A stretch of 56,694 bases of DNA from contig JAWLEP010000019.1 of the NCBI GenBank assembly GCA_041686025.1, positions 1-56,694 of the forward strand, in the 5' to 3' direction. The notes beneath the pieces were generated by a model. The model searched no databases. It was not told the DNA's origin and saw only the letters and a list, made by a program, of their open reading frames with translations. A program made the translations under genes and the position numbers. This DNA comes from Candidatus Fermentibacteraceae bacterium (lineage in GTDB: Bacteria > Fermentibacterota > Fermentibacteria > Fermentibacterales > JCC-6). Below, one piece after another: positions 1-56,694 of this stretch (its first letter is position 1; each line of letters begins with the position of its first letter).

Positions 1-1101
1 CTGGAGACGGTCTTCCAGGCCGTCCCCGACGACGTGGTCCTCATCGACCGCAACCGCAAGGTGGTGATGACCAACCGCGAGGACATCCCCGCCGGCAGCT
101 ACTGCTACCGCAGCATCTTCGGCCGGGAGACCAAGTGCGAGGACTGCCGCCTGGTGAAGATAATGAAGGACAAGACCCCGGTGACCCTCACCATGAAGCA
201 CGGAGACCGCTACCTGGAGGTCCACGCCCTGCCGGTGTACAACAAGGACCACGAGGTGGACGGGATGCTGGAGTTCTACCGGGACGTGACCCTGGAGAAG
301 ACCTACGAGCAGCAGATACAGCAGGCGGACAAGCTGGCCTCCCTGGGCCAGCTGGTCTCCGGCATCGGCCACGAGATAAACAACCCCAACCAGTTCATCC
401 GGGGCAACATAAAGATCTTCAAGCAGGCCCTGGAGGACATCATCCCCATACTGGACAGGTGGTACGAGGACCATCCGGACCTGAAGATCGCCCGTCTGAA
501 GTACAGCTTCTTCCGCGACCACGTGATGACCCTGGTGGACGACATGGCCCACGGCTCGGAGCGGATAAAGAGCATAGTGGAGGGCCTGCGGGGATTCGCC
601 CGCAAGGACGAGGGGCTGCTGGTGGACTGCGTGGATGTGAACACCCTCATCGAGTCCACCACCAGGCTGGTGCACAAGGAGGTGCACAAGCACGCCGAGA
701 TCGAGCTGGACCTGGAGCCGAGCCTTCCAACCTTCACCGGCAACAGCCAGAAGATCGAGCAGGTGCTGGTGAACCTGATGGTGAACGCCAGTCATGCCAT
801 TCCCGACGGCCGCAAGGGGCTGATCCGGGTGAGCACCCGCCAGGACGACGGGGACGTGGTGATAGAGATAGCCGACAACGGCAAGGGCATGAGCGAGAAG
901 ACCCGCAAGCAGATCTTCGACCCCTTCTTCACCACCAAGCGGGCCAGGGGCGGCACCGGCCTGGGCCTGGCAATCGCCTACCGGATAGTGGAGGAGCACG
1001 GGGGCAACATCTCCGTGGCCAGCGAGGAGGGGAAGGGCACCACCTTCACCATCAGGATACCGGCCGAGGAGGTCTGCGAGACCGGTGAGGAGGGGGCATG
1101 A
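1..1101 (+). CDS. PAS-type sensor histidine kinase (5' truncated by window edge)
   Basis: Frame is open from base 1. H-box GIGHEINNP, N-box QVLVNLMVNA, G1 IADNGKGM, F-box IFDPFFTTK, G2 GTGLGL. ATGA overlap with the next gene. Confidence 0.92.
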   Translation: METVFQAVPDDVVLIDRNRKVVMTNREDIPAGSYCYRSIFGRETKCEDCRLVKIMKDKTPVTLTMKHGDRYLEVHALPVYNKDHEVDGMLEFYRDVTLEKTYEQQIQQADKLASLGQLVSGIGHEINNPNQFIRGNIKIFKQALEDIIPILDRWYEDHPDLKIARLKYSFFRDHVMTLVDDMAHGSERIKSIVEGLRGFARKDEGLLVDCVDVNTLIESTTRLVHKEVHKHAEIELDLEPSLPTFTGNSQKIEQVLVNLMVNASHAIPDGRKGLIRVSTRQDDGDVVIEIADNGKGMSEKTRKQIFDPFFTTKRARGGTGLGLAIAYRIVEEHGGNISVASEEGKGTTFTIRIPAEEVCETGEEGA

Positions 1102-2453
1102 AGAGGATCCTGATTGTCGACGACGACGTGGCCGTCACCAACTACTTCATGGTCTTCCTCATGCAGACGGAGATGTTCGACGTAACCGTGGAGAACGACA
1201 GCCGCAACGTGGAGGGCCTGCTTGCGGAGGGCGGCTTCGACCTGATGCTGCTGGACATGGACATGCCCAACATCAGCGGCATGGAGATACTGCGCAGGAT
1301 GCGGGCCCGGGGTGACGAGATGCCGGTGATCATCCTCACCGGCGTAAGCGACGTGGACCTGGCGGTGAAGGCCATGAAGCTGGACGCCTTCGACTACCTG
1401 GTGAAGCCGGTGGACGACGACACGCTCCTGGAGGTGATAGAGAACGCCGTGGAGCACGACGCCCTCCACCAGAGCATCGAGCGGCTTCCCAGCGAGCTGT
1501 CCCGGGAGAGCCTGGACAACGAGGCGGCCTTCGAGGGCTTTCCCACCCGGGACCCCAAGATGATCCGGGTGCTGCACCAGGCCGAGAAGATGGCCGGCAG
1601 CGACCTGTCCATCTTCATCTGGGGGGAGCCCGGCACCGGCAAGGAGGCCCTGGCCCGGTCGATCCACGGGGCCAGCCCCCGGTCGGAGGGCCCCTTCATC
1701 GCCGTGGAGGCCGACAGCCATCCCCCGGACGAGGTTCCCGCCTTCCTCTTCGGACAGGCCCGGGTCTACGGCGGAGAGAAGCAGGCGGCACCCGGTGTGC
1801 TGGAGGAGGCGGAGGGGGGCACGCTGTTCATCGACAAGATCGAGGCCCTGTCCATACCGGTGCAGGTGCGGCTGAAGCGGGTGATACAGACCGACGAGTA
1901 CTACCGGGAGAGCTCCGCCCGGATACGCAGGGCCGACGTGCGCTTCATCGTCTCGTCCACCAGGGACCTGACCCTGCCGGAGTACCGGGAGAGCTTCTCG
2001 CAGGACCTGCTGTTCCACCTGATGGTCAACCCGGTGCGGATACCGCCGCTGCGGGAGCGCCCCGAGGACGTTCCGCTGCTGGCCAGGCACTTCCTGGACC
2101 AGGAGATCCGCAGGACCGGCCGCAGGATAGAGGGCTTCGACGACAACTTCCTGGAGCTGCTGAAAGGGTATCCGTTCCCCGACAACATGCAGGAGCTGCG
2201 GAACATCATCGCCATGGCGGTGGTGAACGAGGAGAGCGACCGCATCACCCTGGACTCGCTGTCGTCCTACGTCCGCGGCCGCATCGACCGCGATGCCACA
2301 TGCACGGCCCACAGAACCATGAAAGAGGTGATGCGGGAGCATGCCCGGCTTACGCTGCAGCGCTGCGGCGGAGACCGGGACAGCGCCGCCGGGGCACTGG
2401 AGATCCCCCGGGGGGAGCTGGACCGTCTTCTCCCCCCGGAGGTCGAAGACTAG
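1098..2453 (+). CDS. NtrC-like response regulator (REC-AAA+-Fis HTH) with degenerate AAA+ motifs
   Basis: Receiver ILIVDDD...LLDMDMP...KP. Walker A GEPGTGKE; GGTLFID; IPPLRERPED; C-terminal Fis-like helix-turn-helix. GAFTGA is absent. Confidence 0.9.
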   Translation: MKRILIVDDDVAVTNYFMVFLMQTEMFDVTVENDSRNVEGLLAEGGFDLMLLDMDMPNISGMEILRRMRARGDEMPVIILTGVSDVDLAVKAMKLDAFDYLVKPVDDDTLLEVIENAVEHDALHQSIERLPSELSRESLDNEAAFEGFPTRDPKMIRVLHQAEKMAGSDLSIFIWGEPGTGKEALARSIHGASPRSEGPFIAVEADSHPPDEVPAFLFGQARVYGGEKQAAPGVLEEAEGGTLFIDKIEALSIPVQVRLKRVIQTDEYYRESSARIRRADVRFIVSSTRDLTLPEYRESFSQDLLFHLMVNPVRIPPLRERPEDVPLLARHFLDQEIRRTGRRIEGFDDNFLELLKGYPFPDNMQELRNIIAMAVVNEESDRITLDSLSSYVRGRIDRDATCTAHRTMKEVMREHARLTLQRCGGDRDSAAGALEIPRGELDRLLPPEVED

Positions 2454-3424
2454 CGGAGGTCGGCACCCTCGTCGGGCGAGATCCTGCGGACGGGAACATC
2501 ATCCGCCAGCACCAGCGCCCCCAGGAGGAACCTGGAGTACTCCACCGGCTGGCCCTCCTCGGTCTCCAGTGAGATCCGGGAGATGGCCTCCACCTTCTCC
2601 GGCCACAGCTGGCTGAAGATCACGTACTCCTCCGGGCTCTCCCGCCTCAGGGCCCAGGGCTCCCAGGTGTCCCACAGTGCATCCATCTCGTCTATCTCCA
2701 GCAGCTCCGAGCCCCAGTCCAGCAGAACGCCCATGGCCACCCGGCGGCTGTAGGGGGACCAGTCCAGGCCCGCCAGGCCGCTCTCGGCAAGCTCCTCGCC
2801 GGTGCCGTACCAGATCACGTGACCGTCTTCGGACCGGGTGATGATCAGCAGGTCGGGGTCGCCGGGGGCCTCGGGTATGGCCAGCAGCGGGGGCAAGAGC
2901 AGGGCCCCGCCGTCGTACTGGATGGGGGCCGTCCACGCGGAGGGCTGCAGCATCTCCGGGTCCAGGGTGCACTCGTAGAAAAGGTAGCGGGAGGACTCGC
3001 CGGAACCGGTGGTCAGCGTCATGGCCTGCACCTCCGACCAGTCGGCGCTGCCCCCGGAAGGGACGTCGCGCAGCAGCGAGGCCGCCCGGTCGGGAGCTTC
3101 CCTCTCGGAGATCCAGCTTCCCGAGAGGTTCCACACCGCCACATCGCAGCTCCGCTCGTCGGGCTCGGGCACCGTGACCGTGAAGTCCCCCGCGGGCAGT
3201 CCCACGGTGAAGGTGCCGGTGAACTCCGGGCCGTGGAAGTACACCACCGGGGCCCGGACCGCCGCCGGCACATGGGCTCCGGGCTGACCCAGGAGCATCT
3301 GCCCGTCGTCGTCGTCGCCGTACACCAGCACTCCCCATTCGTGGACCTCCACCGGGGCCGCCTCCCGGCCCGTCTGCGCCAGGCAGACGAATGCCGCCAG
3401 CAGAATCACAGCGGTAAACCTCAT
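2450..3424 (-). CDS. Secreted hypothetical protein
   Basis: Signal peptide MRFTAVILLAAFVCLA; VHEWG and APVVYFH motifs; 4-nt overlap with the xth stop codon. Confidence 0.7.
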   Translation of the reverse strand: MRFTAVILLAAFVCLAQTGREAAPVEVHEWGVLVYGDDDDGQMLLGQPGAHVPAAVRAPVVYFHGPEFTGTFTVGLPAGDFTVTVPEPDERSCDVAVWNLSGSWISEREAPDRAASLLRDVPSGGSADWSEVQAMTLTTGSGESSRYLFYECTLDPEMLQPSAWTAPIQYDGGALLLPPLLAIPEAPGDPDLLIITRSEDGHVIWYGTGEELAESGLAGLDWSPYSRRVAMGVLLDWGSELLEIDEMDALWDTWEPWALRRESPEEYVIFSQLWPEKVEAISRISLETEEGQPVEYSRFLLGALVLADDVPVRRISPDEGADLR

Positions 3425-4212
3425 GTCATGCTCCCTTCGATGTCCAGCTCGATGTCAGCGGTTACCGGAACGTGGTCGGAGGGCCGCTCCCACGACCGCA
3501 CGTCCCTGTGTATCTCGCAGCTTCTCAGCCCCGCCGCCGGCCCCGGGGTGGCCAGAAGCAGGTCCAGGCGCATGCCCCGGTCCCGGCGGAAGGCCGCGGC
3601 CCGGTAGTCCCACCAGCTGTAGGCCTTGCCCGCGGGGGCCAGCAGCCTGTACAGGTCGGTCAGGCCGGTTTCGATTATCCGGGCCACCCTCTTCCTCTCC
3701 TCGGGATGGTAGCAGACCCTGCCCTCCATCTCCTCGGGGTCGAAGACGTCGTCGGGCCCGGGGGCCACGTTGAAGTCCCCGGCTATGATACTGCCGCGGG
3801 AGTGGTCCCATTCCGCCGACATCCCCGCCAGCTCCTCCAGGAAGGCCAGCTTCTCGGCGAACCTGGGGCTCTCCGGGGTGCCGCCGTTGGGCACGTACAC
3901 ATTGTGCAGCCTGGTCCCGGCCACGGTGGCCGAGATGGCCCTGGCCTGGCCGGGCAGGTAGCCGGACGGCAGCCCCCGGGTCACCTCCTCCATGGGCAGA
4001 CGTGAGGCGATGGCCACGCCGTTGTAGCGCTTCTGGCCGTGCACGGCCACACTGTAGCCCGCCTCCTCCAGCGGCTCGCGGGGAAAGAGGTCGTCGGTGA
4101 CCTTTGTCTCCTGCATCAGCAGCACGTCGGTGTCCGACTCAGAAAGCCATCTCAGCACCGAGGGCATCCGGGTCCGTATGGAGTTGACGTTCCAGGTGGC
4201 GATTCTCAGCAT
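3421..4212 (-). CDS. xth: Exodeoxyribonuclease III / AP endonuclease
   Basis: ATWNVNSIR, LMQETK, YNGVAI, YVPNG, GDFN, YSWWDYR, SDH motifs. Confidence 0.95.
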   Translation of the reverse strand: MLRIATWNVNSIRTRMPSVLRWLSESDTDVLLMQETKVTDDLFPREPLEEAGYSVAVHGQKRYNGVAIASRLPMEEVTRGLPSGYLPGQARAISATVAGTRLHNVYVPNGGTPESPRFAEKLAFLEELAGMSAEWDHSRGSIIAGDFNVAPGPDDVFDPEEMEGRVCYHPEERKRVARIIETGLTDLYRLLAPAGKAYSWWDYRAAAFRRDRGMRLDLLLATPGPAAGLRSCEIHRDVRSWERPSDHVPVTADIELDIEGSMT

Positions 4213-4318
4213 GTTTCCTCCCCGGCTCTCCGTTGACTCCCATTATCTCACCCGAGGCCGGCTTCTACAAACCGCCCCGGCCGTTGCCCGGGGCCGCTGC
4301 TTTGGATATGCTCCCCGA

Positions 4319-6022
4319 ATGGAGCTGCGCAGGGAGCTTGCGGTACTGCTTCTGATACTGGCCTTCGCCGGCCTGCTCCGGCTGGGCGTGGCCGTCCGGG
4401 CCCCCTCCATGCCCGCCGGCGACGGGATAGCGTCGCAGCTGGAGCTGGCCGAGAACCTCCGCCGCGGCCTGGGCTTCTCCACCATGCGCAAGTGGACCCT
4501 CTACGACCCCTCCATGGCACCCCTTCGGCCGGAGGCCAACCGCCAGCCGGCCATGTCCGTGATCCTGGCGGGGACCTTCGCCGTCTTCGGGGCCTCCTTC
4601 CCCGCGGCGCAGGCGGTGAGCCTCCTGCTGGGCCTGGGCTGCCTGGTGGCGTTCTGGGCCTGGGCCAGGGCCGCCCTGGGCCGTCGGGCGGCGCTGCTGG
4701 CGGCGGCCGCCATGGCGGTGAATCCCCTGCAGGTCTTCTACTCCACCCAGCCCGACAGCCTGCTGGCCTTCAACATGATCCTGTTCATCGCCCTGATCGT
4801 GGCCAGGGGCACGCCCTCTTTCAGGCGGGCCCTGGTGCTGGGCGCTGTATGCGGTCTGTCGTGGCTCTTCCGCACCCAGGGGTCGCTGCTGTCCGCCGGC
4901 ATGCTGGCCTGGGTGCTGCTGGCGGGGGAAAGGCGGCTGCTGCGGGGACTGCTGTTCTGCGCGGCCGCCCTGCTGGTGATGTCGCCCTGGATGCTGCGAA
5001 ACATCTCGGCCTTCGGCGACCCCCTCTACTCCCAGGGGGGGCAGTTCCTGCTCAACGAGAACCACTGGGCCGCCTGGGAGGTGCGCGACACGGTCCCCGC
5101 CATGACCGACCTGCTGGTCCACAGGGGCCCCCTGGCCGTGCTGGCGTACCTGGGGGCTGGCGCCCTGCGGGTGCTGGAGCCCTTTACCGTGGGCAGCCTC
5201 CACCGGGGCGTGATCTTCGGCCAGCCGGCGCTGCTGGTGTTCGTGCTGGCGGCCCTGTGGGGCCTGCGCGACGGGAGGGTCCGGCGGGAGATGGCCCCGG
5301 CCGCCCTGGCGGCGATTCCCACCCTGGGCCTGATGGTGCTGCACGAGCACAGCGGCCGCTACCTGGCCTTCGTTACCATGGCGGTGGTGGCCCTGGGGTC
5401 GCGGGGGCTTCTCATGATGCGGCCCCGGCTCCCCGGCCGCAGGTGGGGCTTCGCGGCAGCGCTGGCCCTGGCCTTCCTGCCCATGGCCGCCCCCACCCTG
5501 AACCTGCTGAGGGGAGCGGACAGGACAGAAACCGACGAGGCCGGAACGAGGGCTGCGGCCGCCTGGATAGAGCGCAACGCCGCCCCGGAGGACTGGGTGG
5601 TGACCTTTCCCAACGTGGAGCTGCTGATCTGGAGCTACCGCCGGCCCACCCTCACCTGGCCCAACGACTACGAGATGCTGGTGTGGCCATGCCTGGAGCG
5701 GCACGACGTCCGCTACGCCGTGGTGGACGCCGACCTGCCGAGACTGAGGCCCCGACTGGCCGACCGCTGGATGCGCGATCCCGCCGGAGGCGGCTGGCTC
5801 ATCGAGGACCCGCCCCCCTTCCTCACAGAGGTGTGGCGCAGCGGGTCCGGCCGTACGCTGATCTACGAGATAACCGGTCCCGTCCCCCAGGGCTTCGAGG
5901 CCGTGGACAGCCTTCCCCGCGACAACCTCCGCGCCCTCTCCCCCCGGGGACGGAGTTTAAGTTCATCAAGTTCAGTCGGATTGGAGGGACGGAGTTTAAG
6001 TTTATCAAATTCAGTGCGTTAG
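4319..6022 (+). CDS. Multi-pass membrane GT-C (ArnT/PMT-like) glycosyltransferase
   Basis: About 11-13 hydrophobic segments, an acidic first loop (MPAGDG), SPWMLRN motif and a soluble C-terminal domain. ATG 4319 chosen because the longer ORF overlaps xth. The last ~25 codons lie inside the repeat element. Confidence 0.65.
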   Translation: MELRRELAVLLLILAFAGLLRLGVAVRAPSMPAGDGIASQLELAENLRRGLGFSTMRKWTLYDPSMAPLRPEANRQPAMSVILAGTFAVFGASFPAAQAVSLLLGLGCLVAFWAWARAALGRRAALLAAAAMAVNPLQVFYSTQPDSLLAFNMILFIALIVARGTPSFRRALVLGAVCGLSWLFRTQGSLLSAGMLAWVLLAGERRLLRGLLFCAAALLVMSPWMLRNISAFGDPLYSQGGQFLLNENHWAAWEVRDTVPAMTDLLVHRGPLAVLAYLGAGALRVLEPFTVGSLHRGVIFGQPALLVFVLAALWGLRDGRVRREMAPAALAAIPTLGLMVLHEHSGRYLAFVTMAVVALGSRGLLMMRPRLPGRRWGFAAALALAFLPMAAPTLNLLRGADRTETDEAGTRAAAAWIERNAAPEDWVVTFPNVELLIWSYRRPTLTWPNDYEMLVWPCLERHDVRYAVVDADLPRLRPRLADRWMRDPAGGGWLIEDPPPFLTEVWRSGSGRTLIYEITGPVPQGFEAVDSLPRDNLRALSPRGRSLSSSSSVGLEGRSLSLSNSVR

Positions 6023-6123
6023 ATGTTTGTAACAATCCCAGGGCCTGAATTTGATAAACTTAAACTCCGTCCCATTCGAGCTAAACGGACGCAGAACTTG
6101 ATGAACTTAAACTCCGTCCCCGG
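5944..6123. repeat. Nested inverted-repeat element (A1-A2-30 nt-A2'-A1'), copy 1
   Basis: 5944-5973 is the exact reverse complement of 6094-6123 (30 bp). 5986-6014 is the exact reverse complement of 6045-6073 (29 bp). A1 and A2 are near-identical direct repeats. Confidence 0.95.
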
Positions 6124-6126
6124 CGG

Positions 6127-8004
6127 TCAGCTGCGGATGGCCTCCCTGGCCTCGCGGTAGAGCCTCTTCTTCTCGGCGGCCACCGTGAGGTTCACGTCGG
6201 CGCGGGAGAGGCCGCAGCTGCTGCCGAAGTCCTGCAGCAGCTTCCGCTCCTCGCGGGTAAGCCTGCCGTCGGCCAGGGTCATGCGGGCCATGGCCTCCAG
6301 CACCTCCCTGGCCTCCGCCGCGTTCCGGGGCCGGGGCAGCTCGCCCGTGCTCTGCTGCAGCGAGGCCATGATGGACTGCACGTTCTCCCGGGGGATCTTC
6401 CGCTTCCGGGCGAAGGAGCGGATCATCTCCATCTCCCTGTCGTCGATCTCCCCGTCTGCGTACATGGCCGAAGCCATGGCCGCCAGCATCATGTCCGGGG
6501 GAACCAGGGCCGCCCGTTCCAGGCCGGCCACGGCCCGGGAGGTGATCCTGGCCGCGGTGAAGTGCTCGATGGAGGCCAGCACCCAGTCCTGGCTTCCGTC
6601 GTTCAGGGCGCGGCCGCAGAAGTCGCACTCCCCGGCGCCGCCGATTCCGTAGGGGGCTCCGCATCCGGGGCAGTGAGAGGACATGAAGGTCATCTCCGCC
6701 GGAGAGCGGACCCCGTGCCTGCGGACGAGCACGTAGACCTGCGGGCGTATGGCCTTGTCACCCGCGCCGCGGCTGCGGCCGGACCCGTCGCGGCGGGCGT
6801 TGCGGGCCGACCACTTCACCAGCACCTCTATGCGGTCGAAGCCCCCCTGCTCGCCGGGGGCGATGCTCTGCACCTCCACCGCTCCCACCGCAGCCTCGCG
6901 GAAGTAGGCCCAGGTGCCCTTCTGCCGGCTGTTGCGGATGGTCTTGCCCAGGCTGCCATAGAACTCCGGCAGCAGCATCTTGCGGGCCGGGGCCGGGTCG
7001 TTGTCGAACCAGGACTTGATCAGCCGCCAGAAGATCACGGAGCTGCGGTCCTCTATGTGCTGCAGGCTGAAGGCGGGGTCGGCCTGCTTCATGGCCGTGT
7101 AGCCCGGTATCAGCTCGGGCTTCTGCAGGGCGCTCCACTCCACCGCCTGGGTGATCTCGGCCAGCACCCAGTCGTACTGGCCGCTCTGCACCTGGGAGTC
7201 GCAGCTCTCGCACTTGCCGGCCTCGTTTATCTCGATGGGGGCGCCGCAGTTGGGGCAGAAGCCCTCCACCAGGCCGCCCTTCTCCAGGGTCTTGGCGCCG
7301 GGGCGGCGCAGGAAGCTCCAGTACTCGGTGAATGGATGGGTGGTCCTGGTGCGGATCTTCCTGCCCGTCTCCAGGTCCACGTCGGTGTCCTTTGCCTGGG
7401 CCCTGATCTCCACGTGGATGGTGTCGAAGTTGATGTCGCTGTCCACCGCCACGATTCTGGAGTCCAGGACATTGATGTCCTCCATCAGGTTGCGGTAGCC
7501 CTCCACCTTCTGCATCTGGATCTGGATGCTGAACCGCTCCACCACTCCGTCGGAGACGAAATGGCGCACCTGCTCCATGTCCTGGGCCGACCAGGCCTCC
7601 TGGACGTCTATGAAAGCCCTGTTCACCTTCTGCAGGAAGCCCTGCCTGGTGAAGCCGGGGTCGCGGCCCTTCAGGTCGGCCAGCTTCCGCTCCATGGCGT
7701 CCGCCGCCTGCTGCCGCACCTTCCGGCCGCCCCGGGCGATGGTGTGCGTCTCCTGGGCGCCCTTGGCCGACTTGCCGAACTTCCACAGCAGGAACACCGC
7801 CACTATCAGCAGGGGGATGCCGATCACGGGCTGGCGTATGGCCAGGTTGATGAGGAAGTAGAAGAGAATTCCCAAACCCTCTCCGCCGCCCCCGCCGCTG
7901 CGGGAGGAGCCTCCGTAGCCTCCGCCTCCTCCGGCCCTGGCCAGTGCGTCCGTGGCGGAAAGCAGAAGAAGCGCCGCCACCAGGACCAGTGTCAGATACC
8001 TCAT
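6127..8004 (-). CDS. Membrane protein with two Tim44-like domains, two zinc ribbons and a C-terminal TerB-like domain
   Basis: Start MRYLTLVLVAA, ARAGGGGGYGG, two TM helices. Tim44-like FIDVQEAWS...FTEYWSFLR. CPNCGAP..CESC and CPGCGAP..CDFC. Two ADG..(E/R)E TerB-type motifs. Confidence 0.8.
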   Translation of the reverse strand: MRYLTLVLVAALLLLSATDALARAGGGGGYGGSSRSGGGGGEGLGILFYFLINLAIRQPVIGIPLLIVAVFLLWKFGKSAKGAQETHTIARGGRKVRQQAADAMERKLADLKGRDPGFTRQGFLQKVNRAFIDVQEAWSAQDMEQVRHFVSDGVVERFSIQIQMQKVEGYRNLMEDINVLDSRIVAVDSDINFDTIHVEIRAQAKDTDVDLETGRKIRTRTTHPFTEYWSFLRRPGAKTLEKGGLVEGFCPNCGAPIEINEAGKCESCDSQVQSGQYDWVLAEITQAVEWSALQKPELIPGYTAMKQADPAFSLQHIEDRSSVIFWRLIKSWFDNDPAPARKMLLPEFYGSLGKTIRNSRQKGTWAYFREAAVGAVEVQSIAPGEQGGFDRIEVLVKWSARNARRDGSGRSRGAGDKAIRPQVYVLVRRHGVRSPAEMTFMSSHCPGCGAPYGIGGAGECDFCGRALNDGSQDWVLASIEHFTAARITSRAVAGLERAALVPPDMMLAAMASAMYADGEIDDREMEMIRSFARKRKIPRENVQSIMASLQQSTGELPRPRNAAEAREVLEAMARMTLADGRLTREERKLLQDFGSSCGLSRADVNLTVAAEKKRLYREAREAIRS

Positions 8005-8190
8005 CCATTCACCCTTGCCCGGCAATGCGGTCTCCCCCCTGTTTGCATCATGGCAGCGGTCCGGGCCGCGGGCAGACGTCCCACGGCCGTCTCCCGGATG
8101 CTCCGATAAGGTCTTGCCGTCCCGCCCCATTATGTTAACTGTAGCATGATGGGACCATTGGTGCGAACAGCGCAACGAAGGGGAGGGCAT

Positions 8191-8640
8191 ATGAGATTTG
8201 CACTGACGGTGATTGCGGCGATGATGCTGGCTCTGGCGGCCTGCGGGGGCGGCGAGCCCGCCGAGGAGGCCGGCGGGGGGGAGACGGCGGCGGACACGGC
8301 CGCAGCGGACATCGCGGAGGCGGATGTGCCGGTCCCCGAGCCGGAGGAGCTGCCCGAGGACCCCGCGGAGGCGGCGGCGGAGCCCGTCCTGGGCCCGCAG
8401 AGCAGCTGGTCGATGACCATGGGCGAGCTGAGCCTTGCCCTGGAGGACGACAGCGTAACCGGGGAGTACCCCCTGGGCACCCTGAGGGGCACCATCGACG
8501 ACCGCGTCGTCACCTTCGACTACGTGGAGGGCGACCTTACGGGTACCGGCATGCTGCAGTTCGACCGGACCTTCCAGAACTTCACCGGCTACCAGGTGAT
8601 GGGCGAGGACACACTGGAATGGGTCGGGGAGAGGCTCTGA
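8191..8640 (+). CDS. Lipoprotein, unknown function
   Basis: SD GGGGAGG, lipobox LAAC, acidic Pro/Ala linker, small beta-rich domain. Confidence 0.8.
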   Translation: MRFALTVIAAMMLALAACGGGEPAEEAGGGETAADTAAADIAEADVPVPEPEELPEDPAEAAAEPVLGPQSSWSMTMGELSLALEDDSVTGEYPLGTLRGTIDDRVVTFDYVEGDLTGTGMLQFDRTFQNFTGYQVMGEDTLEWVGERL

Positions 8641-8667
8641 TCCCTTTCGGCATGGGCGGATGATCCG

Positions 8668-9819
8668 TTGAGGCCCGAGGACCTTCCGCGCCTGGAGTGG
8701 ACCCCCGGGCCCGACCTGCATCCGGAGCGGGCGGCGGGTCTGTGGCAGCCGGTCCTGGAGGCCGTGGACGGCGCGGCCCGCCGGGGGCCGGTGACCCTGG
8801 TGGTGAACGATGTGGCCAGGCCGCCGCTGGCTCCGGCCCTGGGGCCGGTGGAGCAGAGGCTGGCGGGCAGCGTCCGCCTGCTGGTGGCCGTGGGCACCCA
8901 CCGCAGGGTGACCGCCGGGGAGCTGGAGTCGCTGGTGGGCCCGGTGCTGGCGGACTCGGAGTGGCGCTGCGCCGGAGAAGAAGGCTACAGAGGACTGGGC
9001 AGGACATCCCGGGGAACGCCGCTGGAGGTGGACCCCTGGGTGCTGGACTCCTCCCTGGTGGTCCTCTGCGGAAGCGTGGAGCCCCACTACTTCGCCGGCT
9101 TCACCGGCGGCAGGAAGTCGCTGCTGCCGGGTTGCTGCTCCCGCCGGACGGCGGAGGCCAACCACTTCCTGGCCCTGGACCCTGCCGCCGGGCCGGGAAG
9201 GCTGGCGGAGAACCCGGTCCATCTGGACATGGAGGAGGCCCTGCAGACAGTCATGGGTCGCGTGGAAGTGCTGGCCGTCTGCCCGGTGCTCCGCGGCGGG
9301 CGGCTGGAGGCACTGGCCGCCGGCGACCCGCGGGACTCCTTCCGCAGCGCGGTGGCCCGATGCCGGGCGGCTCTGCCCCGGGTGGAGGCCGGCAGCGTTC
9401 CCTGCGCCGTCCTCCGGCCCGGCCCCGCCCTGGAGTCCAGCCTCTACCAGTCCATGAAGGCGGTATACAACTGGGAGCCGGCCATGGTGACGGGAGCCCC
9501 GGTCCTGCTGCAGTCCGGCTGCCCCGAAGGTCTGGGGGCGGATCACATGGAGCGGCTGTTCGCCATGGCCGCGGGGGAGGTGGGCGAGGTATCTTCCCGA
9601 AGCGGGTACAGCCTGGGCCTGCACGCTGCGGTCAGGCTGACGAGGGCCATGAGGAGGCTGCGTCTGTACTACCTGGGCGGACTGGAGGAGGATCTGGTGA
9701 GGAGGCTGGGTATGGTTCCGGCGAACAGCCCCGAGGACTGGCTGGAGCTTCACTCCATGCTGAGCCCCCGGCTCGTTCCCGATGCGGGCACCACCGCTCC
9801 CATGGCGGTGACCCGGTGA
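8668..9819 (+). CDS. LarA-family (nickel-pincer-dependent lactate racemase/epimerase homolog)
   Basis: VNDVARP, VAVGTHR, EPHYFAGFTGGRKSLLPG, ANH, NPVH.DM.EA, YQSMKA. Start uncertain (TTG). Confidence 0.82.
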   Translation: MRPEDLPRLEWTPGPDLHPERAAGLWQPVLEAVDGAARRGPVTLVVNDVARPPLAPALGPVEQRLAGSVRLLVAVGTHRRVTAGELESLVGPVLADSEWRCAGEEGYRGLGRTSRGTPLEVDPWVLDSSLVVLCGSVEPHYFAGFTGGRKSLLPGCCSRRTAEANHFLALDPAAGPGRLAENPVHLDMEEALQTVMGRVEVLAVCPVLRGGRLEALAAGDPRDSFRSAVARCRAALPRVEAGSVPCAVLRPGPALESSLYQSMKAVYNWEPAMVTGAPVLLQSGCPEGLGADHMERLFAMAAGEVGEVSSRSGYSLGLHAAVRLTRAMRRLRLYYLGGLEEDLVRRLGMVPANSPEDWLELHSMLSPRLVPDAGTTAPMAVTR

Positions 9820-11183
9820 TACCCGGAAGCTCCCGCTACCGCCTGCTGTTCGGCCTGCTGCTGCTGGGGCTGGCCCTGGCCTTCGTGATCTACACCCATT
9901 CCCTGGTGGGCAGGCTGCGGGAGAACGCCCGCCGGGCCAACGAGACCATCGCCTGGTTCTGGGCCAGCGCCCAGGTGCCCCTCACCGAGGTGATCCGTGA
10001 CCGCAGCAGGATAGTGTGCTCGGAGTGCGGGAAGGTCCGCGACGTGGAGTCGGTGATGGAGGAGGACTCCATCTACAGCTACTGCCAGGAATGCGGCAGG
10101 AGCACCTGGTGGTTCGTGGTCTCCCGATGGTCGGAGCGGGAGCAGAGCGCAATGCTGAACAGGACCCGGGCGCTGTTCCGCAACCTGATAGCCAGGCTGG
10201 ACTACACTACGGTGATGACCGACACCAGAATGCAGCCGCAGATCGTAAACGGCGTGGTGATGGACAGCTGCCCGCCGGAATCACTCCGGAAGTACACCGA
10301 CATCGTCGGCAGGCTCAGGCAGACCAACCCTCCGATCCCCATGACGGGCATGGAGGGGGACACGCTGGGATGGCTGCTCTACGGCAGCGGCGCTCTGGAG
10401 AGCGAGCTCAGGCTGGTCCCCTACCTGGAGCTGGGCATACTGGGGCTTCTGGGACTGTTCTTCTTCCTGCTGCTGAGAACCGAGCTGAAGCGGGAGAAGG
10501 TGATGGCCTGGGCAGGATTCGCCAAGGAGACGGCGCATCAGCTGAGCACTCCCATATCCTCCCTCATGGGCTGGCTGGAGCTGCTGCGGGAGTCCCGCTC
10601 CGCCTCAGAGGACAGCGAGACCGGGGAGGCGGTGGAGGCCATGCAGGCCGACGTGGAACGGCTCAGCAGGATCGCCGACCGCTACGGCCAGATGGGCAAG
10701 AGGCCCAGGCTGGCCCCGGAGGACGCGAACGAGGTGGTGAGCTCCACCGTGGAGTACTTCCGCCAGAGGCCGGGGCTGATGGAGGGAGCGGTCTCCATCG
10801 AGACCGACCTGGATTCCCGGGGGACGGTCCTGGCGAACAGGGTGCTCCTGGACTGGGTGCTGGAGAACCTGATAAAGAACTCTCTGGCGGCGGTTGCCGA
10901 CGGCCAGGGGTCGCGGATCACCGTGGCCACCGCGGATACGGATGACGGCAGCGTGAGCATCGCGGTGGAGGACGACGGAAAGGGCATTCCCTACGCAAAC
11001 CAGGACCGGATCTTCTCCGCCGGGTTCACCACCCGCAGGGGCGGATGGGGTTTGGGACTGACCCTGAGCCGCAGGATCGTGGAGGATTACCATGGTGGCC
11101 GGCTCCGCCTGGTGGCCAGCCATCCCGGGCAGGGGTCGGTGTTCGAGGTGCTTCTGCCCCCCGACGGGGAGGAGGAGGAGTGA
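9816..11183 (+). CDS. Membrane sensor histidine kinase, likely partner of the PorX-like regulator
   Basis: GTGA overlap with larA-like gene. Two TM helices, H-box AKETAHQLSTP, ENLIKNS, DDGKGI, GFTTRRGGWGLGL. Confidence 0.9.
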   Translation: MIPGSSRYRLLFGLLLLGLALAFVIYTHSLVGRLRENARRANETIAWFWASAQVPLTEVIRDRSRIVCSECGKVRDVESVMEEDSIYSYCQECGRSTWWFVVSRWSEREQSAMLNRTRALFRNLIARLDYTTVMTDTRMQPQIVNGVVMDSCPPESLRKYTDIVGRLRQTNPPIPMTGMEGDTLGWLLYGSGALESELRLVPYLELGILGLLGLFFFLLLRTELKREKVMAWAGFAKETAHQLSTPISSLMGWLELLRESRSASEDSETGEAVEAMQADVERLSRIADRYGQMGKRPRLAPEDANEVVSSTVEYFRQRPGLMEGAVSIETDLDSRGTVLANRVLLDWVLENLIKNSLAAVADGQGSRITVATADTDDGSVSIAVEDDGKGIPYANQDRIFSAGFTTRRGGWGLGLTLSRRIVEDYHGGRLRLVASHPGQGSVFEVLLPPDGEEEE

Positions 11184-12742
11184 GCGCCACCATTCTCTGG
11201 GTGGACGACGAGATAGACCACCTGGGGGGACACATACGGTTTCTGGAGAAGAAGGGCTACAGGGTCCTAACCGCCGGAAGCGGGTCCGCGGCGCTCGACA
11301 TGCTGCGCAGCAACCGGGTGGACCTGGTGCTGATGGACCAGATGATGGTGGGCATGGACGGCCTGGAGACGGTGGACAGGATCCGTCAGAGCTACCACAG
11401 CCTGCCGGTGGTGATGGTCACCCAGAGCGAGGAGGAGGAGCTCATGGACCGCGCCCTGGGGGGCGTGGCCGAGGACTTCCTCACCAAGCCGGTGAATCCC
11501 AGCCAGATACTGCTGGTTCTCAAGAGGATACTCTCCTCCGACCGGCTGAGGCGCGAGCACGCCACCGAGGAGGTGATCTCCTCGGCGGGGAAGCTGGCGG
11601 AGCGGCCGGAGTCCGGGCTCACGTGGAGGGACTGGGTGGAATTCTACGCCCGGTGGATGGAGGTGGAGGTCTTCAGCGAGAGCCTGGTGGAGCGGGACGT
11701 CAAGAAGGTCCACCGGATGCGGATGGACGACCTGGCCCTGGGGTTCTCGCGCTTCGTGGAGAGGCGCTATCCCGCGTGGCTGCGAGGGGGGGATGATCCC
11801 CCGCCAATGCCCCAGACCTTTCTGCAGGACTTCCTGGTCCCGGAGCTGGAGTCCTCCTCGGGAGAGGTGGTTCTCCTGGTGATGGACTGCATGAGGCTGG
11901 ACCAGTGGCTGGCCATATACTCCACCATTGAGGGCCTGTACCACCAGGACCTCTCCTACATGTTCGTGAACCTGCCCACGGCCACTCCCTACAGCCGCAA
12001 CGCCCTGTTCGCGGGCCTGCTGCCCAGGGACATCTGGAGGTTCTACCGCGGCGAGTGGAACGAGAACCTGGGCACTCCGCAGCTGAACAGGTACGAGGCA
12101 GGCCACATGCGCGACGCCCTGAGGAGGCTGGGCTACGGGGCCGCCGACAGCGCCGGCTACGTGAAGGTCCGCAGCGGCCGGGACGGGGAGATGCTCCAGA
12201 GGAACCTGTCGCAGCGCCTGGAGGGGGGCTTCCTGGCCATTGTGGTGAGCTTCCTGGACCACCTCACCCACGGCAGGTCGGAGAGCGACCTGCTGAAGGA
12301 CCTGGCACCGGACGTGGTGAGCTTCCGCAGCCTGGCCCGCTCCTGGTTCATGCGCTCGCACATCCGCTCCATGCTGGAGACGCTTGCCGCCAGGGGGGCC
12401 ACCGTGGTGGTCACCAGCGACCATGGCTCCAAGCTCTCGCGCAGGGTCACCGACATCCGCGGGGGCCGCGGCATGTCCAGCAGCGTCCGTTTCCGGATGG
12501 GCCATTCCCTCTCCGCCGACCACAAGGACGCCATCGTGGTGCGGGAGCCCGCCGAGTGGGGCCTTCCCGACGATTCCCCGCGGAAGAGCTACGTGATGGC
12601 CCGCAGCGACTACCTGCTCATACATCCCGCCATGGACCGGTCGGAGATACGGAAGTTCGAGAACACCTTCCAGCACGGCGGGTGCTCCCTGCAGGAGATG
12701 GTGGTGCCGGTAGCCGTTCTGCGCCCCAAGAGGCTGGGCTAG
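11180..12742 (+). CDS. porX: PorX-like response regulator (REC + PglZ/alkaline-phosphatase domain)
   Basis: ILWVDDEID, MVTQSEEE, KPVNPSQILL, DCMRLDQW, LPTATPYSRNALF, TSDHG, FQHGG.S..EM; followed by tsaE as in Bacteroidota. Confidence 0.88.
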   Translation: MSATILWVDDEIDHLGGHIRFLEKKGYRVLTAGSGSAALDMLRSNRVDLVLMDQMMVGMDGLETVDRIRQSYHSLPVVMVTQSEEEELMDRALGGVAEDFLTKPVNPSQILLVLKRILSSDRLRREHATEEVISSAGKLAERPESGLTWRDWVEFYARWMEVEVFSESLVERDVKKVHRMRMDDLALGFSRFVERRYPAWLRGGDDPPPMPQTFLQDFLVPELESSSGEVVLLVMDCMRLDQWLAIYSTIEGLYHQDLSYMFVNLPTATPYSRNALFAGLLPRDIWRFYRGEWNENLGTPQLNRYEAGHMRDALRRLGYGAADSAGYVKVRSGRDGEMLQRNLSQRLEGGFLAIVVSFLDHLTHGRSESDLLKDLAPDVVSFRSLARSWFMRSHIRSMLETLAARGATVVVTSDHGSKLSRRVTDIRGGRGMSSSVRFRMGHSLSADHKDAIVVREPAEWGLPDDSPRKSYVMARSDYLLIHPAMDRSEIRKFENTFQHGGCSLQEMVVPVAVLRPKRLG

Positions 12743-12744
12743 CC

Positions 12745-13206
12745 TTGGCGGGCGAGGACGCCGGCCGGCTGGAGGGAGGCCGGCTGGACGAGGACGGCCT
12801 TCGCCGGCTGGCCCGCCGGCTGGCCCGCCTCCTGGGCCCCGGAGGCAGGGTGTACCTGGTGGGCCGGCTGGGCACCGGAAAGTCCGTCTTCGCCCGGGCC
12901 GTGCTGCGGGAGCTTGGAGTCCGGGGCGACATCCCCAGCCCCAGCTTCGTAATGGACGCCGTCTACCGAACTCCGCTGGGCGAGACCCACCACGTGGACC
13001 TCTACCGGCTGGAGGGAGACCCCCGGGAGCTTCTGAGCACGGGCATAGCTTCCGTTCTTGATTCGGACGCCACGGTCATTGTAGAATGGGCCGACCGGCT
13101 GCCGGAGGCCCTTCTCGGGAAGGGCTGGCTGGTGGAGCTGGCGATGACGGACAGTCCCGGGGAGAGGATGGTGACCGTTGAGCGGAGGGCTCTGGCTGGG
13201 GATTGA
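12745..13206 (+). CDS. tsaE: tRNA t6A biosynthesis ATPase TsaE
   Basis: GRLGTGKS, SPSF, HVDLYRL, IVEWAD. Start approximate (TTG). Confidence 0.9.
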   Translation: MAGEDAGRLEGGRLDEDGLRRLARRLARLLGPGGRVYLVGRLGTGKSVFARAVLRELGVRGDIPSPSFVMDAVYRTPLGETHHVDLYRLEGDPRELLSTGIASVLDSDATVIVEWADRLPEALLGKGWLVELAMTDSPGERMVTVERRALAGD

Positions 13207-13861
13207 GACCAGCGGACGGGGCGGGGGAGTTGCCCTGGTCCGGGACGATGGAGTGGTGGTGGAGCACCTGCTGCCCGTGGTGGCCGACACCTCCGAGAAG
13301 GTCCTGCCCGCCGTCAGGGACGCAATGGAGTCCGCGAACGCCTCCCCCGGCGACCTGGAGGGGATAGGCGTCTCCCTGGGCCCCGGATCCTACACCGGCC
13401 TGCGCATCGGCGCGGCAACCGCCCTGGGCCTCTCCCGGGGATGGGGCGTGGGAGTCGCCGGCGTCCCCACACTGGAGGTTCTGGCGGCGGGAACCGGGCT
13501 GCGGGGCACTGTCCTCACCGCCGTGGAAGCCCGCAGGGGGGAGGTCTTCGCGTCCGCCTACCGGGTGGCCGCCGGCCCCCGGCCCGAGGAGCTCTTCCCG
13601 GCGGCGGCCTACACCGCCGGGGCGGTCCGTGAATGGGCGGAGAGGGCCCGCCCCGCCGCGGCGGTGGGCACCGGCCGCCGGCAGCTGGGGGAGCTGGGGG
13701 GCGCATGGGTCCCCCCGATCCTCGACAGCCCCCGTCCGGCAGCGGTGGCCGCTCTGGCCCGGGACAGGGCCGGGCGCAGCGGATTCGACGATCACCTGGA
13801 GCCCCTCTACCTGAGGGGTTTCATGGGCCGGGCCCTGTTGGAGGTGCGGCCCCGTGCATGA
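13178..13861 (+). CDS. tsaB: tRNA t6A biosynthesis protein TsaB
   Basis: LGIETS, GPGSYTGLRIG, EARRGEVF, LEPLYLR. Confidence 0.92.
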   Translation: MSGGLWLGIETSGRGGGVALVRDDGVVVEHLLPVVADTSEKVLPAVRDAMESANASPGDLEGIGVSLGPGSYTGLRIGAATALGLSRGWGVGVAGVPTLEVLAAGTGLRGTVLTAVEARRGEVFASAYRVAAGPRPEELFPAAAYTAGAVREWAERARPAAAVGTGRRQLGELGGAWVPPILDSPRPAAVAALARDRAGRSGFDDHLEPLYLRGFMGRALLEVRPRA

Positions 13862-15083
13862 GCTGAGGCTGGCCCACGCCGGGCTGCTGCCCTGGGCCAT
13901 GGACATGGAGAGGGAGATCTTCGAGGACCCGTGGCCGGAGTGGGCCTTCCGCAGGATACTGGACTCCCCGGGCAGGCTGTTTCTGGTGGCCTTCGCGGAG
14001 GAGGCGCCATGTGGCTACGCCGTCGCCGAGGTCGACACCCGCGGGCTGCACCTCACCAATCTGGCGGTGGATGAGTCCCACCGGCGCACGGGGGTCGGCA
14101 GGTGTCTGATGGCGGCCGTGGAGGGCTGGGGCCGCCGCATGGGGCAGAGCCTCTCCCGCCTGGAGGTCAGGGAGACCAACGAGGTGGCGGCGGATTTCTA
14201 CCGCCGGCTGGGATACAGCGTCAGGACCAGGATCCCGGGCTACTACGGCGGCCGCTGCGACGCCGTGGTGATGATCCGGCCCATGGGGGCCGGCCCCGTC
14301 GAGCGCAGCAGGGCCGCACTGGCCGCCGCCCTGGCCGCGCGACTCCGGGCCAGGCCCCGGGTGGGGGTGGTGCTGGGCTCCGGGCTCTCCTGGCTGGCCG
14401 AAGACTTCGGGGTCGGCGCCGAGATAGACAACTCCGCCCTTCCCGGAATGGCCGGCGCCGCACTGCCCGGCCACCCCGGAAAGGTGACCCAGAGCGCCGA
14501 CGGCAGACTGGTCTTCCTGCTGGGAAGGCGGCACGCCTACCAGGGCTTCGACGGAGACGAGGTGGCGCTCCTTCCCGGAGCCCTGGCCGACCTGGGGGTG
14601 GGACGGTGGCTGCTCACCAGCTCCTCCGGGGCGGTGGACCCAGATCTGGCGGTGGGAGACGCGGTGGTGTTCGGCGACCACCTGAACCTCTCGGGGACCG
14701 TACCCTCCTCCCCCGTGGGAAGGCCCGCCCGATGCTACCGGGCCGGACTCCGGGAGCTGGCGCTGGAGCTGGCCCGGGAGCTGGGAGCTCCGGTTCGCGG
14801 GGGGCTCTTCGCCTGCTGCTCGGGCCCCGAGTACGAGACCGCCGCGGAGATCCGGCTCCTGCGCCGCATGGGTGTCTCCACGGTGTCCATGTCCACAGCG
14901 CCGGAGGCCCTGGCCCTGGCCTCCCAGGGCTGCGCCGTGCTGGCGCTGTCGCTGGTGACCAACGCCGCCGACCCCGAGGGGGAGGTAAGCCATCATGAGG
15001 TGCTGGAGGCCCAGAGGGTGGTGAGCGAAAGGCAGGGGCCCTTCCTGCGGGAGCTGCTCTCCCGCATGGCCGGGCAGGAGTGA
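13854..15083 (+). CDS. Fusion of RimI-like GNAT acetyltransferase and purine-nucleoside phosphorylase
   Basis: N-terminal: NLAV...HRRTGVG, LEVRETN..A..FY..LGY, GYY. C-terminal: VLGSGL, PGHPG, GRRHAY, DHLN, GPEYET.AE, MST.PE, VTN, SHHEV. Confidence 0.85.
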   Translation: MHELRLAHAGLLPWAMDMEREIFEDPWPEWAFRRILDSPGRLFLVAFAEEAPCGYAVAEVDTRGLHLTNLAVDESHRRTGVGRCLMAAVEGWGRRMGQSLSRLEVRETNEVAADFYRRLGYSVRTRIPGYYGGRCDAVVMIRPMGAGPVERSRAALAAALAARLRARPRVGVVLGSGLSWLAEDFGVGAEIDNSALPGMAGAALPGHPGKVTQSADGRLVFLLGRRHAYQGFDGDEVALLPGALADLGVGRWLLTSSSGAVDPDLAVGDAVVFGDHLNLSGTVPSSPVGRPARCYRAGLRELALELARELGAPVRGGLFACCSGPEYETAAEIRLLRRMGVSTVSMSTAPEALALASQGCAVLALSLVTNAADPEGEVSHHEVLEAQRVVSERQGPFLRELLSRMAGQE

Positions 15084-16351
15084 CAGGGCCGTCCCGGGCC
15101 GGAGACCGCGACTACGGGGAGGCCCTGGAGTACCTCTTCTCCCGCCGGCGCATGGGGATGAAGTACGGCCTGGAGAGGATACGGGGCCTGCTGGAGGCGG
15201 CGGGTCATCCCCAGCGGGCCTTCCGCACCGTCCACGTGGTGGGCACCAACGGCAAGGGCTCCACCACCGCCATGCTGGCGGAAACCATGAGTAGGCTGGG
15301 CCTGCGGACCGGCCGGTTCACCTCGCCGCACCTGCTGGACTACCGGGAGCGGGTGGCGGTGGACGGCGGGTGGATCCCCCGGGAGGCGGTACTGGAGTTC
15401 CTCGGGAGGTACCGGGAGGACATCGAGGACCTCAGCGCCACCTTCTTCGAGGTGACCACCGCGATGGCGGCCTGGTGGTTCGCCGAGCGGGGCGCGGACT
15501 GGGCCGTGGTGGAGGCCGGCCTGGGCGGAAGGCTGGATGCCACCAGGACCTTCCACGGGGAGGCCACCCTGTTCACCGGGGTGCGCCTGGAGCACAGCCG
15601 CATCCTGGGGGACACCACGGAGCTGATCGCCCGCGAGAAGGTGGCCATCGCCGACCCGGCCACCCTGCTGGTCTCTCCCCGGCAGCCCGCCGGGGTGGAG
15701 GAGGTGCTCGAAAAAGCGGTGAGGGAGGGGGGGCTGCGTCGCGTGCTGCCCCGGCGGGCGCCCGCCAGCCTTCATCCCGACACCCCCCTCGCGGCCAACG
15801 CCGACCTGGCCTGCACCGCCGCCTGCCAGCTCGCGGGCAGACCCGAGCCGGAGGTGCGCAGGGCCTTCGAGGAAGCTTGCGCCCACCTCTACTGGCCCGG
15901 CCGGCTGGACCTGCGGCCCGGAGAGGTGGACATCCTCTTCGACGTGGCCCACAACCCCCAGTCCATATCGGCACTGATGCGGAAGGTGGAGGGCATGGGG
16001 CCGCCCCTGCCGGCGGTGCTGGGCTTTCTGAGGGACAAGATGTACCGCGAGATGGCCGACCAGGTGCGGGGGCTGCTGGAGCCGGTGGTGGCCACTACCC
16101 CCGCCGACCCCGACCGCGCCCTGGAGGCGTCCGAGCTGGCCCGGGAGCTGGAGCTTCGGGGCATAGCCGGCCGGCCGGTGGCGGACATTTCCGCAGCCGT
16201 GGAAGCCGGCCGGGAAGAGGCTCTGCGCACCGGCCGGGGACCGCTGGTGGTCACCGGCTCCTTCTTCGTGGTGGGGGAGGCGATGCTCACCTGCTTCCGA
16301 AGGGGCTGGATCGAGCTTCCGGGCCTGGAGGAGGAGCTGGGGGAGGGCTGA
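15080..16351 (+). CDS. folC: Folylpolyglutamate synthase / dihydrofolate synthase
   Basis: HVVGTNGKGST, FTSPHL, TFFE, VEAGLGGRLDAT, WPGRL, DVAHNP, TGSFF. Confidence 0.94.
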   Translation: MTGPSRAGDRDYGEALEYLFSRRRMGMKYGLERIRGLLEAAGHPQRAFRTVHVVGTNGKGSTTAMLAETMSRLGLRTGRFTSPHLLDYRERVAVDGGWIPREAVLEFLGRYREDIEDLSATFFEVTTAMAAWWFAERGADWAVVEAGLGGRLDATRTFHGEATLFTGVRLEHSRILGDTTELIAREKVAIADPATLLVSPRQPAGVEEVLEKAVREGGLRRVLPRRAPASLHPDTPLAANADLACTAACQLAGRPEPEVRRAFEEACAHLYWPGRLDLRPGEVDILFDVAHNPQSISALMRKVEGMGPPLPAVLGFLRDKMYREMADQVRGLLEPVVATTPADPDRALEASELARELELRGIAGRPVADISAAVEAGREEALRTGRGPLVVTGSFFVVGEAMLTCFRRGWIELPGLEEELGEG

Positions 16352-16370
16352 CCGCCGCCGCGGCCGCAAG

Positions 16371-16400
16371 TTGACAGACCCGGGCCGCAGGCCCTATACC
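16371..16400 (+). promoter_or_regulatory. Putative sigma70 promoter
   Basis: TTGACA-18 nt-TATACC, upstream of SD AGGAGG and ATG 16455. Confidence 0.5.
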
Positions 16401-16454
16401 TGCACCGCCCCGACCGCTGTTCTGACGCAGGCGGACCAAAGCCAGGAGGGTAAG

Positions 16455-16691
16455 ATGGCAGATTCCGACAGGAAGCAGAAAAAGGGAGAGAAGGAGAGGG
16501 ATACCGCCCCCTTCAGCATGGTCAACTACGTCCTCTTCACGGTTGGCCTGGCCATGGTGGTGGCCGGCTGGTTCCTCCTTCGGGCCGGCAGCATAACCGC
16601 CGCTCCCATCATGCTGGTGCTGGGCTACTGCGGGGTAATTCCCCTGGCAATAGTCTACAGGCCCCGCAGGGGCTCGCGCAGAGACACCTGA
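16455..16691 (+). CDS. Small two-TM membrane protein (DUF3098-like)
   Basis: PF...NY..F..GL...V.G...L and TAAPIMLVLGY...IP.AI pattern; strong SD. Confidence 0.75.
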   Translation: MADSDRKQKKGEKERDTAPFSMVNYVLFTVGLAMVVAGWFLLRAGSITAAPIMLVLGYCGVIPLAIVYRPRRGSRRDT

Positions 16692-17431
16692 TGATCCGCA
16701 GCCGGGTTGCGGCCCTGGCCGCGGCCTATCTCCTGCTGGCCTGCGGCGGGGACGAGCCTCCGGTCCGTCCCCTGCCGGAGGTGCCTCCCGAGGATACCCT
16801 CTTCGTAACGGTAGAGGCGGGCAGCTACGTCTCGGCCTCGGGCGATACCGTGTTCGTCGAGGCGTTCCAGCTCTCCCGCTACGAGGTCACCAACCGCCTC
16901 TACCTTTCCCTGGCCCGCAGAGAGGGCCTTCCAGAACCCCCGGACCCCGGCTTCATGGGAGTGGTGGACTACCTGTGGAGACGGCCGGACTCCCCCGTGG
17001 TAAACGTCAGTGCCGCGGAGGCGGCCAAGGCCGCAGGGGCCGCAGGCTGCCGCCTTCCCACCGCCGAGGAGCTGGTATACGCCTCCACCCTTCCCGACGA
17101 CCCCGCCGCGCGGTACCCCTGGGGCGACCTGGAGCCGGCGGATGCCGGCGGGATGGTGAGCTACCTGGCCGGAGGCGAGTGGGACAGCCGGGCTGAGGAC
17201 GGCTTCCTGTGGACCGCCCCGGTGGGCGCCTTCCCCCTCAGCGACAGGGGACTGGCGGACATCACCGGAAACGTGGGCGAGTGGACCTCCACCATGGATT
17301 CGGTGTGGGCCCTCGTGCACGGGGGCAGCTGGCTGTCGCCCGGCGAGGAGGTGGCCGCCAGGTCGGTGGAGCGGCTCTTTCCCTCCGACAGGGCCTGGCA
17401 CACCGGCTTCCGCCTGGCCCGGGACCTCTGA
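16691..17431 (+). CDS. FGE-sulfatase (SUMF1-fold) domain lipoprotein
   Basis: Lipobox LLAC; YEVTN, PVVNVS, RLPT.EE, YPWG, GNVGEW, GGSW, GFRL. No catalytic Cys pair. Confidence 0.85.
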   Translation: MIRSRVAALAAAYLLLACGGDEPPVRPLPEVPPEDTLFVTVEAGSYVSASGDTVFVEAFQLSRYEVTNRLYLSLARREGLPEPPDPGFMGVVDYLWRRPDSPVVNVSAAEAAKAAGAAGCRLPTAEELVYASTLPDDPAARYPWGDLEPADAGGMVSYLAGGEWDSRAEDGFLWTAPVGAFPLSDRGLADITGNVGEWTSTMDSVWALVHGGSWLSPGEEVAARSVERLFPSDRAWHTGFRLARDL

Positions 17432-17521
17432 GGCGGAGGTTCCCGGCGCACCGGTCTTGGCGTATAGTCATTTCTGCTCGAGCACTCACCGAGAGCCGTT
17501 CCAGGAGACCGGGAGCTGCCC

Positions 17522-20500
17522 ATGGAGAACCTGTCCCCCGAGGCGTGGAGCACCGAGCTTGCCGCGGAGCTCCAGAGGCTGTCCGGCCTTCTCCATGACG
17601 GGTCCCCCGGCATAAGCCTGGCCCCGGGCGAGAGACGCCTGGTGGCCGTACTCTTCCTGGACCTGAAGGACTACACCGGCCTGGCCGAGAAGCTGGACCA
17701 CGAGACCCTCCACCATCTGGTGCGGTCCCTTATGGGGCTGCTGGCCAGGGAGGTGGAGTCCGCCGGCGGATACGTCGACAAGTACGAGGGTGACATGATC
17801 ATGGCCCTGTTCGGGGCCGGCGGCTACTCCGAGGTGCCCTGCCAGAGGGCGGTGGCCTGCGGGCTGAAGATGCTGGAGCGGGTGCGCACCGCTTCCGGCA
17901 TACTGCAGCGGCAGGGGATATCCCTGGGGGCGCGCGTGGGGGTCAGCTACGGGCCGGTGACGGTTGCCCCGGACCCCTCCGGCCACCTCACCGCCACCGG
18001 CGACGAGGTGAACGTGGCCTCCCGGCTGCAGAGCCATGCTCCGGACGGAGGCCTGATGGTCAGCGCAGCGGTCCGCCGCGCCGCAGGCGACTACTTCAGC
18101 TGGGTGGACGACGGCGAGAAGATCATCAGGGGGAGGAGCGAGCCGGTCCACGCGTACCTGGCCGAGGGCGCCGGCCCCCTCAGGAGGAGCTGGTGGCGGG
18201 AGGCCTCCCGACGTGCCGGCGTCCCCTTCGTGGACAGGCTGGAGGAGATCTCCAGGCTGATGGTCCTGCTGGAGATGCGATCCGGGCCCAGGGTGGCCGT
18301 GGTAACCGGCGAGCCGGGCAGCGGAAAGACCGCGCTGGTGACCGAGGCCGTGTCCCGGCTGGACGACAGGGACGGCCCCCTGGTGGTCACCGGCAGATCC
18401 ATGGCTTTCGACCAGCCTCCCTACTGGCTGTGGACGGAGGTCCTCAGGGACCTGGTCCGAGAGGACGACGACCCGGAGGAGCACATCCGGTGCCTGCTGG
18501 AGGGCCGCAGGTCAGGTGAGGGAAGCTTCACCCTCGACGCCGCCGAGGGCCTGGTCAGATCCGTTCTTTCCGGCAGCTTCCGGGGCCAGATGGAGGATGG
18601 ACCCCTGGATTCCGACGGGATGGTCTCCGGACTGGTGAGGGACGCCCTGGAGGCGGAGGCGGCCAGGTCCGGGGGGCTGGCCCTGGTGCTGGACGACCTG
18701 CACTGGATGGACAGCCGCTCCGCCGCCGTGCTGGAGGCCCTTCTGCAGGAGGGGCCTCCTCCGGGGGTGGTAGCCGTTCTCCTCTCCAGGGAGCCCATTG
18801 CATCCGCCGCCGGCACGGACGCCGTGGACATACGTCTCGAGGGGCTGGACGATTCCGCGCTGGAGGAGATGGCCGAGCATCTGCTGCGGGGGAGAAGCGG
18901 CCTGGTCCCGGAGGAGATAACGGTGCTGGCCCGAAGGACAGTGAGGACGGTGGGACGCTACCCCCTGTACTTCCGGGACATGATCCTCTACCTGATGGAA
19001 TCGGGGAGCCTGGAGGCGGCCTGCGGCGGCGGCGAAGGACTGGATGCGGGACTGGGGAGGGTCCCCGGGACACTGGCCGCCCTGATGGCCAGCAGGTTCG
19101 ACCAGCTTCCCGAGGAGCACCGGAGGATGCTGCAGTACGCCAGCGTCCTGGGGCAGGGGTTCCCCAGGGACCTGCTGGCCCGCTACCTGGAAGTTGTCCG
19201 CCGGGAGACCTCCCCGCCGCTGCCGGATGACACCGGCAGCGCCCTGGCCCTGCTGCTTAGGAAGAGGCTCCTCCGGACCGGCGCCACCTCCGCCGGGGAG
19301 ACGGTATCGTTCCGGACCCCGCTGGCGCGGAGGGTGGCCTACGACACCCTTCTTCTGCACAATCGCAGAATCCTGCACGGAATCGCCGCCAGGCTCTGCC
19401 TGGAGCCCTCCCCGCCCGCTGGGCACATGCCGGGAATGGCCGCCCGGCACCTTCGCCTTGCAGGCGACCTCCCCGGCGCCATGAGGGAGGGGCTCGAGGA
19501 GCTGAGGCAGGCCTCGGCCGGCTACAAGACCACGGAGGCCATCGACTGGTCCGACCGGCTGATGGAGTGGGCGGCGGAGAGGGAGTCCGGGGCCCGGGCC
19601 GACAGCATCCTGGAGATACTGGACCACAGGCGGTCGGCCCTGGAGCTGGAGGGCAGGATCGAGGAGTGCCGACGTACGCTGGAGAGGATGCTGGACCTGG
19701 CGGACTCCCACGGCCTTCCGGACTGGAAGGCCAGGGCCATGATCGGCATGGGCTCGCTGATGTCGGTGACCGGCGCCCCGCAGCGGGCCCTGGAGCTTCT
19801 GGAGAATGCCGCCCGGGTGGCGCGTCCGCAGGGCGATAGGGAGCTCCTGGCCCTGTCCCTGGCCAACAAGGCATCCTGTCTGGTCCGCCTGGGGAAGCTT
19901 GCGGAGGCCGAGGACAACCTGGACTCCGCGCTCGGGCTGGCGGATGCCGCCGGCGACCCTCCCCTGGCGGCCAGGTGCCTCCTGGTGAGGTCTCAGCTGG
20001 AGATGGGCATGGGGAGGTTCGAGGAGGCAGAGGCCACCCTGCGGGACCTGATCTCCCGGGAGAGCGGGCCCAGCGTTCGAATCCGCATGGCGGCCAAGGC
20101 CAACCTGGGAGCCGTGCTGTCCGGGGTGGGCAGGCTGGAGGAGGCGGAGAACAGCTTTGCGGAGGCCATGCGGGGCGCGGAGAGCATCGGCGACAGCCGG
20201 GTACGGGCCAGCTGCCTGTGCAACCTGGCATCCCTCAGACGCAGGTCGGGGGATCCCGAAGGGGCGCTGGAGGACCTGGAGAAGGCTCTGTCGCTGGCCA
20301 GAGAGCTGGGGGACGGGAACCTGGAGGGCGAGGCCCTGCTGAACATGGGGACCGCACTGGCGGACATGGGAAGCCCGGAGGAGGCATTCCGGCGGTCTCA
20401 GCAGGCGTTCAAGGCCCTAAGACGGCTGGGGGGCTCCCGCCATCTGGGGCTGGCCCTGAGAAACGCCGCCGTCTTCGCCGGGGATGCGGCAAGCGCCGGG

Positions 20501-20842
20501 ATCATGAGGGAGCTGATGGACGCTCTGGATTCCGCCGGGGAGCTCCTGGAGCCGGACGAGCTGGCCGCCGCACTGGTTGCGGCGGCGCGGGCGGCCAGAC
20601 GGAAAGGCATGCTGATTCGCGTGGCCCAGCTCTGCGGCCGGGCCGAATCGGCGCTGCCGCAGGCGGAGGGGGAGACGCTGGCGGAGATCCGGGCCCTGCA
20701 GGCCGTCTGCCACCTGGAGGGCGGCAGCCGCAGGGAGGCGGCGGAGGCCCTGCGGGAGGCGGAGGAGCTGGCCGGGCCCTCACCCCGAAGCGAGGACCTT
20801 CGCAGAGACCTCCGGGAGCTCGGGGCGGTTCTCGAGAGGTAA
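17522..20842 (+). CDS. Class III adenylate cyclase + AAA/STAND-type ATPase + TPR protein
   Basis: VLFLDLKDYT, DKYEGD, TATGDEVNVASRLQ; GEPGSGKT, LVLDDLHWMD; C-terminal TPR-like helical repeats. Confidence 0.88.
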   Translation: MENLSPEAWSTELAAELQRLSGLLHDGSPGISLAPGERRLVAVLFLDLKDYTGLAEKLDHETLHHLVRSLMGLLAREVESAGGYVDKYEGDMIMALFGAGGYSEVPCQRAVACGLKMLERVRTASGILQRQGISLGARVGVSYGPVTVAPDPSGHLTATGDEVNVASRLQSHAPDGGLMVSAAVRRAAGDYFSWVDDGEKIIRGRSEPVHAYLAEGAGPLRRSWWREASRRAGVPFVDRLEEISRLMVLLEMRSGPRVAVVTGEPGSGKTALVTEAVSRLDDRDGPLVVTGRSMAFDQPPYWLWTEVLRDLVREDDDPEEHIRCLLEGRRSGEGSFTLDAAEGLVRSVLSGSFRGQMEDGPLDSDGMVSGLVRDALEAEAARSGGLALVLDDLHWMDSRSAAVLEALLQEGPPPGVVAVLLSREPIASAAGTDAVDIRLEGLDDSALEEMAEHLLRGRSGLVPEEITVLARRTVRTVGRYPLYFRDMILYLMESGSLEAACGGGEGLDAGLGRVPGTLAALMASRFDQLPEEHRRMLQYASVLGQGFPRDLLARYLEVVRRETSPPLPDDTGSALALLLRKRLLRTGATSAGETVSFRTPLARRVAYDTLLLHNRRILHGIAARLCLEPSPPAGHMPGMAARHLRLAGDLPGAMREGLEELRQASAGYKTTEAIDWSDRLMEWAAERESGARADSILEILDHRRSALELEGRIEECRRTLERMLDLADSHGLPDWKARAMIGMGSLMSVTGAPQRALELLENAARVARPQGDRELLALSLANKASCLVRLGKLAEAEDNLDSALGLADAAGDPPLAARCLLVRSQLEMGMGRFEEAEATLRDLISRESGPSVRIRMAAKANLGAVLSGVGRLEEAENSFAEAMRGAESIGDSRVRASCLCNLASLRRRSGDPEGALEDLEKALSLARELGDGNLEGEALLNMGTALADMGSPEEAFRRSQQAFKALRRLGGSRHLGLALRNAAVFAGDAASAGIMRELMDALDSAGELLEPDELAAALVAAARAARRKGMLIRVAQLCGRAESALPQAEGETLAEIRALQAVCHLEGGSRREAAEALREAEELAGPSPRSEDLRRDLRELGAVLER

Positions 20843-20867
20843 AAAAAGGGAGCCCGTCCGGGCTCCC
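20841..20867 (-). terminator. Intrinsic terminator downstream of tRNA-Val
   Basis: GGGAGCCC-4 nt-GGGCTCCC stem followed by T7 on the minus strand. Confidence 0.85.
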
Positions 20868-20894
20868 GAAAATCGTGACGGCCTGGAAGCGTAG

Positions 20895-20971
20895 TGGTGG
20901 GCGAAGAGGGACTTGAACCCCCGACTTCCTGCTTGTAAGGCAGGCGCTCTGGCCAGCTGAGCTATTCGCCC
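20895..20971 (-). tRNA. tRNA-Val (TAC)
   Basis: Reverse complement GGGCGAATAGCTCAGCTGG...CCTGC-CTTACAA-GCAGG...GGTTCAAGTCC...TTCGCCCACCA, 77 nt, encoded CCA. Confidence 0.96.
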
Positions 20972-20981
20972 GTGGAGCGGC

Positions 20982-21066
20982 AAAAAGGAAGAGCCCCAGC
21001 GCGGCCGCCCAAGGACCGGAGTTAGAGGAAGGAGCACTCGGCCCAACGCGCCAGGGCTCAGAAGAC
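20982..21066 (-). ncRNA. Candidate small RNA or structured tRNA leader
   Basis: 13-bp basal stem with G-U pairs valid only on the minus strand, C/U-rich loop, followed by UUCCUUUUU; TTGACA box upstream. Confidence 0.45.
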
Positions 21067-21072
21067 AGTTGG

Positions 21073-21101
21073 TATATGTTCCAAACTCCGCTGCCTGTCA
21101 A
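21073..21101 (-). promoter_or_regulatory. Putative sigma70 promoter for the sRNA/tRNA-Val transcript
   Basis: Minus strand TTGACA (21101-21096)-17 nt-CATATA; the -10 match is weak. Confidence 0.5.
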
Positions 21102-21261
21102 CCTTATTTTGGCAAAATCGCATAAGTGGCATGGCTGTAATCATATACAAGATGTCAAAACCCGGGGGCCGGGATACCCGGCCTTGCTGTCCGGGACATC
21201 ATGGCTATGTAATAGGGGTGATCAGGGCTTTCCCGGATTCCGAGGGCCGAAGGGAGCGGCA

Positions 21262-23088
21262 TTGACCAAGAGGGACGCCTGCAGAGAGGGGTCGCCCCCC
21301 AGCCGGGCCTGCCCCGGAGACGTCATTCCGGCAGACTCCAGGCGCAGGATCTACGACCGCCTGCTGGAGCATCCCCCCGGGGACCAGGCACCCCGGGTGG
21401 AGGTGGACACCGATGCGGAGGCCGGTCTGACTCTGGTGGGCGTCGCGGCGGTTGACTGGCCCGGTCTGGGCACCATCGTCCTCAGCGAGCTCCATCACCT
21501 GGGCTGGAACCTGGACGTGCTGGAGGGCTTCGCGGTGGTGGACGAGGGCAGGCGCCGGGGCGTGATAATCACCGGAATACGCAACGACGATCCCCGGCGG
21601 GCGGAGAGGTTCGAGAAGGACGCCAGAAAGATGGCCGACCTCCTGGGCAGGCTGGCCATGGGCCGTGCAGGGACCGTCTCGCTGCTGGGGCGGGCGGCGG
21701 AGAGGCTGGAGAGGTTCGAGGAGGTCCGTATGGCCCTGGAGGACCTCTACGGCACCCGGGACTTACCCGAGGAGATCATGGGGGAGGGCGGCGAGCTGGT
21801 CCTCTTCATCTCATCGAGGTCGGACCAGTACCTCATGGAGCGCAGGCCGGAGGACCTCGCCTGGATAATCAAGACCAACTACGAGCTGGTGGGCAGGGTG
21901 AGGGAGAAGGGGGGCAAGCCCTTCTTCCGGATAAGGAACCTGCGCACCGAGAAGGAGCACCTCACCGGGATAAACATCGCCGGCTACGAGCGCGAGATCT
22001 CCTTCCAGGACGTACTCACCGCCCTCAACCACGCCTGGTCCGGGGCCTCGGTGAAGCACCAGCGCCGCTACTCCACCGAGGACGGAATCGTCAGCATCAG
22101 GATCGAGATGTCCGGACCCACCGGGCTGTCGGCCACCCGCGAGGAGCAGCAGAAGATCAGGGCCGTCCTCAAGAAGCTGCTGGTGTCCAACGAGCTGGAC
22201 AGGCTCAAGCGCATCCACCGCTACGGGGGCCGCGAGAACTACGCCCGGGCCGTGATTCCCCTGCTGCTGCGGGAGTGCGAGTCCTCGGGGATGAGCCAGG
22301 CCTACATCGCCCGGGTGGCCACCTCCACCTTCCACGCCGAGCTGAAGCTCATACTGGTCTCGGCCGCCGAGAGCCGCGAGGCTCACGACGGCCAGGTGAT
22401 CGACCTGGTCCGGGAGCTGGACTCCCGGGAGGGGCTGACGGTGGTGTCCTTCAAGTCTCCCTCCCGACACGGCAACCGGTGGGTGGACATCATAGACATC
22501 ACCGTCCAGCGCGACGCCTACAGCGACCTGGAGAGCGCCTACAGCGCCATCAAGGAATCCATACAGTCCACCTATGGCGACTTCCGGGACTTCGACATGG
22601 GCATGCGCCTGCTGGACGTCTCCAAGGTCCGGGAGCTGAAGGAGAAGCTTAAGGACATTCCGTCCACCATCGTGAACGACTTCTACTACAGGCTGGAGGA
22701 CTTCCTGCGGGCCAGCGCCCCGGTGAGCGAGCTGGCCGGGCACATCCGGCTGGCCTTCGAGTGCCTCAGCGAGCTCTTCCGTGAGGACCGGCCCTACCTG
22801 GAGCCCAGATGGATGGACCTGGGCCCGGAGAAGAAGCCATCCTCCACCCTCTTCTGCTGCTGCCGGCAGGGAAAGCCCGGCTGGTTCCACGACCTGCTGG
22901 AGGTGGTGAAGGAATTCAGGGTCACCGCCAGCGTCATCGAGTGGTCGGAGTCGTCGGCCGTCCTGCTTCGGATCCAGGGGCCAGAAGGGGCCCTGACAGA
23001 GGAGCAGAGGATGAGGGTAATGTCCGGTCTGAGCGCCCGGTGCTGCGGGGGCGGCGAGCCCCGAAAACCGGGTCCCAACCGGTCTTGA
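21262..23088 (+). CDS. Hypothetical protein with ACT-like repeats
   Basis: Host-like coding pattern. VAAVDWPGL...L..LGWNL is an ACT signature. TTG start follows AAGGGAG; the upstream in-frame extension looks intergenic. Confidence 0.65.
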   Translation: MTKRDACREGSPPSRACPGDVIPADSRRRIYDRLLEHPPGDQAPRVEVDTDAEAGLTLVGVAAVDWPGLGTIVLSELHHLGWNLDVLEGFAVVDEGRRRGVIITGIRNDDPRRAERFEKDARKMADLLGRLAMGRAGTVSLLGRAAERLERFEEVRMALEDLYGTRDLPEEIMGEGGELVLFISSRSDQYLMERRPEDLAWIIKTNYELVGRVREKGGKPFFRIRNLRTEKEHLTGINIAGYEREISFQDVLTALNHAWSGASVKHQRRYSTEDGIVSIRIEMSGPTGLSATREEQQKIRAVLKKLLVSNELDRLKRIHRYGGRENYARAVIPLLLRECESSGMSQAYIARVATSTFHAELKLILVSAAESREAHDGQVIDLVRELDSREGLTVVSFKSPSRHGNRWVDIIDITVQRDAYSDLESAYSAIKESIQSTYGDFRDFDMGMRLLDVSKVRELKEKLKDIPSTIVNDFYYRLEDFLRASAPVSELAGHIRLAFECLSELFREDRPYLEPRWMDLGPEKKPSSTLFCCCRQGKPGWFHDLLEVVKEFRVTASVIEWSESSAVLLRIQGPEGALTEEQRMRVMSGLSARCCGGGEPRKPGPNRS

Positions 23089-23114
23089 CAGCCGGGCGGG
23101 CCTTCTGCTAGCTT
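23085..23114 (+). promoter_or_regulatory. Putative sigma70 promoter of tRNA-Met
   Basis: TTGACA-18 nt-TAGCTT with an extended -10 TG, 10 nt before the tRNA. Confidence 0.7.
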
Positions 23115-23124
23115 CGGGTTCCGC

Positions 23125-23201
23125 GGCGGCGTAGCTCAGCTGGCTAGAGCAGCGGAATCATAATCCGCGGGTCAGGGGTTCGAGTCCCTTCGCCGCTACC
23201 A
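23125..23201 (+). tRNA. tRNA-Met (CAT), elongator type
   Basis: GGCGGCGTAGCTCAG...GCGGA-ATCATAA-TCCGC...GGTTCGAGTCC...CGCCGCTACCA. G1-U72 is paired, so it is not initiator; Ile2 is not formally excluded. Confidence 0.93.
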
Positions 23202-23204
23202 GGG

Positions 23205-23229
23205 GGGGAGCAGGCGTCGCCTGCTCCCC
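23205..23229 (+). terminator. GC-rich hairpin after tRNA-Met
   Basis: GGGGAGCAGGC-GTC-GCCTGCTCCCC; weak U-tract. Confidence 0.6.
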
Positions 23230-23251
23230 ATTCCCATGCCAGCCCATTCCC

Positions 23252-23341
23252 AATTCAAGTGCCAGGCACTTGAATTTCATACCCGGCAGCCGTTCAATTC
23301 AAGTGCCTGGCACTTGAATGGCACTTGAATGGCACTTGAAT
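23252..23341. repeat. Palindromic TTCAAGTGCC(A/T)GGCACTTGAA repeat cluster
   Basis: Palindromes at 23252-23276 and 23297-23319, with three tandem GGCACTTGAAT copies at 23309-23341. Confidence 0.92.
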
Positions 23342-23422
23342 CGTGCGCCTGCGCGGGCACTGGCGGATTCTGGCGGGCCTGCATATACCTTCGTGGCGGA
23401 CGACCTTTCCGGAGAGGGAACG

Positions 23423-24691
23423 ATGCGAAAGACCGCGATACCGGCGCTGCTGATCTTGCTGGTGGCAGCCTGCGGCGGCGGCGGGCGGCCCAGCGTGCTG
23501 CTCATCGTCATAGATACGCTGCGGGCCGACCACGTCCACTGCCTGGGCTACGGGAGGGAGATCACCCCCACCCTGGACAGCCTGGCGGCGGAGGGCGTGC
23601 TCTACACCGCCTGCCAGTCCCAGAGCACATGGACCCTTCCCGCCATGGCCTCGCTGCTGACGGGGACGACCGAGAGGACCCACGGCGCCGGCACGCGCGG
23701 GGAGAGCTTCTACGGGCTCACCCCGGAGCTGGTGACCATTCCCGGCCTCCTGGGAGAAGAGGGGTACTCCAGCTTCGGCCTGTTCAACGCGCCGGTGGTG
23801 TCCGAGCGGTTCGGCTTCCCCCGCGACTTCGGTGCCTTCGACACGGAGGGGTGCCTGGATCCCCTGGATGCGGGGCCGGTGGTGGACAGGGCGCTGCAGT
23901 GGCTGGACGGGGGGAACCGGGGCAGGTTCTTCATGCTGCTGCACTTCTTCGACCCCCACTACCCCTACGCGGCGCCGGGGTCCGACCCCTGGCTGGACTC
24001 CATACCCTTCACCGACGTACGCATAGCGGTGGCGGACGGTGACCTTACCGGCGCGCAGCTGGAGCGCATGGTTAACCTCTACGACGTGGAGATAAGCTAC
24101 TGCGACGACCAGATCGCGCGGCTGATGGCCGGCCTGCGGGAGAGGGGCCTTGCCGAGCAGACCGTAGTGGTGGTGGTGGCGGACCACGGCGAGGAGTTCC
24201 TGGAGCACGGGCGGGTCTTCCACGGCCAGCAGCTGTTCCAGGAGACGGTCCACGTGCCCATGATCATCACCGGGCCGGGGGTTCCCCGTGACTCGGTGGT
24301 CGGCAGCCCCGTGGGCCTGTTCGACGTGATGCCCACCGTGGCGCACCTGTGCGGCCTCGAGGCTCCCGCCCAGGTGGAGGGCGTCTCCCTTCTGGGGGAG
24401 GAGCTCCCCGCGGACAGGGGCATTCCCTCCAGCGGCACCAGCGGCGACATCATGCAGCGGGCGGCCATGAGGTACGGCAACGGCAAGGCCCTGTGGGACG
24501 CTTCGGCCGACTCGGCCTGGATGTACGACCTGTCCTCCGGCTTCGAGGACCCGGACTCCACGCTTGTCCCGGACAGCGCCATGGTGCGGCGGCTGCGCCT
24601 CTACTGGGCCAGCCCCAGGGCCGGGGGCGCCTTCACCGTGGAGATGGAGGGGCGTCTCTCCGAGGCCTTCAGGGATCTGGGCTACATCTGA
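23423..24691 (+). CDS. Sulfatase-like (alkaline phosphatase superfamily) lipoprotein 1
   Basis: Lipobox VAAC; IDTLRADH, WTLPA, HFFDPHYPY, YDVEI, ADHGEEF.EHG, DLGY. Confidence 0.88.
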   Translation: MRKTAIPALLILLVAACGGGGRPSVLLIVIDTLRADHVHCLGYGREITPTLDSLAAEGVLYTACQSQSTWTLPAMASLLTGTTERTHGAGTRGESFYGLTPELVTIPGLLGEEGYSSFGLFNAPVVSERFGFPRDFGAFDTEGCLDPLDAGPVVDRALQWLDGGNRGRFFMLLHFFDPHYPYAAPGSDPWLDSIPFTDVRIAVADGDLTGAQLERMVNLYDVEISYCDDQIARLMAGLRERGLAEQTVVVVVADHGEEFLEHGRVFHGQQLFQETVHVPMIITGPGVPRDSVVGSPVGLFDVMPTVAHLCGLEAPAQVEGVSLLGEELPADRGIPSSGTSGDIMQRAAMRYGNGKALWDASADSAWMYDLSSGFEDPDSTLVPDSAMVRRLRLYWASPRAGGAFTVEMEGRLSEAFRDLGYI

Positions 24692-24806
24692 CCCCGTCCG
24701 CAGACCTTCCGGACCCGTCGCGGAAGACCCGGGAGTATGCCGAGCGGCCGGCGCCGGGATATATTCCCGGCGGAGATATCCCGAACACAACCCCTTGGGA
24801 GCAATC

Positions 24807-26159
24807 GTGACGAGATGTATCCTGCTTGCGGCGGCCCTGCTGGCGCCCGTTGTCTCCTGCGGAGGCGGCGGGGGCGAGCCGGAACAGACCAAAGACCCGG
24901 GAAGGCGGGGCCCCAACGTAGTCCTGCTGATAATAGACACCCTTCGGGCCGATCACCTGCACTGCTACGGCTACTCCCGCAGTATAACCCCCACCCTGGA
25001 CAGCCTGGCCGCGGAGGGCACCATGTGGGCCTACTGCCAGGGACAGGCCGCGTGGACCCTTCCCGCAATCGCCACCATCTTCAGCGGCCTGCCGGAGAGG
25101 GCACATCTGGCCGGAATGCGCGACGACCGGCTGTACGGCCTGGACCCGGAGCTGGACGTTCTTCCCGAGCTTCTGGGCCGGAGGGGCTGGGAGACGGTGG
25201 GCGTCTACAACGTGCCGGTCATGGGGCCCGGCTACGGCTTCGACCAGGGCATGGACCATGTGGACACCGAAGGCTGTCGCCTGGCGGTAGATGCCGATGT
25301 GATCAACGCCAAGTTCCTGCAGTGGCTGGACGACGGGTGGTCGGGGGAAGCGCCGTTCCTGGCGGTGCTGCACTACTTCGACCCCCACTACCCGTACGAC
25401 CCGCCGGCCCCCTACGACGGGATGTTCACCCCGGCCGGCCATCCCTCCACCCACTGGGCCACCGCTCCCACCAGGATGCTGCTGAACGCCAACCGGCTGG
25501 GAAGGCTGGAAGAGGAGGACTACCGGAGGCTGGAGGACCTCTACGACGGCGAGGTGGCCTTCTGCGACGCGGAGATCGGGAAGATGCTGGCGGAGCTCCG
25601 CCGCCGGGGCCTGGCCGAGGGCACCGTGATCATCGCCATGGCCGACCACGGCGAGGAGTTCCGGGAGCACGGCGGCCTTCTGCACGGTTTCAGCCTGTAC
25701 CGCGAGCAGACCCGGGTGCCCCTGCTGATCAGCGGCCCCGGCTTCCGCGGCGGCGGCCTGGACTCCACGGTGGTCAGCCAGATGGACATACTCCCCACGG
25801 TGCTGGAGGCCGCCGGTGTGGAGGAGTCGGGGCCGTGGGACGACTGGGGCGTAAGTCTGATGGGCGAGCCGGTGGAGGACAGGGTGCTTCCCAGCAGCGG
25901 CTTCGCCTCTTCAGACCTGGGGACCTACCTTACGGTTAGGCAGGGGGAGAGGCGCCTGTTCTGGGACCACGCGGAGGACAGGGCCGTGCTCTTCGACCTG
26001 GCCGCCGATCCCATGGAGCAGGAGAGCCTTCCCCCGGACAGCGCTCTGCTGGAGCAGGCCATGCTCTACTGGGCGACCCCGGCGGAGGTGCTTCCCGCGG
26101 AGGTGCCCGGAACACAGGCCAGGGTGGAGGTGCTCCGGGACCTTGGCTACTGCCGCTGA
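24807..26159 (+). CDS. Sulfatase-like lipoprotein 2 (paralog)
   Basis: Lipobox-like VVSC; IDTLRADH, WTLPA, HYFDPHYPY, YDGEV, ADHGEEF.EHG, DLGY. Confidence 0.88.
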   Translation: MTRCILLAAALLAPVVSCGGGGGEPEQTKDPGRRGPNVVLLIIDTLRADHLHCYGYSRSITPTLDSLAAEGTMWAYCQGQAAWTLPAIATIFSGLPERAHLAGMRDDRLYGLDPELDVLPELLGRRGWETVGVYNVPVMGPGYGFDQGMDHVDTEGCRLAVDADVINAKFLQWLDDGWSGEAPFLAVLHYFDPHYPYDPPAPYDGMFTPAGHPSTHWATAPTRMLLNANRLGRLEEEDYRRLEDLYDGEVAFCDAEIGKMLAELRRRGLAEGTVIIAMADHGEEFREHGGLLHGFSLYREQTRVPLLISGPGFRGGGLDSTVVSQMDILPTVLEAAGVEESGPWDDWGVSLMGEPVEDRVLPSSGFASSDLGTYLTVRQGERRLFWDHAEDRAVLFDLAADPMEQESLPPDSALLEQAMLYWATPAEVLPAEVPGTQARVEVLRDLGYCR

Positions 26160-26194
26160 CGCCGCTTTGGCCAGTGCCCGGGAGGAGGCCGGCC

Positions 26195-27148
26195 GTGCCG
26201 GACGCTGAGAGGCGCTTCATCAAGACCGTCCGGGACACCGGCATCCTTCCCCCGGGAAGCCGGGTGGCCGCCGCGGTATCCGGCGGCTCGGACTCCATGG
26301 CCATGCTCAGGATGCTCTGCGCCTTCCGGGCCCACATGGACTGGGACCTCTACGTCCTCCACATCCATCACGGTGTACGGGAGCAGTCGGAGGGCGAGGC
26401 GGAGCTGGTGAGGGCCACGGCCAGGCTGCTGGACCTTCCCTTCGTGCTGCGAAGGCTCGACCCTCCCGGCCGCGGCTCTCTGGAGGCGGGCCTCAGCCGA
26501 CTGCGGCAGGAGGTCTACGAGGGGGAGGGCCGGGAAGGCAGCCTGGTGGCGGTGGGCCATACGGCCACGGACAGGGCGGAGACCCTTCTGATGCGGATGC
26601 TGGAGGGGGCAGGGCTCAGGGGACTGGGAGGCATGTCGTACCGGGGAGTGGGCCCGGTGCGCAGGCCCATGCTGCGGATGGAGCGCGGCGAGCTGCAGGA
26701 GTACCTGAGGGCACGGGGCCTCGGCTGGGTCCGGGACCAGAGCAACCGAGACACGGCCATACTCAGGAATGCGCTGCGCCACAGGGTCTTTCCGGTGCTG
26801 GAGGAGATCTCACCCGGAGCCGCCGGCAGGATGGCGGCCTCCGCCGAGATCCTCTCCGGCTGGCGCGACTTCGCCCGCCGGGCCACCTCGGAGGCGATGG
26901 AGGGACTGCGTACCGGCGGAGGACTGGACCGCAGAGGCTACCAGGGGCTTCCGCGGCAGCTGCGGCTCTCCGTTCTGTGGGCGCTATGCGGCCGGCCCCG
27001 CAAGGGCCGCGAAGAGCTGGAGAAGACCGACCGCTGGCTCATGGACGGAGGCACCGGCAGCCACGCCATGCCCGGGGGAGCGGTACTGGAGGCGGGAGAG
27101 GAAACGCTTATCACCACGGAGGAGAGGGATGGATCTGAACGGAGCTGA
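26195..27148 (+). CDS. tilS: tRNA(Ile)-lysidine synthetase (short form)
   Basis: SGGSDS PP-loop, HIHHG, GHTATDRAET, RRP, DQSN...RN; SD GGAGGAGG. Confidence 0.93.
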   Translation: MPDAERRFIKTVRDTGILPPGSRVAAAVSGGSDSMAMLRMLCAFRAHMDWDLYVLHIHHGVREQSEGEAELVRATARLLDLPFVLRRLDPPGRGSLEAGLSRLRQEVYEGEGREGSLVAVGHTATDRAETLLMRMLEGAGLRGLGGMSYRGVGPVRRPMLRMERGELQEYLRARGLGWVRDQSNRDTAILRNALRHRVFPVLEEISPGAAGRMAASAEILSGWRDFARRATSEAMEGLRTGGGLDRRGYQGLPRQLRLSVLWALCGRPRKGREELEKTDRWLMDGGTGSHAMPGGAVLEAGEETLITTEERDGSERS

Positions 27149-27683
27149 GCTGGAGGTCCTCATCCCCGCCGAGGAGATAGACCGCCGGGTGAGGGACCTC
27201 GGACGCGAGCTCAGCCGCATCTACCACGGCGAGAGGCCGGTGGTGATACCGCTGCTGCGGGGAGGATTCATGTTCGCCGCGGACCTGGTGCGGAGCATGG
27301 ACGTGGACATGCAGGTGGAGTTCCTGGGGGCCGCCAGCTACGGTGACCAGACCAGATCCTCCGGAGAGGTCCGGCTCACCCTGGACACCAGCCTTCCCCT
27401 GGCCGGCCGCCACATCCTCCTGGTGGAGGATATCGTAGACACAGGGCTGACCCTTGCGTATATTCAAAAATTGCTGATTTCCAGGGAACCCGCCTCTCTG
27501 AGGACCGTTGTCCTCCTCGACAAGGAGGTTCCCAGGAAGGTGGAAGTCGAGGTGGACCGGCGCCTCTTCCACATTCCCGACAGGTTCGTTTTCGGCTACG
27601 GTCTCGACAGTCCCGGAGGCTACGACAGAAACCTTCGGGACATTGTTGCCGTAAGAGAGACAGACGGCCCCAGTGGCCGGTGA
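27129..27683 (+). CDS. hpt: Hypoxanthine phosphoribosyltransferase
   Basis: LRGGFMF.ADL, ASYG, LLVEDIVDTGLT, FVFGYGLD; tilS-hpt-ftsH synteny. Confidence 0.95.
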   Translation: MDLNGAELEVLIPAEEIDRRVRDLGRELSRIYHGERPVVIPLLRGGFMFAADLVRSMDVDMQVEFLGAASYGDQTRSSGEVRLTLDTSLPLAGRHILLVEDIVDTGLTLAYIQKLLISREPASLRTVVLLDKEVPRKVEVEVDRRLFHIPDRFVFGYGLDSPGGYDRNLRDIVAVRETDGPSGR

Positions 27684-27704
27684 AAGGCTGTGAGCGCTTA
27701 CTAG

Positions 27705-29732
<2,028 letters not shown>

Positions 29733-30247
29733 GGACCCCGAGAGGGAGGGCCTGAAGGCTACTCCCCAGAGGGTGGCCGACTCCTACGCCGAGCTGTGCC
29801 GGGGGCTGCTCCCCGGGAGCTGCCGTCCCATAAGCACCATGGAGAGCAGCAACCAGAACGAGCTGATAATCGTGAAGGACATCAGCTTCGCCTCCCTCTG
29901 CGAGCACCACCTGCTCCCCTTCCTGGGGCGCTGCGACGTGGTCTACCTGCCCGCAAACGACCGCATAGCGGGACTCAGCTCCATAGTGGAGACCGTGGAG
30001 ACAATGGCCGCCAGGCCCACCATACAGGAGCGACTCACCACCGACATCGCCGAGCGGCTCATGAACGAGCTGAAGGCCAAGGGCGTGATGGTGGTAATGG
30101 AGGCCGAGCACATGTGCCTTGCCATGAGGGGGGTCAAGAAACGGGACTCCCGCATAGTGACCTCGGCCATGCGGGGATACCTCAAGAAGCTGGAGACCCG
30201 CACCGAGGCCCTCTCCCTCATCGGCAGGAGCATAAGCTCGCGCTAGC

Positions 30248-31441
30248 ATGAGACCGAGAAAGCTCTCGCTCCGCAGCGACAAAGACTGGAAGAGGGAGCT
30301 TTCTCTGGTGGGAGCGGACCCCGCCTCCTGGGACCGTCTCCGTGGAAAGAGCTCCGTACTGGCCGTCAAGCTGTTCGGCCTGTCCTCTCCCATGGCCAAC
30401 ATCCTCAAGCAGTCCATGCTCTCCGCCGGAGCCGACGCCCTGGTAACCAGGGAGGCGGTTACCGGAAGGGCCGAGAGGAGCGACGCCCTGGTTACCGGCA
30501 CGGAGAAGAGCATCCGCACGGCGGTGGCCTCCCTCCGCGGCCAGCCCTTCGGCCTTTCGGGTCTGGGCGAGGAGATCGAGGGCGTCCTGGACGCTTCCGC
30601 GCCGGCGGGTGACATGGAGCTTCCCGGAGGCGTCCTGCGGTTCGGTCCCCGTCCCCTGGCCATGGGAATAGTGAACGTCACCCCCGACTCCTTCTCCGAT
30701 GGCGGCCTGCACCTGGACCCCGGCGCCGCCGTGGCCAGGGCCATGGAGGTTGCGGCCGAGGGCGCTTCGGTGGTGGACGTGGGAGCGGAGTCCACCAGGC
30801 CGGGCTCGGAGTCTGTGCCGGCGGAGGAGCAGCTACGCAGGCTTCGTCCGGTCCTGGAGGGCCTGGCCGGCCTTCCCCGGGGGGTCCTGGTCTCCGTGGA
30901 CACCTCCCTTGCCGAGGTGGCCCGGGAGGCCCTGGGAATGGGGGCCTCCATCCTCAACGACGTCACCGCTCTTTCCAATCCGGCCATAGCTGAGACAGCC
31001 GCGGAGGCCGGTGCCGCCCTGGTGCTGATGCACATGCAGGGCAGCCCGGCGGACATGCAGGAGGACCCCAGCTACAGCGACGTCCTTACCCAGGTCTACG
31101 ATTACCTCGCGGAGAGGGTGGAGCTGGCCGAGGACCACGGCGTCCCCCGCAGCAGGATCATCGTGGACCCCGGCATAGGCTTCGGAAAGCGGCTCCGGCA
31201 CAACCTCGCGCTGATCAGAAGGCTGGGCGAGCTCCGGGGGCTGGGCTGCCGCCTCCTGCTGGGGCACTCCCGGAAGAGCTTCCTGGGCAGTATCTCAGGG
31301 GTTGAGGACCCGGCCGGCCGGGACCTGCACACCCACGCGGTGTCTGCGCTGGCGGCCGCCGACGCGGACATGCTCCGGGTGCACGACGTGGCCGGAACGG
31401 TGGAGGTCCTCAGGGTGGCAGAAGCGCTGGGAGGGGGATGA
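30248..31441 (+). CDS. folP: Dihydropteroate synthase with N-terminal extension
   Basis: MGIVNVTPDSFSDGG, ESTRPG, SVDT, NDV, DPGIGFGK, SRKSF, RVHDV. Confidence 0.95.
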   Translation: MRPRKLSLRSDKDWKRELSLVGADPASWDRLRGKSSVLAVKLFGLSSPMANILKQSMLSAGADALVTREAVTGRAERSDALVTGTEKSIRTAVASLRGQPFGLSGLGEEIEGVLDASAPAGDMELPGGVLRFGPRPLAMGIVNVTPDSFSDGGLHLDPGAAVARAMEVAAEGASVVDVGAESTRPGSESVPAEEQLRRLRPVLEGLAGLPRGVLVSVDTSLAEVAREALGMGASILNDVTALSNPAIAETAAEAGAALVLMHMQGSPADMQEDPSYSDVLTQVYDYLAERVELAEDHGVPRSRIIVDPGIGFGKRLRHNLALIRRLGELRGLGCRLLLGHSRKSFLGSISGVEDPAGRDLHTHAVSALAAADADMLRVHDVAGTVEVLRVAEALGGG

Positions 31442-31442
31442 C

Positions 31443-32225
31443 GTGCCGGCACCGCTGGGTCACAGCCTGCTGAGCTGGTTCTGGATAGCCCAGCTCCTGG
31501 ACCTGGCCCTGATCACCCTCATCATATGGCTGGTGGTCCGCCAGCTCTGGCGCACCCCGGCCATGACCGTGATAGCCGTCCTGGCAGTCATCCTTCTGCT
31601 GGGCATCATGCTGCGCCGGCTGCAGCTGCACACGGTGGGATTCCTGGCCGAGGAGCTCACCGGTGTCCTCTTCATAGCCACCGTGATCATCTTCCACGCC
31701 GAGATCAAGGCCCTGCTGGGCTCGCTGGGCAGGTACGCCGGACGGGTCCTGGGGGGAGGAGTCTGGACCGGCCAGAGCACTGTGGAGTCGGTGGTTGTCT
31801 CCTGCGTGCAGATGAAGGAGAAGGGCATAGGGGGGCTCATGGTCCTGGAGCGGTCGGAGAACCTGGACACCCTCTACGGTGACGGCGTGGAGATGGACCG
31901 CCTGGAGGTGAGCCCCGACCTGATCACCGCCATCTTCACCCCTCCCGGCCCCCTGCACGACGGAGCCCTGGTGATCCGTGACGACCGCATCGTGCGGGCC
32001 TCCGCCGTCCTTCCCCTTTCGCGGCGCACCTACTTCCGCCCGCGGCTGGGGACCCGGCACCGCGCCGCCCTGGGCATCACCGAGCGGTCCGACGCCATAG
32101 CGGTGGCCGTAAGCGAGGAGACCGGCTCTTTCCGAGTGGCCCACGACGGCCAGATGGAGGGCCCTCTCAGCGTGGACCGGATGCGGGAGCTTCTTCTCGA
32201 GCTCACCGGCCACAAGAAGGAGTAG
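31443..32225 (+). CDS. cdaA: Diadenylate cyclase CdaA/DacA type
   Basis: Three TM helices, PLHDGA, GTRHRAALG, VSEETG. Confidence 0.92.
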   Translation: MPAPLGHSLLSWFWIAQLLDLALITLIIWLVVRQLWRTPAMTVIAVLAVILLLGIMLRRLQLHTVGFLAEELTGVLFIATVIIFHAEIKALLGSLGRYAGRVLGGGVWTGQSTVESVVVSCVQMKEKGIGGLMVLERSENLDTLYGDGVEMDRLEVSPDLITAIFTPPGPLHDGALVIRDDRIVRASAVLPLSRRTYFRPRLGTRHRAALGITERSDAIAVAVSEETGSFRVAHDGQMEGPLSVDRMRELLLELTGHKKE

Positions 32226-32230
32226 GTCCC

Positions 32231-33025
32231 ATGCAGAATAGCCTGGAAGCCCTGTCCGCGGACATCTCCCGCAGACTGGACCGGCTGGAGGGCAAGTGCC
32301 CGGACCGGCTGCTGGCGGCCATGGGGAGCGCCTGCCTGGGCCGGGGAATGGCCCAGAGGGCGCTGCTGGCCCCCGCTGCGGCCGTGCGGTGCGGGGGGGA
32401 ACCCCGGGACGCGATCCCGGTGGCCTCGGCCGTGGCCCTGCTGTCCGGAGCCGTCTGCTGCCACCTGGGCCTGGAGGGCATGCCCCTGGCCCGGGCCGCC
32501 GCCGGAGAGGTCTGCCGCCACCACGGCCCGGTGCTGTCCATACTGGCCGGGGACGCGCTGGTCCCCATGGCCATGTCCATCCTGGCTTCGGAGTGCGGAC
32601 GGCACTCGGTGATGCTGGTGGACGCCGCCGCAGTGGCCATGGGCACCACCGGGGTGCTGGGGTCGCTGTCCTTCCTGGTCCGCCGCATGGAGGGCGACCC
32701 CGTCCCCGTGGAGGACGAGGGGGACCAGGGACTGATGGGCCTCAGCCCCCTGGCCAGGCTGGCCGCCCGGGGAGGTGCCCTGGTGGTGGGCGCCCCGGAG
32801 GAGCTGGCCGACGACTGCGCGCTGGCCGGGCTCTGCACGGGTCGTGCCCTGGACCTGCTGGAGTCCGACGGTCCGGGCCGGGAGCAGCTCTTCGAGGCCC
32901 GCACCGAGCTGGACCGCGCCCGGGAGCTGGTGGGCGCAGGAGACAGCGCGCGCCTGTTCGGCCAGGTGATAGACGCCGTGGGCCGCCACTTCCCCTCCCG
33001 CAGCGACGAGCTCTTCTTCCAGTAG
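32231..33025 (+). CDS. Degenerate trans-polyprenyl synthase-like protein
   Basis: Helical pattern A.A..L, ILAGDAL...A..IL, LA...GA recalls the IspA/IspB fold, but there is no DDxxD motif. Confidence 0.5.
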   Translation: MQNSLEALSADISRRLDRLEGKCPDRLLAAMGSACLGRGMAQRALLAPAAAVRCGGEPRDAIPVASAVALLSGAVCCHLGLEGMPLARAAAGEVCRHHGPVLSILAGDALVPMAMSILASECGRHSVMLVDAAAVAMGTTGVLGSLSFLVRRMEGDPVPVEDEGDQGLMGLSPLARLAARGGALVVGAPEELADDCALAGLCTGRALDLLESDGPGREQLFEARTELDRARELVGAGDSARLFGQVIDAVGRHFPSRSDELFFQ

Positions 33026-33040
33026 CCCCACCCGAGCCCC

Positions 33041-33216
33041 CGGGGACGGAGATTAAATCCATCAAGTTCAGCTGCCTGCTCCCAAAGGGACGGAGTTGTA
33101 AATTCATCAAATTCAGTGCGTTGGCTAGATCAAGTGGTTCTCCGCCCTGGATTTGATGAATTTAAACTCCGTCCCATTCAAGGACGCCAACTTGATGGAT
33201 TTAATCTCCGTCCCCG
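33041..33216. repeat. Nested inverted-repeat element, copy 2
   Basis: 33041-33068 / 33189-33216 is a perfect 28-bp IR; 33087-33116 / 33147-33175 is near-perfect; 30-nt centre; homologous to 5944-6123. Confidence 0.95.
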
Positions 33217-33228
33217 ACTCCCGCGGGG

Positions 33229-35460
33229 TCAGAGCATGTCCAGGGGGTCCATGTCCACGTCCAGGCGGACGCCGGAGGCGCCGGCCTGCTGGAAGCGCCG
33301 TCTGACAGAGCCCGCCATCCGGCGCAGGGGCCGGGGGGTGTCCGCCATGGCCAGGGCGCTGAGCCGGTGGCGGTCGCGCACCTTCGACAGCACAGCGGGA
33401 GTGGGGCCCAGAGTGCGCACATCCGGTGGCGGCTCGGCCCATGAGACCCGCGTCGCGCGCTCCACGGACTCCAGGCTGCGGCCGCTCCAGACGAAGCGGA
33501 CCAGCCGGCCGAAGGGCGGGTAGCCCAGCTGACGGCGGGCGGTGGACTCCATCTCCCAGAAGGCGGGGAAGTCGTGGGCGGCCGCTGCCTCGATCACGGG
33601 GTCCTCCGGGTCCAGCGCCTGCACGATTACCTCGCCCGGGCTCCTGCCCCTTCCCGCCCTGCCCGCAGCCTGCAGTATCAGGCCGAACACCCGCTCGGAG
33701 GCCCGGAAGTCCGGGAAGGCCAGGCCCTGGTCGGCGGCCACTATCCCCACCAGGGTGACGCCGGGGAAGTCGTGCCCCTTGGCCACCATCTGGGTGCCCA
33801 GGAGAACGTCTCCCTCGCCCCGCCCGAAGCGGGAGAGTATGTCCCAGTGCGCGCCGCGGCCGGTGGTGGTGTCGGCGTCCATCCGTATCACCCTCAGGCC
33901 GGGGAGGAGCTCCTCCAGCTCGCTCTCCACCTTCTGGACGCCGGGCCCCATGTGCGAGAAGGCGGTGGAGCCGCACTCCGGGCACCGGGACAGCGCCGGG
34001 ATCCAGTAGCCGCAGTGGTGGCAGCGAAGCGCCTCCCCCCTGCGGTGGTAGGTGAGGGTGATGGCGCAGTGGGGGCACTCGGGCCGGCGGCCGCAGCTGC
34101 GACAGATCTGGGTGGGGGAGAAGCCCCGGCGGTTGACCAGGACTATGGCCTGCTCGCCCCGGGATGCGCGGATTCCGATGCCGGCCAGAAGACGGTCGGA
34201 GAGGAGCCGGTCGGACTTCCCGGCCACGGAGACCACCTCCGCCTCGGGCATGTTCCTGCCGTCGACCCTGCCGGGGAGCTCCAGCAGCCGGTACTTTCCC
34301 GAAACCGCGTTGCCGTAGCTCTCCATGGAAGGGCTGGCCGAACCCAGCACCACCGGGCATCCCTCGGCCCGACCCCGCACCACCGCCAGGTCCCGGGCGC
34401 TGTAGTGGGGCTGCTCGGACTGCTTGTAGCTCCAGTCGTGCTCCTCGTCGGCCACGATGAGGCCCGGATTCCGCAGGGGGGCGAAGACGGCGCTGCGGGC
34501 GCCTATGGCTATCCTCCTTCGGCCGCGGCGGATCAGCTCCCAGCTGTCCCATCGCTCGCCGGAGCCCATGCCGCTGTGCAGCACGGCCACCTCCCCGGGG
34601 AAGCGGGCCTCGAAGCGGGAGACCGCCAGCGGGGTGAGGGAAATCTCCGGCACCAGGACCAGGGCGGACTCGTCCCGGCTCCGCACCTCCTCTATCAGCC
34701 GCAGGTAGACCTCGGTCTTGCCGCTGCCGGTGACCCCGTGCAGCAGGAAGGTGGCGGAGTCTCCCAGGGAGGCCCGGAGCGTCTCCAGAACCGCCTGCTG
34801 GTCATCGGTAAGGCTGTCCGGCCGGCCGTCCACCGGGGCGTCCATGGACAGCGAGGGCTCCCGGAAGCTGCGCCGCTGCTCCTCCACAACCAGCCCCCGC
34901 TCCACCAGGGAGGCCAGGGACTTCCTGGAGGCCCCGGCCCTGCTCAGGACCTCCCGGGTGGGCACCGGGGGGTCGGCCACCGACAGGGCGAACAGGATCT
35001 CGGCCTGCCTGGGCGCCCGGGCCCGGATGCGGTGGGCCAGTACGGTGAGGTTCTGCACTCCCTCGGCGGGACGCAGGTACCCCACCATCCTGCGGGAGAC
35101 GCCCTGGGCCGGCCGCCATCGGCCCGACTTCCTGCGGGCGGGGCCGCAGCTGCCGGGGGGCATGGCGGCAGCCATCATCATCCCCGGCGGCGCCAGGTAG
35201 TAGTCGGCCGACCACCGCACCAGCGAGAGGACGCTCTCCGGAAGGAGCGGGTCGGGGTCCAGAACGTCCAGGACGTCCTTCAGCCCCTGCGGCGCCGCTC
35301 CTCCGTGGTCGCCCCAGAGGAAGGCCACCAGCGTCTGGCGGCCGAAGGGCACCACCACCCTGGAGCCGAACCCTGCGCTCATTCCGGCCGGGAGCCGGTA
35401 GATGTAGGTCTGCCAGACGGGGCGGGGAAGGGCCACCCGAACCAGCCGGCCGCCGGTCAC
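33229..35460 (-). CDS. priA: Primosomal protein N' helicase
   Basis: GVTGSGKTEVY, VPEISLT, DEEHD.SYKQ, SASPS, four CxxC, GTQMVAKGHDFP, AGRAGR. GTG start overlaps the upstream stop. Confidence 0.95.
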   Translation of the reverse strand: MTGGRLVRVALPRPVWQTYIYRLPAGMSAGFGSRVVVPFGRQTLVAFLWGDHGGAAPQGLKDVLDVLDPDPLLPESVLSLVRWSADYYLAPPGMMMAAAMPPGSCGPARRKSGRWRPAQGVSRRMVGYLRPAEGVQNLTVLAHRIRARAPRQAEILFALSVADPPVPTREVLSRAGASRKSLASLVERGLVVEEQRRSFREPSLSMDAPVDGRPDSLTDDQQAVLETLRASLGDSATFLLHGVTGSGKTEVYLRLIEEVRSRDESALVLVPEISLTPLAVSRFEARFPGEVAVLHSGMGSGERWDSWELIRRGRRRIAIGARSAVFAPLRNPGLIVADEEHDWSYKQSEQPHYSARDLAVVRGRAEGCPVVLGSASPSMESYGNAVSGKYRLLELPGRVDGRNMPEAEVVSVAGKSDRLLSDRLLAGIGIRASRGEQAIVLVNRRGFSPTQICRSCGRRPECPHCAITLTYHRRGEALRCHHCGYWIPALSRCPECGSTAFSHMGPGVQKVESELEELLPGLRVIRMDADTTTGRGAHWDILSRFGRGEGDVLLGTQMVAKGHDFPGVTLVGIVAADQGLAFPDFRASERVFGLILQAAGRAGRGRSPGEVIVQALDPEDPVIEAAAAHDFPAFWEMESTARRQLGYPPFGRLVRFVWSGRSLESVERATRVSWAEPPPDVRTLGPTPAVLSKVRDRHRLSALAMADTPRPLRRMAGSVRRRFQQAGASGVRLDVDMDPLDML

Positions 35461-36743
35461 TCCCACCCGCCTCCGATCCCGGCCCGGCGGGCCAGCTGCC
35501 GCCGCAGGGGGGCCAGGTCCCCGGGGAGAGGGGGCAGGGTGGGGTACTCGCCGTCGCGGTAGAGCACCCGGCCGTCCACCATGGTCATCCGCACCCGGGA
35601 GGGCCAGTGCAGCTCCAGCAGCGCCCGGACAGGATCCTCTCCGGTGACCATCTGCTGCCACTCCGCCTCGGTGGGCTCCAGCAGTACGATGTCGGCCCGC
35701 CAGCCCTCCTGCAGTCGGCCCACGTCGGGCCAGCCCAGGGCCTGCGCCGCCGACTCGGTGGCCGCCCGCAGCCAGAAGTCTCCGGAAAGGCCCGAGGGCC
35801 TTCTGCGAATCGAGGCCAGCGACATGGCCAGCCTGAGGTCGGCGGCCAGGTCCAGGCCGTTGTTGCAGGGTGCGCCGTCGCTGCCCAGGGCCACCCGGAC
35901 CCCGGCTGAATCCAGCGCCGGCACGTCGGCTATTCCGCTGCCCAGCCGGAGGTTGGTCCAGGGACAGTGGACTACGGACGTTCCGGTGGAGGCCAGAAGC
36001 TCCTTCTCCCCGGGACGGAGCTGGACGCAGTGGGCCAGCAGCGTCCCCGAACCCAGGAAGCCGCGCTGCTGCAGGAACCACACGTTGCCTCCGGCTCCGG
36101 CAATGGCCGGGTGCTCCGTCTCCTCCGGCGACTCCGAGCTGTGGGTGGTCCGCACCTGTCCCTCAGACTCCCCGGCCACCCACTCCCAGAGTGCGTCGGA
36201 GCAGGAGAGGGCGAAGCGGGGGGTCCATGCGTAGCCCACCAGTCCCCCGCAGGCGGCCCGCACCCGGGCGGTCTCCTCCCCAAGCCATTCCAGCTCCCCT
36301 GCAAGCCCCTCGGGGCCCCGGTCCATCAGCGAGTTGCCCGCCCGTGCCCTGACCCCGGAGTCGCGGAGCAGGCCTACGGTTGCTTCGCTGTGGCGGACGC
36401 TTCCCATGTCCAGCAGGCCCGTGCACCCCGCCGCCAGCATCTCCCTCAGGGAGAGCAGCGCGGAGATACGGGTGGTCTCGGCGTCGTGGGCGGCCTCCAG
36501 GGGCCAGATGCGCTCCTCCAGCCAGGGGAGAAGCGTGCGGTCCTCCGCCATTCCCCGCAGGAGCGTCTGGCAGAGATGGACATGGGCCTGCACCAGACCT
36601 GGCACCGCCACACAGCGGGCCAGCTCGCCGTCCGCGGCGGCGGGAGAGATCGACCCGATCCTGCCGTCATCCACCTTCAGGGCGAAGCCCCCGTCATGCA
36701 GCTTTCCATCCGGGGCGGCCACCGCCCTGCACTCGATCCTCAT
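35457..36743 (-). CDS. Metal-dependent amidohydrolase (SAH/MTA/5'-deoxyadenosine deaminase-like)
   Basis: PGLVQAHVHLCQT..RG, PRFALSC, H..E, AHC, HCP..N..LGSG, LGSDG; SD AAGGAGG. Confidence 0.85.
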   Translation of the reverse strand: MRIECRAVAAPDGKLHDGGFALKVDDGRIGSISPAAADGELARCVAVPGLVQAHVHLCQTLLRGMAEDRTLLPWLEERIWPLEAAHDAETTRISALLSLREMLAAGCTGLLDMGSVRHSEATVGLLRDSGVRARAGNSLMDRGPEGLAGELEWLGEETARVRAACGGLVGYAWTPRFALSCSDALWEWVAGESEGQVRTTHSSESPEETEHPAIAGAGGNVWFLQQRGFLGSGTLLAHCVQLRPGEKELLASTGTSVVHCPWTNLRLGSGIADVPALDSAGVRVALGSDGAPCNNGLDLAADLRLAMSLASIRRRPSGLSGDFWLRAATESAAQALGWPDVGRLQEGWRADIVLLEPTEAEWQQMVTGEDPVRALLELHWPSRVRMTMVDGRVLYRDGEYPTLPPLPGDLAPLRRQLARRAGIGGGWE

Positions 36744-36820
36744 GCGCACCTCCTTGGCACAGGCCTAGATTAAGGAGGGCGCCGTTCGCCGTCCAGGGGC
36801 CCGGAACGGAGCCGCCGTTT

Positions 36821-36849
36821 TTGCATTTTACGATACAGGCAAATATATT
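36821..36849 (+). promoter_or_regulatory. Putative sigma70 promoter of the M16 pair
   Basis: TTGCAT-17 nt-TATATT in an AT-rich patch. Confidence 0.65.
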
Positions 36850-36890
36850 TGAATGATGCCGGCTCCCGGATCAAACCACGGAGGTTAGCT

Positions 36891-38195
36891 ATGTCAACGG
36901 TCCTGCTCCTGCTGGCCGCCCTGCAGCCGACGGCCGCTTCCTGGGAAGGGCTGTCCGCGGAGGTAATCGACAACGGCCTCACCGTGATTGTCTACGAGGA
37001 CCACACGGCCCCCGTGGCCACGGTATGCGTGGCGGTGAGGACGGGCGCCACCTGCGAGACCCCCCTGACCAACGGCCTGGCGCACTTCTACGAGCACATG
37101 TTCTTCAAGGGCAACGAGTCCGTGCCCGACCAGGAGGCCTACAGCCGGCGCATGCGGGAGCTGGGAATAGTCCGCAACGGGGTCACCTCCGGCGAAGCTG
37201 TCCGCTACTACTTCACCCTTCCCTCAGACAGGTTCGAGGAGGGGATGGAGTTCATGTACAGCGCCATCGCCACGCCGCTGTTCGACCCCGGCGAGATGGA
37301 GCGGGAGCGGGAGGTGATACTCAACGAGTACCAGCGAAAAACCACCCACCCCTACTGGAACCTCTGGAAGGCCCGGGAGCAGGTGCTCTACCCCTGCGCC
37401 CCATGGAGGGCCAACACCATAGGCAGCCCGGAGGTGATCTCCTCGGCCTGCCCGGAGGTGATGAGGGACTTCCAGCACCGCTACTACACTCCGGAGAACT
37501 GCGCCCTGATAGTGGCCGGCGACGTGAGCACCGGGCGGGTCATGGGCCTGGCCGAGGAGGTCTTCGGCCCGTGGGAGGCCACCGGGGCCAGCGACTACGA
37601 AAGCCTGGGGGTCTGCATCGACCTGCAGTCGGACACCACCGTGTACGTGGAGGGCCCGGAGGGCATGGCCTACGTCTCCGTGGTCTACGCAGGACCTCCG
37701 ATACAGGAGGACGAGGAGTCCACCTACGCAGCAGATGTCTGGGGCACCTTTCTGGGCCGACGCAGCGGGAGGTTCTACCGTCGGCTGGTCACCGAAGGTC
37801 CCTTCCTGGACGTGTCCGGCTCCTACTACACGCAGCGCTACGGACCCACCGTGAGCTTCGGCGGGCCGGTGGAGCCGGGCCGGGAGGAGGAGGCGACCCA
37901 GCTGCTGCGGGCGGAGATAGACAGCCTCTGCTCGCCGGAGTACTACACGGCCGAGGGCCTGGAGACCGCCCGCCGCATCATGCGGCGGGAGCGCCTGCTG
38001 AAGGCCGAGGTGGCCAGGGACATCGCCGTGGAGACCGTGGCCTTCTGGTGGGTGGTGGCCGGCGACATCGACTACTTCCGCGGCTACCTGGACGGCATAT
38101 CCGAGGTGGGGCGGGAGGATGTGTTGGATTTCCTCCACCGCTACGTGTGCACGAGCCCATCTGCCACATTCGTCCTGGGCCGAAGGGAGGCATGA
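36891..38195 (+). CDS. M16 zinc peptidase, catalytic subunit
   Basis: GLAHFYEHMFFKG (HxxEH), EREVILNE, signal peptide, SD GGAGG. Confidence 0.92.
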   Translation: MSTVLLLLAALQPTAASWEGLSAEVIDNGLTVIVYEDHTAPVATVCVAVRTGATCETPLTNGLAHFYEHMFFKGNESVPDQEAYSRRMRELGIVRNGVTSGEAVRYYFTLPSDRFEEGMEFMYSAIATPLFDPGEMEREREVILNEYQRKTTHPYWNLWKAREQVLYPCAPWRANTIGSPEVISSACPEVMRDFQHRYYTPENCALIVAGDVSTGRVMGLAEEVFGPWEATGASDYESLGVCIDLQSDTTVYVEGPEGMAYVSVVYAGPPIQEDEESTYAADVWGTFLGRRSGRFYRRLVTEGPFLDVSGSYYTQRYGPTVSFGGPVEPGREEEATQLLRAEIDSLCSPEYYTAEGLETARRIMRRERLLKAEVARDIAVETVAFWWVVAGDIDYFRGYLDGISEVGREDVLDFLHRYVCTSPSATFVLGRREA

Positions 38196-38196
38196 G

Positions 38197-39486
38197 ATGC
38201 GGGAACTGGCGCTCCTCGCCCTGCTGACGGCTGCGGCCCTGGCCGGGCCGGTGACCGAGATGGAGCTCTCCAACGGCATCCGGGTGATCAGCCGCAAGCT
38301 GGAGACGGGCAGCGTGGAGGGGGTCTCCCTCTTCATCGAGGGCGGCTCCCGGGCCCTGGACGAGGAGACCCAGGGCCTGGAGGCCTTCGCCCTGGAGTCC
38401 GCTCTGATGGGCGGAGGCGAGTACACGGGGCCCGTCCTGCGCCAGGTCACCGACACCACGCTGGCGGAGGTCACCGGTACCTACAACTACGACTACAGCC
38501 GGATCCATGTGCGCTGCCTGGCCGGGGACCTGCCCCTGCTGCTGGATGTCCTCTCGCAGTGCCTCTCGGAGCCGGAGATGGAGTCCGATGCCGTGGAGAA
38601 GGTGCGGCAGTCGATGCTGGCGGACCTGGCGGAGGCGGAGGTGGACCCGGACCGGGCGGTGTGGCACGTCTGCAACCGGGCCTTCCTGGACCGCCATCCC
38701 TACATCCTCAAGCCCGACGGCGTTCCCGGAACGGTGCAGTCCTTCAGCTCCGCGGAGGCGGCGGACTTCCTGCGGGAGAGGCTGCGGGCGGGCAACCTCC
38801 TGATCACCCACGCGGGGTCCACGCCGGACTCCCTTCTCCTTCCCCTCCTGGAGGAGGCATTCGGTTCGCTTCCCCGGGGGGGTGGAGGGCTGCCGGAAGC
38901 TCCCCCGTTCCGGCTCCGGTCCGACACCCTGGTCACCGAGGAGCGGGAGGTGCAGACCGCCTACGCCGTGGTGAAGTTCGAGGCCCCGCCGGCGGGCCAT
39001 CCTGACAGGCCGGCGTTCATGGCGGGCATGAACGCCCTCAGCGAGGTTCTGTGGGACGTTCTGCGGACCGAGAGCAACCTGACCTACGCCACCTACGCAG
39101 GCGCCACCTTCTACCCGCGCAACTGGGGCTACATGTACGTGAGCTCCCCCCTGCCGCAGGAGGCCTGCTCCCTGATGGCCTCGGTCTATCGGGGGACGGC
39201 TGCGGAGGGGTTCGACCCCGATCTGCTCCGCGGCTCCATCGAGACCTATCGGACCGGACGGGGGATGAGACGGGCCAGCCGCGACATGCAGTGCTGGCTC
39301 CTGGGTGTGGGCGAGGTATCCGGCGACGGCTGGAGGAGGACCTACTACCTGGTGGACTCCCTGGCGGCGCTGGAGCCCGCCGACGTGAGGCAGGCGCTGC
39401 TGGACTGGTCCGGGCCCTGCGCCTGGGGCGTGATAGCATCCGGGGAACAGCTGGAGGACCTGGAAGGTCCCTGGCCGGTACGCTGA
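38197..39486 (+). CDS. M16 peptidase, non-catalytic partner subunit
   Basis: LSNGIRVI, no HxxEH, LR....LTY substrate motif, signal peptide. Confidence 0.85.
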   Translation: MRELALLALLTAAALAGPVTEMELSNGIRVISRKLETGSVEGVSLFIEGGSRALDEETQGLEAFALESALMGGGEYTGPVLRQVTDTTLAEVTGTYNYDYSRIHVRCLAGDLPLLLDVLSQCLSEPEMESDAVEKVRQSMLADLAEAEVDPDRAVWHVCNRAFLDRHPYILKPDGVPGTVQSFSSAEAADFLRERLRAGNLLITHAGSTPDSLLLPLLEEAFGSLPRGGGGLPEAPPFRLRSDTLVTEEREVQTAYAVVKFEAPPAGHPDRPAFMAGMNALSEVLWDVLRTESNLTYATYAGATFYPRNWGYMYVSSPLPQEACSLMASVYRGTAAEGFDPDLLRGSIETYRTGRGMRRASRDMQCWLLGVGEVSGDGWRRTYYLVDSLAALEPADVRQALLDWSGPCAWGVIASGEQLEDLEGPWPVR

Positions 39487-39506
39487 GGGGACCCGCCCGC
39501 TCGGAG

Positions 39507-39535
39507 TTGACGGGCGGCTCGTCCAAAAATATTTT
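39507..39535 (+). promoter_or_regulatory. Putative sigma70 promoter of the ABC pair
   Basis: TTGACG-17 nt-TATTTT, followed by a 9-bp hairpin at 39543-39564. Confidence 0.65.
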
Positions 39536-39591
39536 ACCGAATTCCGTCGGCGGCTGCCGACGGACGACCATGCCACCGGAGGGACTGCTTC

Positions 39592-41424
39592 TTGCAGCTT
39601 GCCAAGAGACTGACCGCAGCGCTGGGCACCGAGGAGGGAGACCCCGGAGCCCCGTCCAACCTGAAGATGCTCCTGATGCTCATCTGGAGTCACCGCAAGG
39701 CCGTGGGCATAGGAATACTGGCCCTGGTGGGAGTGGACGGACTGCAGCTGCTGGTGCCCAAGATCTTCGAGCGGATAATCGACCAGCTGGCCCAGGGAGC
39801 CGCAACCTCCGAGAAGCTGATCCTCCTGGGCGCCGGGGTGGTGGGCGTCTACATCGGCATGGGGCTGTTCCGCTTCCTCTGGCGCTACTTCCTCATCGGG
39901 ACGTCCATTCGAATAGACCGTGACATCAGGCAGAACCTCTACGACCACCTCCTGAAGCTGTCTCCCCAGTACTACGACCGCACCAAGGTGGGCGATATAA
40001 TGGCCCACGCCACCAACGACATCCGCGCCATCAGGATGGCCACCGGCATGGCGGCGCTGGCCAGCTTCGATGCCGCGCTGCTGGCGGTGGCCACCATAGC
40101 CATCATGATCACCATGAACCTCAGGCTCACGCTGCTGGCCCTGATTCCCCTTCCCATCCTCTCGGTGACCATGCTGCGCTTCGGCAAGCTGGTGCACAAG
40201 CGGTTCACGGCGGTGCAGGAAGCCTTCAGCGAGCTCTCCGAGAAGGCACAGGAGTCGCTCTCCGGGGTTCGGGTGATCAAGGCCTACGGCGACGAGGATT
40301 CGGAGTGCCGCTACTTCTCCGAGAAGGCCGAGAGCTGCGCAGACCAGAACATCCACCTGGCCAAGGTCTGGGGGCTGTTCATGCCCATCATCTCCGCCCT
40401 GGCCATGGCCAGCCTGGCGATACTGCTGGGGGTGGGCGGGCGGATGGTGGTCTTCGGCTCGGTGTCGCTGGGCCAGTTCGTTGCCTTCTCCAGCTACCTG
40501 ATGATGCTCACCTGGCCGATGATGGCGGTGGGCTGGGTGGTGAACATGCTCCAGCGGGGAACCGCCAGCATGAAGAGGCTTCGGCGGATACTGAGCACCA
40601 TGCCGGACATAGCCGACGGCACGATAGAAGAGGTCCCGGACAACTCCATCGAGGTGCGGGACCTGAGCTTCACCTACCCGGGCACGGATACCGAGGTCCT
40701 GCATGACATCGGCTTCCGCCTGCCGCCGAACTCCACGCTGGGAGTTGTGGGCCGTACGGGATCGGGCAAGACCACCCTGGTGGAGGTGATGATGCGCCTC
40801 TACGACCCTCCTTCCGGCACCGTGTTCGTGGGCGGCCGCGACGTCACCGACCTGAAGGTGGAGAGCCTGCGGTCGATGTTCTCCTACGTCCCGCAGGAGA
40901 CCTTCCTGTTCGCCATGTCCATCGCGGACAACATCTCCTTTGGTGCCGACGACCTGGACCGGGACAGGATCAGGGAGCTGGCCGAGGTCGTGGACATAGC
41001 CGACGAGATCGAGAGGTTCCCCCAAGGCTTCGACACCGAGGTGGGCGAGCGGGGAGTGAGCCTCTCCGGCGGCCAGAAGCAGCGGGTGGCCATTGCCCGG
41101 GCCCTGGCCGCGCGTCCCAGCATACTGGTGATGGATGACGCCCTGTCCAGCGTGGACACCGAGACCGAGGCCTCCATCATCGCCCAGCTGGACTCGGAGA
41201 TAGAGGACCAGACGAACGTGATCATCGCCCACCGCATCAGCACCGTTCAGCGCGCCGACCTGATACTGGTGCTGGACGACGGCAGGCTGGTGGAGGCAGG
41301 CACCCACGAGGAGCTGATTGCGCGAGGAGGCATCTACCGCGAGCTCTATGACATGCAGCAGCTGGAAGAGGAGGCCTGCCGGGAGGAAGAGTGCCCGGAG
41401 GACGGGGAAGGGGATGAGGCCTGA
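39592..41424 (+). CDS. Heterodimeric ABC exporter subunit 1 (TMD+NBD)
   Basis: Six TM helices, GRTGSGKT, LSGGQ, non-canonical Walker B ILVMDDA. Confidence 0.93.
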   Translation: MQLAKRLTAALGTEEGDPGAPSNLKMLLMLIWSHRKAVGIGILALVGVDGLQLLVPKIFERIIDQLAQGAATSEKLILLGAGVVGVYIGMGLFRFLWRYFLIGTSIRIDRDIRQNLYDHLLKLSPQYYDRTKVGDIMAHATNDIRAIRMATGMAALASFDAALLAVATIAIMITMNLRLTLLALIPLPILSVTMLRFGKLVHKRFTAVQEAFSELSEKAQESLSGVRVIKAYGDEDSECRYFSEKAESCADQNIHLAKVWGLFMPIISALAMASLAILLGVGGRMVVFGSVSLGQFVAFSSYLMMLTWPMMAVGWVVNMLQRGTASMKRLRRILSTMPDIADGTIEEVPDNSIEVRDLSFTYPGTDTEVLHDIGFRLPPNSTLGVVGRTGSGKTTLVEVMMRLYDPPSGTVFVGGRDVTDLKVESLRSMFSYVPQETFLFAMSIADNISFGADDLDRDRIRELAEVVDIADEIERFPQGFDTEVGERGVSLSGGQKQRVAIARALAARPSILVMDDALSSVDTETEASIIAQLDSEIEDQTNVIIAHRISTVQRADLILVLDDGRLVEAGTHEELIARGGIYRELYDMQQLEEEACREEECPEDGEGDEA

Positions 41425-43526
41425 TGCCACCCCATGGTCCCGGCAGCGGCGGAGGCTACTTCCAGTCCGACGACTACGAGGGCAAGGTCTACGACGCCCG
41501 ACTGGTAAGGCGCCTCCTTCGATACGTTCGCGCTCACCGGAAGCTGGTGATGCTGGCCATCCTCTTCATGGTCCTGTCAACGGGGGTCGAGCTGGCGATA
41601 CCCTACCTCACCAAGGAGGGCATCGACCGCTATCTGGCCAGGCTCTACCAGGTCTACACGGCGCCGCCCGCGGTCTCGGACTCCCTGTTGGAGGCCGACC
41701 CCGAAGGCAGGGACTTCCGGGCGGGAGCCGGAGACAGGCTGCTGGTGCGCAAGGCCGCCCTGGACGACATGGGCCCGGCCAGGCGGATCAGCCTCCTGGA
41801 GGCCGGTGAGCTGGACAGAACGACCTATTACCTCTTCCCCGCTGAGGAGTACGAGGAGGGCGAGTCGCCCGGGCGTATTATGGGCGAATTGTGGCTGGTT
41901 CCGGAGAGGAAGCTCTCGGAGGTTTCCCCCGAGACCATCGTGAAGATCAGGGGCTCGGACCTGGAGGGCATAACCAGGCTGGCGCTGCTGGCGGGCCTGC
42001 TGATACTGCTTTCTCTGGGGGCGGGCTACGGTCATGTGCTGACCCTGCAGATAGCGGGCCAGCGCTCCATGTACGATCTGCGGATGGCGCTGTTCACCCA
42101 CATCCAGAGGCTCTCCCTGAGCTTCTTCGACCGCAATCCCATCGGCAGGCTGGTCACCAGGGTGGCCAACGACATCGAGGCCCTCAACGAGATGTTCACC
42201 GCCGTTCTGGTGAACGTGCTGAAGGACGTCTTCCTGCTGGCGGGCACCATAGTGATACTCTTCGCCATGGACGTGAGGCTGGCCCTGATATCCCTGGCGG
42301 TGGTTCCGGTCTTCGCCTTCGTCTCCGTGGTATTCCGGGTTAAGGTCCGCGGCGTATACCGCGACGTCCGCAAGTACCTGGCCAGCCTGAACTCCAGGCT
42401 GGCCGAGGACGTCAGCGGCATAAAGGTCATCAAGATCTTCCGGCGGGAGAGGGCCAGGAGGGAGCGCTACAGCGAGACCAACGAGAGGTACTTCGACGCC
42501 AATCTCCGCCAGATAATCCTCTTCGGAGTCTTCAGGCCGATGATAGAGGTGGTGGCCGCCATCGGCATCGCGCTGGTGCTGGTCTTCGGCGGCCGCGGCG
42601 TTCTCTCCGGCTCGCTCACCCTGGGCGTCCTGGTGGCCTTCATCTCATACGTGCGGCAGATGTTCAGGCCCATCTCGGACATCAGCCAGAAGTACAACAT
42701 CATGCAGAGGGCCATGTCCTCCGCGGAGAGGGTCTTCAAGATAATGGACACCGAGGAGGAGGTTCGGGAGACCGACAGTCCGGCCGTTCCCGAACGGATA
42801 GAGGGCCGGGTGGAGTTCCGGGACGTGAGCTTCGCCTACGAGCCGGACAAGCCGGTGCTGAAGGAGGTCTCCTTCACGGTGGAGCCGGGGAGGAGCGTGG
42901 CCCTGGTGGGCCCCACCGGCGCCGGGAAGACGTCCATCATCAACATCCTCTGCCGGTTCTACGACGTGGATTCCGGAGAGGTCCTGCTGGACGGCATCGA
43001 CCTCCGGGACCACAGTCTCTCCGCACTGAGGGACAACATCTCCATAGTCCTGCAGGACGCCTTCATCTTCAGCCGCGACGTGGAGGACAACATCCGCCTG
43101 GGAGAGGACATACCCATGGACAGGGTGATGGAGGCCGCCGGTATGGTGCAGGCCGACCGCTTCATCGAGCGACTTCCCGAAGGCTACGAGGAGATGATGA
43201 GCGAGCGCGGGGCCACCCTGTCCACCGGCCAGAAGCAGCTGATCTGCTTCGCCCGGGCCCTGGCCCACGACCCCAAGGTCCTGATACTGGACGAGGCCAC
43301 CAGCAGCGTGGACACCGCTACCGAGCAGCTTATACAGAACGCTATCGAGACCCTCATGCGCGGCCGGACCAGCATCGTGGTGGCCCACCGCCTCAGCACC
43401 ATCCAGAACGCCGACGAGATCCTGGTAATCGACGGCGGCCGCATAGTGGAGCGCGGCAACCACCAGGAGCTCCTGGCCCGCCGCGGCATCTACTACAACC
43501 TCTACCTCCTCCAGTACCAGCAGTAG
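41424..43526 (+). CDS. Heterodimeric ABC exporter subunit 2 (TMD+NBD)
   Basis: GPTGAGKT, LSTGQ, ILDEAT, AHRLST; long loop after TM1. Confidence 0.93.
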   Translation: MPPHGPGSGGGYFQSDDYEGKVYDARLVRRLLRYVRAHRKLVMLAILFMVLSTGVELAIPYLTKEGIDRYLARLYQVYTAPPAVSDSLLEADPEGRDFRAGAGDRLLVRKAALDDMGPARRISLLEAGELDRTTYYLFPAEEYEEGESPGRIMGELWLVPERKLSEVSPETIVKIRGSDLEGITRLALLAGLLILLSLGAGYGHVLTLQIAGQRSMYDLRMALFTHIQRLSLSFFDRNPIGRLVTRVANDIEALNEMFTAVLVNVLKDVFLLAGTIVILFAMDVRLALISLAVVPVFAFVSVVFRVKVRGVYRDVRKYLASLNSRLAEDVSGIKVIKIFRRERARRERYSETNERYFDANLRQIILFGVFRPMIEVVAAIGIALVLVFGGRGVLSGSLTLGVLVAFISYVRQMFRPISDISQKYNIMQRAMSSAERVFKIMDTEEEVRETDSPAVPERIEGRVEFRDVSFAYEPDKPVLKEVSFTVEPGRSVALVGPTGAGKTSIINILCRFYDVDSGEVLLDGIDLRDHSLSALRDNISIVLQDAFIFSRDVEDNIRLGEDIPMDRVMEAAGMVQADRFIERLPEGYEEMMSERGATLSTGQKQLICFARALAHDPKVLILDEATSSVDTATEQLIQNAIETLMRGRTSIVVAHRLSTIQNADEILVIDGGRIVERGNHQELLARRGIYYNLYLLQYQQ

Positions 43527-43628
43527 AAAAGGGGACGGAGGTATTTTAAACCTGAAATAAATAGCCACGGCTCCCACCATGCACATAGAGCCATTTATTT
43601 CAGGTTTAAAATACCTCCGTCCCCTTTT
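43527..43628. repeat. Single 36-bp inverted-repeat element with GGGGACGGAG ends
   Basis: 43527-43562 is the exact reverse complement of 43593-43628; 30-nt centre. Confidence 0.95.
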
Positions 43629-44127
43629 GTGGGGGCGGCGGGGGCTGCGGCTCGCCGGCGGCGAGGATGCGCAGCAGGCCGGCGGCCAGCACGAGGCGGG
43701 GGTGGCGGCGGCGGCCGATGCGCGGGGCCAGCCTGTCGGGATGCCGCAGCGGAGGGGGGCCCCCGGGCTCCAGATGCGGGGGCATGCGGGGGACGTCGGC
43801 CAGCTCCAGCCAGCCGGCCACCTCCCCGGAGGAGCCCCCGCGGGCCAGTCCGACCGCGATGCCCAGCTCGCACTTCGCGGCCGCCATTCGGTCGAAGCCC
43901 GGCGGCTTTTCGTCCGAGGACCAGACCATGGCCCTTCGCCAGCGGGGAAGCAGCAGGCCGTAGCGGCCCTCGGCCGCCGGGGGCTGCGCCGACCGCCAGG
44001 AGGGTACACCGCGGCCGGCCAGCCAGCGCCTGGCCACCGCCTCCGAGCACAGGAGGCGGAAGCCCGCCGGATCACTTCCGGCCTCGCGGCGCAGCGTCCT
44101 CAGCAGCCTCCCGGACAGCTCGATCAT
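43606..44127 (-). CDS. Hypothetical protein
   Basis: ATG with SD GGGGAGGAG; fills the gap between the ABC pair and the gcv promoter; stop lies inside the repeat arm. Confidence 0.5.
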   Translation of the reverse strand: MIELSGRLLRTLRREAGSDPAGFRLLCSEAVARRWLAGRGVPSWRSAQPPAAEGRYGLLLPRWRRAMVWSSDEKPPGFDRMAAAKCELGIAVGLARGGSSGEVAGWLELADVPRMPPHLEPGGPPPLRHPDRLAPRIGRRRHPRLVLAAGLLRILAAGEPQPPPPPQKGTEVF

Positions 44128-44270
44128 GCTCCTCCCCGAGCTCCTTCCCCGCCTGGTGATCCCCTCCTGCGGCGTCCGGGGCCAACATATCCCGGGCGGC
44201 ACCCCGGCGGGAAGTGCTCTTCCTTCGGGGGAGGTCTGCGGCCATTTTCGGCCCTTTTCGGCCCTTCCTG

Positions 44271-44299
44271 TAGACTTTGCTTTGTTGCATACTTACAAT
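44271..44299 (+). promoter_or_regulatory. Putative sigma70 promoter of the gcv operon
   Basis: TAGACT-17 nt-TACAAT in an AT-rich patch. Confidence 0.65.
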
Positions 44300-44357
44300 T
44301 CTGTACGGATAGTTTTCCCATTACTCGACTGACATTTCGGGATGCAGGGGTGAACAC

Positions 44358-45461
44358 ATGGAGAAGAGAACCGCGCTCTACGACAGGCACGAGAAGCTGG
44401 GGGCGAAGCTCTCGCCGTTCGCCGGGTTCGTGATGCCCATACGGTATACGAGCGTCCGCGAGGAGCACATGGCCGTCCGGGACAACGTGGGCGTCTTCGA
44501 CCTCTCGCACATGGGCGAGTTCAGGGTCCGGGGAAAGGACTCCCTGGCCTTCCTCGACCATCTGCTCTCCAACGACGCCGACGTGGAGGTGGACCAGGCC
44601 TTCTACTCCACCATGTGCTACCCCGACGGGGGCATCGTGGACGATCTGATCACCTACCGCCTGTCCGAGAGCGAGTTCCTGATGGTGGTGAACGCCTCCA
44701 ACATCGACAAGGACTGGGCCTGGGTGGAGAGCCACATGAAGCCCTTCGACGTGCAGGTGACCAACGAGTCCGACGCCACCTCCCTGGTGGCCATACAGGG
44801 GCCGCGGGCCCAGGAGGTGGTCGCGAAGCTCACCGATGAGGACCTGGACGCCATAGGCTACTACCACCAGCGGAGCGGAACCTTCGCCGGCAGGCGGGCC
44901 CTGATCGCCCGCACCGGCTACACCGGCGAGGACGGCTTCGAGATATACCTGGCCAACGAGGACGCTCCGGAGGTCTGGGACGCAGTGATGGAGGCCGGAT
45001 CGGACGTGGGGGACGGCATAGCGCCCGTGGGTCTGGGGGCCCGTGACTCGCTTCGGCTGGAGATGGGCTACGCCCTTTACGGCAACGACATAGATCACAC
45101 CACCTCTCCGGTGGAGGCCCGGCTCGGCTGGGTGCTGAAGCTGAAGACGGACAAGGACTTCATCGGCCGCGAGGTCATAGAGCGCCAGAAGAAGGACAAG
45201 CCCGGCAGGTACCTGGTGGGCATGGAGGTCCGGGGCAAGGGCTTCGCCCGCCCGGGCACGGAGGTCTACAGCAGGGACCGGAAGGTGGGCACCGTAACCA
45301 GCGGCATGCTGGGACCTGCGGTTGGCCATGGGGTCTGCCTGGCCTACCTGGAGCGCGGCCATCACAAGCGGGGCCTGGAGCTGGAGGCCGACATCCGCGG
45401 CAGGCGGGTGCCGGTGGTCAGGGTCAGGCTGCCGTTCTACAAGGAAGGTTCGAGGAAGTAG
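44358..45461 (+). CDS. gcvT: Glycine cleavage aminomethyltransferase
   Basis: FDLSHMGE, GGIVDD, VVNASN, RTGYTGEDGFE, GLGARDSLRLE. Confidence 0.96.
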   Translation: MEKRTALYDRHEKLGAKLSPFAGFVMPIRYTSVREEHMAVRDNVGVFDLSHMGEFRVRGKDSLAFLDHLLSNDADVEVDQAFYSTMCYPDGGIVDDLITYRLSESEFLMVVNASNIDKDWAWVESHMKPFDVQVTNESDATSLVAIQGPRAQEVVAKLTDEDLDAIGYYHQRSGTFAGRRALIARTGYTGEDGFEIYLANEDAPEVWDAVMEAGSDVGDGIAPVGLGARDSLRLEMGYALYGNDIDHTTSPVEARLGWVLKLKTDKDFIGREVIERQKKDKPGRYLVGMEVRGKGFARPGTEVYSRDRKVGTVTSGMLGPAVGHGVCLAYLERGHHKRGLELEADIRGRRVPVVRVRLPFYKEGSRK

Positions 45462-45508
45462 CGGATGGGACTGCTCGGCCGGCCCGGCCGATGCCGAAAG
45501 GAGCGAAG

Positions 45509-45895
45509 ATGAGCCACATACCGGAGGATCTCAGGTACACCGAGACCCACGAGTGGGTCCGCAGGGAGGACAGCGGCGGCTACACCATGGGAATCACCGA
45601 CCACGCCCAGGACCAGATGGGTGAGATAGTCATGGTGGAGATGCCCCCCGACGAGTCCACCTACGGCGGCGGAGACCCCATTGGGTCGCTGGAGGCGGTC
45701 AAGACCGCCGAGGACTTCCTGGCCCCCATGGACCTCGAGGTGTCCGGCACCAACGACAGCCTCGACGACAGCCCCGAGCTGGTGAACCAGGACCCCTACG
45801 GCAAGGGCTGGCTGGTGCGCTTCACGGCGGACGACGACTCCCAGTTCGACGATCTGATGACCTCCGACGAGTACGCGAACCACATAGGCGAGTGA
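45509..45895 (+). CDS. gcvH: Glycine cleavage H protein
   Basis: LRYTETHEW, GITDHAQ, lipoyl motif EAVKT, NQDPYGKGW. Confidence 0.95.
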   Translation: MSHIPEDLRYTETHEWVRREDSGGYTMGITDHAQDQMGEIVMVEMPPDESTYGGGDPIGSLEAVKTAEDFLAPMDLEVSGTNDSLDDSPELVNQDPYGKGWLVRFTADDDSQFDDLMTSDEYANHIGE

Positions 45896-45918
45896 CGCCA
45901 GGGACGGGTGCGGCAAAG

Positions 45919-47271
45919 ATGACCAGATACATCCCCAACCAGGACGACCAGCGGCGCAGGATGCTGGAGAGGATGGGAGCGGGGTCCTTCGAGGACCTGC
46001 TGGCTCCCCTTCCGCAGGAGGTCAGGCTGGACCGCGAGCTGGACCTTCCGGGGCCGGTCTCCGAGCTCTCGCTGCACAGGCAGATGGCGGGACTGGCCCG
46101 GACCAACACCGGGTCGGAGAAGGTCTGCTTCGCCGGGGGAGGGGCCTACGACCACTTCATCCCCGCGGCGGTGGACCACATACTCTCCCGCAGCGAGTTC
46201 TACACCGCCTACACCCCCTACCAGGCCGAGGCCAGCCAGGGCACGCTGCAGTCGATATTCGAGTACCAGACCATGGTGGCCAGGCTGTGCGGAATGGAGA
46301 TAGCCAACGCGTCGATGTACGACGGCGCCTCCGCCGCCGCGGAGGCGGCCCTGATGGCCATCCGGGTGAAGCGGAAGGACCGGGTCCTGGTGGCCGGCAC
46401 CCTCAACCCCCGCTGGCTGCGGGTGATCCGCACCTACCTGGACCGGGCGGGGTTCTTCGTGGGGGAGGTCCCCTTCGACGACGGCGGGCGTCTCGACGAA
46501 GACGCCCTGGAGGCTCAGATGGAAGACGGCTTCTCCGCCCTGGTGGTGCAGTATCCCGACTACTTCGGGCAGGTGTTCGACCTGCAGCCGCTGGCGGAGA
46601 AGGTCCACTCCCGGGGCGGGCTGCTGGTGGTGGCCGCCGACCCCGTGGCCCTGGCCATGCTCAAGTCGCCGGGCGAGTGCGGGGCCGACATCGTGGTGGG
46701 GGAGGGCCAGAGCCTGGGCATCCCGCTCTGCTACGGCGGCCCCTACTGCGGGTTCATGGCCAGCCGCAAGAAGCTGGCCCGAAAGATGCCGGGAAGGCTC
46801 ATAGGCAAGACGGTGGACAGGGCCGGCGAAACCGGATACGTGATGACGCTGCAGACCCGCGAGCAGCACATACGGCGGGAGAAGGCCACCAGCAACATCT
46901 GCACCAACCAGGCGCTGTCGGCGCTCACCAACTGCGTCTACATGGCGCTGCTGGGGGAGACCGGTCTGCGGGAGGTGGCCCGCCAGTGCTACCAGAGGAC
47001 GCACTACACGGTCCGCCGCATCCTCGAGGAGGTCGAAGGGGCCGCTGTCGTGTTCGACAACCCCTTCTTCCGGGAGGCCGCCGTGCTCCTGCCCGCCTCG
47101 GGAGAGGCGGTTCGGGACGCCATGCTGGACCGGGGCTACCTGGCCGGCATACCGGTCCCCGGACTGGGGGAGGGGGCCCTGCTCCTGTCCGCCACCGAGA
47201 AGAGAACGAGGGAGGAGATCGACGGCCTGGCCGAGAACCTGGCCCCGGTCTGCAGGGAGGTGGCCACATGA
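45919..47271 (+). CDS. gcvPA: Glycine dehydrogenase subunit 1
   Basis: EFYTAYTPYQAE, NASMYDG, GEGQ, LQTREQHIRREKATSNICTN. Confidence 0.96.
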   Translation: MTRYIPNQDDQRRRMLERMGAGSFEDLLAPLPQEVRLDRELDLPGPVSELSLHRQMAGLARTNTGSEKVCFAGGGAYDHFIPAAVDHILSRSEFYTAYTPYQAEASQGTLQSIFEYQTMVARLCGMEIANASMYDGASAAAEAALMAIRVKRKDRVLVAGTLNPRWLRVIRTYLDRAGFFVGEVPFDDGGRLDEDALEAQMEDGFSALVVQYPDYFGQVFDLQPLAEKVHSRGGLLVVAADPVALAMLKSPGECGADIVVGEGQSLGIPLCYGGPYCGFMASRKKLARKMPGRLIGKTVDRAGETGYVMTLQTREQHIRREKATSNICTNQALSALTNCVYMALLGETGLREVARQCYQRTHYTVRRILEEVEGAAVVFDNPFFREAAVLLPASGEAVRDAMLDRGYLAGIPVPGLGEGALLLSATEKRTREEIDGLAENLAPVCREVAT

Positions 47272-48746
47272 TGCTCAAGGGAACCCTTCCCACCATATTC
47301 GACAGGAGCCATCCGGGCCGGGAGGGAGCGGCGCTGCCGGAGCTGGACGTTCCGGAGACCGATGCCGAGGAGCTGGAGGGCCTGCTGAGGGAGGGGCCCA
47401 TCGGCCTCCCCGAGGTCACCGAGGGCCAGTGCACCCGGCACTACGTAACCCTCAGCTGTCGCAACTACCACATCGAGCAGGGCATCTACCCCCTGGGCTC
47501 CTGCACCATGAAGTACAACCCCAAGTTCCACGAGACGATAGCCCGGCTGCCGGGCTTCTGCGGCCTCCATCCGGAGCTGCCCGACCGTGAGGTTCAGGGC
47601 ACCCTGGAGATCCTCCGCCGCCTCTCGGAGATGCTGGGGGAGATCACCGGGTTCGAGGCGGTCTCGCTGCACCCGGCCGCCGGCGCCCAGGGCGAGCTCA
47701 CAGGCCTGATGGTGATCAAGAGCCTGCTGGAGGACTTGGGAGAGAAGGACCGTGACGAGGTCCTCATGCCCGACTCGGCCCACGGGACCAACCCGGCCTC
47801 CGCGGTGCTGGCGGGTATGAAGGTGGTGAACCTCAGCTCGGATTCCCGCGGCCTGGTGGACCTCGAAGACCTGCGGGAGAAGGCGGGCCCGAAGACGGCG
47901 GCGCTGATGCTCACCAACCCCAACACGCTGGGGCTGTTCGAGTCGGACATACTGGAGATCACGCGCATCGTGCACGAGGCCGGCGGCCGGGTCTACATGG
48001 ACGGGGCCAACATGAACGCCCTCATGGGCATCGCCCGGCCCGGCGACATGGGCTTCGACGTCTGCCACCTGAACCTGCACAAGACCTTCTCCACGCCGCA
48101 CGGCGGCGGGGGCCCCGGCTCCGGTCCGGTGGCCTGCACCTCCGAGCTGGCCCCCTATCTGCCACATCCCAGGGTGGTCCGCGACGACGACGGAGGCTAC
48201 AGGCTGATCGACCGCGGGGGCCAGGCCTTCGGCCGCCTGCTGGCCTTCGCCGGGAACGTGGGGGTCTGCCTGAAGGCATTCGCCTACGTGCTCTCCATGG
48301 GACCCGAAGGGATACGCAGCGTCAGCGAGAACGCCGTCATCAACGCCAACTACCTGAAGGCGCTGCTCTCGCAGAAATACGAGATCCCCTACGACCGCGG
48401 GCCCTGCATGCACGAGTTCGTGGCCTCCGGCGGCCGCCAGAAGGACGCGGGGGCGGCCACCCTGGACATAGCGAAGCGGCTCCTTGACTACGGATGCCAC
48501 GCGCCCACAGTATACTTCCCCCTGATAGTCAGGGAGGCTCTCATGATAGAGCCTACCGAGACGGAGAGCGTGGAGAGCCTGGATGCCTTTGCCGAAGCCA
48601 TGCTCTCCATCGCCTGCGAGGTGGAAAGCAAGCCCCACCTGGTCACGGACGCTCCGGTGAGCACCCCGGTGCTCCGGCTGGACGAGGTGAGGGCCGTCAA
48701 GGACCTCTGCGTCGTGGAGCCATGGGATCGTCCGGAGAGGGAGTAG
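47268..48746 (+). CDS. gcvPB: Glycine dehydrogenase subunit 2
   Basis: YPLGSCTMKYNP, SAHGTNPAS, PLP lysine in HLNLHKTF, HGGGGPG, EPTETE. Confidence 0.96.
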   Translation: MMLKGTLPTIFDRSHPGREGAALPELDVPETDAEELEGLLREGPIGLPEVTEGQCTRHYVTLSCRNYHIEQGIYPLGSCTMKYNPKFHETIARLPGFCGLHPELPDREVQGTLEILRRLSEMLGEITGFEAVSLHPAAGAQGELTGLMVIKSLLEDLGEKDRDEVLMPDSAHGTNPASAVLAGMKVVNLSSDSRGLVDLEDLREKAGPKTAALMLTNPNTLGLFESDILEITRIVHEAGGRVYMDGANMNALMGIARPGDMGFDVCHLNLHKTFSTPHGGGGPGSGPVACTSELAPYLPHPRVVRDDDGGYRLIDRGGQAFGRLLAFAGNVGVCLKAFAYVLSMGPEGIRSVSENAVINANYLKALLSQKYEIPYDRGPCMHEFVASGGRQKDAGAATLDIAKRLLDYGCHAPTVYFPLIVREALMIEPTETESVESLDAFAEAMLSIACEVESKPHLVTDAPVSTPVLRLDEVRAVKDLCVVEPWDRPERE

Positions 48747-49165
48747 AAAGACTGGAGTGGGTCTCCCATCCCGCCCGGGAGAGGCCGGGGGCAACGCTGC
48801 TGCTGGTGGCGATAATCCTCCTGGCGGGTGTGGCCGCCTCCGCCTACGGCGGCAACGTATGGTGGGGCATAGTGGGGGTCGTTCTCATCGGCCTGACCAT
48901 GTGGACCTACTTCCTTCCCTGCCGGTTCGTCATAGACGACTGGGGGGTCCGCAAGAAATCGCCGTTCGGCGAGGAGAAGATGAGCTGGGACCGCATAAGG
49001 AGCTACGTGCCGGACAGGTACGGCGTTCTGCTCAGCCCCTTCGCCGAGCCGACCAGACTGGCCAAGTTCCGGGGGCTCTCGGTGCAGTTCACCGGAAACA
49101 GGGAGGAGGTCCTTGAGCGTATCCGATCCGGGGTTGAGGGAGATTCTGCCCCGTCAGACGGATGA
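48722..49165 (+). CDS. Two-TM hypothetical protein with a small beta domain
   Basis: Overlaps the gcvPB end; two hydrophobic helices; LLSPF...RL..FRG. Confidence 0.75.
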   Translation: MGSSGEGVERLEWVSHPARERPGATLLLVAIILLAGVAASAYGGNVWWGIVGVVLIGLTMWTYFLPCRFVIDDWGVRKKSPFGEEKMSWDRIRSYVPDRYGVLLSPFAEPTRLAKFRGLSVQFTGNREEVLERIRSGVEGDSAPSDG

Positions 49166-49574
49166 CGGTGAGGAGGACTTCTCCGACCTCATGGCGAAGA
49201 TGGCCCGGGCGGTAGTCGAGAGGCAGCTGACGGTACCCGCCATCGTGTTCCTGGAATCGGTGAAACCCCTTTCTTTCCTGGGGAACCAGCTGATGATATT
49301 CCTCAACCCGATGGTGTCCCTGATAGTGACCTCCAAGGACTACTACCGTTTCGTTCGTATGATAGAGGACCGCGACAACGTCGAGAAGCTGATAGAGGAG
49401 ATAGAGGACACAAACGCCCGCTGGCAGGAGCGGCAGAGGGAGCTGCGGGAGCAGCGCAGGAAGAAGCGCGGAAAGCGCCGGTTCCTGGGGCTCTTCGGCC
49501 GCCGCTCGGACGCGGGGGACAAGGAGGGAGATGGCAGTGGCCAGCAAGGAGATAACCAGAATCCTGGCGACTGA
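49113..49574 (+). CDS. Hypothetical protein
   Basis: SD GGAGGAGG + TTG; core PAIVFLESVKPLSFLGNQ; charged tail. Confidence 0.75.
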   Translation: MSVSDPGLREILPRQTDDGEEDFSDLMAKMARAVVERQLTVPAIVFLESVKPLSFLGNQLMIFLNPMVSLIVTSKDYYRFVRMIEDRDNVEKLIEEIEDTNARWQERQRELREQRRKKRGKRRFLGLFGRRSDAGDKEGDGSGQQGDNQNPGD

Positions 49575-51411
49575 CTGCGGCAGCACCACCACCAAAGCCA
49601 TCCTCATAGAGAAGAAGGGCGATGAGTACCGTCTCATTCGAAGGGGAGAGGCTCCCACCACGGTGGAGGCTCCCGCGGAGGACGTCACCAAGGGGGTGCT
49701 GAACGCTGTCGGCGAGATAGAGGACCTGGAGGGACGCCAGTTCCTCAACGACCAGCGCGACGGAGTGCTGGTCACCGAGGACACCTCCAAGGGAGTCGAC
49801 CTCTACGTCTCCACGTCCTCCGCCGGAGGCGGCCTGCAGATGACGGTTGCCGGGGTGGTCAAGAGCATGACCGGGGAGAGCGCCCAGCGGGCGGCCCTGG
49901 GAGCCGGGGCCATCGTCATGGACGTGGTGGCCACCAACGACGGCCGTCTCCCCCACGAGCAGGTGGCCGACATCCGCAGGTTCCGTCCCGACATGATACT
50001 GCTCTCGGGGGGAATCGACGGGGGCACGACGGAGCACGTCGTCCAGCTGGCCGAGATCATACGTGCCGCAGACCCCAAGCCGCGCTTCGGAGTGGGCTAC
50101 AAGCTCCCGGTGATCTACGCCGGCAACAAGGACGCCCGGGAGCTGGTGGCCGACGAGCTGGCCGAGAACATGGAGCTGAAGATCGTGGAGAACATCCGGC
50201 CGGTCCTGGAGCACGAGAACCTGGGCCCGGCCAGGGACACCATCCACGAGCTCTTCATGGAGCACGTGATGGCCCAGGCCCCCGGGTACCCCAGACTTAT
50301 GAGCTGGACGGGATACTTCGCCGAGGGCCAGGAATGGAAACAGGTCCCCATCATGCCCACCCCGGGTGCGGTGGGCAAGCTGATCGAGACCGTGGCCCAC
50401 AACGAGGGCATCGAGGTGATGGGCGTGGACATCGGCGGCGCCACCACCGACGTGTTCAGCGTCTTCGAGGCCGGCGAGGAGAAGGTCTTCAACCGGACGG
50501 TCTCCGCCAACCTGGGCATGAGCTACAGCGTATCCAACGTGCTGGCCAGCGCCGGGATGGATAACGTCATGCGCTGGGTCCCCTTCGACATGGAGGAGGC
50601 CGACCTGCGCAACAGGATCCGCAACAAGATGATCCGCCCCACCACCATTCCGCAGGCCCTGGAGGAGCTGATCATAGAGCAGGCCATAGCCAGGGAGGCC
50701 CTGCGCCTGGCCCTTGTGCAGCACAAGGACCTGGCCCGGGGGCTGAAGGGAGTGGCCCAGGAGCGGACCATCGGCGACGCCTTCGAGCAGACCCAGACCG
50801 GCGGTACCCTGGTGGACATGATGGGCCTCGACCTGCTTATAGGCTCGGGCGGAGTGCTCTCCCACGCCCCCAGGCGGGCGCAGGCGGCGCAGATGCTCAT
50901 CGACGCCTTCCTGCCCGAGGGGGTCACCATGCTGGCGGTGGACTCCATCTTCATGATGCCCCAGCTGGGCGTCCTCTCCGAGGTCAAGCAGGACGCGGCC
51001 ACCGAGGTCTTCGACAAGGACTGCCTGATTCGCCTGGGCACCTGCGTGGCCCCCAGCGGCCCGCAGCGCAAGCTCAAGGGAGCCCTGGCCGAGATAGAGC
51101 TGGAGATGCCCGACGGCCAGACGCAGAAGATCGACCTCCAGCCCGGCGAGATCAGGGTCATCCCTCTGGCCGTAGGCGAGAAAGCCGGCGCCAGGATCGA
51201 GCCGGCCAAGAACATCGACGTGGGCGCCGGCCAGGGCGACGCCTGGGAGGGCGACCTGGAGGGCGGCGTAGTGGGCCTGATACTGGACGGCCGCGGCCGC
51301 CAGCCCTTCAACCTCCCCGAGGACCACTCGGAGAGGGTTCAGAAGCTGCAGGAGTGGGCAAAGGCCCTGGAGTCTTACCCCGAGCGTTACCTTCACATGG
51401 GGGAGGAGTAG
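49531..51411 (+). CDS. GlmL-like (glutamate mutase L family) ASKHA/actin-fold ATPase
   Basis: Phosphate-1 ATDCGSTTTKA, SSAGGGL, AALGAGA, LLSGGIDGG, MPTP, phosphate-2 VDIGGATTDVFS, IGSGGVLSH; C-terminal LDGRGR extension. Confidence 0.85.
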   Translation: MAVASKEITRILATDCGSTTTKAILIEKKGDEYRLIRRGEAPTTVEAPAEDVTKGVLNAVGEIEDLEGRQFLNDQRDGVLVTEDTSKGVDLYVSTSSAGGGLQMTVAGVVKSMTGESAQRAALGAGAIVMDVVATNDGRLPHEQVADIRRFRPDMILLSGGIDGGTTEHVVQLAEIIRAADPKPRFGVGYKLPVIYAGNKDARELVADELAENMELKIVENIRPVLEHENLGPARDTIHELFMEHVMAQAPGYPRLMSWTGYFAEGQEWKQVPIMPTPGAVGKLIETVAHNEGIEVMGVDIGGATTDVFSVFEAGEEKVFNRTVSANLGMSYSVSNVLASAGMDNVMRWVPFDMEEADLRNRIRNKMIRPTTIPQALEELIIEQAIAREALRLALVQHKDLARGLKGVAQERTIGDAFEQTQTGGTLVDMMGLDLLIGSGGVLSHAPRRAQAAQMLIDAFLPEGVTMLAVDSIFMMPQLGVLSEVKQDAATEVFDKDCLIRLGTCVAPSGPQRKLKGALAEIELEMPDGQTQKIDLQPGEIRVIPLAVGEKAGARIEPAKNIDVGAGQGDAWEGDLEGGVVGLILDGRGRQPFNLPEDHSERVQKLQEWAKALESYPERYLHMGEE

Positions 51412-51413
51412 AT

Positions 51414-52538
51414 ATGGCCTTCGCATACACACCGGGACTGAGAGTTGCGGAGCTTACCGAGATAACCAAGCAGCGGCGCCTTCCCCTCAAGGGTGAGGTG
51501 ACCGTGGAGAAGGGCGCCTCGGTTGACGCCGACACGGTTGTGGCCAAGACCGACCTGCCCGGCAACGTCAGGATGCTCAACATCGCCAAGATCATCGGCC
51601 TGCCTCCGGGGGACATCCCCGAGCTGATGCTGGTGGACGAGGGCGACGCCATAGAGGAGAAGCAGACCCTGGCCCAGTCAAAGGGGCTGTTCGGACTGTT
51701 CAAGAACACGGTCAGGTCTCCCATCGAGGGGATCTTCGAGAGCTTCAACGAGGTAACCGGCCAGGCGGTGCTCCGCGAGCCTCCCATTCCCGTGGAGGTG
51801 GACGGCTACGTGGCCGGAAGGGTCACCGGGATCCTGGCGGACGAGGGAGTCGAGGTTACCACAACCGGCACCTTCATACAGGGGATCTTCGGCATAGGCG
51901 GAGAGACCCGAGGCGAGCTGGAGGTGGTGGTGGACGACCCCGCCCGCGAGCTCACCGCCGACCTGCTGGACGAGTCCCACCGGGGAAAGGTGCTCGTAGG
52001 GGGAAGCTACGTTACCCGCCAGAGCCTGGAGAGGGCCGTTGAGCTGGGCATCAACGCCATTGTGGTGGGCGGCTTCGACGACAAGGACCTCAAGGAGTTT
52101 CTGGGCTTCGACCTGGGCGTGGCCATCACCGGCCACGAGGACAAGGGCATCACCCTGGTGCTCACCGAGGGCTTCGGTCGCATGGAGATGGCCCACGCCA
52201 CCTTCGAGCTCTTCGGCAAGCGGCAGGGCATGCTGGCCAGCGTGAACGGCGCCACCCAGATTCGGGCCGGAGTCATGCGCCCGGAGGTGGTGATACCCGT
52301 AAGCGGCGCCGAGGAGAAGAAGGGCCCCGGCGACCACGAGGCGGGGGCCATGGACATAGGCTCGGAGATCCGGGTCATCCGCGCCCCCTTCTTCGGGAGG
52401 CTGGGCAAGGTGACCGAGCTGCCCCCCGAGCTGCAGGAGCTGGACTCCGAGGCGAAGGTCCGGGTCCTCGGGGTGAAGTTCGACGACGGGGAAGAGGCAA
52501 CGGTGCCCAGGGCCAACGTGGAGCTGATAGAGAAGTGA
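51414..52538 (+). CDS. Hypothetical soluble partner of the GlmL-like ATPase
   Basis: SD GGAGGAG; AYTPGL, RRLP..GEV.V..G..V, QGIFGIG, TEGFG; C-terminal KOW-like IRVIRAPFFGRLGKV. Confidence 0.85.
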   Translation: MAFAYTPGLRVAELTEITKQRRLPLKGEVTVEKGASVDADTVVAKTDLPGNVRMLNIAKIIGLPPGDIPELMLVDEGDAIEEKQTLAQSKGLFGLFKNTVRSPIEGIFESFNEVTGQAVLREPPIPVEVDGYVAGRVTGILADEGVEVTTTGTFIQGIFGIGGETRGELEVVVDDPARELTADLLDESHRGKVLVGGSYVTRQSLERAVELGINAIVVGGFDDKDLKEFLGFDLGVAITGHEDKGITLVLTEGFGRMEMAHATFELFGKRQGMLASVNGATQIRAGVMRPEVVIPVSGAEEKKGPGDHEAGAMDIGSEIRVIRAPFFGRLGKVTELPPELQELDSEAKVRVLGVKFDDGEEATVPRANVELIEK

Positions 52539-52579
52539 TCGGCCCCCTGGGGCACTCCGATACGAACGCGTTGCATCGG

Positions 52580-52608
52580 GGGCTCCGGCTGCCGCCGGAG
52601 CCCTCTTC
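52580..52608 (+). terminator. Intra-cluster hairpin (terminator or mRNA stabiliser)
   Basis: GGGCTCCGGC-TGCC-GCCGGAGCCC followed by TCTTC. Confidence 0.55.
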
Positions 52609-52638
52609 GCCATGAGCGACATTCCAAGGGGGGAGGGC

Positions 52639-53796
52639 ATGAAGACTCGGACCTTTTCAGCCATGGTCCCCGCCGTGCTCCTGATCGCCGCCGCAGTGGC
52701 CGCCCAGCCGGTTAGGGTGGAGAACCTGGAGGCCCAGGACTCCCCCAACGACGCCGGTGGGGCGGTGGAGCTGCGGTGGAGCCTTTCCGACGGAACGGAC
52801 TTTCCAGACAGCATCACCGTCCTCAGGGAGTCCCCGGACGGCGGGATGGAGGTAGTGGGAACCAAGCCTGGCGTGTCCACGGGAGACGTGGATACGGGTC
52901 TGGAGAACGGCCGGGAGTACAGCTACCTGGTGCGAGTTCACAGGGGCGGTGAGGTTGCCGCCGAGCTGGGGCCGGTATCCGCCGTGCCCGCGGCCCAGTG
53001 GCTGCACACCGAGCGATGGGGCATGCTGGTGATCCTGATCATTCTGGCAGGCTTCATCCTCTACTTCATCGAGCAGGGCAAGAAGGGACGCGAGCTCTAC
53101 ATCCGGGAGATCGCCGGCCTGACTGCAGTCGACGACGCAGTTGGCCGGGCCACCGAGATGGGCCGGCCCGTCCTGTACGTACCCGGCATCATGGACATGG
53201 ACAACATCCAGACCATAGCCAGCATGGTGATACTGGGCCGGGTGGCGGCCAGGACGGCCAAGTTCGGGTCGCCGCTGCTGGTGCCGGTGAGCAAGAGCGT
53301 GGTGCTCAGCGTCTCCCAGGAGGTGGTGAAGGAGTCCTACCTGGAGGCCGGCAGGCCCGACGCCTACCAGTCCGACAACATCTTCTACCTCACAGACGAC
53401 CAGTTCGGCTACGCCGCCGGAGTGGACGGCATAATGGTCCGGGAGAGGCCGGCGGCCATCTTCCTGCTGGGGACGTTCTACGCCGAGAGCCTGATCCTGG
53501 CGGAGACCGGCCGCAGCGTGGGGGCCATACAGATCGCGGGCACCGCGATGCCCAGCCAGCTGCCCTTCTTCATAGCAGCCTGCGACTACACGCTGATAGG
53601 CGAGGAGCTCTTCGCCGCCAGCGCCTACCTCTCCCGCGAGCCCAAGCTGCTGGGAAGCCTCAAGGGCCAGGACGTGGCCAAGCTGTTCTTCATCGCCGTG
53701 ATAATCGTCGGAGTGCTGGCCTTCACCCTGGGCGACTTCTGGGAGCCCGCGAACGAGGTGGCCGACTTCATCCGCTTGCTCACCCACGTGGAGTAG
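52639..53796 (+). CDS. Membrane protein: signal peptide, FN3-like domain, DUF6754-like domain
   Basis: D.PND.G..V.L.W...YSY.V beta-sandwich; TM; IAGL.A...AVGRATEMG; LIGEELFAASAYL; TM. The DUF label is from recall. Confidence 0.8.
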   Translation: MKTRTFSAMVPAVLLIAAAVAAQPVRVENLEAQDSPNDAGGAVELRWSLSDGTDFPDSITVLRESPDGGMEVVGTKPGVSTGDVDTGLENGREYSYLVRVHRGGEVAAELGPVSAVPAAQWLHTERWGMLVILIILAGFILYFIEQGKKGRELYIREIAGLTAVDDAVGRATEMGRPVLYVPGIMDMDNIQTIASMVILGRVAARTAKFGSPLLVPVSKSVVLSVSQEVVKESYLEAGRPDAYQSDNIFYLTDDQFGYAAGVDGIMVRERPAAIFLLGTFYAESLILAETGRSVGAIQIAGTAMPSQLPFFIAACDYTLIGEELFAASAYLSREPKLLGSLKGQDVAKLFFIAVIIVGVLAFTLGDFWEPANEVADFIRLLTHVE

Positions 53797-53805
53797 GAGG
53801 GCGGG

Positions 53806-54465
53806 ATGAGACTATACGTACCGCTTGCGATAACGTTCGTTGCGGGGATGATCATGATCCTGCAGTTCTTCATCCCCCACCAGCCCTTCCCCATGCTGGG
53901 AGACGGGGTACAGGACTGGTACGTCATCGTGGCCTCTTCGGCCATCTTCCTGGGCATCCTCAACCTGCTGCGGGTTCACGTAAAGAAGATCCGGCTCCGG
54001 AAAAGGCACTGGCAGTACAGCCCGGTGACCATAGTCGGCTTCCTGACGATGTTCGTCAGCGGAGTGGCGTGGGGAGTCACCGAGGAGACGCCGTTCTACT
54101 ACCTCTTCAACCAGATGGTGGTGCCCATGGGGGCCACCATGTTCAGCCTGCTGGCCTTCTTCGTGGCCTCGGCCGCCTTCCGGGCCTTCCGGGCATCCAA
54201 CTGGCGGGCCACCCTGCTTCTGGCCTCGGCCTTTCTGGTGATGCTGGGCCGGGTCCCCATAGGTGACATCATATGGCGCTGGATACCCGGCGCCGCCGAG
54301 AGCTCGCACCCCTACCTGGTCAGCGAGATCGCAGAGTGGATCATGCAGTTCCCCAACATGGCCGGGCAGAGGGCGATACTCATCGGCGCCGCCATGGGCG
54401 TGGTGGCCACCTCCCTGCGCATGATCTTCGGCATCGAGCGCAGCTACCTGGGAGGTGCTGACTGA
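53806..54465 (+). CDS. Multi-pass membrane protein
   Basis: SD AGGAGG; about six hydrophobic helices; FSLLAFFVASAAFRAFR, RAILIG. Confidence 0.85.
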   Translation: MRLYVPLAITFVAGMIMILQFFIPHQPFPMLGDGVQDWYVIVASSAIFLGILNLLRVHVKKIRLRKRHWQYSPVTIVGFLTMFVSGVAWGVTEETPFYYLFNQMVVPMGATMFSLLAFFVASAAFRAFRASNWRATLLLASAFLVMLGRVPIGDIIWRWIPGAAESSHPYLVSEIAEWIMQFPNMAGQRAILIGAAMGVVATSLRMIFGIERSYLGGAD

Positions 54466-55328
54466 TGAAGAAGCTCCTGGAACGCATAGGCAACGTAGAC
54501 CGGCGGGTGATCTTCGTGCTCATGGCCCTGGCGGTGATAGTACCCCTGGCCCTGAAGCTCACCATGGAGATGCCGGTGGGCGAGGGCCCCAGCTACGAGC
54601 TCTACGAGTACATCGACCAGCTCCCGGCCGACTCCCGTGTACTGATGAGCTTCGACTACGACCCGTCCACCAAGCCCGAGCTGCAGCCCATGGCCCGGGC
54701 TCTGGTGGCCCACATGCTGGGCAGCGATCTGAACATCGTGGCCATGGCGCTGTGGCCGCAGGGGGCTACACTGGGCCAGGAGATTCTGTCCGGCGTATCG
54801 GACAGCCTGGGAGCCGAGCAGTACGAGGACTGGGTGAACATGGGATACAAGACCGGGGGGCAGGTGCTCATCGTCCGTCTGGGCACATCCATCGAAGCCG
54901 CGTTCCCCACGGACCTGGAGAACGTCCCCTACGGGGAGATCCCGATGCTCAGCGACGTAAGCACCCTGCGCGACTTCGACCTGGTGGTCACCCTCTCCGC
55001 CGGAGACCCGGGCATACCGGCCTGGGTGATGATAGCCAGCGACCGCTTCGGAGTACCCGTGGGCGGGGGCTGCACGGCGGTGAGCGCCCCGCAGTTCTAC
55101 CCCTACCTGCAGCAGCGGGATGGCGAGAGGCCCCAGATGGAGGGGCTGCTGGGAGGCCTGAGAGGCGCCGCCGACTACGAGACGCTGATTGAGCGTCCCG
55201 GCCTGGCGGCGGCGGGCATGTCGGCGCAGTCCATAGCCCACCTGGTGATAATGGTGTTCATAGTGATCGGCAACATCACCTTCTTCGCCACCGGCAGGAA
55301 GAAGAGGACGAAGGGAGGCGGACGATGA
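54465..55328 (+). CDS. Membrane protein (TM-soluble domain-TM)
   Basis: TGATG coupling; DRRVIF, SFDYDP...EL.P, WVNMGY, GLLGGLRGAADYE, QSIAH. Confidence 0.85.
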   Translation: MKKLLERIGNVDRRVIFVLMALAVIVPLALKLTMEMPVGEGPSYELYEYIDQLPADSRVLMSFDYDPSTKPELQPMARALVAHMLGSDLNIVAMALWPQGATLGQEILSGVSDSLGAEQYEDWVNMGYKTGGQVLIVRLGTSIEAAFPTDLENVPYGEIPMLSDVSTLRDFDLVVTLSAGDPGIPAWVMIASDRFGVPVGGGCTAVSAPQFYPYLQQRDGERPQMEGLLGGLRGAADYETLIERPGLAAAGMSAQSIAHLVIMVFIVIGNITFFATGRKKRTKGGGR

Positions 55329-55975
55329 CCATCGAGATACTGGGGATCTGGGCGGGAGCCCTTCTGACGCTCTGCCTCTACAGCTTCCTCTACCGCGACA
55401 ACCCCTTCTACCGGTTCGCCGAGCACCTCTTCGTGGGAATGAGCGCCGGCTACTGGGCCGTCTACACCATCTTCTACGTGCTCAAGCCCAACTGGTGGGA
55501 CAGGCTGGTGGGGGCCGGAGACGCCGACCCCAACCTGCTGTGGATCATCCCCGGCGTGCTGGCGATGCTGATGCTGCTGCGGGTGGTGCCCAAGCTGGCC
55601 GTGTACTCCAGGCTCCCCCTGGCGCTGATAGTGGGCGGGGGAGCGGGCCTGCAGCTGGTGACCTTCTTCCAGACCAACGGACTGAAGCAGGTGGAGAACA
55701 CCATCATCCCCCTCACCGGCGGCGGAACGGTGGGCCTGGTGAACAACCTGATACTGGTGGCCGGCGTGGTCTGCGGCCTGGTCTACTTCTTCTTCTCCAA
55801 GGCCCACAAGGGCTTCACCGGGGGCATGGCCAGCACCGGCATCACCATACTGATGGTGGCCTTCGGAGCCAGCTTCGGATACACTGTAATGGCCCGTATC
55901 AGCCTGCTGATCGGCCAGACCCAGTTCCTGCTCTTCGAATGGCTGCCCACCATACCCAGGGTGCTGGGTCTGTGA
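55325..55975 (+). CDS. Multi-pass membrane protein
   Basis: ATGA overlap; SFLYRDNPFYRFAEHLFVG, YFFFS, FGASFGYTVMAR. Confidence 0.85.
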   Translation: MTIEILGIWAGALLTLCLYSFLYRDNPFYRFAEHLFVGMSAGYWAVYTIFYVLKPNWWDRLVGAGDADPNLLWIIPGVLAMLMLLRVVPKLAVYSRLPLALIVGGGAGLQLVTFFQTNGLKQVENTIIPLTGGGTVGLVNNLILVAGVVCGLVYFFFSKAHKGFTGGMASTGITILMVAFGASFGYTVMARISLLIGQTQFLLFEWLPTIPRVLGL

Positions 55976-56002
55976 GGGCGAATTGGGGCGGGAATGCGGT
56001 TC

Positions 56003-56031
56003 TTGACAGCCCGGAGGGTAGTACCTATTCT
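56003..56031 (+). promoter_or_regulatory. Sigma70 promoter
   Basis: TTGACA-17 nt-TATTCT. Confidence 0.8.
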
Positions 56032-56209
56032 CTTCGCAGCGCTCTGGGAAAGGGGTATCTCAGTCCATTTGAAGCTGCGTTGAATGCAGAATTGCTTTTG
56101 ATCATTCGTGGTTCCCGCCGGATCGGACAAGGGCTGTGGACACAGTCTCTTACCAGTGAACCGGCGGAGGGTTCCGGCTTTACAGCAAAGGGGAGAAAGG
56201 AGAAAAGGC

Positions 56210-56694
56210 GTGTTTAAAAGGGCAACGGCGATAGCGTTCGCCATGGTCCTGCTGATCGCGTTCTCCGCGACGGCAGCTACCACCGGCAAGATAGCCGGCC
56301 GCGTCACCGACCAGGACGGCAATCCCCTGGTGGGCGCCACCGTTATGGTGGTCGGCACGTCATTCGGTGCCATGACGGACGCCAACGGAGAGTACTACAT
56401 CATCAACCTTCCGCCCGATACCTACACCATCAGGGCCAGCATGGTGGGTATGGGCGCCAAGGAGGCGCAGGGCGTCCAGGTGATCACGGACCAGACGACC
56501 CGCATGGACTTCGAGCTCGACCCGGAGGCCACGGGAGTCACGGTCATCACAGTCACCGACCAGAGGGGCATGATCCTCAGGGACGTCACCATATCCGTGC
56601 ACGTGGTTGGCCGTGAGGACATCGAGACCATGCCCGTGGCCGGCGTGGCCGACATAGTCAGCCGCCAGGCCGGTATGACCGTGCTCGACGGGAC
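56210..56694 (+). CDS. TonB-dependent receptor-type protein, N-terminal carboxypeptidase-regulatory-like domain (3' truncated; absent from the ORF track)
   Basis: SD AAAGGAG, GTG; signal peptide, then TTGKIAGRVTD..GNPLVGATV..GAMTDANGEYYIINLPP; plug-like start EDIETMPV. Confidence 0.85.
   Translation, partial: MFKRATAIAFAMVLLIAFSATAATTGKIAGRVTDQDGNPLVGATVMVVGTSFGAMTDANGEYYIINLPPDTYTIRASMVGMGAKEAQGVQVITDQTTRMDFELDPEATGVTVITVTDQRGMILRDVTISVHVVGREDIETMPVAGVADIVSRQAGMTVLDG

Follow-up and report, generated by a model that had tools for sequence, protein, structure and literature searches.

A GlmL-like ASKHA ATPase and a four-subunit membrane cassette encoded next to glycine cleavage genes in a Candidatus Fermentibacteraceae bacterium form a candidate ATP-driven transporter

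Results and Discussion

Gene Arrangement at the Locus

The window analyzed in this study is the complete stretch of 56,694 nucleotides from contig JAWLEP010000019.1. Its glycine cleavage genes, the eight genes g1 to g8 following them and the associated transcription signals are located as follows:

44271..44299, + strand: sigma-70-like promoter match upstream of gcvT (9/12 consensus, which is no proof of function)
44358..48746, + strand: gcvT, gcvH, gcvPA and gcvPB, glycine cleavage system; neighbor, outside the core module
48722..49165, + strand: g1, accessory protein of 147 aa with two transmembrane (TM) helices and a small soluble C-terminal domain (hydropathy)
49113..49574, + strand: g2, accessory small soluble protein of ~150 aa; TTG start uncertain
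49531..51411, + strand: g3, GlmL-like ASKHA ATPase of 626 aa, long module-linked branch
51414..52538, + strand: g4, soluble partner of g3, 374 aa
52580..52603, + strand: 10-bp GC hairpin after g4, terminator-like, weak U tract
52639..53796, + strand: g5, DUF6754 membrane protein
53806..54465, + strand: g6, membrane protein with six TM helices, predicted N-in
54465..55328, + strand: g7, predicted order TM, extracytoplasmic alpha/beta domain, TM
55325..55975, + strand: g8, membrane protein with ~6 TM helices, predicted N-out
56003..56031, + strand: sigma-70-like promoter match of the next gene, encoding a TonB-dependent receptor (10/12 consensus)

All eight open reading frames were confirmed and showed third-position GC values of 0.80–0.91, as is typical of coding sequence. 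A longer-looking alternative frame at 48757–49116 reached a GC3 of only 0.47 and is not the gene at the position of g1. The arrangement described previously from the sequence alone was reproduced in full, including the chain of overlaps (gcvPB/g1 25 nt, g1/g2 53 nt, g2/g3 44 nt), the 2-nt step from g3 to g4 and the 100-nt gap between g4 and g5; g5 and g6 are separated by 9 nt, and g6/g7 and g7/g8 overlap by 1 and 4 nt, respectively. Genes gcvT, gcvPA and gcvPB scored above their NCBIfam cut-offs, and gcvH was assigned from sequence and synteny.

Conservation of the gene order was analyzed at 80 g3 loci, which are the best-scoring 80 of 567 and are therefore biased towards this g3 branch. Gene g1, for which no Pfam family scored above cut-off, was found at 29 of these loci and g2 at 52; at the Marinimicrobia loci, g2 is positioned between g4 and g5.

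Transcription Signals and RNA Library Matches

The promoter match upstream of gcvT represents a candidate start of a gcvT–g4 transcript, and the match downstream of g8 likely marks the end of the unit. The gene following g8 was called a TonB-dependent receptor from a weak NCBIfam match. The sequence-only reading had described the gene chain from gcvPB to g4 as free of terminators, and a consensus scan of the + strand from gcvT to g8 found none. However, the 100-nt gap between g4 and g5 contains a terminator-like hairpin at 52580–52603 that this reading had not mentioned, a perfect 10-bp GC stem followed by TCTTC. An equally strong hairpin was present just 3' of g4 in 12 of 20 relatives, compared with at most 1% of shuffles. 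Furthermore, near-identical contigs from RNA libraries of four studies cover parts of g1–g7 and bridge the g1/g2, g2/g3, g3/g4 and g6/g7 junctions, with DNA carry-over being possible; among the listed pieces, the gcvPB/g1 and g4/g5 junctions are unbridged.

The ATPase g3 and Its Soluble Partner g4

The g3 protein matched PF13941 (Pfam MutL) with 419 bits (cut-off 27) and remained under the family cut-offs of NF040745 (227 vs. 475), NF040744 (213 vs. 600) and TIGR01319 (163 vs. 204). Both ASKHA phosphate loops had been noted as intact, which was borne out by an alignment of 37 homologs: the motifs DCGSTTTK and DIGGATTD are present with invariant key residues (D15, G17, K22, D300, G302, G303, T305, D307, G440, G441 and G480), and the phosphate 1, phosphate 2, connect and adenosine motifs are all invariant. 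The protein is very conserved, with 61–81% identity over a dozen phyla, and carries ~125 extra C-terminal residues. Three mutase-linked GlmL/Or-4 proteins share 24–34% identity with g3 and are devoid of this C-terminal domain; on the module profile, the short GlmL proteins that accompany mutases reach 40–179 bits, compared with ~900–1000 bits. Judged by these sequence features, g3 is a separate, longer branch of GlmL-like ASKHA proteins. Searches of the module proteins against PDB sequences returned nothing useful.

For g4, AlphaFold2 predicted (pLDDT 88) two nested barrel-sandwich hybrids, and a swivel beta/beta/alpha domain whose GVAITGxE loop is invariant, together with a KOW/SH3 domain. 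VIA-align matched the swivel domain to the His domain of PTS enzyme I (Z 9.7, rmsd 2.7, 105 aligned), and further g4 matches included rifampin phosphotransferase (Z 8.9), RraA (Z 8.8), the RnfC/NqrA barrel-sandwich hybrid (Z 7.5) and KOW domains (Z 7.5). The swivel fold is thus common to g4 and PTS enzyme I, PPDK and rifampin phosphotransferase, but a conserved phospho-accepting histidine is missing in g4, since no His column of the swivel domain exceeded 30% among 63 sequences. Pfam RnfC_N was detected in 27 of 63 g4 members. Lipoylation of g4 was considered and rejected, as no lysine is invariant and the hairpin lysines, conserved at 67–75%, lie off the lipoyl position. In paralogs, g3 and g4 are joined as fusions.

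It is conceivable, though rather improbable, that g3 and g4 act in the manner of a reactivase, as a chaperone for assembly of the cassette or for cofactor exchange on it, the cassette being a membrane enzyme or channel without continuous ATP use. An ASKHA ATPase with a swivel domain corresponds to the architecture of the alpha subunit of glycerol dehydratase reactivase, as described in part of PMC7674605, GlmL is described as a reactivation chaperone in part of PMC4682846, and a single engine with several clients would be natural for a chaperone. The 50 structural matches listed for g4 did not include a dehydratase reactivase. On the other hand, no B12-binding motif was found in any of the module genes, and the g3 insert resembles B12-binding domains only marginally (score 23.1, shuffled maximum 21.7).

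The Membrane Cassette g5–g8

Gene g5 encodes a DUF6754 protein (PF20539, 407 bits). It is predicted to consist of a signal peptide, an Fn3-like outer arm, a TM helix, a cytosolic six-stranded Rossmann domain and a second TM helix (AlphaFold2 pLDDT 95.7), its orientation being set by the positive-inside count. The best structural match was Sir2Af2 (Z 11.8, rmsd 3.5, 141 aligned), after which many Rossmann folds were tied at Z 9–10; a Foldseek search with the model returned no match with E <= 0.001. The modeled element order, a leading helix and six parallel strands, is that of the DHS-like NAD/FAD-binding fold, a SCOP grouping to which the domain may belong. The outer arm is variable, being Fn3, a beta-propeller or absent, and in one DUF6754 protein (P0124) it includes g7-like domains.

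Gene g6 comes after g5 in 133 of the 135 cases that leave space for it. Neither g6 nor g8 matched a family above cut-off, g7 matched neither Pfam nor PDB entries, and an Atlas model of a g7 homolog (pLDDT 0.87) matched unnamed clusters only. The predicted orientation of g7 mirrors that of g5. Natural g7::g8 fusions contain an extra linker TM helix in six of seven cases, as required by the predicted topology of g7 and g8. Over the whole cassette, ~16 TM helices are predicted, soluble domains lie on either side of the membrane, and conserved charged residues are located in or near TM segments (g8 E33, g7 H259, g5 D235/K238 and g6 R189). Prediction of a complex of the g5 core with g6, g7 and g8 scored 0.76, but a control keeping two of the chains still reached 0.64, and the prediction is given no weight below. 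Inverted homology within the pairs g5/g7 and g6/g8 was not significant in hhalign, and our own profile alignment of these pairs reached 44 against shuffles of 37.9 +/- 5.2, with decoy domains scoring equally high; of the inverted pairing, only a mirror architecture remains at the level of the predicted topology.

Searches of Pfam, NCBIfam and PDB did not match any membrane subunit to a characterized transporter family. Moreover, ABC nucleotide-binding domains, permeases, EcfT and S-components were not detected above cut-off in the eight proteins and the alignment members (a weak TMD0_ABC match stayed under the cut-off), and no substrate-binding protein family was found.

An energy-conserving pump is a less probable function, but deserves consideration. 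Here, the cassette would move Na+ or H+ and, loosely resembling transhydrogenase, would link this movement either to the synthesis or hydrolysis of ATP or to a redox or phosphoryl reaction at the g5 domain. The match of the g5 domain to transhydrogenase dIII (Z 9.0–9.4), the RnfC/NqrA-type domains of g4, the unusually high conservation of g3 across phyla, the conserved intramembrane polar residues and the occurrence as a single copy in many phyla are in line with this explanation. However, comparison with PntB profiles by hhalign was not significant (P 0.04, the level of the best shuffle, for g5 and g7 vs. dIII; 0.24–0.35 for g6 and g8 vs. the TM part), a PF02233 (PntB) search gave no match, and g6 and g8 have no conserved cysteines, unlike the Fe-S subunits of Rnf and Na+-NQR. 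Several old paralogous cassettes per ATPase, as reported below, would also suit specificity better.

Co-Occurrence, Copy Number and Distribution

DUF6754 was found in 57 of 59 genomes carrying g3, with glutamate mutase E (PF06368) in none and lysine/ornithine aminomutase (PF09043) in one of them. In its distribution, the ATPase thus accompanies the membrane genes rather than B12 mutases; a link to glutamate or ornithine mutases would have spoken against the sequence-only reading, as would a membrane subunit from a characterized transporter family. In the source genome (94.75% complete), neither glutamate mutase nor lysine/ornithine aminomutase was found. In a sample of 251 genomes from one phylum (that of G080), 67 encode both GlmL and DUF6754, three GlmL only, three DUF6754 only and 178 neither; the expected overlap is 19.5, related genomes in these counts not being independent. 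Both genes are co-present even at distant chromosomal positions in G317, G106, G181 and G115.

These data bear on the explanation that g3 simply reactivates a B12 mutase whose gene is located elsewhere, with the membrane genes as unrelated neighbors. Its Pfam MutL match and a methylmalonyl-CoA mutase gene on another contig of the genome would fit. However, methylmalonyl-CoA mutase is less frequent among carriers (33/67) than among non-carriers (134/184), and true mutase-linked GlmL proteins are of the short type described above. This explanation is already contradicted by the co-occurrence data and is considered extremely improbable.

Five genomes checked each possess one PF13941 gene and 4–5 g6 genes, and tandem cassettes group into old position-specific clades in a quick tree. 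A second, divergent system (33–42% identity) repeats the association: among 20 paralog loci, the quartet lies directly before a g3::g4 fusion in three and up to ~6 kb from it in four further cases. In the closed genome G032, which is devoid of DUF6754, g4 is truncated; in the closed genome G058, featuring g3 and four cassettes, no g4 match was found.

Glycine cleavage genes adjoin 24 of the 80 g3 loci and lipoate ligase is located at 12, the majority of loci being flanked by other neighbors. The link of the module to glycine cleavage is positional only. Moreover, gcvP is equally common in carriers (63/67) and non-carriers (173/184), and a genome of the anammox genus Ca. Brocadia, records of Marinimicrobia and of Poribacteria and the planctomycete Stratiformator vulcanicus also contain the module. 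The tie to glycine or peptide fermentation proposed earlier was accordingly not upheld. A dedicated helper of lipoate-dependent enzymes such as glycine cleavage, serving lipoate or glycine uptake or product export, is improbable on the same grounds, and the g4 lysines do not suggest it either. In its favor are the order gcvPB-g1-g2-g3-g4 at 20 of 20 Fermentibacteria loci, the gcv and lipoate ligase neighbors and the nearly universal two-subunit GcvP of carriers (single-chain GcvP in 2/67 carriers vs. 84/184 others), which is confounded by kinship. Since 66 of 67 carriers possess lipA, lipoate uptake is not needed, and import of lipoate was ruled out.

Proposed Function of the Module

A non-ABC ATP-driven solute transporter, with g3 and g4 as shared engine and g5-g6-g7-g8 as substrate-specific cassette, is proposed as the function of the module, at a probability of about one half. 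The co-occurrence, its repetition in the divergent system, one ATPase with 4–5 cassettes, the old clades and the ~16 TM helices argue for transport, as do the truncated g4 of the DUF6754-less genome, the invariant ASKHA motifs and the reactivase architecture (part of PMC7674605). No subunit resembles any known transporter in sequence, and the transport reading therefore follows from anatomy and copy-number logic only. Arguing against it, the cassette is present in G080, a genome of an autotroph genus for which amino-acid uptake is less obviously needed, and the conserved charged TM residues suit ion pumping equally well. The missing substrate-binding protein family, the genome without g4 match and the non-significant inverted homology also count against transport.

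In the proposed transporter, the outer alpha/beta domain of g7, aided by the variable outer arm of g5, would bind the solute, and the oppositely oriented six-TM proteins g6 and g8 would form its path. The cytosolic Rossmann domain of g5 may provide a docking or nucleotide-sensing site, against which ATP hydrolysis by g3 would move the g4 swivel domain with its GVAITGxE loop. This motion is modeled on glycerol dehydratase reactivase, in which an ASKHA ATPase with a swiveling domain remodels its partner. Neighboring genes comprise gcv, lipoate ligase, peptide ABC, lysine catabolism and TonB receptor genes; an amino-acid-related substrate would be most likely, as a guess from these neighbors alone.

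In a wider sense, it appears slightly more probable than the contrary that the module represents a new class of ATP-driven membrane system, either a primary active transporter or an ion pump, featuring an ATPase of the actin/Hsp70-like ASKHA fold, a swivel-domain coupler, an inverted pair (two-TM Rossmann plus six-TM) and one engine for several ancient specificity cassettes in at least a dozen phyla. The transporter proposal combines observations on the genes present, their conservation and fusions, their co-occurrence and their copy numbers with predicted folds and topology. To our knowledge, primary pumps and importers are energized by ABC, P-type or rotary ATPases or else by phosphotransfer; if true, the driving of a membrane cassette by an ASKHA ATPase would be a new coupling principle. 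With at least 8000 g4 clusters at 90% identity and 2548 DUF6754 clusters at 50% identity, the system is large, and in uncultured phyla g3 is easily mis-annotated as glutamate mutase L. As the cultured S. vulcanicus encodes a g7::g8 fusion, the module is testable now. No relevant paper on it was found among open-access main texts; subscription journals or supplements could mention the locus.

Comparison with Known Systems

Transhydrogenase carries a DHS-like dIII domain on a membrane part of 12–14 TM helices, and the module resembles PntAB in tethering a Rossmann domain, which may be DHS-like, to a multi-subunit membrane part. It differs in the absence of a dI subunit, in having an ATPase as soluble partner and in the closer similarity of g5 to sirtuins. 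Concerning Rnf and Na+-NQR, g6 and g8 showed neither conserved Fe-S cysteines nor a family match.

GlmL/MutL (PF13941, NF040745), the accessory protein of glutamate (methylaspartate) mutase, and Or-4 (NF040744) of ornithine aminomutase share ASKHA phosphate 1 and 2, TSSAGGG and an alpha/beta insert with g3. In contrast, g3 scores below both cut-offs, is longer at its C-terminus and is accompanied near-obligately by g4 and a membrane cassette in a genome in which the glutamate and lysine/ornithine mutases were not found.

In group II ECF transporters, one energizing module serves a number of specificity modules encoded at separate genomic sites. The present module is similar in that one engine is apparently common to several scattered cassettes, but it features an ASKHA instead of an ABC ATPase, has no EcfT or S-component match, and comprises four subunits per cassette with soluble domains on both sides.

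Glycerol dehydratase reactivase combines an Hsp70-like ATPase with a swiveling domain, as described in part of PMC7674605, and glycerol/diol dehydratase reactivases (DdrAB/GdrAB) thereby correspond to the often fused g3 and g4. Differences concern the B12 dehydratase client and the beta-subunit mimic, neither of which was identified for the module, its partner being a membrane cassette, and g3 and g4 gave no PDB sequence match. By analogy, ATP-driven remodeling of a partner is likely the common working principle of the reactivase and of g3 and g4.

Organization of the gene block

The eight plus-strand genes behind gcvT-gcvH-gcvPA-gcvPB are arranged as the sequence-only reading had described, with the same overlaps and gaps. 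The contig (C19) belongs to a genome of 94.75% completeness, which the names of homologs assign to Ca. Fermentibacteria. Positions of the block and surrounding features are as follows.

11045-12739, plus strand: response regulator with PglZ domain
17522-20839, plus strand: adenylate-cyclase/AAA/TPR protein
36849-43526, plus strand: upstream of gcvT, genes for two M16 peptidase subunits and then for a heterodimeric ABC exporter pair
48722-55975, plus strand: accessory genes g1 and g2, GlmL-like ATPase gene g3, gene g4 for its soluble partner, and the membrane cassette g5 (DUF6754) to g8
52580-52603: 10-bp GC hairpin inside the 100-nt g4/g5 gap
56108-56694, plus strand: TonB-dependent receptor with carboxypeptidase-regulatory N-domain and its own promoter-like site, directly after g8

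The hairpin, absent from the earlier description, has a similar counterpart in 12 of 20 relatives. Moreover, g4 and g5 are directly adjacent in 15/20 loci of relatives, and the operon is broken there in some others. Since hairpin and break fall at the same point, the block likely consists of two sub-units, gcv-g1-g2-g3-g4 and g5-g8. In two RNA libraries, contigs of the TonB-dependent receptor had the greatest depth along the stretch, and this gene type follows the cassette in 12/80 loci.

The ATPase represents a separate branch of GlmL

The g3 protein scored 419 bits against Pfam MutL and remained below the NCBIfam cut-offs for both GlmL and Or-4. Its identity amounts to 77-96% across the order and to 61-81% in the best 80 of 567 genome loci, with record titles naming, among others, Zixibacteria, WOR-3, Eisenbacteria, Cloacimonadota, Edwardsbacteria, Marinimicrobia, Poribacteria, Latescibacterota, Gemmatimonadota, Nitrospirae and Planctomycetota. 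Three mutase-linked GlmL/Or-4 proteins (loci L236, L237 and L238), whose neighbours were read as glutamate mutase E, ornithine aminomutase E and GlmE/GlmS-like genes, served as controls. At 416-502 aa they lack the C-terminal domain of g3, share 24-34% identity with it and reached 40-179 bits with the module profile, versus about 900-1000 bits for module proteins. The g3 protein thus forms a GlmL branch of its own. Sixteen Zixibacteria-like loci have an additional gene between g3 and g4, whose 256-aa product belongs to no Pfam family (e.g., L201:2795-3562, minus-strand reference).

Co-occurrence with membrane genes and mutases

The search covered 59 genomes carrying g3 (9 Fermentibacteria and 50 of 76 other loci). 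DUF6754 was found in 57/59, Lys/Orn aminomutase in 1/59 and glutamate mutase E above cut-off in 0/59, which bears out the proposal that the ATPase belongs with the membrane genes and not with B12 mutases. Within the 80 best loci, g4 was present in 52 of the 66 having 2.5 kb downstream, and the full quartet in 24 of the 40 that extend 9 kb to either side; g6 followed g5 in 133/135 cases among all loci with room.

The cleanest test is offered by the phylum of a Ca. Brocadia record (G080), in which the module is patchy. Among its 251 genomes, 67 encode GlmL and DUF6754, three GlmL only (including one mutase-linked GlmL, G119, and one fragment), three DUF6754 only and 178 neither. Plain counts are reported since kinship would inflate any statistic. 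Methylmalonyl-CoA mutase, also encoded in the window's own genome, does not track with the module (33/67 carriers versus 134/184 non-carriers). That g3 reactivates a mutase is thus scarcely credible.

Family, PDB-structure and literature searches returned no family, structure or paper describing the cassette or the g3/g4 pair. Both are undescribed in the sources searched, where no membrane subunit matched a characterised transporter family.

Link to glycine cleavage

The gcv link is fixed in Fermentibacteria (20/20 loci) and is also seen in records from Eisenbacteria and WOR-3. A helper dedicated to glycine cleavage or lipoate would fit this pattern, but the link holds in only 24/80 loci overall, and nearly all genomes in the phylum of G080 have gcvP and lipA, with or without the module. 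Such a helper is therefore improbable, and the suggested tie to glycine cleavage was not upheld. Lipoate uptake was likewise rejected on account of the near-universal lipA. Further neighbours comprise lipoate ligase (12/80 loci), TonB receptors, peptide ABC genes, Tol-Pal genes, and aminotransferase with aldehyde dehydrogenase; the neighbourhood hints at amino-acid metabolism, not glycine cleavage specifically. Carriers in the phylum of G080 almost always possess the two-subunit GcvPA/PB, single-chain GcvP occurring in 2/67 carriers versus 84/184 others (by E-values and frame lengths), a bias probably reflecting kinship.

Predicted anatomy

The AlphaFold2 model of g4 (pLDDT 88) features two nested barrel-sandwich hybrid domains resembling RnfC/NqrA N-termini, a KOW domain and a swivel beta/beta/alpha domain resembling the His domain of PTS enzyme I (Z 9.7). 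A phospho-His role of the latter was rejected, as no histidine is conserved among 63 sequences; G235-V-A-I-T-G-x-E242 is invariant in all of them. An ion pump, a reading to be set beside the RnfC/NqrA likeness, is considered unlikely.

The g5 core (pLDDT 95.7) was modelled as a six-stranded Rossmann domain between two TM helices. An archaeal sirtuin was the top structural match (Z 11.8), followed by transhydrogenase dIII, AgrE, CODH small subunit, RCK and GT-B domains (Z 9-10), and several of these matches have a DHS-like nucleotide-binding fold in common. In view of this fold among the matches and of invariant g5 residues located at strand ends, nucleotide binding by the modelled domain appears plausible. 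The outer arm of g5 is variable (none, Fn3 or PQQ-type beta-propeller).

Positive-inside counts predict a cytoplasmic g5 domain, an outside g7 domain, g6 N-in and g8 N-out, in agreement with the extra linker helix in 6/7 g7::g8 fusions. The mirror layout of g5/g7 and g6/g8 suggests an ancient inverted duplication; homology within these pairs was non-significant in every test run.

Paralogs and fusions

Additional copies were located in the window's own genome (G000).

G000:C25:39447-42629, minus strand: g3::g4 fusion at the end of the contig, with a masked run of N
G000:C5:3775-8238, minus strand: second g5-g8 quartet; the gene immediately before it is phosphoglycerate-dehydrogenase-like (by sequence reading)
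G000:C45:17997-19154, minus strand: third, lone g5, close kin of the C5 copy

The g3::g4 fusion, about 920-990 aa in relatives, is shared by the majority of the family's genomes, family f3 being without it. In 3/20 paralog loci of relatives the second quartet directly precedes it, and in four more both lie within about 6 kb. Natural g7::g8 fusions were also found, including one of Stratiformator vulcanicus. One DUF6754 protein bears g7-like domains in its outer arm. Five genomes picked for many cassettes each contain one GlmL gene versus 4-5 g6 genes. A quick tree built from 96 g5 cores placed tandem copies together by position; judged from these sequences, the cassette paralogs therefore appear to be old.

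Several variants were noted beside these. One genome (G070, locus L119) gave 11 matches to DUF6754; it also has a g5 that is highly divergent and lacks the outer arm. In P0125, P0126 and Atlas rows, g7-like domains form the C-terminus of zinc-ribbon proteins that are long, acidic and rich in proline, with clusters mostly from Chloroflexota. In the g8 homologs P0131-P0147, one outer loop is enlarged by an insertion of 300-400 aa; in one homolog, P0150, matches to CheB-methylesterase and helix-hairpin-helix domains lie at this place.

Proposed mechanism and comparison with known systems

In glycerol dehydratase reactivase, a swiveling domain accompanies an Hsp70-like ATPase, and ATP is used for release and swap of a partner subunit (PMC7674605). 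With the predicted swivel domain of g4, g3 and g4 would repeat this design. Moreover, a figure legend terms GlmL a reactivation chaperone (PMC4682846). A chaperone for a membrane enzyme would follow this precedent and is regarded as a rather unlikely function of g3 and g4. In the module, the place of the partner subunit is taken by a membrane cassette, which comprises about 16 predicted helices and has soluble domains on either side of the membrane. Because of this partner, and of several old cassette versions per engine, an ATP-driven transporter is favoured (probability roughly 50%), in which the shared engine g3 and g4 would serve these versions; binding, ATP turnover, direction and substrate in this model are inferences.
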